IMG/VR virus record: IMGVR_UViG_3300022839_000006
Span: 124,001 to 188,000 of that record
Strand: one strand, 5' to 3'
DNA: 64,000 bases
Shown here: one piece after another, positions 1-64,000 of the stretch
How the letters are laid out: each line of letters starts with the position of its first letter
Numbering within the stretch: position 1 is the stretch's first letter
Translations under genes and position numbers: made by a program
Notes under the pieces: generated by a model
The model's input: only the letters and a program-made list of their open reading frames with translations
Told to the model about the DNA's origin: nothing
Database searches by the model: none

Positions 1-1688
1 TTTGTAATTGTCGAAGCAGTATTATTGTTACTTTGTATTACAAGAACATCTCTTAGTGTTTCCGCATCAAACACTTCATCGACCGCTGGTTCTACTGTTA
101 TGGTACCAGCCGAAGAAGGTGCAACTTTACTTTTTCTAATGCTGAACGACATGTCTGAAAGTGATTTTACAAAAGATTTGTTTGCATCAAAGATTAGTTT
201 TGATTCGGACGAATTGATGATTTTTGGCGTTATCTGAATTTGCCCATTAGTAGAACCTTCTTTCACGTAGCCAACATTTTCAAATGCTTGACCTGTGTTC
301 ATACGAATGGCATATAGATATACCCTGTCTCTCGTGTAGTTTTTAACAATAGCGGAACCAATTGCAACAAGTGACGAGTTCAAAAGTGAAACGTTGGCCA
401 TGGTGCCTATCGTGACACTACCAGTTGCTGCTATGACTTTACAGAAGCCGCCGTAATTGAAGTTTACTGGTTGGCTGTTAATGTCGAATGTTACAGTATT
501 TGCATTTGGAACTTCGAATATTCTTTTTGAATCGTTTGCAATGCGATATCCTTTTGAATATGCGATTCCTTCGCCCATTTCAACAAAGAATGTGTCTGTT
601 GCATCGTTCTTTACAATTTCAAATTGAAATTTGTTCTTCGTAAAGTCACCGTTTGTTTCGTACGTTCTACGTGCAAGCTCTTTAGCAATCGAATTAAATT
701 CAGAGACGTTTCTTGTTTCGACTGCGTATCCATTTTCATATCTACGAAGAATGAAAAACTCAGCATCAGCTTCTGCTGCTACTGTATTCAGTGCAATCAA
801 TCTTGGGACGAGTAGCAATCTGTCCGCACCGGGGGCGTTCTCGTTCGCTGAGCCGTTTGCGTTATCAAGCAGTGAAGTGTCCTGTTGGGAGTTAACGATT
901 GACTCATCAACTGCGTAACCCACCGATGTGTTATTAGGCTGAATTGCAAAGGGGTCTTCTTCATCAACTTCAGACAAATATTTACTAACAATGACTGTTT
1001 GATCATCAACGAATAGGAAGTGCCCACGCTGGAACACAATACCTTCGGATGAGTTAAGACCGAACGACTTTCCGATTGGGCTAGAGAAACCTGCAACTGA
1101 AGTGCTTGCTACAATGCCGTTGTCTATAGTTGTTTCGCTCGATACGCCCTCGACAACTTGTGTTCTAAGGATGTATTCTCTTACTGAAAGTGAATCGTTA
1201 GGTTCATACACTTTCTTTTCAATGCCTTCTACTTCAACGGTGTTTAGATATACCATGAAGAACGTGTTAAGGTCTGGTGCTCTACTTTGAAAACCACTTG
1301 TTCCTTGAATAATAAGAGACTTGAGACCCGAACTGTCTTCTATCTCGAAGTAATATTCATCAACCGTGCCGTCAATCTGAACTACAGTACGCTCGATAAA
1401 ATCTTCTGGTCTTGCTCTTCCTCCACCACCAGCAAGTAGAATACTATCTACAACTTTTGCATATTGAAGGTTGCGAATCTCTGTGAATGTGCAGCCCTTA
1501 ATGATTGAACCTTCTTTATAGATATTCTCCCCAAACTGTTCAATTTGGTTTTGAAGCGTTGTTTGTAGCTGAGTCAATTCTCTCGCTTGAACCGCAAAGC
1601 CAGGCTTAAAAAGCACTCTATAATATTTGTTGGCAATATCATAGTCGTCAAAGTACGGTGCAATATTCAGATCTGTTTTGATACTCAT
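1..1688 (-). CDS. VrlC/DUF4815 virion structural protein (3' end runs off the window)
   Basis: Not in the ORF track. Read manually from ATG at 1688: MSIKTDLNIAPYFDDYDIANKYYRVLFKPGFAVQARELTQLQTTLQNQIEQFG, the typical VrlC/DUF4815 N-terminus of T4-like phages; lies downstream of gp8. Confidence 0.85.
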   Translation of the reverse strand, partial: MSIKTDLNIAPYFDDYDIANKYYRVLFKPGFAVQARELTQLQTTLQNQIEQFGENIYKEGSIIKGCTFTEIRNLQYAKVVDSILLAGGGGRARPEDFIERTVVQIDGTVDEYYFEIEDSSGLKSLIIQGTSGFQSRAPDLNTFFMVYLNTVEVEGIEKKVYEPNDSLSVREYILRTQVVEGVSSETTIDNGIVASTSVAGFSSPIGKSFGLNSSEGIVFQRGHFLFVDDQTVIVSKYLSEVDEEDPFAIQPNNTSVGYAVDESIVNSQQDTSLLDNANGSANENAPGADRLLLVPRLIALNTVAAEADAEFFILRRYENGYAVETRNVSEFNSIAKELARRTYETNGDFTKNKFQFEIVKNDATDTFFVEMGEGIAYSKGYRIANDSKRIFEVPNANTVTFDINSQPVNFNYGGFCKVIAATGSVTIGTMANVSLLNSSLVAIGSAIVKNYTRDRVYLYAIRMNTGQAFENVGYVKEGSTNGQIQITPKIINSSESKLIFDANKSFVKSLSDMSFSIRKSKVAPSSAGTITVEPAVDEVFDAETLRDVLVIQSNNNTASTIT

Positions 1689-1703
1689 GGTGTGCTTTTA
1701 TCC

Positions 1704-3302
1704 TTAGAAGTCTATGATTAAACGTATTTGCTCAGCTTTGTCTTCTGTTCTATCAATTGGTGTCGAATCCGCAATAAATAAAACATCTCCGCTATCACCA
1801 ACATACGGTGAATATTCAATAGTATTTATACCAAAACTTGTAGAGTTGATTGTTAGTGGAAGTGAATCCACAAAACTTTCAGAATAAGGGCCTTTGTAGT
1901 CCGAAAGATATATTGTATTTTCTGCTGCAATCACTTGATGCACGATGCCTTGAACCGGTTCTTGTGTTACAGTAGAACCAACATCTATGCCTACAGATCC
2001 AGATGCTGTAACTATTTTTACACGATTGTCAAACGTCACAGCATCTATATCATCTTCAAAGGTTGTCGAAAATCGTGGCTTTTTTACCAAGCCTATTTTA
2101 CTATAAGTACCGAACCCAGGTATACTTGAGCCATTCAATTCGGATATAGTTTTTGCAATTCCTATGTGCCGACATTTTAATTCTCTTAATATATTTGTGC
2201 CATGACCACCGTCAGGTGAAATAATAGGTCTTAGTATTGCCCTTACAGCTCCCTCTCCTGCGTTGAAGCCTTGAGCTGCATCAACAACTACAGCCGTTGC
2301 CCTTGTATAGCCAGTGCCATAATTAAGAATTCTGACTGATACAATTCTTTGTTCTACAAACACAGGCATCGCAGTAGCATCTTCACCATCGCCGGTAATT
2401 ATTATTGTAGGAGCTATTTGAACTGTGTCTCCCGACTCTATGAAAGAATTTGCTTCTACTATTAAAAATGGCTTTGAATTTTGTAGCCCAGACTCTACTA
2501 TTCTGAAAGAAGACGTTTCAAGAATAGGCGAAGATTCATTTTTTCGGACATACAGCGTTCTGCCAACATAGAAGTTGGGTGTCGCAAAGTCAAATGATTG
2601 GATGGTAGAAAAAGAATTGCTATTTGTGTTGTCTGACGAATCAAGTTTTACTGTCGCATTTAAGAATATTTTTGAAGTAACAACATCAAAACTTTCTACG
2701 ACTCCAGCTATCAATTCGTAATTTCTATTTAGATCCTGATTTTCAACGAGTATTGAATAGATTCCATCATTAGCAACATTTTCTACTTCAGCATTTCTTA
2801 CTACTGGCATAAATGTTCTGGCAGCAAATCTTCTATGTGTGTTATAAGGTGTTGACGACATATACTTCCAGATATAGCCATCAGGTAGTTCGTATATGCC
2901 ATCCTCAATGCTGCTTGTAAATTCTGGTTTATTGAGAGAAGGAGTACTTCTTGCGTTTGATATGCACTTAAACAGATTGTAGTTGCCTCCTTCAATGTCA
3001 GGCTCTACCACAACATAAAAAGTTTTTTCGGTTAGTATTGCCATATCATCAAACGGGGCATATGTGGTACCTTGCCTCCATACAATAACAGGTAGCATAA
3101 ACGAAATGTCTTTAGGTCCGATCTTTGTACCAAAGATAGTTTTACCTAAGAAGTCTCTGGCAGTAGACAAAGTGTTGAATGAGTTCGGCTTAACAGTATC
3201 GACCGAACTCGAACCGAATAACCAGAAGTCGTTGGCAATCAGATTTTTCAAATAATAGTTCTCGACCATATCATAGTCAAATTTATCAAATTTAGTTGTC
3301 AC
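1704..3302 (-). CDS. gp8: Baseplate wedge protein gp8-like
   Basis: Motifs W..GTTY..FDD, YNLFKCISN, DGYIWKYM, ISP.GGHG and C-terminal I.R.EDKAEQIRLIIDF; synteny. Confidence 0.85.
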   Translation of the reverse strand: MTTKFDKFDYDMVENYYLKNLIANDFWLFGSSSVDTVKPNSFNTLSTARDFLGKTIFGTKIGPKDISFMLPVIVWRQGTTYAPFDDMAILTEKTFYVVVEPDIEGGNYNLFKCISNARSTPSLNKPEFTSSIEDGIYELPDGYIWKYMSSTPYNTHRRFAARTFMPVVRNAEVENVANDGIYSILVENQDLNRNYELIAGVVESFDVVTSKIFLNATVKLDSSDNTNSNSFSTIQSFDFATPNFYVGRTLYVRKNESSPILETSSFRIVESGLQNSKPFLIVEANSFIESGDTVQIAPTIIITGDGEDATAMPVFVEQRIVSVRILNYGTGYTRATAVVVDAAQGFNAGEGAVRAILRPIISPDGGHGTNILRELKCRHIGIAKTISELNGSSIPGFGTYSKIGLVKKPRFSTTFEDDIDAVTFDNRVKIVTASGSVGIDVGSTVTQEPVQGIVHQVIAAENTIYLSDYKGPYSESFVDSLPLTINSTSFGINTIEYSPYVGDSGDVLFIADSTPIDRTEDKAEQIRLIIDF

Positions 3303-3320
3303 TGTTTAAACCTCGATGAG

Positions 3321-5891
3321 TTATGTAATTAGGTATTGAAAGCCGGTTTCGGCAAGCACGACTGCGTCATCTTCTATGTAATCAGCAGCAACATCTAGGC
3401 CAATGTCAGTAATTCTAGGTGCTGGTAATGTTATATTTATTTCGATTATGTCTGTTTTTCCAAATTTAGTGAATAGTTTAAGTCCTGCAGGATGCATTAA
3501 TTCTTTGTATTCTTCTTGATATACGTTGGTCGATACATCAGTATTTATTTCGTATGAATAGTCCTGATAGTAGAAACTATCTTGTATGACCTTGTTGCTG
3601 TTAAGATGTGAAAAGAAGCTTACCCAACGACCTTCGGTTAAACCTTGGCTTCTTGCCGAAGCAATTCCCTCAGCATCGGGACTAGAATCAAGCAAAATGA
3701 ACAAGTCAGTATTTTCCTGATACCAAGTCTCTTTGACTAGCTGAGGCACAATTATATTCTTCCATCTGTCAACGATACCTTCACTTGCAGTGCCATCTGC
3801 AATCTTTTCAAATTGAAGAACGTCTAGTGAACCAAAATGTTCATTCTCGTCAATGTCCCCGTATGCAAAGCCATCATAATATATTGTTCTTAGAAATAGA
3901 TCAAGTTCCACAGATTTAAGATTGCTATCTACCGCACATTTTAAAAGTTCTACTGCAAACGTTCCACCTTGAGAAGCTGGTTTTGGTCGAATTGGTATTA
4001 CATTTTCTCTGTCTCTTTTTGTAATGTTATACAACCGAACAGTGGCATCGTCTCGATAAGCAAAGCCACTATCAATTATATCTAATTTTTCTATTTTGCC
4101 AGTAACTGTTTCAACAATCCCGTTTATTTTTGCATTGAGACCCATTGGTTGTGAATCGAGGTCTCTTGATATTGTGCTAATAGATATTGGTATTGAACCG
4201 TTTTCTTTAAATAGTGGTTGTGTTTGTACAAACGATTCAAAGGTAAGCTGAGTAACGTATATATTATTTCCCTCAACTTTTACTACTCTGCCTTTTACTT
4301 CAACTGTTGTGTTTATGCCATCAAAACTTTGTATTACTTTTGATTGTACGAGAGTGTCGTCTTCAAAAATAACAACACCAGCAACAGGAAGTGTCCGTAT
4401 AATTTGATCACGCAGATTAAATCTGCGTATGATATTCTCTCTAGCAACAACGAAGGTATCGCTGAAATATTCTGTCCCTGGATTAATATTTGCCAAAGCA
4501 GCGAGAACACCTATCGTAAACGTCTCTGGTACGAAAGCTACATTTAAACGTGTGCTCAACTTAGGGACTATGGAATTTACTCTAGTTCCACTCATTTCAA
4601 GCAGTGCGGGTGGTATCTGCGAATAATTTGACGAATTTATTGGAACGTCTAAATAATTTTCAATTGTGTCCACAATAACAGTAATGGTTTCGGTATCACT
4701 TATCGACCCTATATCAGCACTTGCAGAACTGTTAGTATCTGTAACGAATACAGGTTCTACCGTGATGTTGTCTATTCTGTCTAGAGTCGAAACATCATAA
4801 CCGCCTTCTAAGAAATACGTGGTCGGGTCTGCAATAGCTTCTGATGTTGTTGTGTCAAGTCTTAGTCCCACTGAAATGTTATTTTGTCCGATTATCGATG
4901 CTGTAACAGTTGTTCCATAGCTGTTAATTTGTTGAACATTTTCGCCTACAATAAATTTTATATCGACCGCGGCAGCTAATGGATCTGGATCTGCAAAAAA
5001 CAGAGATTGAGTGGAAATTTCGACGTCTGTATCTGAAGTAGTATAACCATAGCCGCCAGATACAATATCAAATACAATCTCGCCTGTAAGTTCGTCTGAA
5101 ACTTTTGTAACTCTGCCCTTTGCTCCATAACCAGTAGACGATTCTATTTCTATAATATCGCCAATTTGGTTATTGCTTCTAGGTGCATTAGTCACATCAA
5201 CAGTTTTAAGCGAACCATATACCCTGCCGTAAGTTGCATCGGGGTCGGCACTGTATATAACATCAAACCCTTTAAATTCGCCTCTTACATCACTCAAGAA
5301 AATGATGGGTATAATAGAATTTTGAATATTTACGAAGTAGACACTATCGACAAATGCTTCTGCTTGCGATTTATCTCCAAGTATTCTTTTGTTGACAATG
5401 TCGTTAAACGGAATGATACTATCAACTGCATGAAGTTGAATAAACGTACCTACCTTCCACTTGGATGATGACAGCCTCAGCATATCTTCTGAAGGATAAT
5501 AAATCTCTACTTCAGCGTCAAAAAACAACTTGAAGAACAGCTCTATGCCTTCTTTCGACCCTTTTCTGCGATATAGATCAAGTATGTTCTTTACAATAAA
5601 TCTTGTGTCTTCTTCAAAAAACAAACCGCTCAGAAACTTGTTCTTGAAGTATATAAGCATCCTTTCAAGAGTCGTATCAATGTTGCGATACTCATACATT
5701 CTTCGAGCATTGTATATCGATTGATTTTCTTCCGATTCAAGAAATTCATAATAGCCTTTGACGAGCTCTACGAGTTCTTTGCCTTCTTCTCTGTAGATTG
5801 CAGGAAACTGATTTTCTATGAGGTATGATATCTTTTTTGGTTCAGCAAATACGTAATCTGAAAGACGAATATCGTTTAGGTTTTCTGTCAT
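3321..5891 (-). CDS. gp7: Baseplate wedge initiator gp7-like
   Basis: N-terminal LYRRKGSKEGIELFFKLFF; C-terminal IQDSFYYQDYSYEI...HPAGLKLF; lies between gp6 and gp8. Confidence 0.8.
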   Translation of the reverse strand: MTENLNDIRLSDYVFAEPKKISYLIENQFPAIYREEGKELVELVKGYYEFLESEENQSIYNARRMYEYRNIDTTLERMLIYFKNKFLSGLFFEEDTRFIVKNILDLYRRKGSKEGIELFFKLFFDAEVEIYYPSEDMLRLSSSKWKVGTFIQLHAVDSIIPFNDIVNKRILGDKSQAEAFVDSVYFVNIQNSIIPIIFLSDVRGEFKGFDVIYSADPDATYGRVYGSLKTVDVTNAPRSNNQIGDIIEIESSTGYGAKGRVTKVSDELTGEIVFDIVSGGYGYTTSDTDVEISTQSLFFADPDPLAAAVDIKFIVGENVQQINSYGTTVTASIIGQNNISVGLRLDTTTSEAIADPTTYFLEGGYDVSTLDRIDNITVEPVFVTDTNSSASADIGSISDTETITVIVDTIENYLDVPINSSNYSQIPPALLEMSGTRVNSIVPKLSTRLNVAFVPETFTIGVLAALANINPGTEYFSDTFVVARENIIRRFNLRDQIIRTLPVAGVVIFEDDTLVQSKVIQSFDGINTTVEVKGRVVKVEGNNIYVTQLTFESFVQTQPLFKENGSIPISISTISRDLDSQPMGLNAKINGIVETVTGKIEKLDIIDSGFAYRDDATVRLYNITKRDRENVIPIRPKPASQGGTFAVELLKCAVDSNLKSVELDLFLRTIYYDGFAYGDIDENEHFGSLDVLQFEKIADGTASEGIVDRWKNIIVPQLVKETWYQENTDLFILLDSSPDAEGIASARSQGLTEGRWVSFFSHLNSNKVIQDSFYYQDYSYEINTDVSTNVYQEEYKELMHPAGLKLFTKFGKTDIIEINITLPAPRITDIGLDVAADYIEDDAVVLAETGFQYLIT

Positions 5892-7672
5892 CTGATTTCT
5901 ACTACATTAATTGTTACATCTTCGTCCTTGAGCACCAACACTCTTCCTTTAGGTGACGAGACGTTCTTCTCTTGTGTATTTGCTGATACCCTTATTCCGG
6001 CACCAGCGTATGAATCGACCACGAAGTCAGACAGCCTTGCAATACCGTTCTTGTAGTCAACAGTACCGACATTTCGTCTTATTATATCGAAGATTCCTTC
6101 ATTTCTTCGGGCTTCGTTGATGATATTAATAATACCCAAGCCGTCATCTTCAAAGATTGCATTAATACCATCATACACAAAAACACTACTACGAACAAAC
6201 GTATTATAACTTAGAGTATTATTAGATTGTAAGAATATTCCCTGACTTGCCAGTGAAGTGCCAAAATCAAATTTCGGATTGTCGCTTTTCTTAAACTCTG
6301 GAGAATAGAGAATATACGGTAGTGCATCGAGCGTGTTACTTGTGATGGAAGCATTGCTATTATCTATTAGTGTCGACGCTCTTGATACTTCAAATACAGC
6401 ACCAAACTTTTCAAGTGATGTGATGTTGTACTGAGTCAACACTTCTCTTACTGCCTGCTCCAAATCAGACTTTGATTGAGATGTCTGCTTAGGTGAATAG
6501 AATAGATTTATGCTCAGGGTGACATAAAGGAATTCAGGCGGCAAGAATATAGGCTGAATTGCAACAGGTGTCTTATCTCTTAGATACACTTCATAATTTC
6601 TAGCCGCAGCTTCTGACAGACCACCGTCAAGATTGACAGATATAGCAACTTTGCCATAACGTGGCGGGTCCAATTCGTCGCCGCCGTAAACAGAAATGTC
6701 TCTTATTTCATTGAATCTCTGCTTCAGCAATACTTCGTAGTCTCTTTCAGTTACTGCTCTTTCCTGTATCTGAATTGACCGGGGTGCAAAAAACTTCGTG
6801 TCTTCAATTGTCTCTTTTTCTGCTCCGCCCGCTGCGTGCGTAACTGTAGTAACCGTGACATTGCTTTTGAACGCAGTAGAAAATCTGCAAGCTCCGTTTG
6901 CTTCTGTACCGCTTGAGAGCCTGTAAATAACTCTTATCTGCTCGTTTGCCGCTGGAGTTCTACCAAATCTGTTGTTACCGAATATGATTTCATATGTGCT
7001 ATCGAAGCTTGGCTCAATATAAAAAACAGGATCATCCGCTGCGACACCAAAGATGTCCCCTCGGTATACATATTCAATTCTATCGAGTGGCTCATCGAAA
7101 GACTCAAATACCTTGATGCTTGATGTGTCAATATTTTGATTTAAAAGCCTAATTGTGTTTCTTGTTCCTGTAACAAAGAATGCTTCATCAACAATTTCTC
7201 CCTCGAAGATGTCAACACCTTCAACTACATACTTGCCACTTGTTGTATCTTTTCTGGCGATGTACGTCTCGTTTGTAAAGAAGTTATACCTATCACCTGC
7301 ATGAGTGGTTGTAAACCTAGTATTTTCTGGTATTACAATGGTTGAGCTAGTACTATTAGTGTCAGATATTGAGATGTTAACGGAAGACACCGCAGATGTT
7401 GAAGACCTAGGTAGATAGTTTAACTCTTTCGCGTGCGATACAACTGAATTTTCCATCTGTGCAGTATCAAGAAACATCTCAGATATTGCCATATTAGTAT
7501 AAAAGTTGTTCTGATATGTGTTGTATGCCAACACATCAAGTAATACTGACATGTTAGAACCTTCAAAGTCAAAATCTTTGAAGCGGTCAGCGGGGTCCGC
7601 TCTTAGATATTCTTTAAGTTGATTTTTAACTCGAAAGAAGTCTAGCTCTGTGATGGGTGTCTTCAATGACAT
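5888..7672 (-). CDS. gp6: Baseplate wedge subunit gp6
   Basis: FKDFDFEGSNMSVLLDVLAYNT, QERAVTERDY, GGDELDPPRYGKV motifs. Confidence 0.93.
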   Translation of the reverse strand: MSLKTPITELDFFRVKNQLKEYLRADPADRFKDFDFEGSNMSVLLDVLAYNTYQNNFYTNMAISEMFLDTAQMENSVVSHAKELNYLPRSSTSAVSSVNISISDTNSTSSTIVIPENTRFTTTHAGDRYNFFTNETYIARKDTTSGKYVVEGVDIFEGEIVDEAFFVTGTRNTIRLLNQNIDTSSIKVFESFDEPLDRIEYVYRGDIFGVAADDPVFYIEPSFDSTYEIIFGNNRFGRTPAANEQIRVIYRLSSGTEANGACRFSTAFKSNVTVTTVTHAAGGAEKETIEDTKFFAPRSIQIQERAVTERDYEVLLKQRFNEIRDISVYGGDELDPPRYGKVAISVNLDGGLSEAAARNYEVYLRDKTPVAIQPIFLPPEFLYVTLSINLFYSPKQTSQSKSDLEQAVREVLTQYNITSLEKFGAVFEVSRASTLIDNSNASITSNTLDALPYILYSPEFKKSDNPKFDFGTSLASQGIFLQSNNTLSYNTFVRSSVFVYDGINAIFEDDGLGIINIINEARRNEGIFDIIRRNVGTVDYKNGIARLSDFVVDSYAGAGIRVSANTQEKNVSSPKGRVLVLKDEDVTINVVEIR

Positions 7673-7676
7673 TTGA

Positions 7677-8117
7677 TTACCTTACTCGTTCTATAAATAC
7701 AGTTACAGATATCGGATCTTCGCTACTCTTCACGTAAAAATAAATTATTACTTTTACTTTGTTGTCACCGTAAAGAGAAGTGACATCAACGTCAATCAGA
7801 GACACTCTCGGTTCAAAGTTATTTATAACATCTTTTACACGTTCTTCTAGAATTTTAAGAGTAACGGGCGTTGCGTTCTCAAATAATGATGCTCTTACGT
7901 CAGAGCCGAGATTGGGTTGAAACAATCGTTCTCCACGGTCAGTTAGAATTAAGTTCTTTAGAGATTCTTTGATGGATTCCTCATTGCTTTTTAGTGCCAA
8001 ATCCAAAGACAGTGGATTTATTGTCAGATCTTTATGAAAGTCTGTGTATATTACCCGCTTCTTCCGTAGTGGCGAAACTCTAGGTATTGGGCTGAGTGGA
8101 TCGTTTAATGTGGTCAT
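7677..8117 (-). CDS. gp25: Baseplate wedge subunit gp25
   Basis: LKNLILTDRGERLFQPNLGS and FEPRV motifs of the GPW/gp25 family. Confidence 0.93.
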   Translation of the reverse strand: MTTLNDPLSPIPRVSPLRKKRVIYTDFHKDLTINPLSLDLALKSNEESIKESLKNLILTDRGERLFQPNLGSDVRASLFENATPVTLKILEERVKDVINNFEPRVSLIDVDVTSLYGDNKVKVIIYFYVKSSEDPISVTVFIERVR

Positions 8118-8120
8118 ATC

Positions 8121-10262
8121 TTATGCTCCTTTTGCTCCTGATGGACCTGATAGTTGGTAATACTGAAAATAACCCCAATCCCTTGAATCTGATGTATCAA
8201 TGTGAGTAAAAGTGCTGTATGACCCAAACCCTCTAAAACCAACCTGATATGCAAGGTTCATAAATTTTATCTGGTTGGCCTGACCGCTGATATTACAATC
8301 AAACGCTTTTCCTGCTAGGTGCAAAGATCCGCGAGCACCTCCTGCTGATGCGTTTGCTTGAGGATTTCTAAACGCACTGACTACATTGAAAGGCGAACCC
8401 CAACGCTGAACTAGTTTGTATAGCTTATACATTGCCTCTGTATCTACTCCGCCTCCGATGGAAATTGGAGTAAACCCCGCTTTGCCTGATATCTTCGACG
8501 AAGGCCCAGGAGTGTAGGTAATACCGCCCATGCCCTTCAGAGCCTCTTCGTACGATGGAAACTCGTAACCCTCTGAGGTATTTGGCGTTGGTCCAAAGCC
8601 GTCGTATGGTAGTGTGCCCTGTGGCAAATTCACGATGCTGCCCGACGACACGGTAGTAGCTGGAATTAATCCTGCCTGAGTAAATGCCGACACTCTTGCG
8701 CTTGTATCGAATCTGGTTGCTCCTGCCTGCATTGTACTCAAGGTTCTTCTATTGCCAGCAGCAGACAAAACCCTATCTGCTTCTCTGTATTGGTTATGCA
8801 ACTCTTCTAGTGGCTTTGAAGTCCCATCATATATCCTTTGAATTTCTGCATTGAGATTGCTAAAGCGAAGAACGACAAAATCAACTTCTTCCTTTTTTGA
8901 TTCTCTGTATTTTTGAGACGCAATGGCAATTTGTCCTTTTACCACATCCTTCATCTGATTAGTTGTGTCGTCAGTTGACGCTTTTTGGGCGTCCGCCAGT
9001 AAGCCTGCGTTCTTTGCATAAACAGCACCCATATTGAAATTGAAACTGTTATTCAATGATTTTGAGTTGAAGAAGTGTATCTTAGATTTAAGTTGAGATA
9101 CTGCAGTGTCAATGCTGTTTGATAGCTGTTCGTGTAGATTATCTAGCACGCCCACAGCTGCATATGATCTTGAAAGTTCTCTCAATCTGTCTGATTCTAC
9201 TTCAAGCGACAGTCCCGTATCTTTTGATGCTTTGCCCAAGGAAGAAAATGATGATGAAAGGTTGCCATTTAATGCACTCTTGATTAAATTGCTTATCTCT
9301 AATGTTCTGGCCGGATCTGTGACAGAAACTTGTTCTGCTTCAACATAAAGACCTTTTGCCAAAGTATCAATTGTGCTTGTCACAGCAACAAAATCACTGT
9401 ACATTTTAAAATTTAACTCGCCTGTCAAAACTGACAGTGTCGACAAATAAGACAACAGTGAATCTATGCTGACCTTTGATATTGGGCAGGTAAGTTCGTT
9501 GTTCGCATCTTTAATGCTATCTATGAATGAAACAACGTTGCGTATTAGAGATATTAACGCTAGTGCCTCTGTAATGCCAAAATTAGAAGCAAAGATGTTA
9601 CCCAGTGACACAGTAGTTATCTGTGTCACTGCTACCATGTTAGCAACCAATTCTTGAATAGTCTGAACGAGCGATAAAAGTTTGTCGGTTATGCTTATTA
9701 GTTCATCAAGCTTCGCGCCAATTGAATTGACTAAGCTGTTAAATTCGTCAATAAATGAGTATAGGTTCCCAAAAGGATCCTTTGTTGGAGGTATGGCTGC
9801 ATATACGTTTCTTACTGCAAAGCACGGGCTGATTATATCGATTCTTGTGCCAAGGCTTTCAAGATACTTTTCAGTAAGATCAATGAATCTAGTAGGTTTT
9901 GATGCTACTTGCAAACTCAGTAAAACTGGATCGATTCCATTTATTTCGATTATTTGATTTACTTCTGCTGATGACAAATCGTTTATGATGAACTGAGAGT
10001 TTGTAGTAGTTGCCGTTGAAGCACCTAAAGTAATTCTTTTCTCTAGTATAGGATACTCGTCAGAAAATAATCTAGATGTGATAGCCAGAGAGTTTCTTGT
10101 ATTGCGATACTTTTTTATCTCTGAGTTTATCAAGTCGGTGTTGCTATTTAATAGCGACACGTTGAGATTTTCAATCCCCATTGAAGTAGAAAACAGATCC
10201 TCGGATGCTGCCTGCAACATATTAACTAAATCTTCTGAGTAACTACAATCTTTAATGTTCAT
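8121..10262 (-). CDS. Baseplate-associated protein with C-terminal M15-type (LAS) Zn peptidase
   Basis: C-terminal SAFRNPQAN..GGARGSLHLAGKAFD...FTHID (H-x6-D and HxD ligands of Peptidase_M15_3); long helical N-terminus. Confidence 0.8.
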   Translation of the reverse strand: MNIKDCSYSEDLVNMLQAASEDLFSTSMGIENLNVSLLNSNTDLINSEIKKYRNTRNSLAITSRLFSDEYPILEKRITLGASTATTTNSQFIINDLSSAEVNQIIEINGIDPVLLSLQVASKPTRFIDLTEKYLESLGTRIDIISPCFAVRNVYAAIPPTKDPFGNLYSFIDEFNSLVNSIGAKLDELISITDKLLSLVQTIQELVANMVAVTQITTVSLGNIFASNFGITEALALISLIRNVVSFIDSIKDANNELTCPISKVSIDSLLSYLSTLSVLTGELNFKMYSDFVAVTSTIDTLAKGLYVEAEQVSVTDPARTLEISNLIKSALNGNLSSSFSSLGKASKDTGLSLEVESDRLRELSRSYAAVGVLDNLHEQLSNSIDTAVSQLKSKIHFFNSKSLNNSFNFNMGAVYAKNAGLLADAQKASTDDTTNQMKDVVKGQIAIASQKYRESKKEEVDFVVLRFSNLNAEIQRIYDGTSKPLEELHNQYREADRVLSAAGNRRTLSTMQAGATRFDTSARVSAFTQAGLIPATTVSSGSIVNLPQGTLPYDGFGPTPNTSEGYEFPSYEEALKGMGGITYTPGPSSKISGKAGFTPISIGGGVDTEAMYKLYKLVQRWGSPFNVVSAFRNPQANASAGGARGSLHLAGKAFDCNISGQANQIKFMNLAYQVGFRGFGSYSTFTHIDTSDSRDWGYFQYYQLSGPSGAKGA

Positions 10263-10272
10263 ATATTACCTT

Positions 10273-12498
10273 TTATGCAAAGCCTGTTTGGTCTGGCGTG
10301 ATAACCGATCTTGTGGGCGGAATGTCAATCCCGTCTTGCTCAGTTGTTGTTGCTTCTGTTGGCTGTTCAGCTGTGTCAGCCTGTTCGCCCGCAGCAGTTG
10401 GGTCGTAGTTAAAGTCTGGCGCATCAAGTTGTTGCTTTACAAGAGCAGGGTCAGAGTTCCCACCCGCCAAATCTATGATATCGTCTATGTAAACAGTAGG
10501 ACCGCTTATATGCACGTTCCCTGCACCTGTCACACGCACTTCTGAGCCTGCATTCGCATGGATTGATCCAGAACCACCATCAAGATAAAGCGTAGAAGAT
10601 TTCAGAGAAACCAGTCCGCTCGAATTGATGTTGGTAGTTGCATTTGATTCGAGCATCATATTAGCTTCAGATTTGATACTCATAAAGCTTTCTGACTTCA
10701 TGACTATTGCAGCACCTGAATTTATTCTCAGATTGCCAGTTGCTTGCAAGGATATGGTCCCTTCCCCAGAATTTAAATATAGATTCTGTGTAGGGTTAAG
10801 GAAAACATTGCCTTTTGCTTTCATGTGTAAACTATCATTGGACTCCAGATACACACCTTTTTCGCCAGTGACACTTGTCCAATCACCGCCAAGGCGCATA
10901 TTCTTCGATTTGGTATTAAACGATTCAACAGATTGCATTATAATATTCTTTTTAGCGCGAACTTGGAAGTTTTCTATATTTGCCTCGATGCCTATCGATG
11001 CGCTTCGAATGTCGGTTCTGTCTGCTGCGTTCAGTTCAAGCTTGCCAGCGCCGCCGATCATTATATTTCCATGAACTATTTGCTTGTAGTCACCTTGAAT
11101 TTCCTCAACTTTATTTCCCTTAATAAGCATGTGGCAATCACCGTCAATTGTTACAAGGTTATTCCCCTTGATATAGACGTGGTGGTTTCGATCGTGGATA
11201 TCGTAGCTGTCGCCTGTATTTTTGTTTGTTGTAGACGTTGCTGCAATTTGGATATAAGATCCGTTTTTGTGCCAGATCATAATACGTTCTGCATTTGGAG
11301 TATCGTCAAGCTCGATCGAGTGACCAGATGCAGTTTCGATGACTCTATTATAAGGGTACTGTGCTGCGTATGCTGATGCTGGTTCTTCCCACGAAGTGGT
11401 CTCGACTGTTTCTGTTGAAGAACTATCCATATATCCGCTATATGTATTATTGGTCCCTGCTTGACCTGTGCTCGCAACGTCGAACTTGGTTTCGTCACCA
11501 AAATTAATTGTTGCTAATCTTTGTGCTTCTGCTATTCTTTTTCCCATATTGGGAATTCCTGGGCGTAGATTTTGCTCAGAGAAAATACGTGCCGCCTGTA
11601 CTGGATCATTGGCGGCTGCAAGCGATCTTCCTGATCTTGCTTCTGTGGTGTTGAGTTCTTCCACTAAAAAGTCTAATTGAAAATCTACATTCGAAACAGG
11701 GACACCACGTGCACGCGCGGCAGTCTCTAATGCTACTCTGCGCGGCCCTGTCCACTGAATTAAGCCAAGGCCGCCTCTACTGCCTGCAACGGTAGGCGAT
11801 ATTTCATTTATTCCAGCATCTAATCCACTTTCAGCAACCATATTAGCAATGACACCTCTCGAGGCAGCATCTGACAGTCCTCTGCGGCGCAATCCATTAT
11901 AAACAGATTCTTCATTTGCACCGGGAGTCCCAGTTCTGCTTGTCGGTGCTTGCCCCGTCTCGCTAATATCAATTCCCCAAGCATTTCCATTTCCGATGCT
12001 GGTGTGATTTTTAATCTTACCACCGCCAATGGGGACATTCTTAACACGGTTTGTTTCAAGCGTCTCGTTATATGTCTCATTTAAAAACTCACCAGTCGCA
12101 AGTTTCGACATCGGAGATAAGCCTAAATCTCTTGGTCTTGAACCCTGTGCTTGTCTATCATAATTTTCTACTGGTATTGCTCCCCAGCCCGTCGCTGATG
12201 GGTCAATGACAGAAGTAACTTGGGTAGGTATCAAACCAAGAACCATTGGCTGCTGTGCATCTCTGCCATCTATAAAGAAACCAAATATCCAAGCATTGAG
12301 TGGAGGTATTGTAAAGTTTACATCATGACTGCCAATAATAAGTGTTGCCCAAGGAAGGTCTTCTGTTGGCACGTCTTGGTTTGACCCATGCACGCCAAAA
12401 GCTCTTACTTGCACTCTACCTTCTGCACGAGGATCTTCTCGGTTTTCAACTACGCCAATAAAGAAAAGAGGTTGAATAAAGCCAAGACCAGTGTCCAT
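10273..12498 (-). CDS. gp5: Baseplate hub/tail spike gp5 with phage tail lysozyme domain
   Basis: N-terminal OB fold (GVVENREDP..GRVQVR..G.H); central GVIANMVAESG...GLIQWTG lysozyme; YPYN...SGH.IELDDTP followed by beta-helix repeats. Confidence 0.92.
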   Translation of the reverse strand: MDTGLGFIQPLFFIGVVENREDPRAEGRVQVRAFGVHGSNQDVPTEDLPWATLIIGSHDVNFTIPPLNAWIFGFFIDGRDAQQPMVLGLIPTQVTSVIDPSATGWGAIPVENYDRQAQGSRPRDLGLSPMSKLATGEFLNETYNETLETNRVKNVPIGGGKIKNHTSIGNGNAWGIDISETGQAPTSRTGTPGANEESVYNGLRRRGLSDAASRGVIANMVAESGLDAGINEISPTVAGSRGGLGLIQWTGPRRVALETAARARGVPVSNVDFQLDFLVEELNTTEARSGRSLAAANDPVQAARIFSEQNLRPGIPNMGKRIAEAQRLATINFGDETKFDVASTGQAGTNNTYSGYMDSSSTETVETTSWEEPASAYAAQYPYNRVIETASGHSIELDDTPNAERIMIWHKNGSYIQIAATSTTNKNTGDSYDIHDRNHHVYIKGNNLVTIDGDCHMLIKGNKVEEIQGDYKQIVHGNIMIGGAGKLELNAADRTDIRSASIGIEANIENFQVRAKKNIIMQSVESFNTKSKNMRLGGDWTSVTGEKGVYLESNDSLHMKAKGNVFLNPTQNLYLNSGEGTISLQATGNLRINSGAAIVMKSESFMSIKSEANMMLESNATTNINSSGLVSLKSSTLYLDGGSGSIHANAGSEVRVTGAGNVHISGPTVYIDDIIDLAGGNSDPALVKQQLDAPDFNYDPTAAGEQADTAEQPTEATTTEQDGIDIPPTRSVITPDQTGFA

Positions 12499-13991
12499 TA
12501 CAATCCACCTACAAGTGCGCCACCAGCACTGATTCTCAAATCAGTGCTGCTCCAGTCCTTTTTCACCATGACATAGTAATTTTTCATCTCATCTTGTTCC
12601 ATTCTGTGATTTACCGATCTTACTATATACTTGCCACTTAGGTGTTTATTTCTTTCTGGAGAACTTCTGCTTGTACCATCTGCTTGTTGAAACTTCTTGA
12701 CGTCCAAATCGATAATGTCTCCAGCAGTAATGTCGAGTCGACCAGGCCCTATAGCAGATACAGTAACACTTTCAATGTGCTTTTCATATGCTTGTCTATT
12801 TGAAATTATTTCTGCATAGTAATTTTCCGAATTTAGAGAATTTGCATCACTCGACGCGTCGCCATTCTTATCATAATTTACAACCACAATGAATTTCTTC
12901 TGAATATCTTCATCGCGGCCAGTGGCTTGCAAACTTCGATGGGAAGCATCTACAAATTTGTTTGTGTGTTTATCTTGTAGCTTTTGATAACTTTCAATAT
13001 TGAAATACTTGTCACGCTCTTGGAAATAGTTATACTGGCCGTCATCATTTAGAAGATTTGTTTGTCTTCTGAGAATGTCCAATTCAATCACTTTGTTTCT
13101 ATATGCGCCGTTGTAAAGATCATCAAGACTGTTTATTCTGTGGGTATTTTCGATAGTCTCTAAGTTGTTTAGCTGAGCATCAAAAAAGTCAAGCGTATTT
13201 GGTATCGCATCATAATACGTAAAATTGAACAATCTTGTTTCATCATAGTCAGGCGTTTTTATGTCTTCCGCAAGTCGAAATAGATGTTCGTCAGTAACAA
13301 AATGGTAACCACGAGAAGACTCGAAGAATCTATATGTGCACGAGGGGCTGTTGTCAGCTGAATAGGCTCTCTTGGTAAGAAATTCCATTGCTTCTTCTGC
13401 TCTCATAGCAGGAATTATACAACGTGTTCTTCCACTTGTTTCTTCGACGATAAGATCTTTGTTGTCATACGATCTTCTGTTTAATGACTTTGAAAATGCA
13501 TCAGCACTGTTATCAAAGTAATCAGCAAAAACAATTTTTGCCATTTCTGAAATAGGGACATCGCGAAACGGGCGTGTTATTTTATAGGTGCCAGCTTTGT
13601 ATGATTGGTACGAGATGAAGTGTAGGTCGTAGTAGATGCCATCGTTTGTGTCTTTTACAGTTACATTGTCAATCTTATAGATGAAGCCAATAAATCTAAA
13701 TGGCTCAGCAACCGCACCTGTTTGAACACCACCATTCTCGTTTATGATTTTTGAATCAGCAAGTTCAAAAACAATCTGCTCTTCGCCTCTCAGCGGAGTT
13801 TCTTCAAGCAATCCAACAGAATCGATTATACGGACTGTGCCGTGCATAGTTTCACTGTTAGTAGATGAATTTAAACTAATCGAAGGGATCAAGGCTGTTA
13901 TGTCAAGATCGCGTTGACTATCATCAAATTCAAATCTAATAGTAGCTTTTTGAAGATTGTAATATGTTGGGTTGACAAACGAATCGCTCAT
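12498..13991 (-). CDS. Baseplate hub protein (gp27-like)
   Basis: Immediately upstream of gp5; YRFFES..GYHF and LSGKYIV..V.H hub motifs. Confidence 0.7.
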   Translation of the reverse strand: MSDSFVNPTYYNLQKATIRFEFDDSQRDLDITALIPSISLNSSTNSETMHGTVRIIDSVGLLEETPLRGEEQIVFELADSKIINENGGVQTGAVAEPFRFIGFIYKIDNVTVKDTNDGIYYDLHFISYQSYKAGTYKITRPFRDVPISEMAKIVFADYFDNSADAFSKSLNRRSYDNKDLIVEETSGRTRCIIPAMRAEEAMEFLTKRAYSADNSPSCTYRFFESSRGYHFVTDEHLFRLAEDIKTPDYDETRLFNFTYYDAIPNTLDFFDAQLNNLETIENTHRINSLDDLYNGAYRNKVIELDILRRQTNLLNDDGQYNYFQERDKYFNIESYQKLQDKHTNKFVDASHRSLQATGRDEDIQKKFIVVVNYDKNGDASSDANSLNSENYYAEIISNRQAYEKHIESVTVSAIGPGRLDITAGDIIDLDVKKFQQADGTSRSSPERNKHLSGKYIVRSVNHRMEQDEMKNYYVMVKKDWSSTDLRISAGGALVGGL

Positions 13992-14239
13992 TCACGAAGA
14001 GACCTTCTAAATTCTTCGACAATTTGATTGCGATATACTTTATCAATCAAAATAATCTCGCGTTTGTTCTCGTTCATCTGCCTTTCAAAATCATACAACC
14101 GGATTGGCTTCCACTCATCTGGTATAATCTGCCGAATGGTTATTCTTCTACCTTCTTCAGTCAGAAGAACAACTTCATCCTCTTTTCGCAAGAAAAGTGT
14201 TCTAAACGATTCGGGGCTAATTCTTACAACATCTGTCAT
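13988..14239 (-). CDS. gp53 C-terminal part (separate ORF)
   Basis: LYDFERQMNENKREIILID matches the usual gp53 C-terminus; ATGA overlap with the upstream part; AAGGA SD. Confidence 0.65.
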   Translation of the reverse strand: MTDVVRISPESFRTLFLRKEDEVVLLTEEGRRITIRQIIPDEWKPIRLYDFERQMNENKREIILIDKVYRNQIVEEFRRSLRE

Positions 14240-14625
14240 TTTACTACATCCTTATAGTAGTATACAATATTATCAGTTCTTTCTTCGTCCTGAGCCCACG
14301 ATATAACATCATACGTGCCACCAGTAGTTCTTGATATATCTGCGTATTTATTGGCAAAGTATTGATTGAATTCTCTTTCGTCCATTACCCATTTTGTATA
14401 GGGATCTGTAATGCCATTCGAAAGCATTACTAACCAAGTATCATCTACTGACCCGTAATAATTTTGAGCAATGTCTTCTGGTTTCTCTCCTTCCCTCACT
14501 GTGTATGGCAAAAAGATGTAGGGATCTTTTAGTAAATCATCAATGATTTTGCTGCGCCTTGTTATGTCTGTAATTGTTTTACCGTCATATTGTATCAGGG
14601 GAAAATTTGCAAAGTATTTTGACAT
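14236..14625 (-). CDS. gp53: Baseplate wedge gp53, N-terminal (LysM-like) part
   Basis: MSKYFANFP...YTVREGEKPEDIAQNYYGS...WLVMLSN.I.DP. Confidence 0.85.
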   Translation of the reverse strand: MSKYFANFPLIQYDGKTITDITRRSKIIDDLLKDPYIFLPYTVREGEKPEDIAQNYYGSVDDTWLVMLSNGITDPYTKWVMDEREFNQYFANKYADISRTTGGTYDVISWAQDEERTDNIVYYYKDVVK

Positions 14626-15581
14626 TAAGTGGATCCTACTCGTCCAGGGAACGTTGGATTGTTGCCAGATGAATTTACATTCGTGCTTGTTGCACCGTAA
14701 TCTTCCGCCGTGTGGATGTCTGATTCGATTACAGTCATTTGCATTTGAACAGCAGCAGGTCTTCCACCACGCAACACAGCATTTCCGTTTGGTGTGAAGT
14801 TTGAGGAAAACGTTTGAACCATTGCTGTTTTAAAATAGAAATAGTGTCCTGGGTCGATGCCGACAAAGAACATATCAACCATCGCAGGATATTTAAACAT
14901 TGCTCTTTGAACTACAGAAGTATTTACGTATTGAGGCAGCATATTCTTTTTAATTGTATCTGATATTTGTTGCAAATTAAAAGATTCCTCAGCGCTTTTG
15001 GGTGCAAGAGTCCAATCAAAACTGTGGGTTTTCATTTCCACGCCATCGAATGACAGCGCAGCTTTTGGGTTTACGAATGTCCCGGTTCCAGCATCTATAT
15101 TCCTACCTTGATTTGAAAACACTCCGTCAATGCCCTTTCTTGCAAGGAAAGCAATGTCCTTAGATAAATTGCCAGCAATTTCCTGCAAATTGTTACCCTG
15201 AATGCCGGGAATGTTCTTGAGAGCACCTTTTACTATTGCGCCCGATAGGTTACCAAGGCCTAGATCTTCCACATCGATTTCTGACAGAAGGCTCGAAACG
15301 ACGTCTCCAGCGGTGCCTTGGTCAAATCTCTGAATGCGGACGTTAAATGTATCTGATATATTTGCGGGTAGTGGCAAGAAGATTGTATCAGTAGATCTTG
15401 TACCGGCGCTTACCAATTGAGAAAACCCTCTTTCAGAAGACGTCCGATATTGATATTCTCTGAACATAAGTAGAATACCATAATCATTATCTTCGATCGG
15501 AAAGTTAAGATTTTTAGGTGCGTTTTTTGCTGCCCTAAATAATTCTTCTTTTATCGGTTTAAAATTTGAACCGTTAGGCAT
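14625..15581 (-). CDS. gp48: Baseplate tail-tube cap gp48
   Basis: IFLPLP, NP....F.GV..KTHSFDW.LAPKS..ES, F.YP motifs; synteny. Confidence 0.85.
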   Translation of the reverse strand: MPNGSNFKPIKEELFRAAKNAPKNLNFPIEDNDYGILLMFREYQYRTSSERGFSQLVSAGTRSTDTIFLPLPANISDTFNVRIQRFDQGTAGDVVSSLLSEIDVEDLGLGNLSGAIVKGALKNIPGIQGNNLQEIAGNLSKDIAFLARKGIDGVFSNQGRNIDAGTGTFVNPKAALSFDGVEMKTHSFDWTLAPKSAEESFNLQQISDTIKKNMLPQYVNTSVVQRAMFKYPAMVDMFFVGIDPGHYFYFKTAMVQTFSSNFTPNGNAVLRGGRPAAVQMQMTVIESDIHTAEDYGATSTNVNSSGNNPTFPGRVGST

Positions 15582-15595
15582 TTTGTTCCCATCGT

Positions 15596-15626
15596 TATAA
15601 ATAACTATTGACTAGTTCTATTTATA
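15596..15626. promoter_or_regulatory. Two oppositely oriented T4-type late promoters
   Basis: TATAAATA at 15596-15603 (+, toward gp4) and TATAAATA on the minus strand at 15619-15626 (toward gp48). Confidence 0.85.
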
Positions 15627-15641
15627 CAGAAAGATAAAAAT

Positions 15642-16106
15642 TTGGCATATAGTGGAAGGTTTCGCCCGAAAAATCCTGGCAAATACAAGGGCGATCCAAC
15701 AAAGATTACTTATCGATCTTTGTGGGAATTAAAGGTATTTCGCAGATGTGATGAACATCCTGATATAGTTGAATGGCAATCTGAAGAGATTGCCATACCA
15801 TATATGAATCCGGTCAAAGGCAAAACAAGTAGATATTTTCCAGACATCGTGATTAAGAAGCGCGTATCTGCGGATAAATACCATATGATAATGATTGAAA
15901 TAAAACCTAAGAGCCAGACTAAACCGCCAGATCCTTCTGGAAGAAACAAGACAGCAACAGGTAGAGTATCACGGCGGTACATAAACGAAGCTGCAACTTA
16001 TGCGGTCAATGAAGCAAAATGGAACGCAGCGGAAAGATATTGTAGAGAACGCAATTGGACTTTTCATATTATGACAGAAGATGAAATTAAACCACTAGGG
16101 AAGTAA
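15642..16106 (+). CDS. gp4: Head completion nuclease gp4
   Basis: AYSGRFRPKNP.KY.GD...I.YRS.WE and RYFPD...IEIKP (PD-ExK); TTG start. Confidence 0.93.
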   Translation: MAYSGRFRPKNPGKYKGDPTKITYRSLWELKVFRRCDEHPDIVEWQSEEIAIPYMNPVKGKTSRYFPDIVIKKRVSADKYHMIMIEIKPKSQTKPPDPSGRNKTATGRVSRRYINEAATYAVNEAKWNAAERYCRERNWTFHIMTEDEIKPLGK

Positions 16107-16108
16107 AA

Positions 16109-16705
16109 ATGGCAGCATCACTATTCGATGACATTCTATTAAAAGGACTTCGGTCAGGTCAAGTGCCTGCTCGGTCGGAGTCAGCGCGTACTTGGTTTAG
16201 AGACAAAGCAAAATCCATGGGTAAAGTATCAGAAACAAAAATTCTGAGAGATGATACTTCAAGATTGAAAAATCGTTCTGCTATAGGTAAAATGTATTTC
16301 TTCATGTATGACGCAAAGCATAAGAAAACACTTCCTTACTATGATGCGTTTCCGCTTATTTTTCCAGTTGATAGAGTCGAAGGCGGATTTTACGGACTTA
16401 ACATGCATTACCTGCCTCTGAAATTAAGAGCACAGCTAATGGACGCGCTGTACGACATAGCAAGTAATAGCAGATATGATCAAAGTACAAAGCTAAAACT
16501 CTCATACAGTGTTCTAAAAGGCGCTGAAAAATTTAAGATATTTCAGCCTACATTCAAACGATATTTGAGCAGTAACGTAAGAAGTAGATTCGTAGAAGTA
16601 GAGTCTGCAGAGTGGGACATTGCACTATTTCTCGGTTCGGAGCAATTCGTCGGCGCATCGAAAACAAAAGTCTGGGCAGATTCTAGAAAAATAATAAAAG
16701 GTTAA
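16109..16705 (+). CDS. gp2: DNA end protector gp2
   Basis: YDAKHK.TLPYYD.FPL and GLN.HYLP motifs. Confidence 0.93.
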   Translation: MAASLFDDILLKGLRSGQVPARSESARTWFRDKAKSMGKVSETKILRDDTSRLKNRSAIGKMYFFMYDAKHKKTLPYYDAFPLIFPVDRVEGGFYGLNMHYLPLKLRAQLMDALYDIASNSRYDQSTKLKLSYSVLKGAEKFKIFQPTFKRYLSSNVRSRFVEVESAEWDIALFLGSEQFVGASKTKVWADSRKIIKG

Positions 16706-16710
16706 TATAG

Positions 16711-17421
16711 ATGTTCAACATCTCAGAGTTTAAAGCAAGAATAGACCGTCACGGCGGTCCTGCTCGCACGAGTTTGTTTGAGGTGGCTATATCACCAACG
16801 AATAGACGCGGGGAACTAATCGTCCCTGGAGTTATTTCGACGGATGACCTTCGTTTCTTTTGTCAGACTGTATCCATGCCAGGCATCAACCTAGAGGTAA
16901 TGCCGTATAGACCAAATGGCTTGGGTTTTACCGAATCAATGCCAATGAACTCGTCTCCCGACCAATTAAATGCGGTATTCATGCTTGATAGTAATCAGCG
17001 TGTTATGACTTATTTTCATCGTTGGATAGCATCAGTTGTAAACGTGAATGGGAACAGAGGAGACAGTGTAACAGGACTTGCACCTAAGCTCATTGAATAT
17101 AAAGATACATATGCTGCATCTGAATTGACCATTAGACACTATTCCACGCATAACCCGTTTGAATATTATGAATGTCGCTACGAGGGTGTGTTTCCTACTC
17201 AAGTCGGCGCACTTGAGTTAAGTTGGGCTGGCGACGGCGCAGCAACAATAACCGTAAATTTCACATACAACAGAATGGTGTATTCTGGGTTTACAGAGTC
17301 GAATGTTGACGTGTCGTCCAGTTTTGTTGGGACACAAGGCTCTACAATAAGAGGCAATAACTTGGCTCAGACAATACAAGACTTCAACACGAGATCGGTT
17401 GATTTACTTACAACAGTATAA
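16711..17421 (+). CDS. Tail tube initiator (gp54/gp19-like)
   Basis: Tube-fold motifs C...MPG and FP..VG.L.L.W; follows gp2. Confidence 0.75.
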   Translation: MFNISEFKARIDRHGGPARTSLFEVAISPTNRRGELIVPGVISTDDLRFFCQTVSMPGINLEVMPYRPNGLGFTESMPMNSSPDQLNAVFMLDSNQRVMTYFHRWIASVVNVNGNRGDSVTGLAPKLIEYKDTYAASELTIRHYSTHNPFEYYECRYEGVFPTQVGALELSWAGDGAATITVNFTYNRMVYSGFTESNVDVSSSFVGTQGSTIRGNNLAQTIQDFNTRSVDLLTTV

Positions 17422-17447
17422 TTACAACATAAAGGATACTACATATT

Positions 17448-18149
17448 ATGGCACTACCTAAAATTGAGCTTCCAGTCTACCAATGTGAATTACCATCAAC
17501 AGGCAAGAAGGTCAAATTCCGCCCATTTACCGTTAAGGAGGAAAAGATACTGTTGACTGCTCAAGAGTCAAAGGAAACTGAGCAAATATTACTGTCTATT
17601 AAACAGATTCTGACTAACTGTATTGTTGATAAAGACGTGGCCGAGCTTGCTATTTTTGACGTTGAATATTTGCTTATTCAACTTAGATCAAAATCAGTCG
17701 ACAACAGAGTTGAATTTGAGATAACAGATCCTGCAACAGAAGAAAAGATTAAACTTGAACTTGACCTAGGAACAGTAAAGGTAGAGCACAACAAAGAGCA
17801 TACGGATAAGATTGTGATTTCCGAACAATATACACTGTTTCTAAAGTATCCAACCATTGACGACTTTGAAACACTGATGTCGAAAGAAGAGCCAACTGCG
17901 GAAGATAGCTACCAGTTAATGATTTCTTGCCTTGACAAACTTGCATCAGAAGATGAAGTTTTTAACTTTAAAGATTTTCCCAAAGAGGAAATTGACGAAT
18001 TCGTTGAAAGTCTGCACAGTGATACGATCAAAAAAATAAAGACATTCTTTGATACAATGCCTAAAGTCCGCCACGAAATAAAATATAAAAACTCTAAGGG
18101 CGACTCGAACATATTTGTGATGGAAGGAACCCAAACTTTTTTTATCTGA
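17448..18149 (+). CDS. gp26: Baseplate hub assembly protein gp26
   Basis: MALPKI..P.Y...LPSTGK.VKFRPF.VKEEK.LL. Confidence 0.92.
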   Translation: MALPKIELPVYQCELPSTGKKVKFRPFTVKEEKILLTAQESKETEQILLSIKQILTNCIVDKDVAELAIFDVEYLLIQLRSKSVDNRVEFEITDPATEEKIKLELDLGTVKVEHNKEHTDKIVISEQYTLFLKYPTIDDFETLMSKEEPTAEDSYQLMISCLDKLASEDEVFNFKDFPKEEIDEFVESLHSDTIKKIKTFFDTMPKVRHEIKYKNSKGDSNIFVMEGTQTFFI

Positions 18150-18325
18150 TGTTGAGCCATACAAGTTTGTCGATATATTACCAAAAAATATTTTCCATGG
18201 CTCAACACCATAAATATAGTATTACAGAATTAGAGGCAATGTTACCGTACGAGAGGGACATTTATTTTGAATTGTTAATTGATTTCATAGAAAAACAAAG
18301 AGAAGAACAAAGGAATCGAAGCTAA
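18149..18325 (+). CDS. gp51: Baseplate hub assembly catalyst gp51 (58 aa, below the ORF-track cutoff)
   Basis: Manual translation MLSHTSLSIYYQKIFSMAQHHKYSITELEAMLPYERDIYFELLIDFIEKQREEQRNRS; overlaps the gp26 stop and the next start. Confidence 0.9.
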   Translation: MLSHTSLSIYYQKIFSMAQHHKYSITELEAMLPYERDIYFELLIDFIEKQREEQRNRS

Positions 18326-20103
18326 TGGCGGAAGCAACTCTACAGAATGTCATTCAACATATGAAGGTAGAAGGTCAGCTGGTGCGAAACACTGGCACAA
18401 ATTCTATCAGATCGGTAAAAATTGAACTGCAGAGTATCTACAAAACTGTGTTCGAACAGACCGCAATTCTGCAACAGATGTTGGACCTTACGAAAGTTGA
18501 TTCAGAGGCGGCAGAGCGACGCAGGCAGACTGCACAGGCAGATACGTCTAATGTTGTACCACAAATGGTTGCACCTCCTGTGGTACAACCTGTCACTTCT
18601 TCTATGTCAAGCGACTCTGCGCTCATGTCAGCAATATCCAGTCTTAAAGGCGTAGGTATTCTTGCGGGCTCGATGGCACTAGGTCTGGGAACTGCATTAG
18701 GCTTGGTCTCAGGACAATTAAAGGCAATAAGAATCTTAATTCCCGGTCTTAATTCTACAATTGCTTCTATATCAAAATTCTTTTCTGATTTTAAAGCAAA
18801 CCTTACAAGTAAAATTACAAGCATTACAACTATCACTGGAAAGATATTTGACGGCGCATTGTCATTCATAAAGAACACTTTTTCATTAGGCGACAATTCA
18901 GGTATAGCTAAGGTTCTTGTGCCAATAAAAAATTATTTAAGCGACGCTGTAAAAATGTTTACAGGTATAGGTAAAACACTGGGCAGCATTTTTAGTTTTG
19001 TGGGCAAATGGTCAATTACATTTAAAGCGCTAAAAGGCAGTTTTGGCCTGATAGGATCAGCAATAGGGTCCATCGGAAAGGTAGCAGGAAAACTATTTGC
19101 TCCTATAGCTATAATCACAACAGCATTCGACACGATAAAAGGCGCACTTGACGGCTTTGCTTCTGGTGGTATTCTTGGAGGTATACAAGGCGCAATCACT
19201 GGGTTTGTAACATCATTAATTACAGTTCCGTTAGATTTGATAAAGAATGCTGTGGCATGGGTATTAGGCAAATTTGGCTTCGAAGGTGCATCAGAGGTTC
19301 TAAAAGGTTTTAGTTTTACAGACCTATATAAAGAATTAATAGGCTCGATATTCTCTGGCGTAGAAGGTGTGATAAATTTTGTTAAGGATCTGTTTACAAG
19401 TCTTATTGACGGCGCATTTTCTGGTATTAATATGGCAATAGATTTTGTAAAAGGTATCTTTGGATTTGATACGAGTGAAGAACCATTCAAACTTCAAGAC
19501 TGGATTATGTCTAAGGCAACAGAAATTTTTGAATGGATAGGTAAACTCTTCTCATTCCTTCCTTCAGTAGAGGAAATAAAGAATACTCTCATGTCTTATC
19601 TGCCCGAGTGGATGCAACCAGATTCTATTAATGCGCAACGAGACTCAATCTCCAATCAAATTTCCCAGCAAAGAGCATACATGTCAAGTGGCGATATGCG
19701 TGACTGGAAAGGCAAAAGCAGAGAAAATATAGTACAGGAGCTAGAAGATCAGAAGTCCCTATTGCCAGGATATAGCACAGGCACTCGAGGATTTGTCGAT
19801 TTTGGTGTCGGTTCTCCTGCTATGCTTCACGGCATAGAGGCTGTGGTTCCTAGAAACACTGCTGCGGGCTTGTTTCTTGCCAACAACTTTGATAAGAACT
19901 ATGCTCCGATTTCAAAGAACATTGCAAACGTATCAACTGCTGCAATACAGGCGTCTGGCGCTGCACCGATTGTAATTGCAAATGCGCCAACCATTGCCCC
20001 AGTGACCAATAACGTGCGAGGAGCAACTAACTATAGCAACCAACGGATAACTGCTATGGGCAGTGGTTCTAGTGGTTCTGGCCTAGGCAGGTTTGCAAAT
20101 TAA
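18325..20103 (+). CDS. Tape measure protein (gp29-like)
   Basis: 592 aa of Gly/Ala/Phe-rich amphipathic helical repeats, directly after gp51. Confidence 0.75.
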   Translation: MAEATLQNVIQHMKVEGQLVRNTGTNSIRSVKIELQSIYKTVFEQTAILQQMLDLTKVDSEAAERRRQTAQADTSNVVPQMVAPPVVQPVTSSMSSDSALMSAISSLKGVGILAGSMALGLGTALGLVSGQLKAIRILIPGLNSTIASISKFFSDFKANLTSKITSITTITGKIFDGALSFIKNTFSLGDNSGIAKVLVPIKNYLSDAVKMFTGIGKTLGSIFSFVGKWSITFKALKGSFGLIGSAIGSIGKVAGKLFAPIAIITTAFDTIKGALDGFASGGILGGIQGAITGFVTSLITVPLDLIKNAVAWVLGKFGFEGASEVLKGFSFTDLYKELIGSIFSGVEGVINFVKDLFTSLIDGAFSGINMAIDFVKGIFGFDTSEEPFKLQDWIMSKATEIFEWIGKLFSFLPSVEEIKNTLMSYLPEWMQPDSINAQRDSISNQISQQRAYMSSGDMRDWKGKSRENIVQELEDQKSLLPGYSTGTRGFVDFGVGSPAMLHGIEAVVPRNTAAGLFLANNFDKNYAPISKNIANVSTAAIQASGAAPIVIANAPTIAPVTNNVRGATNYSNQRITAMGSGSSGSGLGRFAN

Positions 20104-20133
20104 AAAAGGAGCCTTCAGAAGGCTCCTTTTGTT
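20103..20133. terminator. Bidirectional intrinsic terminator
   Basis: AAAAGGAGCCTTC-A-GAAGGCTCCTTTT inverted repeat with A/T tails between convergent genes. Confidence 0.9.
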
Positions 20134-20154
20134 TCGATTGCGTTGAGATAGGTG

Positions 20155-20670
20155 TTATTCTACTCCCGTCGAACCCAAACCGCCTTCGCGGTCAGTCTTT
20201 TGAGTCGGACGTGACAAACGCTCTGTGAGTTTGCACTTATCCCTATCGATCTTCTGCAACTGTGCTTGGGCAATTCTATCGCCTGCATATATTGTAATCG
20301 GCGTATCGCTTGCATTGTAGACCATTACGTATGTAGGATCAATGTAGTCCGAATCGATAACACCAACACCGTTTGCAAGCATCAGTCCATATTTTAGAGC
20401 CATGCTTGAACGAATGTAGATCTTCATCTCGTGATATTTGGGGATATCAAATATCAAACCTGTAGGGACAAGAGTTCTGAACGATGCGTGAAGCTGAATA
20501 GAAGGTTTGCCACCTGCAATTCTAACTGGTAGTTGCATAGTTTTGTTGTGAGGATTGTATGCTGTAACTTTGTCTTCCAGATCAAAACATGCACGAAGAT
20601 CAAAACATGCTGACCCTTCTGTTGCAAATTCGGGGATTACAGCTGACTCTTTATCACGAAATATTCTCAT
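20155..20670 (-). CDS. dut: Trimeric dUTPase
   Basis: ACFDL, IRSS, GVIDSDY, DRIAQ, R.GG.GSTG motifs; likely start MRIFRDK at 20670. Confidence 0.93.
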   Translation of the reverse strand: MRIFRDKESAVIPEFATEGSACFDLRACFDLEDKVTAYNPHNKTMQLPVRIAGGKPSIQLHASFRTLVPTGLIFDIPKYHEMKIYIRSSMALKYGLMLANGVGVIDSDYIDPTYVMVYNASDTPITIYAGDRIAQAQLQKIDRDKCKLTERLSRPTQKTDREGGLGSTGVE

Positions 20671-21103
20671 TGTATGTTCTTCCTCTTTTGGTGCCAACTG
20701 TGTACTTGCTCTCTAACGACCAATTACTTTTTTCTTTGAAGGCAATGATTTTAATTTTGTTTAACTCCGCCACGGGCGTATCAGATTGATCAGGGTACAC
20801 AATTTCTAACAGTCCCCATTCTTCAAGAAGAATGGCTGTGGTGTTTCTACGTGCAATGTCTTCTTCGTCTAGGGTATTATGCTTTCCATCAAGAATAAAC
20901 AACTCTTTGAAATGCATAATAGCGTACCGACTTGCATCTGTACTTTTGTCTTTTTTGTGTAGTATGTGACAGGACTGGTACAAGATGCGTTCTCTCCGTG
21001 ACGCAATTCCTATTCGTGTTAGTGTCTCTTTTATCTTTAGGAAATTGTCTGGGGTGATTAGCTCGATTTCTACACCGTGTCCTCTAAATAGGTTCTGATA
21101 CAT
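20654..21103 (-). CDS. regA: Translational repressor RegA
   Basis: DNFLKIKETLTRIGIAS, LYQSCHILHK, HFKELF.LDG. Confidence 0.95.
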   Translation of the reverse strand: MYQNLFRGHGVEIELITPDNFLKIKETLTRIGIASRRERILYQSCHILHKKDKSTDASRYAIMHFKELFILDGKHNTLDEEDIARRNTTAILLEEWGLLEIVYPDQSDTPVAELNKIKIIAFKEKSNWSLESKYTVGTKRGRTYNENIS

Positions 21104-21184
21104 GTTATGTTCACTCTCATTTCTTGTTATTATCTACGACGAGTTCATTGTGAATGTTCGCATGTTTATTTATCATTTTTATTT

Positions 21185-21664
21185 TTATTTTTTTGTGGGC
21201 TTCTGCTCTCCTGTTTCTGATAATGTACGTAGATCGCTGAGATTTTGCTCTGTAAGTAGTTTCAGGTATTGTTTTGCTATTTCAGGACGAACACCATACA
21301 ACTTTTGAACCATCACAATGTCATCGTTCTTTTCTAGTTTGTGCCACTTTGAAAATCTCTTTCGCTTTCTGAGCGAACCCATGTAATAGTAGAACTGTGC
21401 TGTATCTGGTATACACGAATGTATATTCATCTCATTGGCGTGCAAGACCGTATCAGGGAAAAACCCAAACCCACGATTGATGATATACGCTACATAGTCT
21501 TTTGCAACCTCAGGCTCCTGTGCAATCATGTCTTTTTTGGTTTCAGATACAGCTGTCATGAACTCGAACGGACTTTTCTTCAACGTCTTCGTAACGACTT
21601 GTTCCTCAGCACAACCTTCATATGGCTTTATCACATCACACGCGTCAATTTCTACCAAACTCAT
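21185..21664 (-). CDS. gp62: Clamp loader small subunit gp62
   Basis: Y.AYIINRG...D....ANEMN and KRKRFSKW; start uncertain. Confidence 0.9.
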   Translation of the reverse strand: MSLVEIDACDVIKPYEGCAEEQVVTKTLKKSPFEFMTAVSETKKDMIAQEPEVAKDYVAYIINRGFGFFPDTVLHANEMNIHSCIPDTAQFYYYMGSLRKRKRFSKWHKLEKNDDIVMVQKLYGVRPEIAKQYLKLLTEQNLSDLRTLSETGEQKPTKK

Positions 21665-21831
21665 AAATCCTTCCCACTGACCATTTTTTGCATCGTATCA
21701 GCACACTCTAAACACACAACAAGTACATGATCGCCGTCCGCCGTATTGATATGTAGACTGAACTTCTCTTTTTCACTGACCATCGCTGGACATAGCTTAC
21801 ACTTGACTTTCTTGGCTTTGAATATGCTCAC
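21661..21831 (-). CDS. Small putative Zn-binding protein (56 aa)
   Basis: Manual: GTG start overlapping the gp44 stop; MSIFKAKKVKCKLCPA...VCLECAD (two CxxC); stop overlaps gp62. Confidence 0.65.
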   Translation of the reverse strand: MSIFKAKKVKCKLCPAMVSEKEKFSLHINTADGDHVLVVCLECADTMQKMVSGKDL

Positions 21832-22772
21832 AAATCACACGATGCCATTATTTCTGTCAAACATGCAACCAAATTCAACTCGTGATCAGGAACGGAAGTG
21901 TGTTGAAACTGGTATTTTCCAAGAAGAACAACAAAGTCAGCCATAGAGTTAAGGGGAACAACAGTAAGTCCTGTATCAAACAACTTGCGAAAGATGTTCG
22001 CGAAATCTTGGTCAGTATTAGAAGCGACCCACTTACGCATTTCTGTGAAGTTCTTGTCTTTCAAAAACACAAACAATCCGTCAACAGACTCTTGTTTGAA
22101 GTTAACAAATATCCCCTCGTCAATTCTACCCGAAGAAGCGTATTTTTGCAATTCGTTAAGGGTCCGACGGAAATCAGGGAAATGCTTTTCAACAACTTTC
22201 GCTACTACTTTTGTGTCAAAGTCCACACCTTCCTCTTTAAGGATCGAAAGTACTCGTTTGAAGAACTGCGCGGCTATTACAGGCTTCTCAGATTTGTCGA
22301 TGGAAAATTCTACAAGAGAAAAACGTGAGTGAAGAGGCTCAATGATACGGTTTTTAAAGTTGCATGTGAAAATGAATCCACAGTTGCGGCTAAACTCTTC
22401 AGAGAACGATCGAAGTGCATATTGTGTGTTTGGAGTGAGGTAATCAGCCTCGTCAATTATCACATACTTGCGACCGCCCGCAAACGATACAGAGGACGCA
22501 AAATTTGAGATCTCATAGCGGAGAGTGTCGATGCCACCATTCAACGATCCGTTGATAATGATGTAGTCGCAGCTAAGCTCTTTGAGCATTGCGACTGCAG
22601 CAGTCGTTTTACCTGTTCCAGGCGTTCCAGAAAGTAGTAGGTTGGGGATGTTTTTATCGTCTACAAACTTTTGAAAAGACTTCGTTGTCTTTTCTGGTAG
22701 GATGATATCAGAAACTTTTTGAGGTCTGTACTTCTGGCACCACAGCATTTCAGCAGCAATTGAATCGAGCAT
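21828..22772 (-). CDS. gp44: Clamp loader large subunit gp44
   Basis: LW.QKYRP, Walker A GTPGTGKT, IIDEAD, SRF, FPDFRR. Confidence 0.95.
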   Translation of the reverse strand: MLDSIAAEMLWCQKYRPQKVSDIILPEKTTKSFQKFVDDKNIPNLLLSGTPGTGKTTAAVAMLKELSCDYIIINGSLNGGIDTLRYEISNFASSVSFAGGRKYVIIDEADYLTPNTQYALRSFSEEFSRNCGFIFTCNFKNRIIEPLHSRFSLVEFSIDKSEKPVIAAQFFKRVLSILKEEGVDFDTKVVAKVVEKHFPDFRRTLNELQKYASSGRIDEGIFVNFKQESVDGLFVFLKDKNFTEMRKWVASNTDQDFANIFRKLFDTGLTVVPLNSMADFVVLLGKYQFQHTSVPDHELNLVACLTEIMASCDL

Positions 22773-22823
22773 AATATAATACCTTTGTGTGTGTTAATCA
22801 AATAGGGTGGATGGTGATGGTCT

Positions 22824-23039
22824 TTAAAGACCATCACCATCCACTTCGTGATCCATTTCGCCATCCACTTCGGTGGCTTCAGCTGAGTGGCTCTCTATAA
22901 ACACAACAAACCTCTCGCGTACAGTTCCCACTGCAACTAACTCACTTCCTTTGAACGAGCCACGCTCTGTACAGGCATCAATGATGTTGACCACCATTCC
23001 AAGATCGTTTAGTGTCAGGCTGTTTTGTAGGTCAGTCAT
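22824..23039 (-). CDS. Small conserved T4-like phage protein
   Basis: LTLNDL...IID.C..RG.FKG.EL..VG motif; ATG at 23039 with SD. Confidence 0.6.
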   Translation of the reverse strand: MTDLQNSLTLNDLGMVVNIIDACTERGSFKGSELVAVGTVRERFVVFIESHSAEATEVDGEMDHEVDGDGL

Positions 23040-23706
23040 GTCGTTGCCCCTTTTTATATGTTGATTTTGATTCGATTGCAATGAAGTATGTAACTTTAGA
23101 TGAACAGAATTTTGATATCCCTTTTGAGGACAGTTCAACTTCATAGTCGCCTGAGAGAAGAGGTAGATTCTCCGTTTTAATAATCAGCGAAAAAGTATCA
23201 TCTGTATTGCCCAATTCGAACCCATACGAGTCAGCAGACGGGTTTGCACTGTCAATTGCTTGTAGATAACACTTGCCCTCAGCGCCCACAAACGCAATCT
23301 CAGGCAACTGAAAGACACTCGACGCCTTCAACACCTTTGATAGATCATCTGCAGAAAGTGAAACAGACACGTCAACAGATGGCAGCTTAATTTCTTTCTC
23401 TGGGGGCGAAATTATCATGGACGGATCAGCATAAACATACTTCGCCTTGCTCTTTCCTTCAACGATTGTGATAAAGCTGCTACCAAAGTCAAGATCAGGA
23501 TCTGAATATAGGCTACATACAGACAAGAAGCGTGGAAGGTTGTATATTCCTGCTGTTCGTGGAAACTCGTCAGGAACAGTGGCAATTGCCATGATAGTTT
23601 TTAGCGGACTGATCGTTTTGAGTGTGTTGCCTTCTTTAAGAAGGATGGATTGGTTGATTCCTGCAAAATTCTTTAGTACTGTCATCGTTTCACTTGATAG
23701 CTTCAT
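23032..23706 (-). CDS. gp45: Sliding clamp gp45
   Basis: MKLS.ET..VLKNFA.INQS and IY.L..FL motifs; synteny. Confidence 0.95.
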   Translation of the reverse strand: MKLSSETMTVLKNFAGINQSILLKEGNTLKTISPLKTIMAIATVPDEFPRTAGIYNLPRFLSVCSLYSDPDLDFGSSFITIVEGKSKAKYVYADPSMIISPPEKEIKLPSVDVSVSLSADDLSKVLKASSVFQLPEIAFVGAEGKCYLQAIDSANPSADSYGFELGNTDDTFSLIIKTENLPLLSGDYEVELSSKGISKFCSSKVTYFIAIESKSTYKKGQRHD

Positions 23707-23738
23707 AGTATATCCTTTGTATGTGTTGGAGTGTTATA

Positions 23739-23767
23739 ATTATAACAGATCTTGGCGTCGAAGTCAA
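23739..23767 (-). promoter_or_regulatory. Sigma70-type promoter for gp45
   Basis: TTGACT-N17-TATAAT on the minus strand, preceded by hairpin GGGACCGCT...AGCGGTCCC. Confidence 0.85.
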
Positions 23768-23917
23768 TGGGGGACCGCTCTTCAATAGCGGTCCCGTTCT
23801 ATGACAGACGCTGATTTTCCTCGATAGCTGGGGCTGTATTCCAGACACAATCTACTGATCATTTCCTCACGAGTAGTTGTCATTTGTCACGCTCCATTTT
23901 TTGTAGAAGGGCGATTG

Positions 23918-24562
23918 TTATCTGTCGACGTTTTCCATGTCGAGCTCTGCACGCATAATTGCTTGCATACGAAGAATATTAGCCATAACGTCGATGCTCG
24001 AGTCTGCTTTTACATGAATGCTTTTCCAATATTCTTCATCGTTAATTGGCGCCATGTCAAGCTTGGGAAGATTGAACTCAAACTTCGAATCTATAAACGT
24101 TGACATGTCGCGGGACTTGTGACGAGGAAGGTGTTCGCGGATCACACCTTCTTTCGTTGATTCACAGAACAGACGCCACAAGATTGCTGCATCATCCATG
24201 CTGTTCCAAGACCACCAAAGATCGATTTTACCGTACGGTGCTAGGTAATTTACGAATTCTTTCGTAAATTCGTCTACTGTAAGATCTTTAGAATGTGGCT
24301 TCAACGTCCTTTCAATAATCGCTTTGGGCTGAGATGTCCAAAACTCAACACCGTCTGACAGTGCCACACGTCCACGCGCTTTTTGGTCAGCAATGCTAAA
24401 CTTGAATCGTCTTATCTTTGAATAGGCTGATTTTGTAGTGTACGGAGTAGAGGATACCATTGTTTTTGTGTCGACTACAGCAACAGAGCAGTCCAAGACA
24501 ATACAGCTTTCAGGGTGGTAACCAAGCATTGAGAAGTCTATGAACAGAAACTTATCCTTCAT
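23918..24562 (-). CDS. dexA: DexA-like DEDDh exonuclease homolog, catalytic residues degenerate
   Basis: IDF..LG, F.....Q, W..Q, D..IL, RD..T.I pattern of DexA; ExoI reads DFS rather than DFE. Confidence 0.7.
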   Translation of the reverse strand: MKDKFLFIDFSMLGYHPESCIVLDCSVAVVDTKTMVSSTPYTTKSAYSKIRRFKFSIADQKARGRVALSDGVEFWTSQPKAIIERTLKPHSKDLTVDEFTKEFVNYLAPYGKIDLWWSWNSMDDAAILWRLFCESTKEGVIREHLPRHKSRDMSTFIDSKFEFNLPKLDMAPINDEEYWKSIHVKADSSIDVMANILRMQAIMRAELDMENVDR

Positions 24563-25085
24563 TACACGTTCCCGCTTTATACAAATTAAGTTCCATTTGC
24601 TTGGTTGTACCGTCCGTTGCACGTCCATAGTCACCGTCATACGTCTTCAATGCTTCTGCTTCAAACAACACAAATTGAGCAATTCGAGTGCCTTGTTTGA
24701 CTCTGACAGGCCCTGTTGTAACATGCAGTGCACCACCAACATTCCCACTGTATCCTGTATCATAAACACCCGACGTGATGAACACTCCATTACGATTAAA
24801 CGAGGAGCGAATTACCAGCCATCCAGCCTCACTCTCCCCGACCGAGACATCGCTACCCATTACAACATCATAAACACCAACGTCTAAGTTAAAATATCCG
24901 TCGGCATCAACCTCGACATTGGTGCGATCGCGGTGCTGTTTTTTATCGTCATCAATCTCAAAAAGCGCAGATGAAATGGCGAATACTCTGTCCAATCGTA
25001 CATCTATCGCGTTGGAGCTTACCATGTCCTTATCGACGTTGGTCGCTGTACTGTTGCTCTGTTCACTGGCGATGTGTTTCATCAT
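24552..25085 (-). CDS. Second trimeric dUTPase/dCTP-deaminase-fold protein
   Basis: NAIDVRL, IRSSFNRNG, YDTGYSG, G.RIAQ, YDGDYG. Confidence 0.8.
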   Translation of the reverse strand: MMKHIASEQSNSTATNVDKDMVSSNAIDVRLDRVFAISSALFEIDDDKKQHRDRTNVEVDADGYFNLDVGVYDVVMGSDVSVGESEAGWLVIRSSFNRNGVFITSGVYDTGYSGNVGGALHVTTGPVRVKQGTRIAQFVLFEAEALKTYDGDYGRATDGTTKQMELNLYKAGTCNEG

Positions 25086-25420
25086 GTTTCCCGACGCTCC
25101 TTGTCCGTAAAATGTGTCAGAAGGATGATGTAATGCATCGACTTGAGAAGGTCCTTCCGGTTGATACCTTCTTTACGTCCAAGTCTCATGAGATATTTGA
25201 TGGCTGTCCCTTGACACATTTCACTGGCAATGTCGAGTGATTCCCACACGTCTATTGTTTGAATCTCTTCCTTGCCGACGTAGTGTTGAGAATAAGTACT
25301 TCCGATGTACTCTCCTACGTCGCGGAGTATTTCTTGCTCACTAAACTTGTATTTAATTGGAGGCAAGTAGTGGTCGTCTGTCGTTTCTTTATGTTGGGGT
25401 TCGTCTAATTCATCTTGCAA
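25082..25420 (-). CDS. DUF3310-like protein
   Basis: TY.QHY...IQTID...G.AIKYL.R.G.K....DL.K..HY; TTG start with GGAGA SD. Confidence 0.75.
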   Translation of the reverse strand: MQDELDEPQHKETTDDHYLPPIKYKFSEQEILRDVGEYIGSTYSQHYVGKEEIQTIDVWESLDIASEMCQGTAIKYLMRLGRKEGINRKDLLKSMHYIILLTHFTDKERRET

Positions 25421-26267
25421 GGTCAGTCTCCATGTTAATAAGGTTGTCGATATAATCACAATTGGTCCTGGCAAGGTTGATCAAGGCTGAATCGGTACAT
25501 ACCATGTCAAAATCAACCTCGTGCTCATACTTGCCGTTCACTAAGCCTGAAGGACTATTGTCGAATCTGACGTTGTTCAATCCTGCCCACACAGCAGCAG
25601 AACTGTCCCACGTGTTAATATACCCAAGGTGATCTTTGACCAGAGATATTTCATTGGGACCGTCGACCATTCCAAGCATGTGAACACGCTTGTTGTTGTC
25701 CTGGATCTTTTGTACAATCCCACGATCAACGAGGGCGTTCAGAAAGTGCCATCTGGAAAGAAACCGTTGAAGTTTGTTGTCTTGCTCTACGCCATATGCA
25801 TTCGGTATAGCAAGAATGGACACGCCAATGTAATCTACGTGTTTGGAATCAGCTGCCCATGCAAAACCATCGATTAGATCTTCGATGTCACCAATATTCG
25901 ACTGTGGGACAAAGAATGTCCCAAACCCACCATCCCTGATTTCTCGGCTAGTTTCAACAGCTTTGTCGATTGTTTTTTGACCTGGCTCAGCAGGATAATC
26001 AGACATTACAATGTAATCGGCACCTACTGTTGTGCCCATCTCGACAAGCTTTGATGAAGGATACATAGGTAACCCTTGCTTGAACATCTCAAACCCGCCG
26101 TTATCAAGAATTGTGATGTTATCAGGGTTTTCAAAATTTTCGTCGCTATACCACTGTGCATAACGTTGATCTGTTTCAACAAGATGTGCCAACACAAGAT
26201 GTGTCTTTCTTCCTTTAGCAAAGTCGTCAAGGTGGGGGGTGGGCGCAATGTGACAAAAGTCTGTCAT
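25410..26267 (-). CDS. TGT-fold (DpdA-like) 7-deazaguanine transglycosylase
   Basis: ILDNGGFE (cf. TGT DSGGF), HMLG and WDSS motifs; inside the folE/queD/queE cluster. Confidence 0.7.
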   Translation of the reverse strand: MTDFCHIAPTPHLDDFAKGRKTHLVLAHLVETDQRYAQWYSDENFENPDNITILDNGGFEMFKQGLPMYPSSKLVEMGTTVGADYIVMSDYPAEPGQKTIDKAVETSREIRDGGFGTFFVPQSNIGDIEDLIDGFAWAADSKHVDYIGVSILAIPNAYGVEQDNKLQRFLSRWHFLNALVDRGIVQKIQDNNKRVHMLGMVDGPNEISLVKDHLGYINTWDSSAAVWAGLNNVRFDNSPSGLVNGKYEHEVDFDMVCTDSALINLARTNCDYIDNLINMETDLAR

Positions 26268-26290
26268 GTAGTTCTCCATACTATAAATGC

Positions 26291-26322
26291 AAAGAAGTGG
26301 AGGGCATTGGTGCCCTCCACTT
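26291..26322 (-). terminator. Intrinsic terminator-like hairpin
   Basis: 12-bp stem AAGTGGAGGGCA/TGCCCTCCACTT, 4-nt loop, short U tract on the minus strand. Confidence 0.7.
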
Positions 26323-26333
26323 ATTAGTTCTGG

Positions 26334-26714
26334 TTATTGGTAGATTGAAGTGGAGCCGTTCTCACCATCTTCAGATATTTCGATGTGAATGCCACGATCG
26401 GGATATCGCGCTGATATCTTCTCTGCAAGATCATCTGAAATCATCTCACAGCTTTTGTAGTCTAGCTGCAGGGTACCGTCACCATACAACGATTCAAGCC
26501 AACGCTTGAATTGAATAAATTCAATGTCACGGTCGTCGTGAAAGACGTCAATGGCCACTTTGATGTGAAAGATGTGACGATGTGGATAACCCAAAAAGCT
26601 GACATCATACTCGTCACCTGTAGCGAGTTCCGGATCAGTCAGGGCAGCGGGATATTTGTGAATCCCCTCTCGCTGAAACTTGACCCAAATACGGTTTGTA
26701 ATTTTATTTAGCAT
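26334..26714 (-). CDS. QueD-paralog T-fold protein (DpdL-like, putative CDG decarboxylase)
   Basis: LGYPHRHIF (LxxxHRHxF), SCEM, EDGENG; second QueD-fold gene in the cluster. Confidence 0.7.
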   Translation of the reverse strand: MLNKITNRIWVKFQREGIHKYPAALTDPELATGDEYDVSFLGYPHRHIFHIKVAIDVFHDDRDIEFIQFKRWLESLYGDGTLQLDYKSCEMISDDLAEKISARYPDRGIHIEISEDGENGSTSIYQ

Positions 26715-26734
26715 TATACGTCTCCATTATATAG

Positions 26735-26766
26735 AAAATGATGTAGGACAGAACCTACACCATTTT
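26735..26766 (-). terminator. 13-bp hairpin, terminator-like
   Basis: Minus strand AAAATGGTGTAGG-TTCTGT-CCTACATCATTTT. Confidence 0.6.
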
Positions 26767-26789
26767 GATTGTTGTTCGTCGGTTCGTCA

Positions 26790-27056
26790 TTAGTCGATTT
26801 GCGTAACAGGAACCATCGTCATTCCTCCTTTGTTATCAACTTCAACTTTTGCATAAGATCTGCCGCCGCGATTCTCAAGACCTTTATATCGTCCAGTTGT
26901 CTTCACACCCTTGGTGTTTGTAAAGGATACAGGATCGCCTTTTTTCATCTTTTGTACGCGCTTTTTGGCTTTGTCATATTCTGCATCGCGTGATGCAGGC
27001 ATGTCCTCGGAAAGCTTAGCTTTAATTGATTCTTCGATTAGTTGTTTGATTGACAT
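26790..27056 (-). CDS. Small basic late protein, possible internal head protein
   Basis: SD AGGAG; late promoter CATAAATA at 27097-27104; N-terminus MSIKQLIEE. Confidence 0.6.
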   Translation of the reverse strand: MSIKQLIEESIKAKLSEDMPASRDAEYDKAKKRVQKMKKGDPVSFTNTKGVKTTGRYKGLENRGGRSYAKVEVDNKGGMTMVPVTQID

Positions 27057-27116
27057 GTGCAATTCTCCTGTTATTGACTTGATTAGCATTGTCGTCTATT
27101 TATGTGAAAACGAAAA

Positions 27117-27347
27117 CTACACAACGCGGTTATCTGGAAATAATGCAAGCTGGGCTGCAATTCGGTCAAGTTCATTGGGCGTAGAGGCTTTGCGAATCGT
27201 CGACTGAAAGCGTTTGACGTTTTGGCTATTCTCGCCTTTAGCGACGAATTCTTTCACAGCTTTCAAGAGAATCTGTTGTTTTTCGTCTGCTGATTGTGCT
27301 GCCCATACTTTTTTTGCTACGTCGCTATAATCATTCAGAGTTTTCAT
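27117..27347 (-). CDS. Hypothetical protein
   Basis: 76-aa ORF with AAGGA SD, tightly packed. Confidence 0.6.
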   Translation of the reverse strand: MKTLNDYSDVAKKVWAAQSADEKQQILLKAVKEFVAKGENSQNVKRFQSTIRKASTPNELDRIAAQLALFPDNRVV

Positions 27348-27352
27348 TTGAT

Positions 27353-27751
27353 CTATCCTTTTATTGACGCCTTATGATACGATTTAGAGCGACGGGAGTC
27401 AACACTGGTACTCATGAATGTAGGAGGACCGTCGCAATAAATTGTCCTATCGCCTCCTCTTTTGAGATGGTCTTTTAAGATTTTTGTGTCACACCATGCC
27501 ATCTGTTGGTTTGAATTGTCAACAAAGAACATCCGATGTGTCTTGACAGACTCGATTAATTTGTCATTAAGCATGAGGTGTCCTCTTGAATTGAATGGAA
27601 CGACAGTGCCTGTATATCCATTTGACCACTTAGGGTTCTTGAATCTTATCGTGTTGTTACCTGTTCTGTTGCATTCCCATCTCCATTTGACGATTGTATA
27701 GACTGCAGTCTTTACCGCACCATCTACTTGTAGATCAACAAATTCTTCCAC
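27353..27751 (-). CDS. Hypothetical protein
   Basis: 132-aa ORF, GTG start with AAGGA SD. Confidence 0.6.
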   Translation of the reverse strand: MEEFVDLQVDGAVKTAVYTIVKWRWECNRTGNNTIRFKNPKWSNGYTGTVVPFNSRGHLMLNDKLIESVKTHRMFFVDNSNQQMAWCDTKILKDHLKRGGDRTIYCDGPPTFMSTSVDSRRSKSYHKASIKG

Positions 27752-27767
27752 AATTACGTTCCTTCGA

Positions 27768-29480
27768 TTATTTTGTATACTTCAACTTTCCACAATCATA
27801 CACTTTTAAAAACCCGTGATTTAGTGCGTTCTGGTGCTCTGTCAATTCGGGACAAAAAGTGTCAGGATACTTTGCTTGGAGTTTGGCTCTTGTCATTTGC
27901 CTCCGAGGGATTCTCCTCTTTGTAGCTCTACAGTAGTAAGTGTAATCTGGTTTTGTCTGATGGGTCAGACTCATCCCCGACTTTTGATATATGTTGTTTT
28001 CAAAATCAGTCCACAACAAATCAGCATACGTGTAGACGTTGGTAACCTTTGACATTATTTTTGACAGTCCACCTACAACAGGGAGTTTTGACGCAAATCT
28101 TGTAAGATCGTGACTGTCACCATACCGCTTAAATGTCGCAACAGAAACCAACAGACCCTCATGCTCGAGGCCTATGTTGAAAGAGTGATTGACATTCCCT
28201 TGAATGTGATGATGCTCGAGAAACTCCTTACAATCAACATCATATACTACTTTTGTCTTTCTTGCCCCTATAGATATATCTGATGGCTCCAAAAGAGACA
28301 TGATTTTTCGTCGGATTAGATCTGGACCATCTCTTAGATCATCTTCAAACAGGTGGATCAATCTTATACCATTATGTGCAGCATCTTTCTTTTTGTCTAA
28401 ATGATAATTTGTAGGTTTGAATTTCTCGGAGTGCCAATAACAACCATTTATTTCAAACCCTATGTTATAATCAGGGAGAAAGATGTCAATCTCCTTACGG
28501 TCACTCAACAATGTTCTATCATTGAATATAGGAGAATAATCAGCTAGCCATCTACCAACCATGTGCTCGTAGGATGAAGGCTGTCCAATTCCCTTTCTCA
28601 GAATGTCGAAACTATCAAGCATCTCTGCTACAATAGGGTGGCTGCATCCTAGAAATTCGCCCATTTGCTCGAGTGACATCGTTTTATAAAGTTCCTCCAA
28701 CAGAACTTTGTCGTAAAGACCTTCAATGTTTTCTCTTGGTGTTCCTTTTGTAAACACACCCAGTTTGTGTATTTGTGTGTTGATTATGTGATTCTTGACC
28801 TTATATTTTTTCGCAATCTGTGGTATCGTATATTGCTCTCTTAGTTTACGTAGAGTATCAGCACTCTGTATGTCTATATGAATCTCTACATGTGTGTTTC
28901 TTTTTGTGTCTTCTCCAGACTGTTTAATAATATCTGATGCTGTCTGAACACTACAGCCAATTTCTTTTGAACATTGTGTGACATTAGAACCGCTATGCCA
29001 TTGTTTTAATATCTGTGTTTTCACACTCTCTACATCGAACTTAAACTTGTCAAACTTTTTGTACTTTTTGGCCCACTTGGTTACAGTAGAGGGTGCATGT
29101 CCTGTAATTGCTGATATTCCAACAATTGTCTCGCACGAATCGAATAGGATAGGATCGAAGGGGATTGATTTAATCACAACAATCTTGCTAATTCTCACAA
29201 ATCTTCGAACAGAATCTACTGGAACCTCTAACCTGTCTGCAATGACTCTGCAATTGATATTTCCGCTAATATAATCATCCTGAAACTCACAGAACCTACG
29301 CGCGACAATATCATAGAACGTCTCCCTCAATACTACGCCCCAACGATCTGCAAGTTCCTGCACCGACGAAGACGATACGCCGTACGTATTTGCAATGGAA
29401 GAGAAGCTCTCTCCCGAATCGATTAGATCCTGAAAAGAGCTTCTATTAAGAACAGACGTAAGTGTTCCTCTTTTAGACAC
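27768..29480 (-). mobile_element. Hef-like (Vsr/DUF559-type) free-standing homing endonuclease with HTH repeats
   Basis: SSYE...EIDIFLPDYNIGFEINGCYWHS...GIRLIHLFEDD; multiple N-terminal HTH-like repeats; GTG start overlaps the folE stop. Confidence 0.75.
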
Positions 29481-30187
29481 TATGCGCGATTACCTGCAAA
29501 CTGCTGCTGCATTTTCACATTGTCAAAGAACTCTTGCTTGACACTTTGGTTGAAGAATTGTCCCCTAAGTTCTGTTGTTTGAGTCAAAGAGCTGTTTGCC
29601 ATCACTCCTCGTGTGGAACAACATCCGTGTGTAGCTTGGATGTAGACAGCAACATCACGCGTTTCTGTCGCCTTGCTGATCTCGTTAGCAATGTCCATCG
29701 TCAACTGCTCTTGGAGTGTTCCACGACGTGCTGCATGTTGAGCAATTCGAATGTACTTCGAGAGCCCGATCACACTTGATGATGGCAAAACTCCGATATA
29801 TGCGACACCTTGAACGTCCTTGTGGTGGTGACTACACATTGAGTGGATCTCTGCACGTACAACAATCATTCCGCTATACCGTGTATCAGGATCAGTGTTT
29901 GGGAATGAAGTTACAGGTGGAGGTGGCGTGTAGCGACCTCGCATCGTTTCGTTGATGTACATCTTTGCAAGACGCTTTGCTGTTCCCATTGAGTTTGGAT
30001 CTGTATTGCGATCGATAATTAGAGAGTCGAGTACACCTTCAAACTTAATTGCCAATTCATCGATCAGCATATCCGTTTCGCCCTCTTCAATGAATGGCGA
30101 TATGTTGTCATTTGCCCAGAAACGGCTATTACTGTCTTGTATCCGCGCACGTATTGTCTCGGAGATTGTTTTGTTTTCTTTCGTCAT
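29480..30187 (-). CDS. folE: GTP cyclohydrolase I
   Basis: SMCSHH, IGLSKY.R, R..LQE.LT, HGC...RGV; start MTKENK. Confidence 0.95.
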   Translation of the reverse strand: MTKENKTISETIRARIQDSNSRFWANDNISPFIEEGETDMLIDELAIKFEGVLDSLIIDRNTDPNSMGTAKRLAKMYINETMRGRYTPPPPVTSFPNTDPDTRYSGMIVVRAEIHSMCSHHHKDVQGVAYIGVLPSSSVIGLSKYIRIAQHAARRGTLQEQLTMDIANEISKATETRDVAVYIQATHGCCSTRGVMANSSLTQTTELRGQFFNQSVKQEFFDNVKMQQQFAGNRA

Positions 30188-30285
30188 GTTTGTAGTGCCT
30201 TTCAGATTGTGTTTTATGTCAGTGGAAAGGAGCGAGGACTGACACACTCGGCCAACAGAAAACCTTACGGTGCAACCTGTTGGAA
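30188..30285 (-). promoter_or_regulatory. Candidate riboswitch (SD-occluding pseudoknot) in the folE leader
   Basis: Hairpin CCAACAG/CUGUUGG, then stem UGUCAGU/ACUGACA whose loop CCUUUC is complementary to the SD GAAAGG. Confidence 0.5.
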
Positions 30286-30299
30286 AGTCTTGTTGCTTT

Positions 30300-30740
30300 C
30301 TATTGTTGTTCCCAGGGAAATGTGACCCAGGGCGCATCGGCTGGGATCAACATGGCTGTCACATCACTGTTGAATATGCTATCTACTTTTGTAACAAGTG
30401 ATGCGTATACGACGTTGTCTGTGCCGCCATACACATTGTTTATTGAGTTAAAAGTATGACCAGTATCATTGATGTCGTCAACAAATACAACTCTTTTACC
30501 TGATTTTATACCTTCTTTGAGTTCAGAGTTGTGCTCACACTTCTGAACATCGCGTGTTTGCCACACAATAGTTTGGAGCGGCAACTCAAGATGGTGTGAT
30601 AGGTAAAGAGCAGGAAGAAGCCCCCCTCTTGTAATTCCTACAATAATGTCAGGACTATGTGTTTCGACGTGCGTCCTGAGGTGTTTACACATGAGATCAA
30701 TATCATTGTAGCTGATATGCATTTTAGCGACTGTGCTCAT
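30300..30740 (-). CDS. Type I purine phosphoribosyltransferase (Gpt-like)
   Basis: GITRGGL, PRPP-binding VFVDDINDTGHT, W..FPWE. Confidence 0.9.
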   Translation of the reverse strand: MSTVAKMHISYNDIDLMCKHLRTHVETHSPDIIVGITRGGLLPALYLSHHLELPLQTIVWQTRDVQKCEHNSELKEGIKSGKRVVFVDDINDTGHTFNSINNVYGGTDNVVYASLVTKVDSIFNSDVTAMLIPADAPWVTFPWEQQ

Positions 30741-30897
30741 TTACGTGCTCCTATTGTAGGCGGAATGAACGACAGATCTGCTTCATTCAATCAGATCTGT
30801 CGTTTGTATGTTAGGTTACGATTTGGTTTTCAAATCGATACACGTGAACTCTTGCAGCTACGTTGGGTGTGGGCACAAGAGGCTCACCACCTTGATG

Positions 30898-31782
30898 TTA
30901 CGCTAAACTGGCATAGAGGTGAATCTGAAGATTGAGAACGTAACCGTGTTCGATGCAGTATTGTGCTGCATATTCATGATTACGTTGATTTGCATCCATA
31001 TCCAACAATCCAGGTTCCCAGAAGCTAATTACCTCATCGACTGTAGATCTTTCTCCGATCTCAATTCTATTTGCTCCACTGTTCCGCAACTCCTTACTCT
31101 TTATTGGCTCGTCGTTGTATACGTTCATTGGACTGATGTAGATTGGCTTGTTTGTCTTTTCGTGCCATTCTTGTGCCCACTCTGGAATTGAGCTGTATGG
31201 GCTGTCCGGATCCGCTTCCATCACGAACTTCAAACAATCCGCATCGATCATGTTGTCTTTGTGTGGTTTGATGTACTTGCCCATCATTCCACCCTTCTCG
31301 ATGCACTTTGGACTCATAACCAAAACCGTTGTTTTCGGAATACTCGATTGATGAACGATCCCATTGGATTCGATTTGAGTATTCTTAAATACCTTATTCA
31401 TCCGTTCCAACAGCGGTCCAATATTCTTCTGTAAGAGGGGTTCACCACCCGTCATTACAAGAACCACTTGCTTTTTAATTCCCGTCAACGGATCATGCAA
31501 AGTCCAATCAGGACGATTCATCCCCTTGTCTGAATAGAATTTGTCTATTGCTGTTTCGATGTTCGCATCGACCTCGTCGAACGTCATCCAATCGCCATCA
31601 TCAAAGAATGTGTCACAAAAACTACAAGCCAGATTACATTTTGCTAATCTAATAAAGAAAGCTGGTTCGCCCCGGAATGGCCCTTCCCCTTGTAAGGTCA
31701 TGAACATCGAAGTGACGAACAACTTGTCTTCTTCTGCGTCCTTAAAATATTTTTGTCCTACTATTTCGTTTTTTCCAAACAT
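30898..31782 (-). CDS. queE: 7-carboxy-7-deazaguanine synthase (radical SAM)
   Basis: TLQGEG...FIRL..CNLACSFCDT, TGGEPLLQ, IESNG, SPK, LQ.H. Confidence 0.93.
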   Translation of the reverse strand: MFGKNEIVGQKYFKDAEEDKLFVTSMFMTLQGEGPFRGEPAFFIRLAKCNLACSFCDTFFDDGDWMTFDEVDANIETAIDKFYSDKGMNRPDWTLHDPLTGIKKQVVLVMTGGEPLLQKNIGPLLERMNKVFKNTQIESNGIVHQSSIPKTTVLVMSPKCIEKGGMMGKYIKPHKDNMIDADCLKFVMEADPDSPYSSIPEWAQEWHEKTNKPIYISPMNVYNDEPIKSKELRNSGANRIEIGERSTVDEVISFWEPGLLDMDANQRNHEYAAQYCIEHGYVLNLQIHLYASLA

Positions 31783-31846
31783 TACATGTCCTTATTTCTT
31801 GAGTGTTGAAATTTCATTGATCAGTTGAAACTGTGTGTCGTTCACT

Positions 31847-32491
31847 TTACGGTGTGCCACAAGAGCATTCATGATCTCCTTGCTCGATTTTTGTTAGATG
31901 TGACCAGGATCCAAGACGCTCAATCGCATCGATTGGCGCTTCCCAATCCCATCGTGATTTGATAGGAAGAGTTTCGTGACCGCCATCAATCTTACTATTT
32001 GCATCAGCAAAGGCTGTTTGTTTATCTACTTCGCACATTGCATCGTTGCGGTTGTGCTCATATACACGTACACGTTCTACATAACAGCGTCCGTCCGTTA
32101 CCTTATACACGTAATGGTTGACGTGCTCCCAGATAAACAGCGAGCTCATTTCCATAGATACACCACTTGGCAATACACGCAACGTGCCAAGTATGCCACC
32201 AGGCGCTGTCAGTTCGGACGTGATTTGTCCAAGTCTCGGATCGTCAGCAGGAAGTACTGTGACGTGATCGAAGTAATATTCGAGGAAGTGTTTCACAGGA
32301 CCGAGTTCACCAAACGGAACAATCCATCCATGTGGATCAATCTCTCCTGCAAATGTAAACTCAACTTCACGATCGTATCCGTGAACGCTTGCACAATCAC
32401 CTGGCGTGCCGTCAGGATTCTTGTCAAAATGTTGTGCATGGCCACACGGAAGGTACTTGAACACCTTCGTTGCCTTAATTTGTATTGCCAT
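31847..32491 (-). CDS. queD: 6-carboxytetrahydropterin synthase
   Basis: CGHAQ...CASVHGY, FDH, S.E, V.E...N motifs of the QueD/PTPS family; adjacent to queE. Confidence 0.85.
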   Translation of the reverse strand: MAIQIKATKVFKYLPCGHAQHFDKNPDGTPGDCASVHGYDREVEFTFAGEIDPHGWIVPFGELGPVKHFLEYYFDHVTVLPADDPRLGQITSELTAPGGILGTLRVLPSGVSMEMSSLFIWEHVNHYVYKVTDGRCYVERVRVYEHNRNDAMCEVDKQTAFADANSKIDGGHETLPIKSRWDWEAPIDAIERLGSWSHLTKIEQGDHECSCGTP

Positions 32492-32551
32492 TGTAAATAC
32501 TCCTTTGATTATCGGTCGGAGTGTTTAGAGAGGGTCGATCCGTAGTCCTCT
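32492..32551 (-). promoter_or_regulatory. Candidate preQ1-I-like pseudoknot riboswitch in the queD leader
   Basis: AGAGG-ACUACGGAUCGAC-CCUCU-CUAAACAC-UCCG: 5-bp P1, loop CGGA pairs with 3' UCCG; the same 3' strand can instead pair with the SD. Confidence 0.55.
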
Positions 32552-32559
32552 TGCTTAAT

Positions 32560-33021
32560 CTATTGTACGGCATTTCCATAGTTGACGTCAACAAAATTGT
32601 CGCTTATAGACGTGCCGTAATATCTGTACCAACTAGGTTTAGATCGGATTCGCTCGACGACTCTTGCTACATTCACAGCGAGATCTACACTGTTGGGGAC
32701 CCAATCTTGCCACAGACCCTCAGCTCGTTGAAACACTGTCCAATCTATCACCCTTTCTTCTGGTTTCATGTTATAACCACGCATACGCAACTCAGCGATT
32801 AGGCTATGGTACCTGTTTAAGAGATACAGGCCCTTGTCGTAGTGAAAGGTTACGTGTCCCTTATTTAGCGTATAATTCTTAGGGATCCGTCCTTTGACTA
32901 GTCCACTTTTTGAGTCTAATGTGCGTCTCAGAGATGCGTTGACCATAGGCAATTCCCTATATTCAGCCATTGCATGTTGATCTGTGAGTTTCGATGGAGG
33001 AATCACGTTAATTCTAGTCAT
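32560..33021 (-). CDS. denV: Pyrimidine-dimer glycosylase, endonuclease V
   Basis: MTRIN...L.DQH.MAEYRELP and L..GHV.F.YDK. Confidence 0.95.
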   Translation of the reverse strand: MTRINVIPPSKLTDQHAMAEYRELPMVNASLRRTLDSKSGLVKGRIPKNYTLNKGHVTFHYDKGLYLLNRYHSLIAELRMRGYNMKPEERVIDWTVFQRAEGLWQDWVPNSVDLAVNVARVVERIRSKPSWYRYYGTSISDNFVDVNYGNAVQ

Positions 33022-33022
33022 A

Positions 33023-33208
33023 TTAGCAATTCCAAAGGTAAGTAGTGTCTGTCTCTGGATTGTCTAGGATGTCTTCTGACATTCCAACGATCATTTCCGC
33101 TTCTTCTTCTACGTCGCCTTCAAGCTGTACAGTGTTGATGTAATGCTCCATCGCTTTTTTGATAATTTCAAGTTGGTCAGAGTTCATCTCAATGCTAATT
33201 TTACTCAT
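33023..33208 (-). CDS. Small acidic hypothetical protein
   Basis: GAGGA SD then MSKISIEMN. Confidence 0.55.
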   Translation of the reverse strand: MSKISIEMNSDQLEIIKKAMEHYINTVQLEGDVEEEAEMIVGMSEDILDNPETDTTYLWNC

Positions 33209-33263
33209 TGCGTGTTCCTCAATGTTACTTATACAAATAACGTACACTTCATATGAGGCAGCG

Positions 33264-34976
33264 TCAAGCGAAAAAGTCTTCCAACGTGTCAACCTTTGTG
33301 GCAGACCACCCCAATGAGTCGAGAATGTTTTGAATTGGATCTAGGAACACTTTTGAGAACTGCTTCTCTCTGTCAACGTAATTGTCTATTTCCATTTCAG
33401 CAGGAGGACTCTCAATGAACGATATTATATTTTCGCGAAGAGGATTCGGCAGCTTCAAGTACACGAACTTGATTTTGTCTCCTGACTGTATAAGAGGATA
33501 ACGATTGACGAGGTCATTGTCTACAGTCCACTTGTTTGATAGAAGACAACCACGGATGTGAATTGGACAGGCCTTTTTGTATATCGTCCTTGGATCAGCA
33601 TAGCCATCCACGTCGTTGGTCCCAGAGACCTTAGCTATGTGTTGAACAGACAAACCAAAAAACTCCTCCTTGAAGTCTCTTATAAATTCCTGTGTCTCAG
33701 ACTCGCCTTGCGTAACAATGATCTTAAACGCTTCAAAAAACTTCTTTCTACATATTTCTGGTGTAGAGCTTCTTGCCGCATCAATTCCCGTGACAGACAC
33801 CTTTGGCTCATCATAGTGAACACCCTCACTATTAAGAACATTTAATATGTATCGCTTCTTTGCAACAAAGATGGCCTTGTCTGCAATCTTTTCACGTTTC
33901 ATTTTCATTGCATTACGATATGCACCCATTCTTTCAGCTAAATCATCATACGCATCGTCAAGCAACGGCTCAATCTTTTCTTTGCACACTTTGTCAATAA
34001 AAGACTCGCCTTGCTCGCGCGTAACATTGACGGTTCCAAACACCTTTTCGACGAGTGGACCAAGATTGACATACACACTGTCTGTGTCGCAATACACACA
34101 ATAATCAACATCTGTCGTTTTGAGCACTTTGTTTACGTACATGTTAATTGCCTGTGCGGCCCACTTGGTGGAAAGCTGTCCTGACGTTGTAATGCCCTCA
34201 GCCATGTCACTAATGTAGTAGATAAAAAATGCGTTGGCTGTACTTCCATAAAGTCCGTTCATTAGAATCTTGATGGACATTTGGCTGTTGTGTAGCTGGG
34301 TTATCAGCTTTTTCAACCGTACAATTTCATCCTTCGTTGTTGCTATCTCAAGCTCAGACTCTGCCATGAGCATCTTTACTTTGATCTCTGCACGTTCGTC
34401 GTAGTATCCTTGAATGATCTGAGGAATGATCCCCTCACGTTCTTTAGAGAAGCAAGCTCCATTTGCTGCTACTGCATACTTGGTCGTGTTTTTGTAGTTG
34501 CCGTCTAGTACAATCTGTTGTGACACGTCCTCTTTTACGTTGTGTTGATATGTTTCTGGTGACATGTTGTATTGCATCATTAAGTGCGGATAAAGGCTGT
34601 TAAGGTCAAAGGACACAACCCAATCTTTCATTCCCTTTTGTGGGTCCTTTACATATCCACCAACGATGCCCCTTGCACTTTCCTCTGATGCAGATTTGAT
34701 GAATGGTACGCGTCCTTGATCCATTAGGGCTCTGAATATAGTGGTATCCCACAGTCCCACAGTTCCAAACGCCTCGTTAAAATTGACACCACTCTTGTAT
34801 GCAACAGTAAACGACAGTGCAAGAAGAGCTACTTGCTCTTCAAACATCTCAACAAGCCTCGTGTCATACAAGTTGTAATCCAATCCAAGCTGATAATATT
34901 CACGATCGGCAAGGTCGGAATACTTGCGATGCATTTCAAGCAACTGCTTGTCCGTTAGGTCCTTCATATCTTCCAT
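33264..34976 (-). CDS. gp43: Family B DNA polymerase gp43, C-terminal subunit (ExoIII + polymerase)
   Basis: YNLYD (ExoIII), DLNSLYP, K..MNGLYG, YCDTDS, KKRY, clamp-binding tail LEDFF; own GGAGA SD. Confidence 0.93.
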   Translation of the reverse strand: MEDMKDLTDKQLLEMHRKYSDLADREYYQLGLDYNLYDTRLVEMFEEQVALLALSFTVAYKSGVNFNEAFGTVGLWDTTIFRALMDQGRVPFIKSASEESARGIVGGYVKDPQKGMKDWVVSFDLNSLYPHLMMQYNMSPETYQHNVKEDVSQQIVLDGNYKNTTKYAVAANGACFSKEREGIIPQIIQGYYDERAEIKVKMLMAESELEIATTKDEIVRLKKLITQLHNSQMSIKILMNGLYGSTANAFFIYYISDMAEGITTSGQLSTKWAAQAINMYVNKVLKTTDVDYCVYCDTDSVYVNLGPLVEKVFGTVNVTREQGESFIDKVCKEKIEPLLDDAYDDLAERMGAYRNAMKMKREKIADKAIFVAKKRYILNVLNSEGVHYDEPKVSVTGIDAARSSTPEICRKKFFEAFKIIVTQGESETQEFIRDFKEEFFGLSVQHIAKVSGTNDVDGYADPRTIYKKACPIHIRGCLLSNKWTVDNDLVNRYPLIQSGDKIKFVYLKLPNPLRENIISFIESPPAEMEIDNYVDREKQFSKVFLDPIQNILDSLGWSATKVDTLEDFFA

Positions 34977-35070
34977 AGAGTCTCCGAGATTGGTTATTTT
35001 TCAAAAAGAGGATTCATAGTACAACGAAACATTAATTCTGATGCTTAACAGAAATAGTAATGGACACAAG

Positions 35071-36117
35071 CTAGACAGAAAGTCCTCTACGCTGGATTTC
35101 TTCCAGCAAAACGTCCCTTCGTTTTACACACATTTCTCCATGTGTCAGTACATCATCGGGAAGGTCGCGCGATATTTTTACGTCCTTGGCTCCATCAGAA
35201 ATGAATCGGTGAGTATCAACTTTGTTTCCGTGCGCCTCATAAGAAAGCTTCTTTGTGCCAAGTACAATCGTAGCGACGTTATCAAGCTTGTATGACTGCA
35301 TCGTGCCGTACTTGTATCCGAACTTCTTAAATGCATTCATGTAATCGACAATGCTGATACCGCTAATTACGTATGTTTTTTGCATCTTATTGAACATCTC
35401 GAACGACCGTTCGCGAACATGTCCCCACGGCGAAAGTCGTTTGACAGCAGCCATTCCAAGTATGTTTTCAATTCTCTTTACAATATACGTGATGTCAAAC
35501 AGCTCGACGTTCCACCCCGTGACAACATCTGGATAGTCACTACACCACAAATCGACAAACCTGTTCAGCATGTCATACTCTGATTGACACTTGTGGTACT
35601 TGATCAATGAGGGATCAATTCCTGTTATAGTCTTTTCTGGATCGTAGTCTTTTGTACCAAACATGTAGTAATTAGACGATTTAGACGATTTAATTGCGAC
35701 AGACGTAATCTCGTTGTCTGCAGTCTCCATGTCAGGCTTCTTCTTGCTGATATCTACCTCGATGTCAAAGGTAAAGATGTTAATCAGCGAAGGATCAAAA
35801 TCAATGGTACCAGGATACATGTCATATGTGAAAGACGCGACGTAATTGGTATTCCCACACATGACCATGTTCTGAACGTCTTTGTACCTCTCCACAAATT
35901 CTGTTGCACGCTTCATGTCATCACACTGGATCGACTTCAATGGCCTGTCACCTATTAACGACACGTGCGATGGCTTTTGGTCCTCATTCTGACGATCCTC
36001 TACGTAGAATGTAGGCTGATACTTGACCTTCTTGTAGAACCGTTTGCCGTTGTCATATCCTGTCCATAGGATATCATTTCCATAACGTTCGATCTTTGTG
36101 TACATCGTGTTGTTCAT
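35071..36117 (-). CDS. gp43: DNA polymerase gp43, N-terminal subunit (NTD + ExoI/II)
   Basis: FDIEV (ExoI), TGWNVELFDITY (ExoII), SYKLD.VA...LG..KL.Y, then a ~50-aa non-polymerase tail. Confidence 0.92.
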   Translation of the reverse strand: MNNTMYTKIERYGNDILWTGYDNGKRFYKKVKYQPTFYVEDRQNEDQKPSHVSLIGDRPLKSIQCDDMKRATEFVERYKDVQNMVMCGNTNYVASFTYDMYPGTIDFDPSLINIFTFDIEVDISKKKPDMETADNEITSVAIKSSKSSNYYMFGTKDYDPEKTITGIDPSLIKYHKCQSEYDMLNRFVDLWCSDYPDVVTGWNVELFDITYIVKRIENILGMAAVKRLSPWGHVRERSFEMFNKMQKTYVISGISIVDYMNAFKKFGYKYGTMQSYKLDNVATIVLGTKKLSYEAHGNKVDTHRFISDGAKDVKISRDLPDDVLTHGEMCVKRRDVLLEEIQRRGLSV

Positions 36118-36175
36118 TGATTGTCCTTATATGATCTGCGTGGATTCTTCATTATGCATCAAAACGTACGAAACA

Positions 36176-37906
36176 TCAATTGTCATCATCTGCTGATTCA
36201 GCCACTTGGGTGAAATTCTTCACCTTCTCGAACTTGAGGTGGCGATCAAATCGCTCAGTGAAAGCATCACCACGGTGGGTAATGACAAAGATGTTGTCGT
36301 TTGCATTTAGCTTTTTGAGGATCTCAAGGAGCGAATCTACTCCTTGTGCATCGCTACCGCTGTCGAGTATCTCGTCCAGAATTAACAGGTTGGTCGAGAC
36401 ACTGTTTCTTAGTTTTGATAACGCTCTCCATGAGAACAGCAGGCTCAGGTTGATTCGCATCTTTTCGCCCTCTGAAAATGAGCCGAACGAAAACGTATCA
36501 CGGAATCTGCTTTTTATCACTTCGTTGAAATTCTCGTCAAGATTAAAGTCTACAAACAACTCGAACCCTGAAAGATATTGATTAATTAGCGTGTTCATTA
36601 TTGGAATGTAGGTCCTGACAATACTCGTCTTGATTCCTCCATCCTTTAACATTGTTGCCACAACACCAAGAGTCTCTCTTTGTTCGTACAAATCTGTCTG
36701 AACGCCTTCTAAGTCTGTCAAACTCGCCGCATATTCAACAATTCTACTTTGATCGATCTCCCGGACGTCCTTTTCAGCAGATTGTAGTTCTTCCTTGATG
36801 TTGTTTAGTTGATTGATGGTCATCTTGACTGACAAACGACATTCACTCGCCTTGGTGTGCAATTTCTGAATGTCGTCTTCTACGACAGATATTTCTTCCA
36901 GTCGTTGTTCCAGTGCAGTTTTTTTGTTTTGAAGTTGGACAATGCCATTTCCAAGCTCGACGCCTCTGCTTGTTTTCTCCTCAACAACAGCCTGTTTGAA
37001 TTCGTGTTCAATTCCCTGCTTGCAGGTAGGACAGTTGTCATGTACAGAGTAAAAGTCAATCTCTTTTTCAAACGTTTTTTGTTTTGTGTCGAGATCGTAA
37101 ATCAATTCTTTGACTTTTTCGTGTGATGTCTTCTGCTTGGATTTATCACGGATCGTCGTTGCTAGTTCTGTAATATTCGTCTCGTATCCTTCTATCTCAA
37201 CTTTGTCACGCTCTACTGTAGTAAGATGCTCCGATATTCTTAGTTTGAGTTTATCAACCTCTGTTAGTTTGAGTTTTCGGATCTCTACATTGTGTTCTTT
37301 AGCGGACGTGATTTTCATCTTCAGCAAATCAACAGAATGGTTGTTGTCCGATATAAGCGTCTTGTTTGAGGATATCCGATCCTTTAGCAACGTGTTCATC
37401 GTACTGAACACTTGAATGTCGAGGAGATCTTCGATTATTTCCCTTCGTTGGCCTGTAGGAAGGTCCATGAACGGGACGTACGTTGCACTTCCCAAGATTA
37501 CAATTTGTGTAAATGACTTGTAGGTCATTTTAAGAATAGACTGTTCCAAATAATCCTGATAGTCTTTTGAGGCTGCATCCTTGTTGAGTATTACACCGTC
37601 CTTGAGGACCTCAAATATGTTTGGTTTGATTCCTCTGCGAATTGTGTAGTCACTCGACCCTATTGAGAATTCAACTTCGACGAGCATGTCCTTTTGGTTG
37701 ACAGAATTGACAAGCTGTGGCTTGTTTATTTTTCTGAAACTACGACCATACAACACAAAAACAATTGCCTCAATCATCGTTGACTTGCCTGCACCATTAC
37801 TGCCTGATAGCAACGTGGTCTTCACGTCCGTGAAGTTAATTTCGACAAATTGATTTCCGACAGAAAGGATGTTTTTATATCTAATGTTCTTAAAGTGAAT
37901 ATGCAT
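36176..37906 (-). CDS. gp46: Recombination endonuclease subunit gp46 (Rad50-like)
   Basis: G.NGAGKST, CPTC hook, FSEGEK, LILDE. Confidence 0.95.
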   Translation of the reverse strand: MHIHFKNIRYKNILSVGNQFVEINFTDVKTTLLSGSNGAGKSTMIEAIVFVLYGRSFRKINKPQLVNSVNQKDMLVEVEFSIGSSDYTIRRGIKPNIFEVLKDGVILNKDAASKDYQDYLEQSILKMTYKSFTQIVILGSATYVPFMDLPTGQRREIIEDLLDIQVFSTMNTLLKDRISSNKTLISDNNHSVDLLKMKITSAKEHNVEIRKLKLTEVDKLKLRISEHLTTVERDKVEIEGYETNITELATTIRDKSKQKTSHEKVKELIYDLDTKQKTFEKEIDFYSVHDNCPTCKQGIEHEFKQAVVEEKTSRGVELGNGIVQLQNKKTALEQRLEEISVVEDDIQKLHTKASECRLSVKMTINQLNNIKEELQSAEKDVREIDQSRIVEYAASLTDLEGVQTDLYEQRETLGVVATMLKDGGIKTSIVRTYIPIMNTLINQYLSGFELFVDFNLDENFNEVIKSRFRDTFSFGSFSEGEKMRINLSLLFSWRALSKLRNSVSTNLLILDEILDSGSDAQGVDSLLEILKKLNANDNIFVITHRGDAFTERFDRHLKFEKVKNFTQVAESADDDN

Positions 37907-38967
37907 TACAGATTCAAAGCCTCCTGATAGAGATCGTCGACCACGGTCTTGATCTTTATTTTGTTAATTTTTGTGTCAACCAGATCTATGTATGTGTGCA
38001 TCACGTCTTTGGTATCTTTTGCTCCATCCATCACAACATCAACGCCAACATCAGAAAGATTTAAGACATCCTCTACAGCTTTAACATCTGCAGCATTGCT
38101 GTCATTGAGACGGTTCATGAACATATCATACAAGTAAGGATTGGTGCGGTTCTTTACCATTACCTTGACATAACAACCATCTAACATTGACAGATCAAGA
38201 GATGTAATCTCATCAATTGTCAAGTCCGAATCATCGTACTCTAGCTTGTGGTGTATTGTCGACTGATTAGCAACAAATGTCAACTCTCTTGTTTCACAAT
38301 CAAGTAAGTAGAATCCGCGCTGTGAGTTGTAATCAGACCAGCTCATTTCGTATTGAGCGCCGAGATAACGTACATTACCGTATTGGGAAGGGTGATGAAA
38401 ATGTCCTGAAAACACAGATTCAAAGTGGCTAAACTTTTTGTGATCGTCACCGTGATCACTGACAAACCCCTTCATCATCTCAAAGCCTTTTAGCTCGAAA
38501 TGTCCCATCAAAATGTGAGCTGTTGATTGTTGAACAGTGCTCATCGAATCAGCATAGTTTTCCTTTACGAGCCACGGACACATCATTATCCGCGTCTGAT
38601 CAAACTGAAGTTCGACAGGATCCTTCTCATAAACATGAATATTTTTGTACTCTTTTAACAGTAAAGACGATGAATTCACATCGTTTGTTGTTGTATATGT
38701 GGTATCGTGGTTACCGAGTATTGTGTGCATGGTAATATTCTGATCGCGTAGCACATCGAAAAAGAATTCTTTGCTACGCTTCAGTGTTCCAAAGCTGATA
38801 TATTTTCTACGGTCAAACACGTCACCAAGATGTAGGACCGTGTCCACTCCGTGTTTAGCCAATGTTGGGAAAAACGTATCTGTGAAGAATTTAGATTGGT
38901 GATCAAGGAAGATCTTCGAATCGTTTCTTACGCCAAAGTGCGTATCGTTAAGTAGCGCTACCTTCAT
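37906..38967 (-). CDS. gp47: Recombination endonuclease subunit gp47 (Mre11-like)
   Basis: DTHFG, LGD.FD, GNHD, SGHFH. Confidence 0.95.
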   Translation of the reverse strand: MKVALLNDTHFGVRNDSKIFLDHQSKFFTDTFFPTLAKHGVDTVLHLGDVFDRRKYISFGTLKRSKEFFFDVLRDQNITMHTILGNHDTTYTTTNDVNSSSLLLKEYKNIHVYEKDPVELQFDQTRIMMCPWLVKENYADSMSTVQQSTAHILMGHFELKGFEMMKGFVSDHGDDHKKFSHFESVFSGHFHHPSQYGNVRYLGAQYEMSWSDYNSQRGFYLLDCETRELTFVANQSTIHHKLEYDDSDLTIDEITSLDLSMLDGCYVKVMVKNRTNPYLYDMFMNRLNDSNAADVKAVEDVLNLSDVGVDVVMDGAKDTKDVMHTYIDLVDTKINKIKIKTVVDDLYQEALNL

Positions 38968-38970
38968 ACA

Positions 38971-39489
38971 TTACTCCTCGCGCTTTTTAGCTTTTGCCTT
39001 GTCTCTTGCAAGTTTGTCTTCAAAGTCGCCAATGAAGGTGTCGATATAGTCTGCATCAAGACTAAGGTTCAATCCTATCTCACTGCCACCGACGTGCGTT
39101 TCGCCCATTGCAAGTAGCGCCTGTGAGGACTTGAGTTTTGTGTAGAGGAACTTCTTCTCTTTTGCAATCCGGCGCAAGAAAGCGAACCAAATGATCTGAG
39201 TGAAATATGCAAACGGATTGCTCGATTTAGCTGCATCGAAATTCTCGATGTACAGCAGCGAGTTTTCTATTCCATCCATAACCATGTCCTCTCTGAAGGA
39301 ATATCCTGAGAAGTTAGGCTTTGATGATAGTCGATTAGAAATGTGGTAAATACACTCTCCAAGATAATTAGGAACAACGGGAAGCTGTTTACTTGCATCT
39401 CTCGCATCTTGACAGTTCTTCTTGTGCAGGATTAGCGCTTCGAGAAAGTCAGGATTGTTCACGTAGTTTCTCTTTTTTCTCTTTTGCAT
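38971..39489 (-). CDS. gp55: Late sigma factor gp55
   Basis: YVNN..F, NF.GY....DM..DG.EN, NPFAYFTQI...AF.RRI.KEK. Confidence 0.95.
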   Translation of the reverse strand: MQKRKKRNYVNNPDFLEALILHKKNCQDARDASKQLPVVPNYLGECIYHISNRLSSKPNFSGYSFREDMVMDGIENSLLYIENFDAAKSSNPFAYFTQIIWFAFLRRIAKEKKFLYTKLKSSQALLAMGETHVGGSEIGLNLSLDADYIDTFIGDFEDKLARDKAKAKKREE

Positions 39490-39561
39490 TTTGTACCCTC
39501 TGATGGTTTTACAGCGGTGCGGACGTTACATCCGCACCGCTGTATTTGTTAATTGTATATT

Positions 39562-42500
39562 TTAGGTTGTTGTCAACATCTTCTCTTTGAGATACGCTAC
39601 GAACCGTTCCGCATAAAGAACCAGTCCATCACCTACTAAAAGATGAGCATATCGCTCGTCGTACACTTCACTCATTGTTGCGCTTGGAAACACGACTGCA
39701 GGTCCTTGACTTGTTATGTCATAAAGCTCTTCGGGCAGTTTACCTTGTTGTAGAGCCTCTTGAAAATCGACATATTCAATTTCATTCGTTTCCACATCTA
39801 CAATAGGGATCATTCCGTCCCTGAATATAAATGTGGTTGTTGGCGCAAAGTTGTCCATTAACTGTTCCGTAATGTAATTTTTGAAGGTAGATACCTTGTT
39901 ATTATTACAGTATACACCCTCAGCCAAGTGTTTGTCAACGTTTTGTTTTGTGGCTAACTCAACTTCGTACACTTGCTGAATGCGCAACTGCGCAGGCGGA
40001 TTGAACACGCACCATTCAGGCGATCTGATACCACCACCTGCTCCAGGGACACCTGCAACCTGATAGTCTGTTCTTTTTTCCCCAAGGTTGACGTCCATCG
40101 AGAACAAATAGCCCTTTTGGCCTGCACGTCTTGAGTAACCGCCGTTAGAAACATATTGTAGCGCTTTGTCGACCTTGTTGCTGAAATATATACCGTCACC
40201 AAGCATTCTACCAACAACGCCTGAATCAGAAGGCTTGATGACTCTGAACCCATATCTCAATATCATTGATGCTGCAACACCACCTGTACCATGGTAAGCA
40301 GGTTCTACTGTTCCATCACCAAACTTGTTTTTGCGGAAGTCGTCAAACAGAGGGTTGTCTGTTGTTCCGTCATATACGTTTAGAATCTTAGGAAACACAT
40401 CGCCATGCTTTCCTGCATGATCTCTTTGAATAATGGTTTTGTTCAGCGCATTAACGTTTATAGTATCGTTTTTTGCAATCTCCGGTTCGGGAAGAATTGT
40501 CCCTTTCCGAGCAATTGTAGCTTTTGCGCGTGCAAAGAACTGTGTATACGTCTCGCCCTTCTTTTTCTTTGATACTGCGCCTGATACAATTGCAGACAAA
40601 TCAATGTCGTTGTATAAAAACAGCTGCTTTAATCTATTGTTATCGATTTTATCGAACGGTTTAATCTCTCCGCTAGAAATTTCATCTATCAAAACTTGCG
40701 AGCCGACAAGTGACATTCTAATCTTCTGTACAACATGAGGTGCGAGCCCATCGATGATGTCATTGACATAATCTTCGACATCTGTGCCAATAGTGTCAAG
40801 AATGATTCCTGTTAACACTTCAACATATTTACCTTTCTCGTCTTTGCGGATGCTTTTATACAGTCCTACACTCATAATGTATTTCTTCTGTGAGGATTTT
40901 GCGAATCTCATCCACTCTAATACTGTCTCTGATGTTGCACTTGAAAGAAGGTTCATGATAGTATCGCCACCCTTTGACGTATCAAAATCAAAACCGGTGT
41001 CTTTCTTTGCAACGATCAGTGACGCTTTGGCCAAAGCGTCACTGATCTTGTCTTTATCACCAGGCGCATATTTTGCGACACTTAGATTGCTGTAGAAACT
41101 GTTTCTTGATTCAAGGAAGTCTACTAACACTTGTGTATCAAGATCCCCAACGCCGTCACGTCGAACCTTCACTCCCACTAGTGCCTCATCGTTGGGGAAT
41201 TTAGCCATCATTTGATCAAGATCAATGTTAAGCACTCTAACAACTTTGACAGTTTTATCTACATTATATATACTATTTGAACCTATTAATTTGCCTATCA
41301 ACGACTTTTCAAAACCTACATCTACAAGGTCCGCTGCATAGCGGTCGTGCAGCAGCTCAAAGAGCATGCCGCCGTTTTGAGGAGCCTGTGTATCATACAC
41401 CTCTCCCTTTCTGAATTCTTCAAACAATTTTGGAACGATAGAAGCCTCATAGGTAGAAAACAAATCAGCTTGAATGAAGTGTTGAGCCATCTTCTCAATA
41501 CGGTCCATCGTTGACTGTTTAAGTCTCGTAGTTACATCGGTAACTTTTGATCTACTGTCTCCTGATACTATAAGCAATTCTATAAAATTTGCCTGCGACG
41601 CTCCAACAGTCACTGTATCGTTGTACACAGTTGATAAGAAATCTATCGGCTGTGCAGCAACAAATTCCACCAGCATCTGGTCATAATATCTTCCATATTG
41701 GATATCACCACTAGGATACGATCGCGTTAAGCCATTAAATGTGTTTTGAATAAGCATTTTGCTTGAGATTTCCGGATCAGAAACAATGAACGATATCAAT
41801 CTTTGTTTTTGTTTTTCCTGAACAGTGTTTTTGTATACATCTGATAGAAGAGAACTATAAAATTCACCTATATTGATTATACGCTTTATTAGTGGATCTT
41901 TTGCCTCTATTTCAAGTGCAGCGTTTATAAACGCTGCAACAGATGATTTGCGATAGGACGCCATTTTACCACTACTGTATATCTGATCGACGAACATTTC
42001 AAGAAAACCAATTGGCGTATATTTAGTCTTCCGTACAGCATTAGCTTGTTTAAGCACTGGTGTAAAATCTTGGGAGGTGTCACGATCTCTAAAAGCTTCA
42101 ATATAATTTTCAACGTTAGTCACAGTTTTATATATTGCTTCAAATGCTTGGCGAGGTGCATCAGGTAAATTATCAGCATAAATCAAGGTATCTGCAAGAT
42201 TGTATTTTGTTTTAACAAATTTAAGGGCCGCTGCTGCAAGTGCATCACTTTGATACATACCGTCCACGTGTATATCTACAAGGAGCTTTATGCCCTCATC
42301 AATCAATTGATCTATGTCGATGTTACTTGCAACTAATGTCTGCGCTGCCTCTCTTTCCTTCTGATCAATAGCAGCCTGAGCATCACGTGCCTTCTGATCA
42401 ATAGCAGCCTGAGCATCAATCGCTTGTTGTGCTTGTTGTGCTTGTTGTGCAGCAGCTTGTTTAATCTGTTTTTGACGTTGATAATAACCCAGCTTCGGTG

Positions 42501-43281
42501 CTGTAGGCGCAGGAACAGCAGGGTCAACAGGCGCACCTGTCAGTGCCGCAAGCTTCTTCAGTTTTTGACGTTGATAATAGTTCATTGGTGGTGCAACAGC
42601 AGGTGTTGTAGTGACCTGAGCTGACGGATCAACAATTGGTGTTGGCACTGTAGGAGCTGCAGGTACCGCAGCTGTGGCCATAGGAGACACTCCAGCAGGC
42701 TGCGGTGTTATTTCTGTCAATCCAAAGAATCTCTTGGCATATTTTTGATAGTCACCACCACCATCAACTGTATTGACTCTCTTCTTCAATTGAACAGCAA
42801 ATCTGGAAACATCAACAGCCGTTCCGCCACCACCTACGAAATCATCAAATACTTGACGCATCTTTGCATCTTTAATATTCAATCGGAAACTTGGAACCAT
42901 CCCTCTAAGCCATCCTGCAACAACGTTCGAGTCAATAGAATCGATTTGGCCTGATTTCAACTTGAAAAGGAATTTTGTTATTTCGTTTGCTGTGATGTCC
43001 TGCTTGAAGAATCCTGCCTCATGAGCCAACTTCACGGACAATGAAATGTCATGGTTATCATCGCCGATTGATCCAAGACGTACCTGTTTGTCTTTGCGCA
43101 AGAACTTGATAATTGTTCCACGTTGGGTAGGGCTCGTTGCGTTAATCATCCCCAGCATTCCGAGAAAGTTAAACATGAAAGCAGCAGCAACTCGATCTTT
43201 ATCTGCGAGTAACGCAGCTCTTTCTGCATCGTTAGAGTAAAGAGAATTTTCCCCAAGAAAAGATTTGAAGTTTTTGGTCAT
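39562..43281 (-). CDS. Large putative virion-packaged protein with PARP-like (H-Y-E) ADP-ribosyltransferase domain
   Basis: YHGT...GF...G.MLGDGIYFS...KALQY...V.LG...EWCVF; late promoter GATAAATA at 43320-43327; start MTKNFKSFLGE. Confidence 0.8.
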   Translation of the reverse strand: MTKNFKSFLGENSLYSNDAERAALLADKDRVAAAFMFNFLGMLGMINATSPTQRGTIIKFLRKDKQVRLGSIGDDNHDISLSVKLAHEAGFFKQDITANEITKFLFKLKSGQIDSIDSNVVAGWLRGMVPSFRLNIKDAKMRQVFDDFVGGGGTAVDVSRFAVQLKKRVNTVDGGGDYQKYAKRFFGLTEITPQPAGVSPMATAAVPAAPTVPTPIVDPSAQVTTTPAVAPPMNYYQRQKLKKLAALTGAPVDPAVPAPTAPKLGYYQRQKQIKQAAAQQAQQAQQAIDAQAAIDQKARDAQAAIDQKEREAAQTLVASNIDIDQLIDEGIKLLVDIHVDGMYQSDALAAAALKFVKTKYNLADTLIYADNLPDAPRQAFEAIYKTVTNVENYIEAFRDRDTSQDFTPVLKQANAVRKTKYTPIGFLEMFVDQIYSSGKMASYRKSSVAAFINAALEIEAKDPLIKRIINIGEFYSSLLSDVYKNTVQEKQKQRLISFIVSDPEISSKMLIQNTFNGLTRSYPSGDIQYGRYYDQMLVEFVAAQPIDFLSTVYNDTVTVGASQANFIELLIVSGDSRSKVTDVTTRLKQSTMDRIEKMAQHFIQADLFSTYEASIVPKLFEEFRKGEVYDTQAPQNGGMLFELLHDRYAADLVDVGFEKSLIGKLIGSNSIYNVDKTVKVVRVLNIDLDQMMAKFPNDEALVGVKVRRDGVGDLDTQVLVDFLESRNSFYSNLSVAKYAPGDKDKISDALAKASLIVAKKDTGFDFDTSKGGDTIMNLLSSATSETVLEWMRFAKSSQKKYIMSVGLYKSIRKDEKGKYVEVLTGIILDTIGTDVEDYVNDIIDGLAPHVVQKIRMSLVGSQVLIDEISSGEIKPFDKIDNNRLKQLFLYNDIDLSAIVSGAVSKKKKGETYTQFFARAKATIARKGTILPEPEIAKNDTINVNALNKTIIQRDHAGKHGDVFPKILNVYDGTTDNPLFDDFRKNKFGDGTVEPAYHGTGGVAASMILRYGFRVIKPSDSGVVGRMLGDGIYFSNKVDKALQYVSNGGYSRRAGQKGYLFSMDVNLGEKRTDYQVAGVPGAGGGIRSPEWCVFNPPAQLRIQQVYEVELATKQNVDKHLAEGVYCNNNKVSTFKNYITEQLMDNFAPTTTFIFRDGMIPIVDVETNEIEYVDFQEALQQGKLPEELYDITSQGPAVVFPSATMSEVYDERYAHLLVGDGLVLYAERFVAYLKEKMLTTT
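42358..42418. repeat. 28-bp direct repeat (33-nt period) in the ART gene linker
   Basis: CTTCTGATCAATAGCAGCCTGAGCATCA occurs twice, encoding DAQAAIDQK twice. Confidence 0.85.
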
Positions 43282-43350
43282 TGTGCACGGTATCCTTGTG
43301 AAAGCTGGTGTGTCTTGCTTATTTATCAAAACACTCCAGCTTCGACTCTT

Positions 43351-43668
43351 TCACGTAAATTTTACAGACGTGTGCCAATATTCAACTTGTTCAGATGTCA
43401 CGATCATTTCAGGATTATCATCAATCCACACATCAACCTTGATGTTGTTGTCTTCCGCAAACGTCTTCTTATAACTGCCGCCTGTCGGCCTACAATTGTG
43501 TACTCCAATAGTCACGCCAAGTGTATCATACACTTTCTGCATCTCGTCGTGTCGTCTGAACGTGATGCACAGAACTGTATGTCCCCTCTCCATAGCTGAT
43601 TTGGCCCACAACGTCCAAAGGTCAGGATCTGCCGTATAAGTCCCATCAAAATCCAAAGCAAAAATCAT
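43351..43668 (-). CDS. Small HAD-superfamily hydrolase
   Basis: ALDFDGT, IT.R, K, WIDD.P motifs; start uncertain. Confidence 0.85.
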   Translation of the reverse strand: MIFALDFDGTYTADPDLWTLWAKSAMERGHTVLCITFRRHDEMQKVYDTLGVTIGVHNCRPTGGSYKKTFAEDNNIKVDVWIDDNPEMIVTSEQVEYWHTSVKFT

Positions 43669-43729
43669 GTCTTTATCTATCCCTGACATACAAAAATTAG
43701 CACCCCAAATCACAAGGATGCTATTTTTA

Positions 43730-44056
43730 TTACATTGTGCGTGCTACACTCGAAAGCTTCTGGTAGTATGTTGCTGCTGTGCCGCGTGACACGCCTTGCT
43801 TGACTGCAAGGTCGATCACGTCTTTGCGACGAAGCAAACCGTAGTTTGCTTGAAAGATTTGACGAAATTCAGCAACAGGAGATACAATCGAGGACGATAC
43901 AGGTGAATCTTTTTTTGTCTTTGCTTTTGCAGGAAGTGTGACAAGAATTTTACCGCCATCGCGTTTGGTGAAAATGGGCTGTACCAAGCCTGCGCGAACT
44001 GCACCGCGCTTTGCACTTGACATTGAGGTGTATGTTTTTTCAAAGTTCTTAGTCAT
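43730..44056 (-). CDS. Basic hypothetical protein, possibly DNA-binding
   Basis: C-terminal RKDVI..AV..GV...TA.TYYQ HTH-like segment. Confidence 0.55.
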   Translation of the reverse strand: MTKNFEKTYTSMSSAKRGAVRAGLVQPIFTKRDGGKILVTLPAKAKTKKDSPVSSSIVSPVAEFRQIFQANYGLLRRKDVIDLAVKQGVSRGTAATYYQKLSSVARTM

Positions 44057-44145
44057 TTTTATGTTCCGTTTATTTGTTGCTGTTTGCTTACCTTTATAAG
44101 CTAGCGCCAAGCAAATAGAATGGCAACAATGTTTTTGGAACATTC

Positions 44146-44643
44146 TTAACTAATTTCTACCAGACTGACTTTTATCTGTTTTTCACCTCTGAGTTGAGCA
44201 GCGACGACAGCATGGTGCCCATCACTTATGAAGAACCTCCCAGCATACTTAACAACATGGATGTGGTTAGGGTTTGTGTTTGTGATCTTGTCGCGTAGCT
44301 TTTCAACGTCGTTTGTCATGACGTATGGCTGTGTGGCAACCAACTGACTGATGTTCAATGTGGTCTGTTTGTTCATCTTGTCGTACTGACGCTGGCCTTC
44401 ATCTCTCACCTTCTTATCTACGTCTTCCATTCCCAACTCCATCTGCAAGTCATATAGTGCCTCTGCTGCCTGACTTGAAAGTTTTTCATCGAAGGACGTA
44501 AGGGGGATGTGACCTCCCTTTGGGACCTTCTCCCATGTGCCAAAGCTTGAACGTGTGCCGTATCTACGTGATGCACGCTGCGCGAGCCTTACAGGGTCCA
44601 CCTTACGTTCAAATAATTGACAAAATTGTGTAAAAAGTATCAT
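44146..44643 (-). CDS. ParB/Srx-like domain protein
   Basis: I..L.ATQ and I.VV...G..FI.DGHH...A. Confidence 0.7.
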   Translation of the reverse strand: MILFTQFCQLFERKVDPVRLAQRASRRYGTRSSFGTWEKVPKGGHIPLTSFDEKLSSQAAEALYDLQMELGMEDVDKKVRDEGQRQYDKMNKQTTLNISQLVATQPYVMTNDVEKLRDKITNTNPNHIHVVKYAGRFFISDGHHAVVAAQLRGEKQIKVSLVEIS

Positions 44644-44726
44644 TTTGTTGTTGACCTGCTTGTGAAAATAGGGATAATAGAGTTATGGCTCTGGATATAA
44701 GAGGCTATAGTAGGTGCTGAGGTGGT

Positions 44727-45060
44727 TTAGTTTAGGTCGATGTTGAACACTTTGAATGGAAATTGTTCAGAAGAATATATCTCAATTCGCTTCTTAAAGT
44801 GGTCTAATGTATAGTTAGTGTATGCGCCATGGGTGATATCATCAGCAATGTCATACAGTGTAGCTTCGTCAGCATTGTTACCCTTTCTTAGCACTCTACC
44901 AATGGATTGAAGAATACGAACTTCTGATTTTGATCCTGAGGCGAGAATTAGATTATCAAGCCGCTTGATCGACACACCTGTGGAGAAATGTTCCATACGA
45001 AGCAAGTATATTGTGATTCTTAACAGCGTATGACCTCCGTTCTATTTTAGTCGGTTTCAT
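44727..45060 (-). CDS. uvsW: UvsW helicase C-terminal part (contains a +1 frame discontinuity at 44985-44988)
   Basis: ATG at 45060 with GAGGA SD gives MKPTKIERRSYAVKNHNILASYGTF; the +1 frame continues STGVSIKRLDN...LQSIGRVLRK. Confidence 0.8.
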
Positions 45061-46201
45061 TTATAATTTCCTCTATTTTATGTTCATATCCATTTAACAT
45101 ACCGTATCTTTCACAATATATCTTTATGATGTTGTGTAAATTTTCAATCGAAGTTCTATACCACCCTCTATCTGTAAGAGGATCCTTGCTAACTTTATTT
45201 TTTAGTTTATACGCTTTAATAATTTTTATTTCTATACGTTTTGCAAGTTCTGTATTTGGAGTTTTAGTATTTAATTTTCTGGAGTATTTTCCGTATGTTT
45301 TTATTATTTCATCATCAGCTAAATCTTCTAATAGATGTATCATGTCACTTGGTATTTTATTTCTTATATGACTTATTTTTCTGCTTTTTAGTGTTCTTTC
45401 TTTGTAATTTGGATCTTTCCAAAGTTCTGAAATGGCAGATCCATCAGAACCTCTGTATTTCCTATTTTTCATTTTTTCTATAAAGACTTCATCATTTTTC
45501 CAAAGACTTTTTAATTTTTTAGAAGCTTGTTCTTTTTTCTCTTTTGATCCATTTATTTTTTTCATAGTATTTTTGAAATTGTTAAAATCGCTTTCGGACA
45601 TTTCAGAATATCTCTTATTCAGCGCATCTGAATATCTTTGTGTACCATTTATTATATTATACTCTATCATGTCTTTTGATTTTTGCTCTCGTCTTTCAGG
45701 TATCCACCACCTTTTTAATTGCTCTGATTTTTTAACACGATTTTCTGGAGAATTGCCAATGGCAGACATATTTTTAGAATGCCCATTGAGCATTTGTGCT
45801 CTGGCAATGTTTCTTCTTTTTTCTCTCCAGTCTTCATATTTTGGAGACTTTTTAAATTCTATCCACGCATTTTTTGTCGCCGTTGATATTATTTTTCTAT
45901 ATTCTTTTGATTCTCTGGTAGTTTTAGGAAGCATAAAGTTTAATGGTCTCGTAAATCTCCTTATTGGATACGCTTTTGACAATAGAAAATGTGCTTCCAC
46001 GTGATCGGTATATGTTAAAGCATATACTAAATCATTTGCGTATATACATCGTGGAATTATATGGTGATCTTCACAATATAATTCTGATGAAATCTTGTCT
46101 GTTTTATTTTCAAGAACAAAATCTATATATTTTTCTAGTGTAGACTCGTCTGATGGATCACCCAAAAGTTCAACAAATTTATCAAATATGATCTTTTCCA
46201 A
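45047..46201 (-). mobile_element. HNH (MobE-like) homing endonuclease inserted in uvsW
   Basis: HHIIPRC...LT..DH..AH.LL.K.Y; Lys-rich C-terminus; visibly AT-rich; own late promoter GATAAATA (46223-46230) and AAGGAG SD. Confidence 0.85.
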
Positions 46202-46242
46202 TATAATACTCCTTATAGGTATTATTTATCAAAGATGACATT

Positions 46243-47595
46243 TCAACCGCCATTAGCTTTATTTTTTATCCAATTTTCGGAAATGTCAGAATTTTCGGTT
46301 ATATTTTTTCCTAAACAGACAGATCCGTCAGTAAGAATTACTTGTTCATCTTCTTCTATTTCAAGTTTATGTTCACCGAAAAAAAGAACTACCATTGTTT
46401 TGTTATCATTTTCGATTAAATGTCGAATTCGTTCTCGTTCTTCTCCTTTGGTATCTCCGTAGATGAAGTGAAGATTTGTATCTGGGCTTTCAAGCATTGG
46501 AGCAAGAACCTTACCATGCTTCTCTACAAGTTCAAACAAAATAAGATTGTTCTGACCTTTGAGTGACCATACGAGATTGCGTATGAATGTGTTTCTCTTA
46601 CTGCTATTTATGATGAACTCGCGCTCTGCATGGTAACGCTCTTCTTTTTTCAGCTTCTTAATTGCCTTTGAGAACGTTGACCGTGTCTGTGCAGGATGTT
46701 TGAGAACAATTGCTTTGACATTAAATGTTGCAACTGTACCACTATCAATTAGGTCCTTTGTCGATACATATCTCTTAACATTTCCAAATAGTCCTGTCAA
46801 GATTAAAACGTGTGTTTTAGAATCAGAGGAGATGGTACCAGTAAAGCCAAATCTGTAGGGAGCTTCAGTGCATTTTTCCATGATCTGGGTAAGCGACTTG
46901 CCTGTAAACAAATGTGCCTCATCACCCATCACAACGCGGAATTGGTCAAACCACTCCTTTTGTAACGGTCCTAACGACTGCCATGTTGATATTACAATTT
47001 GTGCCGAGGTGTTTTTATCAACACCCCCTTGGATCTTGTATATCAAACTTGGATCACAGCCATAATCGATGAAGTCTCCTGCCATCTGATGTACAAGGGA
47101 AATTGTTGGGACAATTATTAGAACACGGTGTTGAAAGGCAGAAATGTAGTGGTGAGATATTAAATACTGCATGAACGATTTGCCACTAGAAGTTGGCGAA
47201 AGAGATAGGGTTCTCTTTTTACGAATGGCATTAACAATGTAGTCGTTTTGATACTCACGAAGCTCGAGCTTCGTCCCTGTTTCTTTTGCTAGTTGGTATC
47301 CGTAGTCATCAGGAACATTTGGTTCGTCGCATATTTCTTTGTCTACAATCAGATCATACGATCTGATTTCACAAAATTGTCGAAGCTGATCGATTAGACC
47401 TATGTGGAGATAAGGCTTGAATGGGGTGATCAGGCGAATGTACCCATCCCAAACCTTCGCCTTGTACTTCGGTGAGAATTGATAGTTTGCAGGTTGGAAG
47501 GCAAAGAATTCCATCAACTCTTGCATTATGCTCACATCAGCGATTACCTTCATGTGAACTTCGTTCATTTTCTCAACTCGAATTGTATCAGTCAC
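46243..47595 (-). CDS. uvsW: UvsW helicase N-terminal part
   Basis: LREYQ, SPTSSGKS, DEAH, GFTGT; ends with a ~53-aa foreign extension after ...IEND. Confidence 0.93.
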   Translation of the reverse strand: MTDTIRVEKMNEVHMKVIADVSIMQELMEFFAFQPANYQFSPKYKAKVWDGYIRLITPFKPYLHIGLIDQLRQFCEIRSYDLIVDKEICDEPNVPDDYGYQLAKETGTKLELREYQNDYIVNAIRKKRTLSLSPTSSGKSFMQYLISHHYISAFQHRVLIIVPTISLVHQMAGDFIDYGCDPSLIYKIQGGVDKNTSAQIVISTWQSLGPLQKEWFDQFRVVMGDEAHLFTGKSLTQIMEKCTEAPYRFGFTGTISSDSKTHVLILTGLFGNVKRYVSTKDLIDSGTVATFNVKAIVLKHPAQTRSTFSKAIKKLKKEERYHAEREFIINSSKRNTFIRNLVWSLKGQNNLILFELVEKHGKVLAPMLESPDTNLHFIYGDTKGEERERIRHLIENDNKTMVVLFFGEHKLEIEEDEQVILTDGSVCLGKNITENSDISENWIKNKANGG

Positions 47596-47601
47596 GGTAT
47601 A

Positions 47602-48039
47602 TTAATAGCCTCCGTTTTGGAATTTCTGAAAGTCGATCATGTTCTTTATGATGAAGTTTCTGTTATTTATCTGCTTGATTACATCTTCAAGAAACTTAGC
47701 CATTCCTGTATAGTAATCGATCTGTAGGGACAATTTAATTACCTCCTTGTCAGAGTGAATATATTTATCCATGTCGCTCCGAAGTATTTTCAAAGGGTTT
47801 GGCTTCCACCCACGCTCCTTCAAATCTTCCATGGCCATCGTACCGTTGTAATATTCTATCTTGTCCTTCTCAAGGACCTTTAGGTCCGCTTTAAGTTTAT
47901 TAGCTTTCATTACAGCACGGTAGTATATTTTATAGTATTTTGCGTGTAGTCCAGGGATCTTCCCCGACTCTTGCGACAAGTTAGTTTCGTTTATTGTTGC
48001 GTCTTGGGCCCACATCTCTTCATATTTTTCAATGTCCAT
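47602..48039 (-). CDS. uvsY: Recombination mediator UvsY
   Basis: W..D..I, LH.KY, YY.G, R.F.IKN.I...KF..G. Confidence 0.92.
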   Translation of the reverse strand: MDIEKYEEMWAQDATINETNLSQESGKIPGLHAKYYKIYYRAVMKANKLKADLKVLEKDKIEYYNGTMAMEDLKERGWKPNPLKILRSDMDKYIHSDKEVIKLSLQIDYYTGMAKFLEDVIKQINNRNFIIKNMIDFQKFQNGGY

Positions 48040-48057
48040 AAATTCAATCCTATCATA

Positions 48058-48558
48058 TTATTTTGGTATCTTTTCAATTGTGAACGAGTCGTATTGAAAC
48101 GTCGCCGTCGCTTGAGGGTATGTGACGTCTGAATCAGTTACATTTAACGAGACATCGCTCAGCGACGTTGGAAAGCAATTTATATATTTCACAAGAATGT
48201 TTGAGTTCTTCTTGCTGTTCATTACTGTAATTGTAATGTCCGAAAACAGTCTTTGTACAGTATTCTGTATTTTCTCATATTGACTGTGGTTGCTTGGAAA
48301 TGCTGAACCGACAATCCAATCAAAAATCTCCACGTAGTTGTTCATGTCTTCATCGATTATAAAAACAAGATCTAGATTTGAGTATGTTACGTTGCTAGGA
48401 GTCTGAAATACGGGGTTGAATCGTGTAGGCTGCACAATTGGTGATGTGCTGATGCTTGGGATCGAGGACTGTTGCGCGAAGAACTCAACATTAGGTAGCC
48501 TCTTTATTGCTACTCTAAATTCAATTGGTGAAAAATAGTTCGGTACTATTGTTGACAT
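48058..48558 (-). CDS. gp3: Tail tube terminator gp3
   Basis: F...I..LP.VEFF.Q...IP and L.FIIDED..NY.EI..W; late promoter CATAAATA at 48606-48613. Confidence 0.88.
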   Translation of the reverse strand: MSTIVPNYFSPIEFRVAIKRLPNVEFFAQQSSIPSISTSPIVQPTRFNPVFQTPSNVTYSNLDLVFIIDEDMNNYVEIFDWIVGSAFPSNHSQYEKIQNTVQRLFSDITITVMNSKKNSNILVKYINCFPTSLSDVSLNVTDSDVTYPQATATFQYDSFTIEKIPK

Positions 48559-48620
48559 GATATCCTGTTCCCTGTTGACTAAGCAATTTCAGACGACTAC
48601 AGTGTTATTTATGTTTAAAG

Positions 48621-48881
48621 ATGAAGGACGACCTGATGAAACAGAAGCGACACGACTTTCATATAATCAGCGGAGACAGAGTCGAAGATGCTCGAGGAAA
48701 TGTGTACTTGATTACAAGCATTACGGAGCCTGTCGGATATCGATGGTGTGAACCGTATGTAGGTAGGACGGTCAATTTGGTTTGTGTGTCAGGACCAAAT
48801 ACTACAAGCACTCGTGCTATTGAACACAAAGTGTTGGATGGCATGTCACAGAGCTCTAAACTGTGGAAGTGTAACACCTAA
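48621..48881 (+). CDS. Hypothetical protein
   Basis: ORF at the strand switch; start may be 48636. Confidence 0.45.
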   Translation: MKDDLMKQKRHDFHIISGDRVEDARGNVYLITSITEPVGYRWCEPYVGRTVNLVCVSGPNTTSTRAIEHKVLDGMSQSSKLWKCNT

Positions 48882-48910
48882 CATACCACAATTTCAAGAA
48901 AAAACAACCG

Positions 48911-48939
48911 TTGACCACGTGTTCTATAACATGTATATA
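48911..48939 (+). promoter_or_regulatory. Early sigma70-like promoter
   Basis: GTTGACC-N17-TATATA; similar GTTGAC promoters at 51122, 55094, 55754, 63826 and elsewhere. Confidence 0.6.
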
Positions 48940-48970
48940 AAACTTATAACAAACGTGAAAGAAAACCAAA

Positions 48971-49165
48971 ATGAAATGTGCAATCATCACTTCCGTCCTG
49001 CTTCTATCAGCTTGTTCTTCGCCATCGATTACAGACCTCGATAAACGCCTTCGTGCCGAGGAAGATTTCCGCTCACACCAAATGTATCTCGAAGAACTGT
49101 ACACTAAACATGACCCTGAGTTTGTAGATGACTGCATCTACCACAATCTCAGTTGTGAGTTTTGA
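48971..49165 (+). CDS. Small lipoprotein
   Basis: Signal peptide with lipobox LLSA-C. Confidence 0.65.
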   Translation: MKCAIITSVLLLSACSSPSITDLDKRLRAEEDFRSHQMYLEELYTKHDPEFVDDCIYHNLSCEF

Positions 49166-49223
49166 AACGACACGTGCTAGAAATAACAGCAAAAGAAGAC
49201 ATATTACAAAAGAGGGCGTGGAA

Positions 49224-50465
49224 ATGAAAAAATATCTTGTAGGTGGTGCAGTTCGCGACATGCAAATGGGTATTGAGCCTAAAGATCTAGATTATGTTGT
49301 AGTAGGTGCTACACATGAACAAATGATTGCTAGTGGGTTCGAGCACGTTGGTGCCGATTTCCCCGTGTTTCTACATCCTGTTACGAGTGATGAGTATGCG
49401 CTGGCACGACGTGAAAAGAAGACAGGCGTAGGATACGTCGGATTCACGTCTGAATTTGGTGTGGGTGTGACCCTGGAGGAGGATCTAGGGAGGAGAGACA
49501 TTACTGTTAACAGCATGGCATATGACATTGATGAAGGACTAATCGATCCGTTCAACGGTCAAGACGATGTTGCTAACAAAGTTCTTCGTCATACCGGCAC
49601 TGCCTTTGTTGAAGATCCTGTTCGTGTTCTCCGGATCGCACGACTTCGCGCACGATTTGGCTCGGAGTGGACAGTTGCACCTGAGACAAAGGTTCTAATT
49701 TATCGTATGGCCAAATCGGGCATTCTCAATGAGCTGCAAGCAGATCGTGTGTGGAAAGAAATGAGCCGTGCACTGATGGAGCCAAATCCACAGCTTTTCT
49801 TTGACACACTACTTGAGTGTGATGCGCTTCATGTTATATTTCCTGAAATCTACAAACTGCTGACCGCACTGGAAAGTAACCGTTGGCACCCAGAGAAAAC
49901 AGCGCTAGCACATACAATGCTTGTGCTCGAGCAATCTGCAAGGTTTGATTTTCCTCTTGATGTACGCTTTGCGTGTCTCGTTCATGACATTGGAAAGGGA
50001 CTCACACGTTTTGAGAATCTTCCAAGTCACTTTGGCCATGATGTCAATGGGGTGGCTCTTGTAGAAGCGTTTGCAAACCGAATTTCAGTTCCTGCAAAAA
50101 TTCGTGACCACGCGAAGAAGGCAACACGCTACCATATGAGCATGCATAAACTCAGTACGTTGAACGACAAGACGTTTGTTAAGATGTTTGATGCTATGAG
50201 TGTTAAGAACGACCCACGCAGCGTAGAGGTTTTACTTTGCGTTGGTATTTGCGACGAGAGAGGACGTCTTGGCTCTGAAAACAATTCTATTGACCACCTC
50301 AACGATCTGACCACGTTGTTTGAAGCATATGACAGCGTGAAGTTTACTAATGTTTTCCCAAACGGTCAAACAAACGTCAACAAGATCAAAGACGGAATGT
50401 TCAAGGCGAGAATCCAAGCGATTAAATCAGCCAGAGCCTCTATCCGATCTGATTGTAAATTATAA
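49224..50465 (+). CDS. cca: Multifunctional CCA-adding tRNA nucleotidyltransferase with HD domain
   Basis: YLVGGAVRD..D.D, ALAR.E.K, EEDL.RRD.T.N, EDP.R.LR.AR, HPE...H, HDIGKG. Confidence 0.95.
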   Translation: MKKYLVGGAVRDMQMGIEPKDLDYVVVGATHEQMIASGFEHVGADFPVFLHPVTSDEYALARREKKTGVGYVGFTSEFGVGVTLEEDLGRRDITVNSMAYDIDEGLIDPFNGQDDVANKVLRHTGTAFVEDPVRVLRIARLRARFGSEWTVAPETKVLIYRMAKSGILNELQADRVWKEMSRALMEPNPQLFFDTLLECDALHVIFPEIYKLLTALESNRWHPEKTALAHTMLVLEQSARFDFPLDVRFACLVHDIGKGLTRFENLPSHFGHDVNGVALVEAFANRISVPAKIRDHAKKATRYHMSMHKLSTLNDKTFVKMFDAMSVKNDPRSVEVLLCVGICDERGRLGSENNSIDHLNDLTTLFEAYDSVKFTNVFPNGQTNVNKIKDGMFKARIQAIKSARASIRSDCKL

Positions 50466-50498
50466 ATAAAGCACATACTTTACAAGAGGCTTACTCCA

Positions 50499-51119
50499 AT
50501 GATGTCATTTAAACAGCACGTGAATGAAAACTATAAGAATTTTATAGGACCTGTAGAAACAAGAATTCAACGTGAGAAGTGGATTGATCGGGTGTGGGAC
50601 ATCGTACAGAAGTCTTACGCACCGATTGGTGGAATTCAAGGTAGCGGTTTTGGCTCTAAAAAAGATATGATCGAAAAGATCCCCTTTTGGAAATTGTACA
50701 CAAAAGGGGATAACCTTGTGGCTGCAGCCTTCTATAAAGATAAAGGCGGCAGAAAGTCAGTGGCAATTGCCACTGACGGGTCCGATCTTGGTAAGAAAGT
50801 TGTTGGAGATATTTTTAAGGCGTCTCTTGGTGTTTCATATGGTGAAAAGTCAGGACCTTCTCTTGCAATGATGATAAAAACAGTCCCGTGGGACGTGTTG
50901 CAGAACTTCATGCTTACACCAAAGCAAATATCAAAAATTAGTAGCGTGGACGTAATGACAGTGGCAGAGTTTGGTGTAGAACAATTGAACACGAAAGACA
51001 AATTAACGTACGACAAATTTCCTCAATTACGTCCTTTCTTCTACATCAGATCACTTGGCGGTGAGATGCATCTGAAAGCTGCTATGGGAACTCCAAATCT
51101 TGGTATAATGTCAAAATAG
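50499..51119 (+). CDS. Late protein with capsid-targeting-like N-terminus
   Basis: TATAAATA at 50461; N-terminus MMSFKQHVNE. Confidence 0.65.
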   Translation: MMSFKQHVNENYKNFIGPVETRIQREKWIDRVWDIVQKSYAPIGGIQGSGFGSKKDMIEKIPFWKLYTKGDNLVAAAFYKDKGGRKSVAIATDGSDLGKKVVGDIFKASLGVSYGEKSGPSLAMMIKTVPWDVLQNFMLTPKQISKISSVDVMTVAEFGVEQLNTKDKLTYDKFPQLRPFFYIRSLGGEMHLKAAMGTPNLGIMSK

Positions 51120-51171
51120 CGTTGACGTCTGTCTGTATTCAGCTTATAGATACACACAAGGAGACCGCACA

Positions 51172-51756
51172 ATGTATTACATTTACTTACACGGCTTTAA
51201 TTCGGCATACGGATCAGATTCGCAGAAGGTTGTAGATCTATCTACAATTGGTGAAGTCTCGGGTATTACGTACGACACCTTTGATACGTTCTCGAACATA
51301 TTTAAGTACATCGTCAGCCAAGTTCCTGATTCCTCAGACGTTGTGTTTGTTGGAACGTCACTCGGTGGTTTCTGGGCTGCGCAGATGGGTCACTACTTTG
51401 GTGTTCCGTCTATCATAATTAATCCGTGTACTGACCCGTTTACAATGCTTCGTAAGTATGTAGGAATGCCGCAAGTGAACTACCAGACGGGCGAAGAGCA
51501 GGTTTTAACGGACCGTGACGTAGATACCTATTACACAGCTCCGTTGAAGAGTTGTAAAAAAACGTTTGGTGTACTTCCTCTAGTGTTACTTGATATGGGT
51601 GATGCAGTCATCGCTTCGCGCGAAACGGTGGTCACTCTTGAAGGGTTCCCAACCAATACATGGGAAGGTGGGAGTCACCGGTTTGAACACATGAAGGAAG
51701 CACTCGAACACATCGCTGCGTATGTCAATCACGCCTCATACGTCTGTAACACATAA
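51172..51756 (+). CDS. YqiA/YcfP-like alpha/beta hydrolase
   Basis: YLHGFNS, GTSLGG, INP, D..I, GG.H.F. Confidence 0.9.
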   Translation: MYYIYLHGFNSAYGSDSQKVVDLSTIGEVSGITYDTFDTFSNIFKYIVSQVPDSSDVVFVGTSLGGFWAAQMGHYFGVPSIIINPCTDPFTMLRKYVGMPQVNYQTGEEQVLTDRDVDTYYTAPLKSCKKTFGVLPLVLLDMGDAVIASRETVVTLEGFPTNTWEGGSHRFEHMKEALEHIAAYVNHASYVCNT

Positions 51757-51947
51757 CACACATGTAGTACAGATAAGGCAAGAAAAATGTTTGAGGCTGC
51801 TTGCATGATATTCTGTAAAGAAAAGACTGTTGATGGAATAATGAGTATCTATAACATCATTGAAGAGGAAGCAGTTGCTCTTGTTGAAGCATGCAAGTAA
51901 CATCAACACCAACCCACGTTCCCCACACAATGAAAGCGAATATAACA

Positions 51948-52132
51948 TGTATAGTGTCTTTTTTACTCGGCCATACTCTAACAAACCGCAATCTGCCAAG
52001 TGTCGCACGTATGCGCGTGCTCTGGATCGTCTTGACGAGGAACTGTCAAACGGCTCTGTCAAGTGCCAAATGGTTTATCGAGACACAGACGAGTCTCTTG
52101 AGCGTGAGGAACAATTCCTCTACGAAGATTGA
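51948..52132 (+). CDS. Hypothetical protein
   Basis: MYSVFFTR... internal ATG of track ORF 51860..52132. Confidence 0.45.
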
Positions 52133-52191
52133 AAGTGTTGATCCCCATGAGTTAAACAAGTATCTATGTTTTAAGCGATGAAAGGCTTCAA

Positions 52192-52368
52192 ATGCAAAAA
52201 GAAACACGAGCTCTGATTCATACAATCAACAACAATTATTTCACACCTATCAGTTTGTATTCTAAAACTGATAGGGTGGTGGCGAAACTCTGTCCCAAAA
52301 TTGGGAACACAGAAGGTAAAAAGTACATCCGCATTTCTTTAAACGGATCTGCGTGGACGGGAGCTTGA
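52192..52368 (+). CDS. Small hypothetical protein (58 aa)
   Basis: Manual ORF MQKETRALIH...; its stop overlaps the TTG start of tilS. Confidence 0.45.
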   Translation: MQKETRALIHTINNNYFTPISLYSKTDRVVAKLCPKIGNTEGKKYIRISLNGSAWTGA

Positions 52369-52973
52369 TTAAAATTCAAGGGAAAATTGACCGTGAAGTA
52401 AACGTTGCCTGCTCAGGTGGAATCGACTCCATGGCTGTTGTCGACTTCCTGATGCAAAACCACAAAGTGAATTTGTTGTTTTTTGATCATGGCACAGAGA
52501 CATCAACAGATGCAAGAAACTTCATCACAGAAAAATTCACACAAAGAGAGTTTTCTGATGATACGCGTGTCGAATTTGGCAACGTCCAAAACACAAAATC
52601 GAAATCAGAATCGTGGGAAGAGTACTGGAGGAATGAACGGTATGCGTGGTTCCACTCATTTGACAGCCCTGTTATTACCTGCCACCATCTTGACGATTGT
52701 GTTGAAACGTGGCTGTGGTCATCCATTCACGGGAATGGTAAGATTATCCCATATGCAAACCTAAACGTCATCCGTCCGTTCCGCCAGAACAGAAAAGCAG
52801 AATTTGCCAACTGGGCAAGACGTAAAGATGTGTCATGGATCGAAGACGTGTCCAATCAAGATGTGAAATATATGAGAAACTTCATTCGTCGTGATCTGAT
52901 GCCAAAAGCATTGGTTGTCAACCCTGGACTGCACAAAGTTGTGGAAAAGAAGGTTGGGGCAGATGCACCCTAA
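52365..52973 (+). CDS. tilS: tRNA(Ile)-lysidine synthetase, catalytic domain only
   Basis: PP-loop SGGIDS, E...R..RY, HHLDD..ET, IRP, W.ED.SN...RN.IR. Confidence 0.88.
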   Translation: MIKIQGKIDREVNVACSGGIDSMAVVDFLMQNHKVNLLFFDHGTETSTDARNFITEKFTQREFSDDTRVEFGNVQNTKSKSESWEEYWRNERYAWFHSFDSPVITCHHLDDCVETWLWSSIHGNGKIIPYANLNVIRPFRQNRKAEFANWARRKDVSWIEDVSNQDVKYMRNFIRRDLMPKALVVNPGLHKVVEKKVGADAP

Positions 52974-53133
52974 CGACGACGAGTATCAACAGTTCAAGCA
53001 ATCTTTTTGGTTGTGGTTTGATGGGATGTCGATTGGAGAGAAAGAAAAGTTTTGGAGTTATAAAGATGACATGTCCGAAACGAACTACTACTTCTCTATG
53101 TGGTCAAAAATTAACAAGGACAACTACAAATGA
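52963..53133 (+). CDS. Hypothetical protein
   Basis: Aromatic-rich 56-aa ORF overlapping both neighbours. Confidence 0.55.
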   Translation: MHPNDDEYQQFKQSFWLWFDGMSIGEKEKFWSYKDDMSETNYYFSMWSKINKDNYK

Positions 53134-53492
53134 AACCTCTAATTCACGCGCGGAACTCAGTTAAGCGATACGGCGGAACAGTTGAAGATTATCTCGAAGT
53201 TCACAACTGGCTCGACAGTACAAAAGCGTCCACAGCAAATTTTTACCATCGAGCAATTCTCCACAATACGTTTGGAATCTTCCTTTGTGAGCAGTTGTTT
53301 GGCGTGTACGTTACTAATACAGATGGCAAGCAAGTATCTGTACGGGACGTTGCCGAGGATCATGTCAAAGAAGATTGTCAAGGTAGGATCCCTACCATCG
53401 ATCAGTGGCTTGGGGACTTGCCACCACAAGATTGGATGGTCGGCAAAGGTTTGCGAAAGCACATAATGAGTATAGGAATGGAGGCTGATTAA
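53130..53492 (+). CDS. His-rich conserved phage protein (DUF6915-like)
   Basis: P..HA..S...YGG..EDY...H.W.D..K...HRA..H...E.HV.ED. Confidence 0.7.
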   Translation: MKPLIHARNSVKRYGGTVEDYLEVHNWLDSTKASTANFYHRAILHNTFGIFLCEQLFGVYVTNTDGKQVSVRDVAEDHVKEDCQGRIPTIDQWLGDLPPQDWMVGKGLRKHIMSIGMEAD

Positions 53493-53779
53493 TGGAAAGA
53501 CAAGAGTTTAACGAGATTGTAGATGGTGACGGCGAAGACTATTTGCACGTCAATAGTGTAACCATTGAAGATCAGAGTCGGTGGTCGATCTATAAGAGTG
53601 TTGTAGTGCAGCAGTTTTCGACAGGGAAATTCTTCAAGTGTTATTGGGGTGAAGGCGCCACAGAGATACAAGATGGCCAAGACGAGATGTGGTCCATCAA
53701 TGAGGTCGAATCCTACACTGTTTCTGAAACAAAATGGAGACCCGTCAAAGATGGGATTTTAATTGAAGGGAGTTGCTGA
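53492..53779 (+). CDS. Hypothetical phage protein
   Basis: SRW....GATE.QD motif; coupled start. Confidence 0.65.
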   Translation: MERQEFNEIVDGDGEDYLHVNSVTIEDQSRWSIYKSVVVQQFSTGKFFKCYWGEGATEIQDGQDEMWSINEVESYTVSETKWRPVKDGILIEGSC

Positions 53780-53781
53780 AA

Positions 53782-54456
53782 ATGGACACAAAAACACTCA
53801 AACTGCTGAAATTTGAATGTGGTGAGCTTAACAACCAGATAGAAGCACTAAAGACGAAGGCGCAAGCGAAGTCGCGTGACCTGATGGCAGAAGGGTTCAA
53901 AGAGTTTTTTACGTGTCATGGGGAGCTTGTTGAAAACCTGTTTTGGACTCAATATACCCCACATTTCAACGACGGAGAGGAATGTTCGTTTGGTGTCAAC
54001 GAGGTCTGTATATTGCTCAAGGGCGACGAAGAAGCGTGCGAGTGTGAAGGGTCGCTACTGTATGACCAAGAGAGAATTGTTGAAATTGAAAATGACATTG
54101 CCACAACTATCGCATGGCAAAAAGATCCTATTGGCGTAGCACAGAAGTACGCAGATGATTATTTCGCAAAGTATAAGAGGGATCTGTTCCAAGCAAATAT
54201 TTGGGACAGAGAAACTGTTCAACAAAAAATGAAAAAATGGACACCGTGTCGTCAGAGCATCGTCGAACTTAATAGTGAGCTACTGTTTGCTACGCAGTTT
54301 GTTTCGAAAAGCAAGAATCTCAAAAAAGACTTCAAACAGATCAAGAGGACAGTTGAATCAATGGACGACGATATGATGAAAATGGTGTTTGGTAATCATG
54401 TCAAAGTGATTGTTTCTAGGGACAGTATTGACGTGGAAGAATATCATCACGACTGA
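53782..54456 (+). CDS. Conserved hypothetical phage protein
   Basis: W.QYTP.FNDGE.C.F and FG.H..V...EY.HD. Confidence 0.7.
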   Translation: MDTKTLKLLKFECGELNNQIEALKTKAQAKSRDLMAEGFKEFFTCHGELVENLFWTQYTPHFNDGEECSFGVNEVCILLKGDEEACECEGSLLYDQERIVEIENDIATTIAWQKDPIGVAQKYADDYFAKYKRDLFQANIWDRETVQQKMKKWTPCRQSIVELNSELLFATQFVSKSKNLKKDFKQIKRTVESMDDDMMKMVFGNHVKVIVSRDSIDVEEYHHD

Positions 54457-54485
54457 TGCTTATTGAAAAATGAAAGGAATCCACC

Positions 54486-54737
54486 ATGTTTGAAGTTATA
54501 ATTATGATTTGTGCTAGTTCTTTTGCACTTGAGGTCGATTTTGACAATTGCATATACATAAAGGATGCGTGGGGTCCGTATAAGACAGAACACTACTGTG
54601 AGATAAGGTCAGATCAATTGTCAGAAGAACTACTTGTTGGTGAGCTTAATAGGCACTTTACAGTAATGTTAGACTATCCTGAGATGTTGTCTGCAATGGG
54701 ACATTGTCGAAAAGTGGACGGCGATGAAATGACATAA
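54486..54737 (+). CDS. Small Cys-containing, possibly exported protein
   Basis: Hydrophobic N-terminus; GPY....C motif. Confidence 0.55.
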   Translation: MFEVIIMICASSFALEVDFDNCIYIKDAWGPYKTEHYCEIRSDQLSEELLVGELNRHFTVMLDYPEMLSAMGHCRKVDGDEMT

Positions 54738-54765
54738 ATAACTGTAACCTCTAAATAGGAAGCAG

Positions 54766-55077
54766 TTGATGAATACGTTTAAGGAATATATCGTTGAGTC
54801 AGAAGCACAGCTCAAAGCAGCAGGTGTTTCAAAATACAATGAACCAAAAAGAACACCCTCACATGCAACAAAATCGCACGTGGTTGTCGCCAAAGAGGGT
54901 GGTAAAATTAAACTGATTCGGTTTGGTGAGCAAGGTGCTGAAACTGCTGGTGAGCCCAAAAAAGGCGAATCTGATAGAATGATAGCCAAGCGCAAATCGT
55001 TCAAAGCGCGACACGGTGAAGACATCGCTCGCGGCAAAATGAGTGCAGCATATTGGTCCGACAAAGAAAAGTGGTAA
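54766..55077 (+). CDS. Small basic late protein with capsid-targeting-like N-terminus
   Basis: CATAAATA at 54733; MNTFKEYIVE; K.IRFG.QG, SF.ARH, SA.YW...W. Confidence 0.7.
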   Translation: MMNTFKEYIVESEAQLKAAGVSKYNEPKRTPSHATKSHVVVAKEGGKIKLIRFGEQGAETAGEPKKGESDRMIAKRKSFKARHGEDIARGKMSAAYWSDKEKW

Positions 55078-55158
55078 TTGACAATGACTACCGTTGACTA
55101 AAAAGGTAGTCATTGTATACTACGGATCTGTGTATAACCTACAAATGGAAGATTTATT

Positions 55159-55602
55159 ATGAAAATTGAGTATCGTCGCGGCGATGTGTTAACCACAGAC
55201 ATCGCCCACATTATCCACGGCTGTAATAGTCACGGAGTGATGGGCTCTGGCGTTGCTAAGATGGTCAGATCAAAATATCCCCCAGCATATCAAAGATACG
55301 TAGATGAGTATAACCGTGTCGGTCTTGAACTGGGCACGGTCATCCCTTCTATCCAACGTGACGACAAAGTGATTTACAACGCCATCACGCAGCAAAACTA
55401 CGGCAACAATAAAAATGTAGTGTATGTGTCATATTGGGCCATTGCTGAAGCTTTCAGATACATTGACTCGGCCGTCAACATTAAACAGATTGCGCTGCCG
55501 ATGATTGGTGCAGGATTAGCAAATGGAAATTGGGACGTAATCTCCGCAATTATAGAAAACACCCTGACACGAACATTGCCTGTGGTATACGTCTATGGGT
55601 GA
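55159..55602 (+). CDS. Macrodomain (ADP-ribose processing) protein
   Basis: GDV...I.HGCN..G.MGSGVA and P.IGAGLA.G.W. Confidence 0.9.
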   Translation: MKIEYRRGDVLTTDIAHIIHGCNSHGVMGSGVAKMVRSKYPPAYQRYVDEYNRVGLELGTVIPSIQRDDKVIYNAITQQNYGNNKNVVYVSYWAIAEAFRYIDSAVNIKQIALPMIGAGLANGNWDVISAIIENTLTRTLPVVYVYG

Positions 55603-55824
55603 TTTGTGGTCTTCGTGTCACGTTGAACAAACACTAAAAGGTTGGACGATTTTATATCCTGACAACACAAGCGCTTGGTCTCAATCTTTCAAAACGAGGG
55701 GTTGGGCTACAAGAACGCTTAATTGGCTCAACAAACAGTAGTAATTACGATAGTTGACATTGTGTAATTCCGCATATATAAATAGTCTTACGTGTGCGAA
55801 GTTTTAACAAAGAAAGCAAATCCA

Positions 55825-55992
55825 ATGAAGCAAAAGAAGAAAAAGGGCCTGCCCAAACAAAGAAACGAATTTGTTGTGCAGCTGATTCAAAGAGCAGGAG
55901 CAGGTGCAGGAAGCCATCAGAAGTCGAAAAAGGCTTCGAGACGTAACGATAAAATGAAACTGAACAAGGAATGGTCAATCAAGGTCACTTAA
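55825..55992 (+). CDS. ArfA-like small basic protein
   Basis: 55 aa, K/R-rich, RN..V..L...GAG.H.KSKK..RR; stop codon in the loop of a long hairpin (55966-56020); overlapping TTGACA-N17-TATAAA and TATAAATA promoters. Confidence 0.55.
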   Translation: MKQKKKKGLPKQRNEFVVQLIQRAGAGAGSHQKSKKASRRNDKMKLNKEWSIKVT

Positions 55993-56083
55993 TCACAGTG
56001 TCTTTCATTGACTGTTCCTTTTAATGTTTTATACATTGTAACTGTCAGAACCCCCCAATTACCCCAAACAGGAGGCTTGAACT

Positions 56084-56281
56084 GTGTTTCAGCTTAATAG
56101 ACGCGACCAGAGATTTACTCAGGAAGAACGTGACATGATCGATGCAGCAGTTAAAGCAGGTAATGTAAGCATCGTTGAATTAGGGAGTGTAGGCTATGTT
56201 GATAAGTTTCAACAGAAGAGGGATGATGCACGTAAAGAGCGTGCAAGATTGCGAGCGATTGAAAAGAAGGCTGAAGAGTAA
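56084..56281 (+). CDS. Hypothetical protein
   Basis: AGGAGG SD, GTG start. Confidence 0.55.
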   Translation: MFQLNRRDQRFTQEERDMIDAAVKAGNVSIVELGSVGYVDKFQQKRDDARKERARLRAIEKKAEE

Positions 56282-56283
56282 TC

Positions 56284-58113
56284 ATGACTGAAAAATTTGA
56301 AATACTGACACCACGTCAACATGTAAGGCTAAAAACAGGGATGTGGCTTGGATCGACATCTATTGAGGAGATTGATAGGTTTGTTGTGGGCAAGTGGGAT
56401 AGAGTGTCCTATGTGCCAGCATTGTCAAAAATGATCGACGAGATTGTTGATAATAGCATCGACGAAGCAATCAGAACAGACTTCAAGCATGCCAATAAAA
56501 TAGGGGTCTCCGTTGACGGTGATACTGTCACCATCGTTGATAATGGTAGAGGGATCCCACAGGATGATATCCTAGACGTGTCCACCAACGAAATGATTTC
56601 AAGACCTGTTGCAGCGTGGACAAGAAACAATTCTGGTACGAGCTTTTCAAGTGAAAGAACGTCTATTGGCTCGCACGGACTCGGAGCAGCACTTGTAAAT
56701 TATATGTCAACAAGTTTTGTTGGACACACGTGGCAGAATGGTAAATGCATTGAGGTAAATTGCCTCAATGGTGCTGAAACAATTGAGGCAAAAACCAAGA
56801 AGAAAGAAGGGCATGGCACATCTGTATCCTTTACTCCTGATTTCAGTCTTTTGGAAGTTAGTGGAGTATTAGAGCTTGATACTGTTGCTTTGGTTGAAGA
56901 TAGGTTGACGTCTCTACAATTAGCATTTCCTGAAATTCAGTTCTCGTTCAATGGAAGCAAGATTAAGGTAACTGACCTCAAAAAGTATGCGGCGTTGTTT
57001 ACTCCGCAAGATGCGTCCATCGTCGTTGAAAAGACAGACGACTTGTCGTTCTTCTTTGTAGCGTCTGATGACGGATTTCGTTCAAACAGCTTTGTCAACG
57101 GAGTGAATACACGCCAGGGCGGCGTCTATGTTGATTATATTGTCAACAATGTAATGGACGAACTCGGCGGAATGATTAAAAAGAAATACAAAATTGAAGT
57201 TGCTAAATCTACGCTGAAGAACGGAATTACCTTTGTAATGTTTGCGCGTGGTTTCACAAACCCAAAGTTTGACAGTCAGACCAAAGAGAGGTTGACCAAT
57301 CCACTTGTAGATGTTCGGGAGCATTTTGAGAAATCAGGAGCGAAGCCTTTTCAACATATAGCTAAGAGACTGTTTGCAGCACACGACATTATCGAGCCAA
57401 TCATTGCTGCTCAGATTGCAAAGAAAGAGCAGCAGGATCGACGTGAGGCACTTCAAGCACAGAAGAAACTCAAGAAGGTTAAAGTTGCAAAGCACATCTC
57501 TGCTTCTTCGCCTGACGCGACACTCTTCTTGACTGAAGGCCAATCTGCATCAGGTTTCTGCATCAAAGTTCGCGATCCGAAAATGCACGGAATGTATCCT
57601 TTGCGTGGTAAGGTAATGAACATCTGGGACATGAAGGCCTCAGACGTTTTGAAAAACAAAGAACTTAGTGAACTTGTTGCTGTCCTCGGACTAAACATTA
57701 ACGATCCGAGTAGCGCTCAATTTGCTCACTATAAGAACATTGCGATCCTCGCTGATGCTGATAAAGACGGTGGACACATTGCTGCTCTTCTGGTAACATT
57801 CTTCTACAAGTTTTGGCCAAAACTGTTGGCTGATGGTCGGATCAGAATCACGCGAACACCTATTATGATCTCCACAAAGGGCAAGGAGACGTCATGGTTC
57901 TACACGTATAAGGAAGCTGAGGAATTCAAAAAGGATGTTACTAATGGATATGCACACCGATTCATAAAAGGTCTTGGATCTCTCGAAGAGAGTGAATATT
58001 CTGTGATTCTGAACGACCCAACAATGGATCAGGTTACTGTTGATGATGAAGGACTGTTTGAGGTGATGTTTGGCAATGACTCGAGCCTCCGTAAAAAGTT
58101 CATGTTGACATGA
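56284..58113 (+). CDS. gp39: Type II topoisomerase large subunit (gp39+gp60 in one ORF)
   Basis: EIVDNS.DE, DNGRGIP, TEG.SA, PLRGK, DAD.DG.HI, KGLG. Confidence 0.95.
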   Translation: MTEKFEILTPRQHVRLKTGMWLGSTSIEEIDRFVVGKWDRVSYVPALSKMIDEIVDNSIDEAIRTDFKHANKIGVSVDGDTVTIVDNGRGIPQDDILDVSTNEMISRPVAAWTRNNSGTSFSSERTSIGSHGLGAALVNYMSTSFVGHTWQNGKCIEVNCLNGAETIEAKTKKKEGHGTSVSFTPDFSLLEVSGVLELDTVALVEDRLTSLQLAFPEIQFSFNGSKIKVTDLKKYAALFTPQDASIVVEKTDDLSFFFVASDDGFRSNSFVNGVNTRQGGVYVDYIVNNVMDELGGMIKKKYKIEVAKSTLKNGITFVMFARGFTNPKFDSQTKERLTNPLVDVREHFEKSGAKPFQHIAKRLFAAHDIIEPIIAAQIAKKEQQDRREALQAQKKLKKVKVAKHISASSPDATLFLTEGQSASGFCIKVRDPKMHGMYPLRGKVMNIWDMKASDVLKNKELSELVAVLGLNINDPSSAQFAHYKNIAILADADKDGGHIAALLVTFFYKFWPKLLADGRIRITRTPIMISTKGKETSWFYTYKEAEEFKKDVTNGYAHRFIKGLGSLEESEYSVILNDPTMDQVTVDDEGLFEVMFGNDSSLRKKFMLT

Positions 58114-59510
58114 ATAACCAACTGACAGACTTCTTTGAACAAGATGAACAAACACAGCGAAAGGATACTCCTCAAGTGTCAAAATCCACCGTTAAACCGT
58201 ATCCTCTTTCCGCACTTGCCAGCAACGAGTGGAAAGATTACGCAATGTACACCATCGAGTCGCGCGCAATCCCAAACATGATCGATGGCATGAAGCCTGT
58301 CAATCGGTTTTATCTTTATTCGTCCATCAAAAATTCTAAGAAGGAATTTAAGAAGGTGTCTGCCGTATCAGGTGTGGTCTCGGGATATGGCTACAACCAC
58401 GGCGAGACGTCTGCTGCTGCAGCGGGTCAGTTAATGGCAGCTGATTGGGCAAACAACATTTGTTTGATTCAAGGACGTGGTTCCTTTGGAACACGACTGG
58501 TTAATGATGCTGCTGCTCCACGATACACATATACGAAATTACACGACAACTTCGAGAAGTATATCAAGGATATCGACATTGCTCCTGTTCACAGTGACCC
58601 TGAGCACGAGCCTCCTGCATTCTACGTTCCGTCGATTCCTCTTGTTCTTGTAAATGGCATCAAGGGAATTGGTACGGGGTTCGCGACAAACATTCTACCA
58701 CGCGATCCTATTGAGCTCGCACGCGCATGTGAAGAATATATCAATACAGGTGACATTGTTAATAAGGTCAATCTGAAGTTTCCTGATTTTCGAGGAACAG
58801 TGTCATATGACGTTGAGAATGATCGTTATGTCAGTCGTGGTATTTTTGAACGTAAGGGCAAGACCATCGTCACGATTACTGAAGTTCCCTACGGTTACGA
58901 CAGAGAAAATTACGTGAAGATTCTTGATGTTCTTGAAGATAGGGACCTCATCGTTTCATACGACGATCTATGCGACAAGGACGGATTCAAATTTGAGGTC
59001 AAGCTCAAGCAAAGCACCTCATCAGGATGGAGCGATGAAAAGATTCTCACACAGTTTAAACTTGAGAAGATGTTCACAGAGAATCTTGTTGTGATCGATC
59101 ATGATGGAAAGTTGCGCGAGTATAAAGACGAGCGACAGTTGATTAAGGACTTTTGTGACTATCGCAACACTGTAATCGAAAAAAGAATTGCAAAAAGGAT
59201 CGAGGAGTGTGTTGAAGACACGAGATGGCTCAATGCTAAAATGCAATTTATTCAGGCGGTAATCGACAACAAGATCACGTTCAAGAATATGAAAAAAGAC
59301 CGTGTGGCAAAACAAATTGTTGACAACACGTCTGCCAAAGACGAAGATGTTGACAAGCTACTAAGAGTTAATATGATGAGTCTTACTGATGAGATGGTCA
59401 AACAGCTCGATAAAGAATGTCAAGACGCAGAAGTTCAATTGAAGTTTTGGTCCAAGACAACCATCAAGAAGCAGTTTCTCAACGACCTAAATCAATTACA
59501 AACAAATTAG
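58110..59510 (+). CDS. gp52: Type II topoisomerase medium subunit gp52
   Basis: RAIP..IDG.KP..R, Y.HGE, G.FG.R, catalytic AAPRY. Confidence 0.95.
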   Translation: MNNQLTDFFEQDEQTQRKDTPQVSKSTVKPYPLSALASNEWKDYAMYTIESRAIPNMIDGMKPVNRFYLYSSIKNSKKEFKKVSAVSGVVSGYGYNHGETSAAAAGQLMAADWANNICLIQGRGSFGTRLVNDAAAPRYTYTKLHDNFEKYIKDIDIAPVHSDPEHEPPAFYVPSIPLVLVNGIKGIGTGFATNILPRDPIELARACEEYINTGDIVNKVNLKFPDFRGTVSYDVENDRYVSRGIFERKGKTIVTITEVPYGYDRENYVKILDVLEDRDLIVSYDDLCDKDGFKFEVKLKQSTSSGWSDEKILTQFKLEKMFTENLVVIDHDGKLREYKDERQLIKDFCDYRNTVIEKRIAKRIEECVEDTRWLNAKMQFIQAVIDNKITFKNMKKDRVAKQIVDNTSAKDEDVDKLLRVNMMSLTDEMVKQLDKECQDAEVQLKFWSKTTIKKQFLNDLNQLQTN

Positions 59511-59522
59511 AGGAATTATAAA

Positions 59523-59942
59523 ATGGTAACTGTAGAACTAACGTGCGATCAAGCAGATGGCATCATACTAGCAGATCTAAAATCTGTTGTTAGAGGGATT
59601 CTTGACGATCCGTGGGAATGTCACCACAACCTTGATGAGACATCTAGCTGTGTGGATGGATTTCTGAAAGTGATTGAGTACTACACAGTGTCGAAGGAGT
59701 ATGAATATTTTGTTGAAACGTTGGATTTTAAAAAACTCAAAACAGTTTCGTCTTCGTCTGATAAAGTGGTAGGACGCGCAGAGGTTGTTGACATCACTGA
59801 AATGGAAGACGGTTCTGCAGTGGTAAATTTCAACGTCGATGTTGAAAATCAAGCGACGTTGATCGGAGAGGGATTCAAGTTCTTGATGATCAAAGCGGCA
59901 CTTGGCAAAACAGATGACGAGATCATGAAGGCGTTCGATTGA
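59523..59942 (+). CDS. Hypothetical protein
   Basis: 139-aa ORF with GAGG SD. Confidence 0.6.
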   Translation: MVTVELTCDQADGIILADLKSVVRGILDDPWECHHNLDETSSCVDGFLKVIEYYTVSKEYEYFVETLDFKKLKTVSSSSDKVVGRAEVVDITEMEDGSAVVNFNVDVENQATLIGEGFKFLMIKAALGKTDDEIMKAFD

Positions 59943-60352
59943 TTTACGAGGTTTACAACAAGCCTAAACGGATCGAGATTGCTTTCCTCGACAAAGCAAT
60001 CTCGTTTGCGTGCGATTACCTGCATGTTGATGTTGATGTTGTGTTAGAATTTAAAAAACTTAAAAAGCACGTCTACGGTTTTTGCGATTACGAACAGGAC
60101 GAAGTGGTCATTACTCTATCACAGCGACTGAACACAAATGACGTGGCGAGGACACTGTTCCACGAAATGGTTCACGTCAAACAGCACCATGATGGAAGGC
60201 TTGTACACGGACGTCCTAACACGTGGATGGGCGTTCCACACACAGAAATTTACGAGAATCTTCCATGGGAATTAGAGGCGTTCGACATCGAGAACAAAAT
60301 GGTAGAGTTGTTTAGTGTTGATAATTGCACACCACTGTTGTCAACCACATAA
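59939..60352 (+). CDS. Small zincin (HExxH) metalloprotease-like protein
   Basis: TLFHEMVHVKQ...Y...PWE.EA. Confidence 0.8.
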   Translation: MIYEVYNKPKRIEIAFLDKAISFACDYLHVDVDVVLEFKKLKKHVYGFCDYEQDEVVITLSQRLNTNDVARTLFHEMVHVKQHHDGRLVHGRPNTWMGVPHTEIYENLPWELEAFDIENKMVELFSVDNCTPLLSTT

Positions 60353-60364
60353 AGGAGAACGTAT

Positions 60365-61255
60365 ATGTCGTCCCGTGCACAGCTTATGAAGCAAAAAGGA
60401 TTGATCAGTCCTCCAAAATGGTTGACACCAAACATCCACTATGAAACCATTGCAGGCTCACAATCATATGGAATCAACTCAGACGATTCAGACATGGATA
60501 TTGTCGGTTTTTGTATTCCTCCCAAAGAGGATGTGTTTCCTCACCTCGCAGGCATTATCCCAGGGTTTGGAACACAAAGAGACAAGTTCAATGTGTGGCA
60601 ACAACATCATGTAACAGACAAAGAAACACGACAGGAATACGATTTTGCGATCTACTCTATTGTGTCCTATATGTCACTTGCAATGGACAACAATCCGAAC
60701 ATTCTCGATTCGCTGTTCACGCCTCAACGGTGTGTGCTGTTCTGTACCACTGTCGCACAGCTTGTTCGTGACAATAGAAAATCGTTCTTGCATAAAGGAA
60801 GCTATCAGAAGTTTAGAGGATATATGTTCAGCCAACTGCACAAAATTGGCACAAAGGCAAACTCTGCTAATGAGAAAAGAGCAGCAAACATTGCCAAGTT
60901 TGGTTTTTGTACAAAATTTGCAACACATACAATACGTCTCGGACTGCAATGCGAACAGATTCTTGTCGAGCACGATTTGGACATTGAATGTAATCGAGAA
61001 GTGCTTAAATCTGTTCGTCGTGGCGAATGGTCTTATGAAAGAATCAAAGAGTGGGCAACGCAGAAGGAACGACACCTTGATGACTTATATCAGAAGTCGA
61101 CACTTCAGCAGGGCCCAGACGAGCAAGCAATCAAAGAATTGTTGATGAGCTGTCTCGAGCAACATTATGGCTCTCTTAGCACAGCGGTCAAGCGTGAAGT
61201 CCCTTTAGATCGCATGGTCAACGAGCTTCAAGCGGTCATCGACAAGTATAGTTAA
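60365..61255 (+). CDS. Pol-beta superfamily nucleotidyltransferase (PF10127/NrdC.11-like)
   Basis: GS.SYG....SD.D..G, NPN.L..L, K.A.H..RL, .R.G. Confidence 0.85.
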   Translation: MSSRAQLMKQKGLISPPKWLTPNIHYETIAGSQSYGINSDDSDMDIVGFCIPPKEDVFPHLAGIIPGFGTQRDKFNVWQQHHVTDKETRQEYDFAIYSIVSYMSLAMDNNPNILDSLFTPQRCVLFCTTVAQLVRDNRKSFLHKGSYQKFRGYMFSQLHKIGTKANSANEKRAANIAKFGFCTKFATHTIRLGLQCEQILVEHDLDIECNREVLKSVRRGEWSYERIKEWATQKERHLDDLYQKSTLQQGPDEQAIKELLMSCLEQHYGSLSTAVKREVPLDRMVNELQAVIDKYS

Positions 61256-61545
61256 ATTTTATACTTGAGCATCGGATCGTGAGCCCATGTTATATCTGCA
61301 AATGTCAGATAACTGATAGCATCTAACTTTGTCATGTCAAACCATTCACCTTTCAACCGCTTGTAGCCAATGTCCTTGTGCAAGAATTTCTCTAATATGC
61401 GGACATTGTCCTCAGACACCTGTATAGTGTGATGCAAGTGTAGTGTTTCAGAGTTCCCTGTTTGCAATTGCTTCAGCCTTGCCTTAGGATTTTTGCTGAA
61501 CCCTATTTTTTGCTTCGTCTCAGTCCCAATCGCGTAGATTTCCAT
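61252..61545 (-). CDS. T5orf172/GIY-YIG domain protein
   Basis: IY.I...KIG.S.NP..RL.QLQTGN...E..LH....GEWF. Confidence 0.85.
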   Translation of the reverse strand: MEIYAIGTETKQKIGFSKNPKARLKQLQTGNSETLHLHHTIQVSEDNVRILEKFLHKDIGYKRLKGEWFDMTKLDAISYLTFADITWAHDPMLKYKI

Positions 61546-61636
61546 CACATTCTCCAATAAAACAATATTTATTAGAGTTGACTTTTGATTGTAACCGTTT
61601 TATGTTGTGTAGGAACCGTAGAGGATACGTCAACGC

Positions 61637-61876
61637 ATGACCTACACAAAAAAAACTTGCTCTGTATGTGGCCTTCGTTGTAACCAGTCTACAATGCGAA
61701 ACGAAAAGGTTTATGTCGAGACAGGAAAGTCCAAACAAGGCCTTTCATGGGCAACGTGGATTGGAGCGATACTCGGAAATCAAAAGAGTCGCCGAGCAGT
61801 ATGGACATGGATTTTTAATTCAGGCCAGAGAACCTATAGCAGAAAGAGAACTGTTTGGTTCTGCCAAAACTGCTAG
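61637..61876 (+). CDS. Small Zn-ribbon protein
   Basis: CSVC and CQNC; GAGGA SD; upstream TTGACT promoter. Confidence 0.55.
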   Translation: MTYTKKTCSVCGLRCNQSTMRNEKVYVETGKSKQGLSWATWIGAILGNQKSRRAVWTWIFNSGQRTYSRKRTVWFCQNC

Positions 61877-61963
61877 AGCATGTATAACAACCTCGTTGAC
61901 AAACATCCGCAGTCGAGGTAATAACAAGCATATAAAACAACATAGACGTGGAGTCGAAAAACA

Positions 61964-62188
61964 ATGGTTGTAGTAGCTTCTATTAAATTACTGAAGGTTG
62001 GTGAACCTGATTCTGTGATTATGGCCAACACAATCACAGATGAAATTCGAGGCGTTGTAGACGTTGTTCACACCGCAAACCATGTAATTTTCAAATTCAC
62101 AGATGTTAGACACGGCGGAACTTCTGAAGTTGCTTTCCGTGCTGATAGAGTGTTATCATACTACACCTTCTTCGAAGAGGAAGTATAA
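61964..62188 (+). CDS. Hypothetical protein
   Basis: GGAG SD; upstream TTGACA promoter. Confidence 0.55.
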   Translation: MVVVASIKLLKVGEPDSVIMANTITDEIRGVVDVVHTANHVIFKFTDVRHGGTSEVAFRADRVLSYYTFFEEEV

Positions 62189-62192
62189 ACAC

Positions 62193-62573
62193 ATGAAAAT
62201 CGAACTCACGTCCGATTTTGATACAAACGTTGTTGAGAGGTTTGTCACCTTTTTGTGTTCAGAATTGGACATTGTACCACGAGAGCTGACGATCGCAACA
62301 TATCGCATGTCTGATGCTGTAGGGATGTGCATTGATACGTCTCCAGACGAGTTTATCATTCTTGTTAATGAGGAAGAGAGACAACCGATTGACATTTTTG
62401 TCACAATTGCTCATGAGATGGTTCACGTGAAGCAGTACATGAAAGAGAATCTGGGGTGGTTTCTCGACAACCGATCTGATATTCCTTACATGAAACGGTG
62501 GTGGGAGGTGGAGGCTTACAAAGACTCTGTCACGTTGGTTGAAAAGTTTATACACACCATCCAAAAAAATTAA
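62193..62573 (+). CDS. Second HExxH metalloprotease-like protein (paralog of 59939..60352)
   Basis: TIAHEMVHVKQY...Y...WWE.EA. Confidence 0.8.
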   Translation: MKIELTSDFDTNVVERFVTFLCSELDIVPRELTIATYRMSDAVGMCIDTSPDEFIILVNEEERQPIDIFVTIAHEMVHVKQYMKENLGWFLDNRSDIPYMKRWWEVEAYKDSVTLVEKFIHTIQKN

Positions 62574-62616
62574 ATTGAAAAATTCCAAGTTTATTTGTCG
62601 AACTTGGAATTTTTGT

Positions 62617-62827
62617 TATAAATAAGCTTATAATTCCATTAGAGAGAAGAAAATGAACATTCTACGAACATCGACATCACTGCAGTATGGGAGACCGAAT
62701 AGTATCAATTCAGGTCGCATTCCATCCGTGAGTAATATAGCGAAGGCTGATTTAGAATAATAGAGTTTTTTATAAACATTTTTATTCTAAATCAGCCCTG
62801 ATATTGTTATCAGGGTTTTTTTGTTTT
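62617..62827 (+). promoter_or_regulatory. Leader-peptide transcription attenuator
   Basis: TATAAATA promoter; 35-codon uORF 62653-62760; 16-bp antiterminator 62745-62760/62782-62797 overlapping terminator CCCTGATA-TTGT-TATCAGGG-T7. Confidence 0.7.
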
Positions 62828-62931
62828 AACGGTTGATGAAAAGGATCGTTGAGTATACTATGAACACTACGGACATCCAAAAAAAGAAGTTTGAAACAAC
62901 ACTACGACTTGGTATTTTTTAGAAATACCAA

Positions 62932-62943
62932 CGCTCTTTAAAT
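62932..62943 (+). promoter_or_regulatory. boxA-like antitermination motif
   Basis: CGCTCTTTAAAT (cf. rrn boxA TGCTCTTTAACA), preceded by a hairpin and promoter TTGATG-N17-TACTAT (62833-62861). Confidence 0.55.
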
Positions 62944-62944
62944 C

Positions 62945-63225
62945 TAACTGTATCCTATGATCTTAGAGAATTTTCTCGATGATAGATTGAAAGCAAAGTT
63001 TTTGAATATACACTGTTCAAAAACTTTGCGTGAGGCAATAATTGGTGCACTGCTCTTCAGATTGTGTGGTGGTTGTTGCCTTCTGCTTTCACCTACATTG
63101 TCTCTAATCAACAAACAACGTAACTGAAAACAGAAGAACTCGTGGTACTGCATACTGCAGCTAAGTCGCCACACTTGTGGTCGAGCCTACCCCGTTGGTA
63201 GACAGTCTCTTTGGCTGTATACGAA
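62945..63225 (+). ncRNA. Putative structured non-coding RNA
   Basis: No + strand ORF in the track; stems 62993-63006/63016-63029 (14 bp), 63033-63042/63072-63081, 62988-62995/63084-63091. Confidence 0.45.
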
Positions 63226-63226
63226 T

Positions 63227-63307
63227 AGCATGACGCCAGATGTAGCTACCTGGAAGTGGACTATATAGTCAGTGACAATTAAACACGTTCGATTCGTGGT
63301 CATGCTC
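63227..63307 (+). ncRNA. tRNA-like RNA / degenerate tRNA
   Basis: Acceptor AGCATGAC/GTCATGCT, T-arm CACG-TTCGATT-CGTG, D-like stem CCAG/CTGG; anticodon arm irregular; no encoded CCA. Confidence 0.5.
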
Positions 63308-63393
63308 ACTTATTTCCTGACGCTTAGCGTTGACGTGCTAGGCGTCATAGTGTAAAAAGATGTAGCAATCAAAAAAGGTAAAGGAACTAGACA

Positions 63394-63609
63394 ATGATTC
63401 GGAACAAAATTGAAAAACGTGAAATCGTTTTGGACCTTACAGGGCCTGATGGCAATGCATATGCTCTAATGGGATATGCGAGAGACTTGGCAAAACAACT
63501 AGGGTTTGATCATGAGCTGATCATAAATGAAATGAAAAGTGGTGATTACGATAATCTCGTACTTACCTTTGATAGATACTTCGGACGTATCGTAACTTTG
63601 GAGCGTTAA
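63394..63609 (+). CDS. Conserved hypothetical phage protein
   Basis: DLTGPDGNAY.LMG...EM.SGDY..L...F motif. Confidence 0.7.
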   Translation: MIRNKIEKREIVLDLTGPDGNAYALMGYARDLAKQLGFDHELIINEMKSGDYDNLVLTFDRYFGRIVTLER

Positions 63610-63610
63610 T

Positions 63611-63775
63611 ATGGACGTTTATGAAACTAACGGCTTTGCGAATCGCGAAGAATATCTCGACACACTTGCAGAAGAGCATGGCCACATTGCTTTTGAACTT
63701 GCAGATCTTCTAGGTCCAACCGAAGACTTCGATGGGTTGGTCACGTCACTAGAAGATGTTGGTGACATGTGGTGA
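63611..63775 (+). CDS. Small acidic hypothetical protein (54 aa)
   Basis: Manual ORF MDVYETNGFANREEYLDTLAEE...LLGPTEDFDGLVTSLED. Confidence 0.6.
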   Translation: MDVYETNGFANREEYLDTLAEEHGHIAFELADLLGPTEDFDGLVTSLEDVGDMW

Positions 63776-63825
63776 TGTACTTTATTGTCAGTAGCGGAAC
63801 AACTAAGAAAAATAAAATGTAGTCG

Positions 63826-63886
63826 TTGACAAAGCTGTACAAATAAGTTACAATGAACGTATCAGATAATAACACACTCTTTGAAA
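63826..63886 (+). promoter_or_regulatory. Strong sigma70 promoter plus second boxA-like motif
   Basis: TTGACA-N17-TACAAT, then CACTCTTTGAAA at 63875-63886. Confidence 0.65.
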
Positions 63887-64000
63887 CCAACTACAAACGT
63901 TGTTAGGTTGAAAGATGATTAAGTATGGATAGTATCCTGTAAACCTTAATTGAAATTCTTTCTGTTCTCTACTGCATGTTAGGTATAGTCTACTTGAAAG

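What the first reader, a model, noticed from the sequence alone, without database searches (positions are those of the whole stretch)
24552..32491. 7-deazaguanine pathway without queC but with a PRTase: possible pre-replicative G replacement
Seen: queD, queE, a purine PRTase, folE, a second T-fold protein with LxxxHRHxF, a divergent TGT-barrel, DUF3310 and a dUTPase-like gene, all co-oriented downstream of the polymerase. Known: FolE-QueD-QueE make CDG; QueC (not in this window) makes preQ0. From memory, DpdL-type QueD paralogs are proposed to decarboxylate CDG to 7-deazaguanine. Inference: the DNA contains 7-deaza-dG or dCDG, and the embedded PRTase suggests a nucleotide-level route (base + PRPP) rather than post-replicative base exchange.
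Basis: partly seen in the sequence, partly recalled or inferred. Interest (0 to 1): 0.8.

Follow-up and report, generated by a model that had tools for sequence, protein, structure and literature searches.

The report
Phage 7-deazaguanine genome-replacement gene island
An uncultured T4-like phage carries the known gene set for replacing guanine in its DNA with 7-deazaguanine. The genes always found beside that set (a nucleotide-kinase-type protein, a dNTP pyrophosphatase, often a purine phosphoribosyltransferase) suggest the swap happens on free nucleotides before replication, not on finished DNA as currently assumed.

Summary
No QueC is in the window.

This is a member of the DpdL/DpdA3 7-deazaguanine system described in Cellulophaga phage phiST (Cui et al. 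2023), where dDG replaces all G.

New here:
- In 76 of 76 related loci the TGT-like gene is followed by DUF3310, the only Pfam domain of the T7 gp1.7 dGMP/dTMP kinase, or by a T4 gp1-type dNMP kinase.
- That gene is followed by the DCD-like pyrophosphatase.
- TGT-like::DUF3310 fusions occur in at least six lineages.
- Other DpdA3 lineages carry unrelated kinases and pyrophosphatases at the same place, including a MazZ-type dATP/dGTP diphosphohydrolase.

The PRTase is optional (27 of 37 loci) and keeps the 6-oxopurine signature. It may recycle guanine rather than be the entry step. No biochemistry was possible. Mechanism confidence is about 0.4-0.6.

The parts
31847..32491 (-). QueD-type 6-carboxytetrahydropterin synthase (214 aa). 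Its motif is CxxxHGY, not the canonical CxxxHGH.
   Evidence: Pfam PTPS E 2.4e-14. NCBIfam QueD E 1.4e-6, below cut-off. The same CxxxHGY motif occurs in 40 of 43 related phage QueD proteins, including phiST and immuto.
30898..31782 (-). QueE-type radical-SAM 7-carboxy-7-deazaguanine (CDG) synthase (294 aa).
   Evidence: Pfam Radical_SAM hit. Five NCBIfam QueE models hit at E 1e-12 to 1e-20, all below cut-off. CxxxCxxC motif at residue 49.
30300..30740 (-). Small XGPRT-like purine phosphoribosyltransferase (146 aa). It sits directly upstream of FolE.
   Evidence: Pfam Pribosyltran E 8e-11; phrog_8995 E 6e-26; PDB 1VDM E 1.6e-12. 34% identical to the phiST PRTase, E 1e-27. Motif DDINDTG. Homologues sit in CDG clusters of six phage lineages.
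29480..30337 (-). FolE, GTP cyclohydrolase I. The first ~50 codons of the ORF are probably not translated.
   Evidence: Pfam GTP_cyclohydroI E 5.4e-37 over residues 115-274. NCBIfam FolE E 4e-38.
27768..29480 (-). Homing endonuclease with HTH domains (570 aa). It is a mobile insertion inside the island, not a pathway gene.
   Evidence: phrog_3339 homing endonuclease E 2.6e-78. Present only in the closest relatives, six ORFs in the survey.
26790..27089 (-). Conserved small protein 'u99' of unknown function with an SH3-like barrel. In relatives it, or a macro-domain protein, lies between DpdL and the TGT-like gene.
   Evidence: 29 homologues in related loci, alternating with a macro-domain gene at the same place. 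The Atlas search gave viral hypothetical proteins only.
26334..26714 (-). DpdL, a QueD paralogue proposed to be the CDG decarboxylase (126 aa).
   Evidence: Motif LGYPHRHIF at residue 41. 35% identical to phiST CGPG_00067, E 8e-16. phrog_17812 E 5.6e-33. The motif is kept in 75 of 78 relatives.
25410..26279 (-). DpdA3-family TGT-fold transglycosylase (289 aa; likely start at Met5). It lacks the Zn-binding CxCxxC subdomain of TGT.
   Evidence: AlphaFold2 pLDDT 92; Foldseek top 50 hits are all tRNA-guanine transglycosylases. hhalign to phiST DpdA3 gives probability 96.6%, E 5e-10 over 247 columns. Motifs DN[SG][AG]F, H[FM]LG and WDSSA are conserved.
25082..25474 (-). DUF3310 protein, carrying the domain of T7 gp1.7 nucleotide kinase. 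The likely start is TTG at 25420, which overlaps the end of the TGT-like gene.
   Evidence: Pfam PF11753 E 1.2e-10. T7 gp1.7 carries the same domain, E 4.5e-23. BLASTP to gp1.7 E 5e-6. Present between the TGT-like and DCD-like genes in 72 of 76 loci, and fused to the TGT-like protein in at least six lineages.
24552..25085 (-). DCD/dUTPase-superfamily dNTP pyrophosphatase (177 aa). It lacks the dCTP-deaminase catalytic Glu.
   Evidence: Pfam DCD E 1.3e-14. NCBIfam PRK02253 scores 90 bits against a cut-off of 130. In the alignment to M. tuberculosis DCD the Glu of the TLE motif is replaced by Ala. Found next to the TGT-like/kinase pair in 77 of 84 relatives.
20155..20697 (-). Canonical dUTPase (context). 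It shows that the DCD-like gene above is a second enzyme of this superfamily in the same genome.
   Evidence: TIGR00576 dut scores 105.5 bits against a cut-off of 102.55.
33264..36117 (-). Split family-B DNA polymerase (exo 35071-36117, pol 33264-34976), immediately upstream of the island (context).
   Evidence: Pfam DNA_pol_B_exo1 E 4.6e-23 and DNA_pol_B E 2.9e-26.

Best explanation
SHOWN BY HOMOLOGY. The island is a DpdL/DpdA3-type 7-deazaguanine DNA-modification system of an uncultured T4-like phage. FolE, QueD and QueE make 7-carboxy-7-deazaguanine (CDG) from GTP. DpdL is the proposed decarboxylase giving 7-deazaguanine (DG). QueC is not needed. The expected product is DNA in which dG is replaced, probably completely, by 7-deaza-dG.

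INFERRED MECHANISM. The replacement is made on the deoxynucleotide pool, following the logic of T4 hydroxymethyl-cytosine synthesis:
1. The DCD-like pyrophosphatase converts dGTP to dGMP and keeps dGTP away from the polymerase.
2. The TGT-fold enzyme, working with its translationally coupled or fused DUF3310 partner, exchanges the guanine of dGMP for DG (or CDG).
3. The DUF3310 protein, or a dNMP kinase in its place, phosphorylates the product to the diphosphate.
4. Host NDP kinase makes 7-deaza-dGTP, and the phage PolB incorporates it.
5. The PRTase, an optional accessory gene always placed next to FolE, returns the released guanine to GMP and then GTP, the precursor of the next DG.

I rate identity of the island at about 0.9. 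I rate 'some nucleotide-level route' at about 0.6. I rate this specific scheme at about 0.4.
For: Identity:
- DpdL motif and 35% identity to phiST DpdL.
- TGT fold of the 289-aa protein.
- hhalign probability 96.6% to phiST DpdA3.
- immuto DpdA3 also finds the Aeromonas and Rhizobium phage relatives of the window protein.
- No QueC hit in the window or in about 80 related loci within 10 kb either side.

The trio in the window lineage:
- In 76 of 76 related loci that hold both the TGT-like and the DCD-like gene, the gene between them is kinase-type. It is DUF3310 in 72, fused to the TGT-like protein in Rhizobium phage RHph_I1_18, and a T4 gp1-type DNMK (PF21448, E down to 1.7e-17) in three isolates.
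- DUF3310 is the only Pfam domain of T7 gp1.7, which PMC10700055 cites as a nucleotide kinase.
- TGT-like::DUF3310 fusions occur in at least five clusters that share less than 50% identity (P0122, P0124, P0128, P0139, P0158).

Unrelated kinase-type genes next to DpdA3 in other lineages:
- phiST: AAA_18.
- immuto and Campylobacter CP20: AAA_28.
- Bacillus BSTP10: Tmk-like.

Unrelated dNTP pyrophosphatases at the same place:
- MazG or PRA-PH in phiST, immuto and the P0219 locus.
- A DCD-like protein in the P0169 locus.
- A PF18909 dATP/dGTP diphosphohydrolase (E 5e-30) in a QueD-QueE-DpdL-TGT-like cluster.

Other points:
- The window phage has a separate canonical Dut, and the DCD-like protein lacks the deaminase Glu.
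- Phage 9g, whose DpdA1 gives partial, post-replicative modification, has no kinase, pyrophosphatase or PRTase beside dpdA.
- From PMC10516641: DpdA3 phages show 100% replacement, DpdA3 and DpdL failed in E. coli DNA-modification assays, and an ADG nucleoside was seen in infected cytoplasm.
- The PRTase keeps the 6-oxopurine signature DDxxD[TS]G in 33 of 35 sequences and is optional (27 of 37 loci). Both fit a salvage role.
Against: - No TGT-fold enzyme is known to act on a free nucleotide. All characterised members act on tRNA or DNA.
- The literature assigns DpdA3 to post-replicative DNA base exchange (PMC10516641, PMC12783734).
- The window's DUF3310 protein has only the ~60-residue domain. 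It lacks the N-terminal ~120 residues of gp1.7, so kinase activity is not assured.
- Kinases and pyrophosphatases are common in phage replication modules, so adjacency alone can mislead.
- Bacterial DpdA needs an ATPase partner, DpdB (PMC10164549). A kinase-fold partner could play that role on DNA.
- The base specificity of the DCD-like enzyme is unknown, and this superfamily is classically pyrimidine-specific.
- Two of six distant family members sampled showed no kinase or pyrophosphatase by Pfam.
- The 80 surveyed loci are the closest relatives and are not independent.
Confidence: 0.4

Rival explanations
1. This is the current literature model. The TGT-fold protein is a DpdA3 DNA-guanine transglycosylase that swaps G for DG (or CDG) in already replicated DNA. 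The PRTase recycles the large amount of guanine released. DUF3310 or the kinase-fold proteins act as an accessory or ATPase partner, as DpdB does for bacterial DpdA. The DCD-like enzyme is ordinary pyrimidine housekeeping.
For: - TGT fold with conserved DpdA-like motifs.
- Family membership with phiST DpdA3.
- All validated DpdA enzymes act on DNA (PMC6884629, PMC10516641).
- Bacterial DpdA needs the ATPase DpdB (PMC10164549).
- The PRTase has the 6-oxopurine signature and is optional.
- Net charge does not separate the window protein from the validated 9g DpdA1 or E. coli Tgt.
Against: - It does not explain why dNTP pyrophosphatases from three different families recur beside DpdA3-type genes. 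One of them is a dATP/dGTP diphosphohydrolase.
- It does not explain why a bona fide dNMP kinase replaces DUF3310 at the same position.
- DpdA3 has never been shown to modify DNA, and heterologous tests failed (PMC10516641).
- Complete replacement of every G by an enzyme working on finished DNA is kinetically demanding (inference).
Confidence: 0.33
2. This is the first reader's route, modelled on tubercidin biosynthesis. The PRTase condenses CDG (or DG) with PRPP to give a ribonucleotide. DpdL decarboxylates it. A kinase, ribonucleotide reductase and NDP kinase then give 7-deaza-dGTP. The pyrophosphatase removes dGTP. The TGT-like enzyme only mops up residual G in DNA.
For: - TubE is a CDG-specific PRPP transferase in a QueC-less FolE/QueD/QueE cluster, and decarboxylation follows it (PMC6112128).
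- This PRTase family is embedded in CDG clusters in six phage lineages, often in the order QueD-QueE-PRT-FolE.
- In phiST and in Brevundimonas phage MaInes, the PRTase lies beside a dNMP-kinase-like gene and ribonucleotide reductase.
Against: - The PRTase is missing from 10 of 37 related loci that cover its position, and from four isolated relatives, while DpdL and the TGT-like gene are nearly universal.
- The kinase-type gene is coupled or fused to the TGT-like gene, not to the PRTase, in this lineage.
- The PRTase keeps the Asp that 6-oxopurine PRTases use at N7, an atom absent from 7-deazapurines (the role of the Asp is from my own knowledge).
- No ribonucleotide reductase is in the window.
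Confidence: 0.2
3. The genes are auxiliary metabolic genes for host tRNA queuosine or for pterin/folate supply, and the phage DNA is unmodified.
For: FolE, QueD and QueE also serve tRNA and pterin pathways, and no chemistry was measured here.
Against: - DpdL and the DpdA3-family gene are specific to the DNA-modification systems (PMC10516641).
- QueC, QueF and tRNA-type Tgt are absent.
- The island sits inside the replication module, between the polymerase and the sliding clamp.
Confidence: 0.04

Closest known systems
Cellulophaga phage phiST dDG system: FolE, QueD, QueE, DpdL, DpdA3 (Cui et al., NAR 2023, PMC10516641)
   Same: - Same core genes and no QueC.
- Same DpdL motif.
- Same TGT-like family (hhalign probability 96.6%).
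- A homologous PRTase elsewhere in the genome.
- The island lies beside the DNA polymerase.
   Different: - The accessory enzymes are not orthologous. phiST has an AAA_18 kinase-like protein and a MazG pyrophosphatase where the window has DUF3310 and a DCD-like pyrophosphatase.
- The phiST PRTase lies beside RNR rather than FolE.
- The host phage backbone differs (a T4-like myovirus here).
- The paper does not discuss the PRTase or the kinases, and it concludes that modification is post-replicative.
Campylobacter Firehammervirus (CP220, CP20) dADG and Flavobacterium phage immuto_2-6A fdPreQ1 systems
   Same: - DpdA3-family enzyme.
- PRTase inside the CDG gene cluster.
- An adjacent P-loop kinase-like gene.
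- 100% G replacement reported (PMC10516641).
   Different: They make other 7-deazaguanine derivatives. immuto has QueC, QueF and DpdN. They have no DpdL and no DUF3310.
Tubercidin biosynthesis: TubC/A/B, the CDG-PRPP transferase TubE and the UbiD decarboxylase TubF (PMC6112128)
   Same: CDG is made without QueC, and a PRTase and a decarboxylase are present. This is the only proven case of a 7-deazapurine entering the nucleotide pool through PRPP.
   Different: - The product is a secondary-metabolite ribonucleoside, not DNA.
- The decarboxylase is unrelated to DpdL.
- There is no TGT-like enzyme.
- Homology of TubE to the phage PRTase was not tested.
T4 hydroxymethyl-cytosine pathway (dCTPase gp56, dCMP hydroxymethylase gp42, dNMP kinase gp1) and phage Z-genome pathway (MazZ, DatZ, PurZ)
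   Same: Both use pre-replicative logic. A dNTP pyrophosphatase removes the canonical dNTP and supplies the dNMP. A base-modifying enzyme acts on that dNMP, and a dedicated dNMP kinase follows. gp1-type DNMK and MazZ-type PF18909 genes occur in relatives of this island.
   Different: Here the modifying enzyme would be a TGT-fold base-exchange enzyme, which has no precedent on nucleotides. This is an analogy, not homology of the central enzyme.
Bacterial Dpd system (DpdA plus the ATPase DpdB) and phage DpdA1/DpdA2
   Same: A TGT-fold enzyme puts a 7-deazaguanine into DNA, and DpdA needs an NTPase partner (PMC10164549).
   Different: - Modification is partial and uses preQ0, with QueC present.
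- Phage 9g has no kinase, pyrophosphatase or PRTase beside dpdA.
- hhalign found no sequence-profile similarity to 9g DpdA1.

Membership tests
DpdL (proposed CDG decarboxylase, QueD paralogue) | Signature LxxxHRHxF in place of the QueD motif CxxxHGH | tested here: met
   LGYPHRHIF at residue 41. The motif is kept in 75 of 78 relatives.
DpdL (proposed CDG decarboxylase, QueD paralogue) | Sequence homology to phiST CGPG_00067 | tested here: met
   BLASTP 35% identity, E 8e-16. phrog_17812 E 5.6e-33.
DpdL (proposed CDG decarboxylase, QueD paralogue) | Co-occurrence with FolE, QueD, QueE and a DpdA, without QueC | tested here: inconclusive
   Met within the 64-kb window and in about 80 related loci. 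About 144 kb of the source contig was not available.
DpdL (proposed CDG decarboxylase, QueD paralogue) | Decarboxylation of CDG | not testable with these tools
   The activity has never been shown for any DpdL (PMC10516641).
DpdA3 subfamily of TGT/DpdA | TGT-type TIM-barrel fold | tested here: met
   AlphaFold2 pLDDT 92.2. The Foldseek top 50 hits are all tRNA-guanine transglycosylases, E about 1e-8.
DpdA3 subfamily of TGT/DpdA | Homology to phiST CGPG_00065 or immuto DpdA | tested here: met
   hhalign probability 96.6%, E 5e-10, 247 columns. A phiST+immuto HMM hits 135 of 150 family representatives. Reciprocal tblastn links exist.
DpdA3 subfamily of TGT/DpdA | Catalytic aspartates of TGT (general acid/base and nucleophile) | tested here: inconclusive
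   Invariant D59 (DNGGF) and D225 (WDSSA) sit in motifs like those of 9g DpdA1. No residue-level structural superposition was available. The mapping to TGT residues rests on my own knowledge.
DpdA3 subfamily of TGT/DpdA | DNA-guanine transglycosylase activity and complete G replacement | not testable with these tools
   Not demonstrated for any DpdA3 (PMC10516641).
Canonical QueD | Motif CxxxHGH | tested here: not met
   CASVHGY in the window. The same CxxxHGY is in the QueD of phiST and immuto and in 40 of 43 relatives. It is therefore the usual form in these phage systems.
QueC (preQ0 synthase) | Any QueC homologue in the window | tested here: not met
   No hit with an E. coli QueC model, which does find phage QueC at 1e-30 to 1e-55 elsewhere. 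The PP-loop ORF 52353-52973 is a TilS N-domain.
6-oxopurine PRTase (XGPRT-like) | PRPP motif ending in Asp-Thr/Ser-Gly, and a C-terminal aromatic platform | tested here: met
   DDINDTG and W..FPWE in the window, and in 33 of 35 family members. Nearest PDB entries are 1VDM, 4Z1O and E. coli XGPRT. All NCBIfam equivalog scores are below cut-off.
7-deazapurine PRTase (TubE/ToyH type) | Homology to TubE; use of CDG or preQ0 with PRPP | not tested
   No TubE or ToyH sequence was available through the tools. Substrate use needs an assay.
T7 gp1.7 nucleotide kinase | DUF3310 (PF11753) domain | tested here: met
   E 1.2e-10 in the window protein and 4.5e-23 in gp1.7. Pairwise E 5e-6.
T7 gp1.7 nucleotide kinase | Full-length architecture, including the ~120 residues N-terminal to DUF3310 | tested here: not met
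   The window protein is at most 130 aa, and relatives are about 85-95 aa, so they hold the domain only. I do not file it as a gp1.7 orthologue.
dCTP deaminase (DCD) | Catalytic Glu of the deaminase | tested here: not met
   In the alignment to M. tuberculosis DCD (2qxx), Ala occupies the position of the Glu in the TLE motif.
Trimeric dUTPase/DCD-superfamily dNTP pyrophosphatase | Superfamily fold signature with the Asp-x-Gly-aromatic motif | tested here: met
   Pfam DCD E 1.3e-14 and dUTPase E 2e-7. YDTGYSG aligns to IDPGFSG. Base specificity is unknown.

The most novel reading that the evidence does not exclude
DpdA3-family 'transglycosylases' are not DNA enzymes. They are the first TGT-fold enzymes that exchange the base of a free deoxyguanosine nucleotide. 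Together with a coupled or fused nucleotide kinase and a dGTP pyrophosphatase, they form a pre-replicative pathway analogous to T4 hydroxymethyl-cytosine synthesis. That pathway would explain why exactly these phages reach 100% replacement of G. The PRTase would close the cycle by salvaging guanine.
Probability: 0.35. Interest if true: 0.85.

Novelty: new member of a known kind. Interest (0 to 1): 0.62.

Why it matters
Complete replacement of guanine is rare, and how it is achieved is unsettled. One group proposed a modified dGTP route for Campylobacter phages. Later work assigned all 7-deazaguanine modifications to post-replicative DpdA enzymes, yet DpdA3 and DpdL could not be made to work in E. 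coli.

The comparative pattern found here recurs with non-homologous parts across unrelated phages: a TGT-like enzyme, a kinase-type partner (often fused), a dNTP pyrophosphatase and frequently a PRTase. It names the missing components and gives a directly testable scheme.

If the scheme is right, three things follow:
- It adds a new reaction type to the TGT superfamily.
- It adds a fourth pre-replicative route to a non-canonical base in phage DNA.
- It offers an enzymatic way to make 7-deaza-dGTP.

The family is large: 1806 proteins at 90% clustering, about 1000 clusters at 50%, and 454 IMG/VR loci. Such genomes may therefore be common in aquatic T4-like phages. Hosts are already known to carry glycosylases aimed at 7-deazaguanine DNA (bioRxiv 10.1101/2025.10.29.685425).

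Tried and rejected
- Megablast of the island against 50,697 phage records found nothing. The phage has no close sequenced isolate.
- The sequence profile of the TGT-like family against the PDB, E. coli Tgt and 9g DpdA1 gave no significant match. Only the fold comparison links it to TGT.
- I asked whether net charge or pI argues against DNA binding. The window protein is very acidic (net -21), but validated 9g DpdA1 (-8) and E. coli Tgt (-6) are acidic too. This does not discriminate.
- I considered the PP-loop ORF 52353-52973 as a QueC substitute. It is a TilS N-domain lying among tRNA-repair genes, so I rejected it.
- I considered the DCD-like gene as a dCTP deaminase. The catalytic Glu is missing, so I rejected that.
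- The Crippen et al. 2019 paper (PMC6854489) could not be read. Its proposal is cited only through PMC6884629 and PMC10516641.
- Literature searches for DpdA3, dGMP plus transglycosylase, and Firehammervirus plus deazaguanine found no paper that settles the route.
- The Atlas search for the conserved 99-aa protein gave no function.
- Whole-genome absence of queC, and presence of RNR, could not be checked. Only the 64-kb window of the 208-kb contig was readable.
- Read laying and sequencing-run searches were not used, because reads cannot show this modification.

Full report
**1. What is in the sequence**

All genes between 20 kb and 48 kb of the window run on the minus strand. They belong to a T4-like replication module:
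- gp47/gp46-like nuclease genes, assigned by synteny with Rhizobium phage RHph_I1_18;
- a split family-B polymerase (exo 35071-36117, pol 33264-34976);
- the island itself;
- then the sliding clamp (23032-23706) and clamp loader (21828-22772).

| Coordinates | Gene |
|---|---|
| 31847-32491 | QueD |
| 30898-31782 | QueE |
| 30300-30740 | small XGPRT-like PRTase |
| 29480-30337 | FolE |
| 27768-29480 | 570-aa homing endonuclease |
| 27353-27751, 27117-27347, 26790-27089 | three small unknown ORFs |
| 26334-26714 | 126-aa T-fold protein |
| 25410-26279 | 289-aa protein with no family hit |
| 25082-25474 | DUF3310 protein |
| 24552-25085 | DCD/dUTPase-like protein |

The 126-aa protein carries LGYPHRHIF, which matches LxxxHRHxF exactly. 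Cui et al. give this as the signature of DpdL, their proposed CDG decarboxylase (PMC10516641). It is 35% identical to phiST DpdL, E 8e-16.

The 289-aa protein was modelled from 40 homologues with mean pLDDT 92. Its 50 best PDB matches are all tRNA-guanine transglycosylases. A profile of the family aligns over its full length with phiST DpdA3, at probability 96.6% and E 5e-10.

No QueC homologue is in the window. The single PP-loop ORF is a TilS N-domain. The window is about 64 kb of the 208-kb IMG/VR contig 3300022839_000006. The rest of that genome could not be read.

**2. What kind of system it is**

Cui et al. (NAR 2023) found that phiST encodes FolE, QueD, QueE, DpdL and DpdA3 but no QueC. 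They found that 7-deaza-dG replaces all G in its DNA. The window has the same core, so it is a new member of that kind, carried by an uncultured T4-like phage.

The family is large:
- 1806 homologues at 90% clustering;
- 1014 clusters at 50% identity with E <= 1e-3;
- 454 IMG/VR loci.

By tblastn, four cultured phages carry close relatives of the TGT-like protein: Rhizobium RHph_I1_18, Vibrio D479, Aeromonas Ahp1_CNU-2021 and Vibrio Bakedbeans.

**3. What accompanies the core**

I called ORFs in the 80 best IMG/VR loci and the annotated phage loci, and labelled them with HMMs built from the window genes and reference genes.

*The trio in the window lineage.*
- In all 76 loci holding both the TGT-like and the DCD-like gene, one kinase-type gene lies between them.
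- In 72 it is a small DUF3310 ORF.
- In Rhizobium phage RHph_I1_18, DUF3310 is fused to the TGT-like protein in one 422-aa CDS.
- In Vibrio D479, Aeromonas Ahp1 and Vibrio Bakedbeans, a T4 gp1-type dNMP kinase takes its place (PF21448; E 5.7e-9, 1.7e-17 and, weakly, 7.7e-4).
- DUF3310 is the only Pfam domain of T7 gp1.7 (E 4.5e-23), which PMC10700055 cites as a nucleotide kinase. From my own knowledge, its substrates are dGMP and dTMP.
- Among cluster representatives below 50% identity, five more are TGT-like::DUF3310 fusions, and a sixth matches weakly.
- In the window, the DUF3310 reading frame has no ATG. Its likely TTG start at 25420 overlaps the last codons of the TGT-like gene, which suggests coupled translation.

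*Other DpdA3 lineages repeat the pattern with unrelated proteins.*

| Lineage | Arrangement |
|---|---|
| phiST | DpdA3 flanked by an AAA_18 kinase-like gene, with a MazG pyrophosphatase two genes away |
| Flavobacterium phage immuto_2-6A | QueD-QueE-PRTase-FolE, then a PRA-PH/MazG-type pyrophosphatase, DpdA3 and an AAA_28 kinase-like gene |
| Campylobacter phage CP20 | AAA_28 kinase-like gene directly after DpdA3 |
| Bacillus phage BSTP10 | Annotated thymidylate kinase overlapping the start of its DpdA3-like gene |

*Six distant representatives looked up at random.*
- One locus reads MazZ-type dATP/dGTP diphosphohydrolase (PF18909, E 5e-30), an unassigned 95-aa ORF, then QueD-QueE-DpdL-TGT-like.
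- One reads QueD-QueE-PRTase-FolE-x-TGT-like-x-MazG.
- One reads TGT-like-DCD-like, with a PRTase further on.
- One has an AAA_18 gene three genes upstream.
- Two show neither a kinase nor a pyrophosphatase by Pfam.

*Control.* Phage 9g has a DpdA1 that gives partial, post-replicative modification. It has none of these genes beside dpdA.

**4. The pyrophosphatase**

The DCD-like protein aligns with M. tuberculosis dCTP deaminase, but Ala replaces the catalytic Glu. It keeps the Asp-x-Gly-aromatic motif of the superfamily, so it is a dNTP pyrophosphatase rather than a deaminase.

The same genome has a canonical Dut at 20155-20697 that passes the TIGR00576 cut-off. The island enzyme is therefore a second, probably differently specialised, member. 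Its base specificity cannot be read from sequence.

**5. The PRTase**

By tblastn, its homologues occur in the phiST group, the Campylobacter Firehammervirus group and the immuto group. All three have reported complete G replacement. They also occur in Brevundimonas phages and in Synechococcus phage BUCT-ZZ01.

In five of these lineages, and in the window lineage, the gene is embedded in the CDG cluster:
- QueD-QueE-PRT-FolE in the window lineage and in immuto;
- next to QueE in CP220 and BUCT-ZZ01;
- RNR-DNMK-FolE-PRT in Brevundimonas phage MaInes.

In phiST it lies instead beside a DNMK-like gene and ribonucleotide reductase. It is thus a dedicated partner of the pathway, and PMC10516641 does not mention it.

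- It is present in only 27 of 37 related loci that cover its position, and the four cultured relatives gave no hit.
- All members keep the DDxxD[TS]G motif. From my own knowledge, the last Asp is typical of 6-oxopurine PRTases, where it acts at N7.

These features fit guanine salvage towards GTP, the substrate of the adjacent FolE. They do not exclude a CDG or DG substrate. TubE of tubercidin biosynthesis proves that a purine-type PRTase can use CDG in a QueC-less pathway, with decarboxylation afterwards (PMC6112128).

**6. Mechanism**

The best-supported reading is that G replacement here is prepared on nucleotides:
1. A pyrophosphatase removes dGTP and yields dGMP.
2. The TGT-fold enzyme, with its coupled or fused partner, installs the 7-deazaguanine base.
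3. A kinase-type partner sends the product towards the triphosphate.
4. The polymerase incorporates it.
5. The PRTase recycles the released guanine.

Shown here: gene identities, fold, family membership, and the conservation, displacement and fusion pattern. Inferred: every substrate assignment.

The main rival is the published post-replicative model, with the partner proteins acting as an accessory NTPase, as DpdB does (PMC10164549). It explains the TGT fold naturally. It does not explain the recurrent dNTP pyrophosphatases or the genuine dNMP kinases.

It has a good biochemical precedent but a poorer fit to the gene-linkage data in this lineage.

My estimates are about 0.6 for any nucleotide-level route, 0.4 for the base-exchange-on-dGMP scheme, 0.2 for the PRPP route and 0.33 for purely post-replicative exchange.

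**7. Caveats**

- The 80 surveyed loci are the closest relatives of the query, and many are near-duplicates.
- Gene calls are from a simple ORF finder.
- The kinase activity of domain-only DUF3310 proteins is unproven.
- No TGT-fold enzyme is known to use a mononucleotide.
- The rest of the genome was not available.

**8. Verdict**

The system is a new member of a known kind. The added comparative evidence reopens, in testable form, the question of how phages achieve complete guanine replacement.

Noticed in passing
window 27768-29480 (-): A 570-aa HTH-containing homing endonuclease (phrog_3339, E 2.6e-78) is inserted between FolE and the downstream island genes. It is present only in the closest relatives, and locus L011 shows two adjacent ORFs of this family.
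   Followed up: partly
window 33264-34976 and 35071-36117 (-): The family-B DNA polymerase is split into separate exonuclease and polymerase ORFs with a 94-nt gap. From memory, some T4-related phages have such split gp43 genes.
   Followed up: no
window 32560-33021 (-): A T4 endonuclease V-type pyrimidine-dimer DNA glycosylase (Pfam Pyr_excise, E 2.3e-12) lies between the polymerase and QueD. It is conserved at this position in the closest relatives.
   Followed up: no
window 39562-43329 (-): A 1255-aa protein carries a PARP-type ADP-ribosyltransferase catalytic domain at residues 967-1085 (E 1e-8).
   Followed up: no
window 49128-50465, 52353-52973, 60365-61255 (+): The plus strand carries a group of tRNA/RNA-repair-type genes: a CCA-adding enzyme with an HD domain, a stand-alone TilS N-terminal PP-loop domain, and an RlaP nucleotidyltransferase. 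ARAGORN finds no tRNA gene in the window.
   Followed up: partly
L002 7344-8168, L005, L019, L020, L026, L030, L037 (between DpdL and the TGT-like gene): In several relatives a macro-domain (Appr-1-p processing) protein occupies the slot between DpdL and the TGT-like gene. In other loci the slot is taken by the small SH3-like protein homologous to window 26790-27089. The role of either protein in the pathway is unknown.
   Followed up: partly
window 31847-32491 (-); L003, L089: The QueD of these phages has CxxxHGY instead of the canonical CxxxHGH, in 40 of 43 sequences, including the experimentally studied phiST and immuto phages.
   Followed up: partly
window 20155-20697 (-): A canonical dUTPase passes the NCBIfam cut-off and lies 4 kb downstream of the DCD-like gene. 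The genome therefore has two enzymes of this superfamily.
   Followed up: yes
L095 (Brevundimonas phage MaInes) 1651-6919: RNR beta, RNR alpha, dNMP kinase, FolE and the PRTase are contiguous. No TGT-like, QueD, QueE or DpdL gene was found within 6 kb. The 155-aa protein after the PRTase is unassigned. This may be a different use of the PRTase-FolE pair.
   Followed up: partly
window 44146-44643 (-): A 165-aa protein matches the VapB-like antitoxin domain just above threshold (E 2.9e-6; 27.7 bits against a 27-bit cut-off).
   Followed up: no

Follow-up and report, generated by a model that had tools for sequence, protein, structure and literature searches.

The 112 bases in front of the folE gene of an uncultured T4-like phage are one copy of a conserved, apparently undescribed RNA leader with two pseudoknots, one of which pairs with the ribosome-binding site and would hide it, and the leader is probably a new riboswitch-like control on the first step of 7-deazaguanine synthesis. 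Comparison of 19 distinct versions of this leader, all found in uncultured viral contigs directly upstream of a folE start codon, supports five helices by covariation, whereas no Rfam 15 model, including those for preQ1-I, preQ1-II, preQ1-III and THF-II/folE, matches it.

The analysed stretch (the window) comprises 64,000 nucleotides of the IMG/VR record IMGVR_UViG_3300022839_000006, assembled from salt-lake metagenomes, and encodes clamp and clamp loader proteins (gp44/gp45), UvsY, a baseplate protein, gp46/47-like proteins and topoisomerase II, as expected for a T4-like phage. The original prediction, made from this sequence alone, described on the minus strand two hairpins, a pyrimidine loop, an A-rich linker and a Shine-Dalgarno (SD) sequence complementary to the loop, and read them as a class II preQ1 riboswitch architecture without its P4 hairpin, acting as a feedback OFF switch that senses a deazapurine or pterin. 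Every element of that description is present (Table 1), so the observation is confirmed. The interpretation is only partly supported, since an SD-sequestering pseudoknot on folE is the right kind of idea, but the family assignment fails, and the model omitted a fifth helix and thus the 5' pseudoknot domain, which is half of the conserved element. The proposed SD is credible, given that AAGG is the commonest 4-mer in the 20 nt upstream of 52 window ORFs (20 of 52), at similar spacings. In the single sequence, however, the fold is not beyond chance, with a minimum free energy of -25.9 kcal/mol against -24.95 +/- 3.5 for shuffles (z = -0.27).

Table 1. Features of the folE leader, its gene neighbourhood and related loci. 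Positions are those of the window unless a contig is named; percentages and compensatory changes refer to the 19-sequence alignment, and A4 and A6 are two alignments of the leader family.
Position	Strand	Feature	Sequence or motif	Evidence and remarks
30292-30296	-	Stem A, 5' strand	GCAAC	Starts 4 nt after the stop codon of the upstream gene; pairs with 30272-30276 to make pseudoknot 1; absent from the original prediction; 97.9% paired, 2 pairs changed on both sides; G-C changes to A-U in 3 sequences, plus one U-G and one A-U at the next pair
30284-30291	-	Loop L1 of pseudoknot 1	AAGACUUU	Family consensus purine-rich, ending in UU; the U just before stem B is nearly invariant (A4, A6)
30277-30283	-	Stem B, 5' strand (outer stem of the predicted hairpin 1)	CCAACAG; family CCAGNN	96.5% paired, 5 of 6 pairs compensatory; predicted independently by RNAalifold
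30272-30276	-	Stem A, 3' strand	GUUGC	Directly 3' of the stem B 5' strand
30262-30271	-	Stem C, small variable hairpin in loop 3 of pseudoknot 1	ACC-GUAA-GGU (GNRA cap)	98.1% paired, 2 of 3 pairs compensatory; length and cap vary among members, e.g. GAAA or UCCG, or longer stems
30259-30261	-	Conserved U-tract between stem C and the stem B 3' strand	UUUU/UUUUU in the family	Invariant T columns (A4, A6)
30252-30258	-	Stem B, 3' strand	CUGUUGG; family NNCUGG	As for the 5' strand
30245-30251	-	Junction between the two domains	CCGAGUG; CGCAGG in most members	Conserved in A6; no pairing partner found
30238-30244	-	Stem D, 5' strand (the predicted 7-bp stem)	UGUCAGU	96.2% paired; 3 pairs compensatory in 4-10 sequences each; the two top pairs, G-C and U-A, never vary in 19 sequences, although the pairs below covary freely
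30224-30237	-	Loop of hairpin 2 (hairpin D), 14 nt	CCUCGCUCCUUUCC	Invariant CCUC on its 5' side; anti-SD CCUUUC at 30225-30230; helix E 96.4% paired, 4 of 6 pairs compensatory
30217-30223	-	Stem D, 3' strand	ACUGACA	Begins with the invariant AC
30204-30216	-	Conserved A-rich linker L3, 13 nt	UAAAACACAAUCU	Family blocks UUAAAC and AAUCUG, nearly invariant (A4, A6)
30198-30203	-	Shine-Dalgarno, 3' strand of helix E	GAAAGG	10 nt before the folE AUG (30187-30185)
29480-30187	-	folE (GTP cyclohydrolase I, 235 aa), the putatively regulated gene		Pfam PF01227, E = 3e-37
29480-30337	-	folE frame left open through the leader to an ATG inside the upstream gene		A gene caller could annotate a 285-aa FolE that swallows the RNA element
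30300-30740	-	Upstream phosphoribosyltransferase (PRT)-domain gene		Pfam PF00156, PHROG 8995; stop codon abuts the leader
30898-32491	-	queE-like radical SAM gene (30898-31782) and queD (31847-32491)		Pfam PF04055 (weak) and PF01242
27768-29480	-	570-aa homing endonuclease (HTH domains)		PHROG 3339; starts with GTG, sharing one base with the folE stop codon
45047-46201		Second homing-endonuclease-like gene		
33264-34976 and 35071-36117	-	Family B DNA polymerase split into separate exonuclease-domain and polymerase-domain ORFs		94 nt apart; a single 848-aa ORF in the relative L236
49128-50465, 60365-61255	+	CCA-adding enzyme/poly(A) polymerase-family gene with an HD domain, and an RlaP-type nucleotidyltransferase (RNA repair family)		
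52353-52973	+	PP-loop ATPase		PF01171
29480-32491; L213:4078-6659; L236:6075-8115	- (window)	PRT + QueD + QueE-like + FolE cluster		Same cluster order in contigs L213 and L236
L213:4866-4880	-	T4-late-promoter-like sequence	TATAAATA/CTAAATA	Also in L194, L225 and L209
L092:510-1450		Region compared with L007		
L079:1456-1488, L020:1462-1494 and about 65 other loci		30-nt motif directly before folE in related phages		
L277:1253-1283		folE leader of Vibrio phage 2.275.O (MG592671.1)	Hairpin UGCGG/CCGCA, loop ending in UC; tail UUAAAAAAACUA	

Structural conservation among phage folE leaders had been named beforehand as a test of the prediction, and it was here that the evidence was found. A short-word BLASTN of the leader against the first 86 related loci missed the homologues, which were instead recognised by reading intergenic regions; contig L007, whose FolE is 71% identical, carries a leader that by eye shows the same layout with compensatory changes in both hairpins. 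FolE-based locus searches and two independent exact sequence patterns built from the conserved blocks and scanned against IMG/VR raised the number of distinct versions to 19. Every genuine match lies directly 5' of a folE ATG, and the remaining pattern hits are chance matches in coding sequence, as were most hits of a looser loop pattern in viral contigs. A search for the 5' domain joined to other expression platforms or genes likewise returned only full two-domain folE leaders as genuine matches.

On the 19-sequence alignment, 96.8% of cells in the five helices are standard pairs, against 81.6 +/- 1.0 in shuffles, 16 of 27 pairs show changes on both sides, and the covariation score is 0.441 against 0.158, with 0 of 500 shuffles reaching any of these values; sliding the partners by 1-3 columns drops pairing to 34-48%. 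A 14-sequence MAFFT alignment agrees, and RNAalifold alone recovers stems B, C and D. The covariance model used to fit the alignment contained only these three stems, so the pairing of helices A and E was not imposed by it. Nevertheless, the sequences are phylogenetically related and the shuffle tests therefore overstate independence, while stem A rests on few independent changes and 5 of the 19 sequences were selected with a pattern that required GCAAC/GUUGC. In helix E, the length of the U-run in the loop follows that of the A-run in the SD (U4/A4, U3/A3, U2/A2), and U-to-C changes in the loop meet A-to-G changes in the SD. The loop/SD duplexes are stronger with their own partner than with permuted partners (-7.73 against -6.58 kcal/mol, p = 0.019), although this test covers only 11 unique pairs and pyrimidine loops are complementary to purine-rich SDs by composition. 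A pairing of the inter-domain junction with the 5' part of the hairpin D loop was also considered, but by eye it is not consistent across members. About 30 unpaired positions are invariant or nearly so, namely GUCCUC and CCAC in the hairpin D loop, UUAAAC and AAUCUG in the linker, the U-tract and the U before stem B, which is typical of ligand-binding RNAs.

The leader is more conserved than synonymous sites in the flanking genes. Between the window and the near-identical contig L003 (L004 is equivalent in this respect), 112 of 113 leader positions are identical, while third codon positions are 87.7% (folE) and 79.6% (PRT gene) identical. Between L007 and a further contig, L092, the leader is 100% identical, whereas the folE genes are only 90% identical (third positions 79.6%) and the upstream 300 nt are 93% identical, which suggests very strong constraint or a recent recombination patch covering just the leader. 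The leader precedes two FolE clades that share only 36% identity, within the same PRT-QueD-QueE-leader-FolE cluster; it may therefore have been inherited with the upstream genes rather than acquired twice. No QueC or transglycosylase turned up among the roughly 45 window ORFs scanned, and the phosphoribosyltransferase hints that the deazapurine base is turned into a nucleotide rather than swapped into DNA.

The element is non-coding, since the folE frame, although open through the leader in the window, is closed in L003/L004 and L007, and indels among members are not multiples of three. It is not a repeated or mobile cassette either, as the covariance model finds one copy in the window and none elsewhere in 1.48 Mb of related phage DNA, and the linker motif occurs once in the window. 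In this phage the leader follows the upstream stop codon directly and no sigma-70-like promoter or terminator was found in the gap, so it must act within a polycistronic mRNA, i.e. on translation. About half of the large leaders are preceded, 6-10 nt upstream, by the late-promoter-like sequence listed in Table 1, which the leader in the window lacks. Control of the T4-lysozyme type, with a promoter inside a hairpin, was rejected because no promoter lies inside the structure and the late-promoter-like sequences, where they exist, lie upstream of the whole element.

Both exact patterns gave zero hits in one genome each of 185,579 bacterial and archaeal species, BLASTN of two leaders found nothing in 50,697 GenBank phage records, and literature searches found no description of a folE-linked RNA element in phages. 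Many close relatives have no leader at all, folE there overlapping or abutting the upstream gene, and the control is dispensable. Related phages carry instead a different 30-nt motif at the same place, consisting of a 4-bp stem, a loop A-U-C-C-N-C, a linker (U)UAAC(A)UC and then GGAGA; of 74 matches across 1.62 Mb of related contigs, 67 are immediately before folE and 2 more precede a small ORF in front of folE. All four of its stem pairs covary (score 0.462 against 0.100), and its loop UCC can pair with GGA of the SD, but those bases are invariant. This motif shares UCCAC before the 3' strand and UUAAC after it with the 3' domain of the large element, and has preQ1-I-like features (a C just before the 3' strand, the UUAAC tail and the loop/SD complementarity), yet it is detected neither by our covariance model nor by Rfam. 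It may be a second, minimal folE-specific riboswitch candidate. Loci with this motif, such as L078 and L074, carry TTGACA-N17-TATAAT promoters with a conserved CCTAAATA in the spacer, again absent from the leader in the window. In addition, the isolate Vibrio phage 2.275.O, with 55% identical FolE and upstream genes annotated as queuosine biosynthesis, has before folE a preQ1-I-like hairpin with an A-rich CUA tail that matches RF00522 only far below threshold (12.5 bits against a cut-off of 39, E = 2.2). Several RNA solutions at one gene is the pattern seen for riboswitch ligands with several classes, and three different structured leaders at folE fit, but do not prove, a shared metabolite signal.

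Taken together, window positions 30185-30296 (minus strand) are best explained as one member of a conserved, roughly 115-nt cis-acting mRNA leader found only in front of folE in uncultured T4-like aquatic phages, with a 5' HLout-type pseudoknot (stems A and B, hairpin C and the U-tract in loop 3) and a 3' hairpin D whose loop pairs with the SD across the linker. What the comparison establishes is the five helices and their covariation, purifying selection on the leader, its single-copy status and its exclusive link to folE. The remainder is inferred from sequence alone, no RNA-seq run holding this phage having been listed: that formation of helix E blocks 30S binding and so lowers FolE translation; that a small molecule held by the conserved unpaired bases, in the 5' pseudoknot, at the D/E junction or both, sets how often helix E forms, which would make the element a riboswitch; and that this molecule is most plausibly a product of the FolE-QueD-QueE branch (CDG, preQ0 or preQ1, or a nucleotide of one), giving feedback on the GTP-consuming first step. 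No conserved alternative (ON-state) pairing was found among the leaders, so switching is not demonstrated, and we hold this explanation with moderate confidence only. A bolder reading, possible but tentative, is that of a new riboswitch class so far seen only in phages, whose double-pseudoknot aptamer senses an intermediate of 7-deazaguanine synthesis (CDG or preQ0, or their nucleotides) and throttles GTP cyclohydrolase I, the phage thereby balancing DNA hypermodification against the GTP pool; the 30-nt hairpin-UAAC-UCGGAG motif of sister phages would then be a second, minimal class for the same signal. Riboswitches encoded by phages are rare, and those known to us belong to classes first found in bacteria. 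If this RNA binds a metabolite, it would add a class to the pseudoknot riboswitches, show that phages regulate the flux into 7-deazaguanine DNA modification, and give a compact sensor for a deazapurine or pterin intermediate.

Other explanations are considered unlikely, although they cannot all be excluded. The element might be a very divergent relative of preQ1-I (type III-like) and/or preQ1-III that still binds preQ1 or preQ0, that is, a subtype of a known class, as suggested by the resemblances described below and by the weak RF00522 match in Vibrio phage 2.275.O, but neither RF00522 nor RF02680 gives a hit, hairpin D lies outside stem B, unlike P4 of class III, and the loop and helix E are much larger than in class I. 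About equally unlikely is a protein-binding translational operator, recognised by FolE itself, another pathway enzyme or a general repressor of the RegA kind. T4-like phages use RNA-binding translational repressors, and the invariant single-stranded blocks could be protein contacts; however, two pseudoknots with about 30 invariant unpaired bases are more than known phage operators need, restriction to one gene makes a general repressor unlikely, and FolE differs by 64% between the two clades while the RNA stays the same, which argues against autoregulation by FolE. Should it prove to be such an operator, it would still mark a control point on a pathway for whose regulation in phages we know of no study. 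Less likely still is a constitutive structure without a sensor, either a fixed attenuator setting a low FolE translation rate within the polycistronic mRNA or an mRNA-stability or processing element. SD occlusion alone would lower translation, no ON-state pairing is conserved and many relatives do without any leader, but a fixed attenuator needs only a hairpin over the SD and explains neither the 5' pseudoknot domain, nor the invariant unpaired blocks, nor near-perfect leader conservation against 12-20% divergence at flanking synonymous sites. The originally proposed class II preQ1 riboswitch lacking P4 is very unlikely, having failed on both sequence-model and architecture tests.

Among known systems, the THF-II riboswitch (folE motif) also sits in the 5' leader of folE and controls translation through the SD, but it is a single long hairpin without pseudoknots, found in bacteria, and its model, like every other Rfam family, gave no match. 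The searches covered the whole window at gathering score and, at E <= 10, 3-kb and 141-nt segments around the leader as well as the leader of L213. The comparison with the preQ1 classes rests on PMC11625349, PMC10622847 and PMC11602147. The preQ1-II riboswitch (RF01054) shares the pairing of the complete SD with an anti-SD in a pseudoknot helix across an A-rich linker, as in its P3, and deletion of its P4 is reported to have only a minor effect on preQ1 binding (PMC11625349). Class II, however, is an HLout pseudoknot with helices P1-P4, confined to Bacillota and to queT (COG4708) (PMC11625349), whereas the present element precedes folE in phages, has no P1 or P4 equivalents, shows a 13-nt single strand with no hairpin between hairpin D and the SD in any of 19 members, and contains a 5' pseudoknot domain without counterpart in class II. 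The 3' domain alone recalls the preQ1-I type III riboswitch (part of RF00522; E. coli structure 8fza, as cited in PMC10622847), with a small H-type pseudoknot topology, a pyrimidine-rich loop, AC immediately before the 3' strand of the stem, an A-rich linker beginning UUAA directly after it, and an AAGG-type SD fully paired to the loop. It is about twice the size, with a loop of 12-16 nt instead of 9, a loop-SD helix of 5-7 bp instead of 3 and a 7-bp stem, and it is joined to an extra 60-nt 5' domain; the AC, at the place of the class I specificity base, is invariant in 19 of 19 members and may either be unpaired, as in class I, or pair with an equally invariant GU. The design is nearest to that of the preQ1-III riboswitch (RF02680), which is likewise about 100 nt long, controls translation and has two pseudoknots, the first (HLout) between the 5' end and the junction that follows the 5' strand of the next helix, with a hairpin in the long loop, and the second (P5) between the loop of a separate hairpin, P4, and the SD in the 3' tail (PMC11625349); stem A and helix E correspond to these two. 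Class III occurs before queT in Ruminococcaceae, and its conserved pocket bases are a C after the P1 5' strand, two U for base triples, a U in J2-1 and two A. The conserved junction bases appear to differ: after the stem A 5' strand the phage family has purines (AAGG...), not C-U-U, and no base lies between stem B and the stem A 3' strand, although in the absence of a structure the class III pocket bases (C7, U8, U9, U17, A52, A84, A85) cannot be mapped onto this RNA. In class III, P4 is nested between P3 and the 3' strand of P2 and supplies A-minor bases to the pocket, whereas here hairpin D starts 7 nt after stem B has closed, so that the anti-SD hairpin lies 3' of the closed pseudoknot.

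What the first reader, a model, noticed from the sequence alone, without database searches (positions are those of the whole stretch)
32492..32551. preQ1-I-like aptamer variant upstream of phage queD, apparently wired as an ON switch
Seen (minus strand): AGAGG ACUACGGAUCGAC CCUCU CUAAACAC UCCG. P1 (AGAGG/CCUCU), the AC just before the 3' strand (the position of the ligand-pairing C) and the A-rich tail match the B. subtilis queC preQ1-I aptamer as I recall it (AGAGGUUCUAGCUACACCCUCUAUAAAAAACUAA). The loop 5' side differs (ACU versus UUC) and P2 is CGGA/UCCG. The strand AAACACUCC can instead pair with GGAGUAUUU, covering the SD, so pseudoknot formation would free the RBS. Inference: a phage riboswitch with altered ligand specificity controlling supply of the modified base; with the folE leader it would form an RNA-level circuit for genome modification.
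Basis: partly seen in the sequence, partly recalled or inferred. Interest (0 to 1): 0.88.

Follow-up and report, generated by a model that had tools for sequence, protein, structure and literature searches.

The report
Phage queD-leader pseudoknot riboswitch candidate
The 68-base leader in front of this phage's queD gene is a divergent copy of a small RNA pseudoknot found at the same place in at least 243 uncultured phages; it resembles a preQ1-I riboswitch but is wired to switch translation on, and I found no published or Rfam description of it.

Summary
On its own the fold is no better than chance (z = -0.78). Comparison with other phages makes it real.

- **Family size:** 243 non-identical phage or metagenome leaders carry the same H-type pseudoknot directly upstream of a QueD/PTPS gene.
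- **Transcript position:** it usually sits 6-9 nt after a sigma70-type -10 box.
- **Covariation:** both helices covary (88.9% of cells paired, against 51% or less when partners are slid; 0 of 500 shuffles reach the covariation score).
- **Window membership:** a covariance model built without the window's clade finds window 32507-32553(-) as the top hit in 64 kb (23.2 bits, E about 0.002).
- **P2 register:** P2 is UCG/CGA plus CGG/CCG, L2 is only AC (C32534), and L3 is 10 nt.
- **Wiring:** in about 90% of leaders the 3' half of the aptamer pairs with the SD/AUG in the MFE. Pseudoknot formation should therefore free the ribosome site, which is ON logic.
- **Known families:** Rfam 15 gives no hit, preQ1-I included. 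No bacterial isolate genome or cultured phage carries the motif.

The ligand is unknown. My best guess is a 7-deazaguanine, or another compound with a guanine-like face. This looks like an undescribed phage riboswitch class.

The parts
32562..32591 (-). sigma70-type promoter TTGACG-18 nt-TACAAT, overlapping the end of the denV-like gene. The predicted transcript start is a few nt before P1.
   Evidence: 10/12 match, the best in 29300-33100. In the family, 130/232 leaders have a promoter match of 9/12 or better within 50 nt of P1, against 10/232 in control windows; the -10 box mostly ends 6-9 nt before P1.
32547..32551 (-). P1 5' strand, AGAGG.
   Evidence: In the family the middle pair is AU/CG/UA with no mispairs, and the two inner G-C pairs are invariant.
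32543..32546 (-). L1, ACUA. The C and U are invariant in the family.
   Evidence: L1 is N-C-U in 179/179 parsed aptamers.
32536..32542 (-). P2 5' strand, CGG-A-UCG. CGG is the outer part, A32539 is bulged, and UCG is next to the junction.
   Evidence: Family register; duplex energy.
32534..32535 (-). L2, AC. C32534 is the near-invariant C directly 5' of the P1 3' strand, the position of the preQ1-I specificity base.
   Evidence: L2 is NC in 178/179. PMC11625349 describes the role of this C in preQ1-I.
32529..32533 (-). P1 3' strand, CCUCU.
32519..32528 (-). L3, CUAAACACUC. It fits the family consensus N-U-A-N-A-N-A-Y-U-C at the fixed length of 10.
   Evidence: length is 10 in 178/179, and A3, A5, A7, U9 and C10 are invariant.
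32513..32518 (-). P2 3' strand, CGA-CCG. A32516 stands where the family has a near-invariant C opposite U.
   Evidence: U/C juxtaposition in 176/179; the window clade has U-A or U-G.
32518..32527 (-). Anti-SD stretch, UAAACACUCC. It overlaps L3 and the first P2 3' base.
   Evidence: MFE; -8.7 kcal/mol duplex.
32494..32503 (-). SD region, GGAGUAUUUA (GGAG at 32503-32500), which pairs with the anti-SD stretch.
31847..32491 (-). queD-like PTPS gene (214 aa), the regulated gene.
   Evidence: PF01242; TIGR03367, weak. In the family, 239 of 243 first downstream genes fall in one PTPS cluster.
29480..31782 (-). Downstream genes on the same strand: QueE-like radical SAM (30898-31782), xanthine/guanine-type PRTase (30300-30740), and FolE (ORF 29480-30337, likely start 30186).
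   Evidence: No QueC or DpdA homologue was found in the 64 kb.

Best explanation
Window 32553-32489 (minus strand) is the 5' leader of an early queD-queE-PRTase-folE transcript. It carries a translational RNA switch of a phage-specific family.

The aptamer is an H-type pseudoknot:
- P1 of 5 bp, closed by G-C;
- L1 of N-C-U plus a linker;
- P2 of about 8 bp with one internal irregularity;
- a 2-nt L2 ending in a conserved C;
- a 10-nt L3 with invariant A3, A5, A7 and UC.

Without the effector, L3 and the P2 3' strand pair with the SD/start-codon region and block initiation. When the pseudoknot is stabilised, that strand is taken up and the ribosome site is freed, so QueD is made (ON switch). 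The most likely stabiliser is a small planar ligand stacked between P1 and P2 and read by C32534, as in preQ1-I.

Shown:
- the family, both helices and their covariation;
- the conserved loop bases;
- the position at the 5' end of the transcript;
- the exclusive link to queD;
- the alternative pairing with the RBS.

Inferred:
- that a small molecule binds;
- the ON direction in vivo;
- the pocket location.

Ligand guesses, in order: a 7-deazaguanine (preQ0, preQ1, CDG or 7-deazaguanine), a pterin such as dihydroneopterin (tri)phosphate, then guanine or GTP.
For: - That makes 243 non-identical leaders, 239 directly upstream of one PTPS/QueD cluster.
- **Covariation, alignment A1:** 88.9% of cells are paired, against 51% or less with slid partners. 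The covariation score is 0.462 against 0.138 in shuffles (0/500 reach it).
- **Covariation, 179 parsed aptamers:** the P1 middle pair is AU 71 / CG 59 / UA 49 with no mispairs. The P2 pair next to L2 is AU 111 / GC 68 with no mispairs. The first three P2b pairs are 93-94% paired, with many pair types.
- **Window membership:** the leave-clade-out model R2 finds the window site at 23.2 bits, E = 0.0023, with the next hit at E = 0.34. It finds L004 at 22.3 bits.
- **Promoter:** a sigma70-type promoter lies directly upstream.
- **Alternative pairing:** the P2 3' strand or L3 pairs with the RBS in 87-92% of leaders, against 31-36% for shuffled controls. RBS unpaired probability is 0.44-0.52 in a free fold and 0.63-0.72 with the aptamer blocked.
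- **Window energetics:** the anti-SD duplex is -8.7 kcal/mol against -5.9 for P2. The default state is therefore OFF.
- **Resemblance to preQ1-I:** the features listed in PMC11625349 are present, namely the G-C closing pair, a C preceded by U/A/C before the P1 3' strand, and a conserved C in L1.
Against: - No ligand, binding or expression data exist; all evidence is comparative and thermodynamic.
- ON control of the first committed biosynthetic gene by a pathway product would be unusual. All known preQ1 riboswitches are OFF switches (my own knowledge; the review read describes only SD-sequestering mechanisms and never uses the term 'ON switch').
- The window clade departs from the family. It has A or G instead of the near-invariant C opposite U in P2, a bulged A, and a shorter L1. 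It could be a weakened or re-tuned copy.
- Pseudoknot energies cannot be computed with the tools used.
- No RNA-seq run was listed, so the transcript start is not confirmed.
Confidence: 0.6

Rival explanations
1. The pseudoknot is a protein-binding operator. A phage protein, for example QueD itself or another early protein, binds it to activate or repress translation, as gp32 does at the pseudoknot in the T4 gene 32 leader.
For: - The phages are T4-like in gene content: split PolB, Rad50/SbcC-like and denV genes.
- The motif occurs only in phage or phage-like contigs.
- Conserved loop bases could equally be protein contacts.
- The T4 gene 32 precedent rests on my own knowledge.
Against: - The compact size, the fixed L2/L3 lengths and the invariant junction bases match small-molecule pockets of the preQ1-I type.
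- The switch is coupled to an alternative RBS pairing, which needs no protein.
- Downstream gene content varies widely, so no common partner protein other than QueD is evident.
Confidence: 0.17
2. It is a ligand-independent RNA element. The conserved 5' pseudoknot sets mRNA stability or a fixed, slow-folding level or timing of QueD translation, without sensing anything.
For: The structure sits at the extreme 5' end of the transcript, where structures protect mRNA. No ligand is known.
Against: - More than ten unpaired positions are invariant across 179 or more sequences, which is more than stability requires.
- The competing RBS pairing is maintained through very different sequences in the sub-groups.
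Confidence: 0.13
3. It is a bona fide but very divergent preQ1-I riboswitch that binds preQ1 and represses (OFF).
For: - It has H-type pseudoknot topology, the conserved C before the P1 3' strand and the G-C closing pair, and it is linked to queD.
Against: - The Rfam PreQ1 model gives no match at E<=10 for the window or for 12 typical members.
- L1 is NCU rather than U/UU.
- The SD is not inside P2 or the tail. It lies 10-30 nt downstream and pairs with the aptamer's 3' half, which gives ON, not OFF.
Confidence: 0.07
4. It is a small self-cleaving ribozyme or other processing site of a new class.
For: Small pseudoknotted ribozymes are common in phage metagenomes (my own knowledge).
Against: - No match to any Rfam ribozyme family.
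- It has a strict position between promoter and RBS of one gene family, with an RBS-coupled alternative pairing.
Confidence: 0.03

Closest known systems
preQ1-I riboswitch (Rfam RF00522; types I-III)
   Same: - Small H-type pseudoknot with a 5-bp P1 closed by a conserved G-C.
- A conserved C preceded by U/A directly before the P1 3' strand.
- An A-containing L3 able to line the P1 minor groove.
- A conserved C in L1.
- Association with 7-deazaguanine (que) genes (PMC11625349).
   Different: - No hit to the Rfam model.
- L1 is N-C-U, not U/UU.
- L3 is exactly 10 nt, with alternating invariant A and a terminal UC.
- P2 is about 8 bp with a conserved U/C juxtaposition, instead of 2-4 bp.
- The SD is outside the aptamer and the wiring is ON.
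- It is found only in phage contigs.
Translational ON riboswitches (adenine add riboswitch, guanidine-II/III); my own knowledge
   Same: The ligand-stabilised aptamer competes with a helix that sequesters the SD or start codon.
   Different: The fold and conserved bases differ. Those sense adenine or guanidine and control salvage or efflux genes, not a first biosynthetic step.
T4 gene 32 mRNA leader pseudoknot; my own knowledge
   Same: An H-type pseudoknot at the 5' end of a T4-like phage mRNA that controls translation.
   Different: That element is a nucleation site for a protein, and its RBS is covered by cooperative protein binding. Here the RNA itself offers an alternative pairing with the RBS.
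THF-II (folE motif) and other riboswitches for compounds with a guanine-like face
   Same: They control pterin or GTP-derived pathways through recognition of a 2-amino-4-oxo-pyrimidine face (my own knowledge).
   Different: No Rfam match. THF-II is a hairpin with an internal loop, not a pseudoknot, and is an OFF switch.

Membership tests
preQ1-I riboswitch (RF00522) | Scores against the curated Rfam covariance model | tested here: not met
   There was no match at the gathering threshold. There was none at E<=10 on window 32400-32650, nor on 12 typical family loci.
preQ1-I riboswitch (RF00522) | H-type pseudoknot with a 5-bp P1 closed by a conserved G-C pair | tested here: met
   P1 and P2 cross and both covary. 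The two inner P1 pairs are G-C in 179/179.
preQ1-I riboswitch (RF00522) | Specificity cytosine preceded by U or A immediately 5' of the P1 3' strand | tested here: met
   L2 is UC 82, AC 61, CC 35, CU 1. The window has AC at 32535-32534. Its role in ligand pairing is not testable here.
preQ1-I riboswitch (RF00522) | U or UU atop the P1 5' strand (L1) | tested here: not met
   L1 is N-C-U, with N = A 107, U 37, C 35. The window has ACU.
preQ1-I riboswitch (RF00522) | SD buried in P2 or the 3' tail, so that ligand binding represses (OFF) | tested here: not met
   The SD lies downstream of the aptamer and pairs with L3 or the P2 3' strand in the alternative fold.
preQ1-I riboswitch (RF00522) | Binds preQ1 | not testable with these tools
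   No binding assay is available. Complex prediction refuses RNA plus ligand without a protein.
queD-leader pseudoknot family defined here (alignments A1/A2) | Detected by a covariance model built without the window's own clade | tested here: met
   R2 finds window 32507-32553(-) at 23.2 bits, E = 0.0023, the top hit of 64 kb on both strands. The next hit is at E = 0.34.
queD-leader pseudoknot family defined here (alignments A1/A2) | Invariant loop bases: L1 C-U, L2 final C, and a 10-nt L3 of N-U-A-N-A-N-A-Y-U-C | tested here: met
   The window has ACU, AC and CUAAACACUC.
queD-leader pseudoknot family defined here (alignments A1/A2) | C-G plus R-Y pairs next to L2, where R-Y covaries as A-U or G-C | tested here: met
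   The window has C32537-G32517 and G32536-C32518, the G-C allele. That allele is shared with 101 of 243 leaders.
queD-leader pseudoknot family defined here (alignments A1/A2) | Conserved U opposite C inside P2 | tested here: not met
   The juxtaposition is U/C in 176/179. The window and L003 have U-A, and L004 has U-G.
queD-leader pseudoknot family defined here (alignments A1/A2) | Located between a sigma70-type promoter and the RBS of a QueD/PTPS gene, with the aptamer's 3' half complementary to the RBS | tested here: met
   promoter; gene; anti-SD pairing.
Riboswitch (general) | Direct, selective binding of a metabolite that changes expression | not testable with these tools
   This needs in-line probing, ITC and reporter assays.

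The most novel reading that the evidence does not exclude
This would be a virus-only riboswitch class that reuses a preQ1-I-like pocket but is wired in reverse. A 7-deazaguanine or pterin made during infection would turn ON translation of the phage's own QueD, giving RNA-level control of DNA hypermodification. The window clade (A instead of the invariant C in P2) and the rare C-to-U variant at the specificity position (L013-L015) could be natural specificity variants.
Probability: 0.45. Interest if true: 0.9.

Novelty: new variant of a known kind. Interest (0 to 1): 0.8.

Why it matters
Riboswitches are rare in phages, and the ones reported are copies of bacterial classes; for example the glutamine riboswitch, with PMC9004378 calling them a rare feature.

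- **What would be new:** this would be a class found only in viruses so far. It is abundant in marine, freshwater and salt-lake viromes. It controls entry into the 7-deazaguanine pathway that phages use to protect their DNA from restriction (PMC6884629, PMC10516641).
- **Structural interest:** it would be the first ON-type relative of the smallest known riboswitch fold. That gives structural biologists a natural test of how a preQ1-I-like pocket can be re-tuned.
- **Experimental handle:** it gives phage biologists a way to study how and when genome modification is switched on.
- **Practical use:** a 50-nt ON switch is also an attractive part for engineering.

Tried and rejected
- **Rfam:** scans at the gathering threshold and at E<=10 on the window, on 12 family loci and on the folE leader gave nothing relevant.
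- **Cultured phages:**
  - megablast and blastn of the region and of two family leaders found nothing;
  - the nearest QueD homologues (RHph_I1_18, ACP17, X1) have no intergenic leader.
- **Failed pattern scan:** one viral scan was wasted on a mistyped pattern. The corrected pattern found only the five known window-clade contigs.
- **Bacterial and archaeal genomes:** the scan gave 53 pattern matches, of which only 7 look real. All 7 are on short MAG contigs, which are probably phage DNA.
- **RNA-seq:** none was listed for this DNA.
- **Complex prediction:** it refuses RNA plus ligand without a protein.
- **Literature:** nine full-text searches found no description of the motif.
- **Rejected readings:**
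  - a second copy of the motif elsewhere in the window;
  - a coding explanation, because variation is compensatory rather than codon-like, and the only ORFs across the site are antisense.

Full report
**1. What is in the window**

On the minus strand a denV-like gene (32560-33021) ends with TAG at 32562-32560. A 68-nt spacer follows, then a 214-aa PTPS/QueD-like gene (31847-32491). Downstream on the same strand are a QueE-like radical-SAM gene, a xanthine/guanine-type phosphoribosyltransferase and FolE.

No QueC or DpdA homologue is detectable in the 64 kb. The window is part of a 208-kb IMG/VR contig and its DNA is held by salt-lake metagenome runs. The gene content is T4-like.

- P1 is AGAGG/CCUCU.
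- AC precedes the P1 3' strand.
- An A-rich stretch follows.
- A 9-bp pairing of UAAACACUCC with GGAGUAUUUA covers the SD, and it is part of the MFE fold.

The fold alone is not better than chance (z = -0.78).

**2. The element belongs to a large family**

Fetching 52 relatives of the QueD protein from viral contigs showed that about 40 carry a similar leader, with obviously compensatory P1 variants.

- **Metagenome scan.** It gave about 95 further distinct true members, many from TARA ocean samples.
- **Linked gene.** Together these give 243 non-identical leaders. In 239 of them the first downstream gene falls in one PTPS/QueD cluster.
- **Later genes.** These vary: glycosyltransferase-like proteins, UvdE, QueE, PRTase, FolE and others. 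The constant partner is queD.
- **Cellular genomes.** In 185,579 species genomes only 7 real-looking copies were found, all on short MAG contigs.
- **Cultured phages.** None matched. The closest cultured QueD homologues have no leader.

**3. Structure**

On alignment A1 (136 distinct sequences, 55 columns) the structure is P1 (columns 3-7 with 27-31) crossed by P2 (columns 16-21 with 45-50, plus 23-24 with 42-43). Of all cells, 88.9% form standard pairs, against 30-51% when partners are slid by 1-3 columns. The covariation score is 0.462 against 0.138 in shuffles (0/500 reach it).

A register-based count on 179 parsed aptamers gives the following.

| Element | Count |
|---|---|
| P1 middle pair | AU 71, CG 59, UA 49, no mispairs |
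| P2 pair next to L2 | AU 111, GC 68, no mispairs |
| First three outer P2 pairs | 93-94% paired, with 6 or more pair types |
| U opposite C inside P2 | 176/179 |
| L1 | N-C-U, C and U invariant |
| L2 | N-C |
| L3 | exactly 10 nt, N-U-A-N-A-N-A-Y-U-C |

This is an H-type pseudoknot. Its invariant unpaired bases all converge on the P1/P2 junction.

**4. The window's copy**

A covariance model built from 132 members, excluding the window clade, finds 32507-32553(-) as the best hit in the whole window (23.2 bits, E about 0.002; the next hit is at E = 0.34). It also finds L004. No second copy exists in the window.

In the family register, the window's structure is:
- P2 is G32536-C32518, C32537-G32517, U32538-A32516, A32539 bulged, then G32540-C32515, G32541-C32514, C32542-G32513.
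- L2 is A32535-C32534.
- L3 is 32528-32519.

However, it breaks the family's fixed loop lengths, and it is weaker in L004.

The window clade differs from the consensus in three ways. It has A or G where the family has the near-invariant C opposite U, it has a bulge, and its L1 is shorter.

**5. Position in the transcript**

A TTGACG-18-TACAAT site ends at 32562. Across the family, 130/232 leaders have a sigma70 match of 9/12 or better within 50 nt upstream of P1 (50 are perfect), against 10/232 in control windows. The -10 box usually ends 6-9 nt before P1. The aptamer is therefore the very 5' end of an early mRNA. No RNA-seq run was listed to confirm this.

**6. Expression platform**

The sequences after the aptamer differ between sub-groups. 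In each, the P2 3' strand (or L3 in the window's group) is complementary to the SD or start codon. Three examples come:
- CCUAUG with CAUAGG;
- GCCAUUG with CAAUGGC;
- AAGUCAUC with GAUGACUU, which reaches into the first codons.

| Measure | A-U allele (n=142) | G-C allele (n=101) | Shuffled control |
|---|---|---|---|
| Leaders whose MFE shows the aptamer-RBS pairing | 89% (3 or more pairs, P2 3' strand) | 92% (4 or more pairs, L3 plus P2 3' strand) | 31% (A-U test); 36% (G-C test) |
| Mean RBS unpaired probability, free fold | 0.44 | 0.52 | 0.55 |
| Mean RBS unpaired probability, aptamer blocked | 0.63 | 0.72 | not computed |

In the window the anti-SD duplex (-8.7 kcal/mol) is stronger than P2 alone. 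The default state should therefore be OFF, and a stabilised pseudoknot should give ON.

**7. Comparison with known families**

Rfam 15 gives no match to the window or to typical members at E<=10. The architecture nevertheless parallels preQ1-I as summarised in PMC11625349:
- a G-C floor pair;
- a cytosine preceded by U/A just before the P1 3' strand;
- a loop-1 cytosine that in T. tengcongensis forms a triple with the ceiling pair;
- an L3 that lines the P1 minor groove.

It differs in L1 (NCU), in L3 (10 nt, ending UC), in its long P2 with the U/C juxtaposition, and in the position of the SD with the resulting ON logic. It works like a preQ1-I-type pocket but is not a member of that family by the tests I could run.

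Nine literature searches found no description of it. The library is incomplete, so prior publication cannot be excluded.

**8. Ligand**

Nothing here identifies the ligand.
- The conserved C and the gene link favour a molecule with a guanine-like face.
- The pathway encoded here (FolE, QueD, QueE, PRTase, with no QueC or DpdA nearby) points to CDG or 7-deazaguanine chemistry rather than preQ1. PMC10516641 describes phages that make dDG or dCDG.
- ON logic would fit either substrate induction (dihydroneopterin triphosphate, GTP) or a product-driven positive loop.

The main rival is a protein-binding operator, in the manner of T4 gene 32.

**9. Verdict**

The interpretation (preQ1-I-like, ON-wired, phage riboswitch) is largely borne out as a hypothesis by strong comparative evidence. 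Membership of preQ1-I fails, and the ligand, the 'altered specificity' and the link with the folE leader remain untested.

Noticed in passing
window 30187-30299 (minus strand), between the PRTase stop and the likely folE ATG at 30186: A second conserved structured leader. It has two hairpins; the first shows compensatory changes across the window, L003, L004 and L314. The second has a highly conserved 15-nt loop (CCUCGCUCCUUUCCA). It has no Rfam match at E<=10 and is not related to the queD motif.
   Followed up: partly
L013, L014, L015 (about 2935-2985): These three contigs carry U instead of the near-invariant C directly before the P1 3' strand (L2 = CU). This could be a natural specificity variant or a defect.
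   Followed up: no
window 32516 (also L003, L004): The window clade replaces the family's near-invariant C opposite U in P2 with A (or G in L004). This turns a conserved U/C juxtaposition into a pair, and it comes together with a bulged A32539.
   Followed up: partly
family-wide (alignment A1 columns 24/42; loci L234-L353): The P2 pair next to L2 exists as two abundant alleles with no intermediates: A-U in 142 leaders and G-C in 101. The G-C allele is common in marine (TARA) contigs.
   Followed up: yes
window 33264-34976 and 35071-36117 (minus strand): The family-B DNA polymerase is split into separate ORFs, an exonuclease part and a polymerase part, about 95 nt apart.
   Followed up: no
window 27768-29480 (minus strand): A 570-aa HTH/HNH homing-endonuclease-like gene (phrog_3339) abuts the end of folE (29480).
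   Followed up: no
window 30300-30740 (minus strand): A xanthine/guanine-type phosphoribosyltransferase sits inside the QueD-QueE-FolE cluster, and no QueC or DpdA is present in the 64 kb. This suggests a nucleotide-level route for a 7-deazaguanine base, as in toyocamycin-type pathways. PRTase also recurs in other motif-bearing loci.
   Followed up: partly
L012:3585-4319, L068:6587-7417 and relatives: In about half of the family the gene after queD is a Pfam-less protein of about 250-280 aa that matches only PHROG 'glycosyltransferase' families. It is often followed by UvdE. Its link to 7-deazaguanine chemistry is unknown.
   Followed up: partly
L188, L197, L199, L214, L219, L223, L229: MAG bins labelled Bacteroidetes, Rickettsiales, Crocinitomicaceae, Nitrospira and Chitinophagales contain short contigs with the phage motif plus queD. 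These are probably phage contigs binned with bacteria.
   Followed up: partly
window 31847-32491: The window's QueD is 214 aa, with a C-terminal extension compared with the 157-195 aa of the relatives.
   Followed up: no
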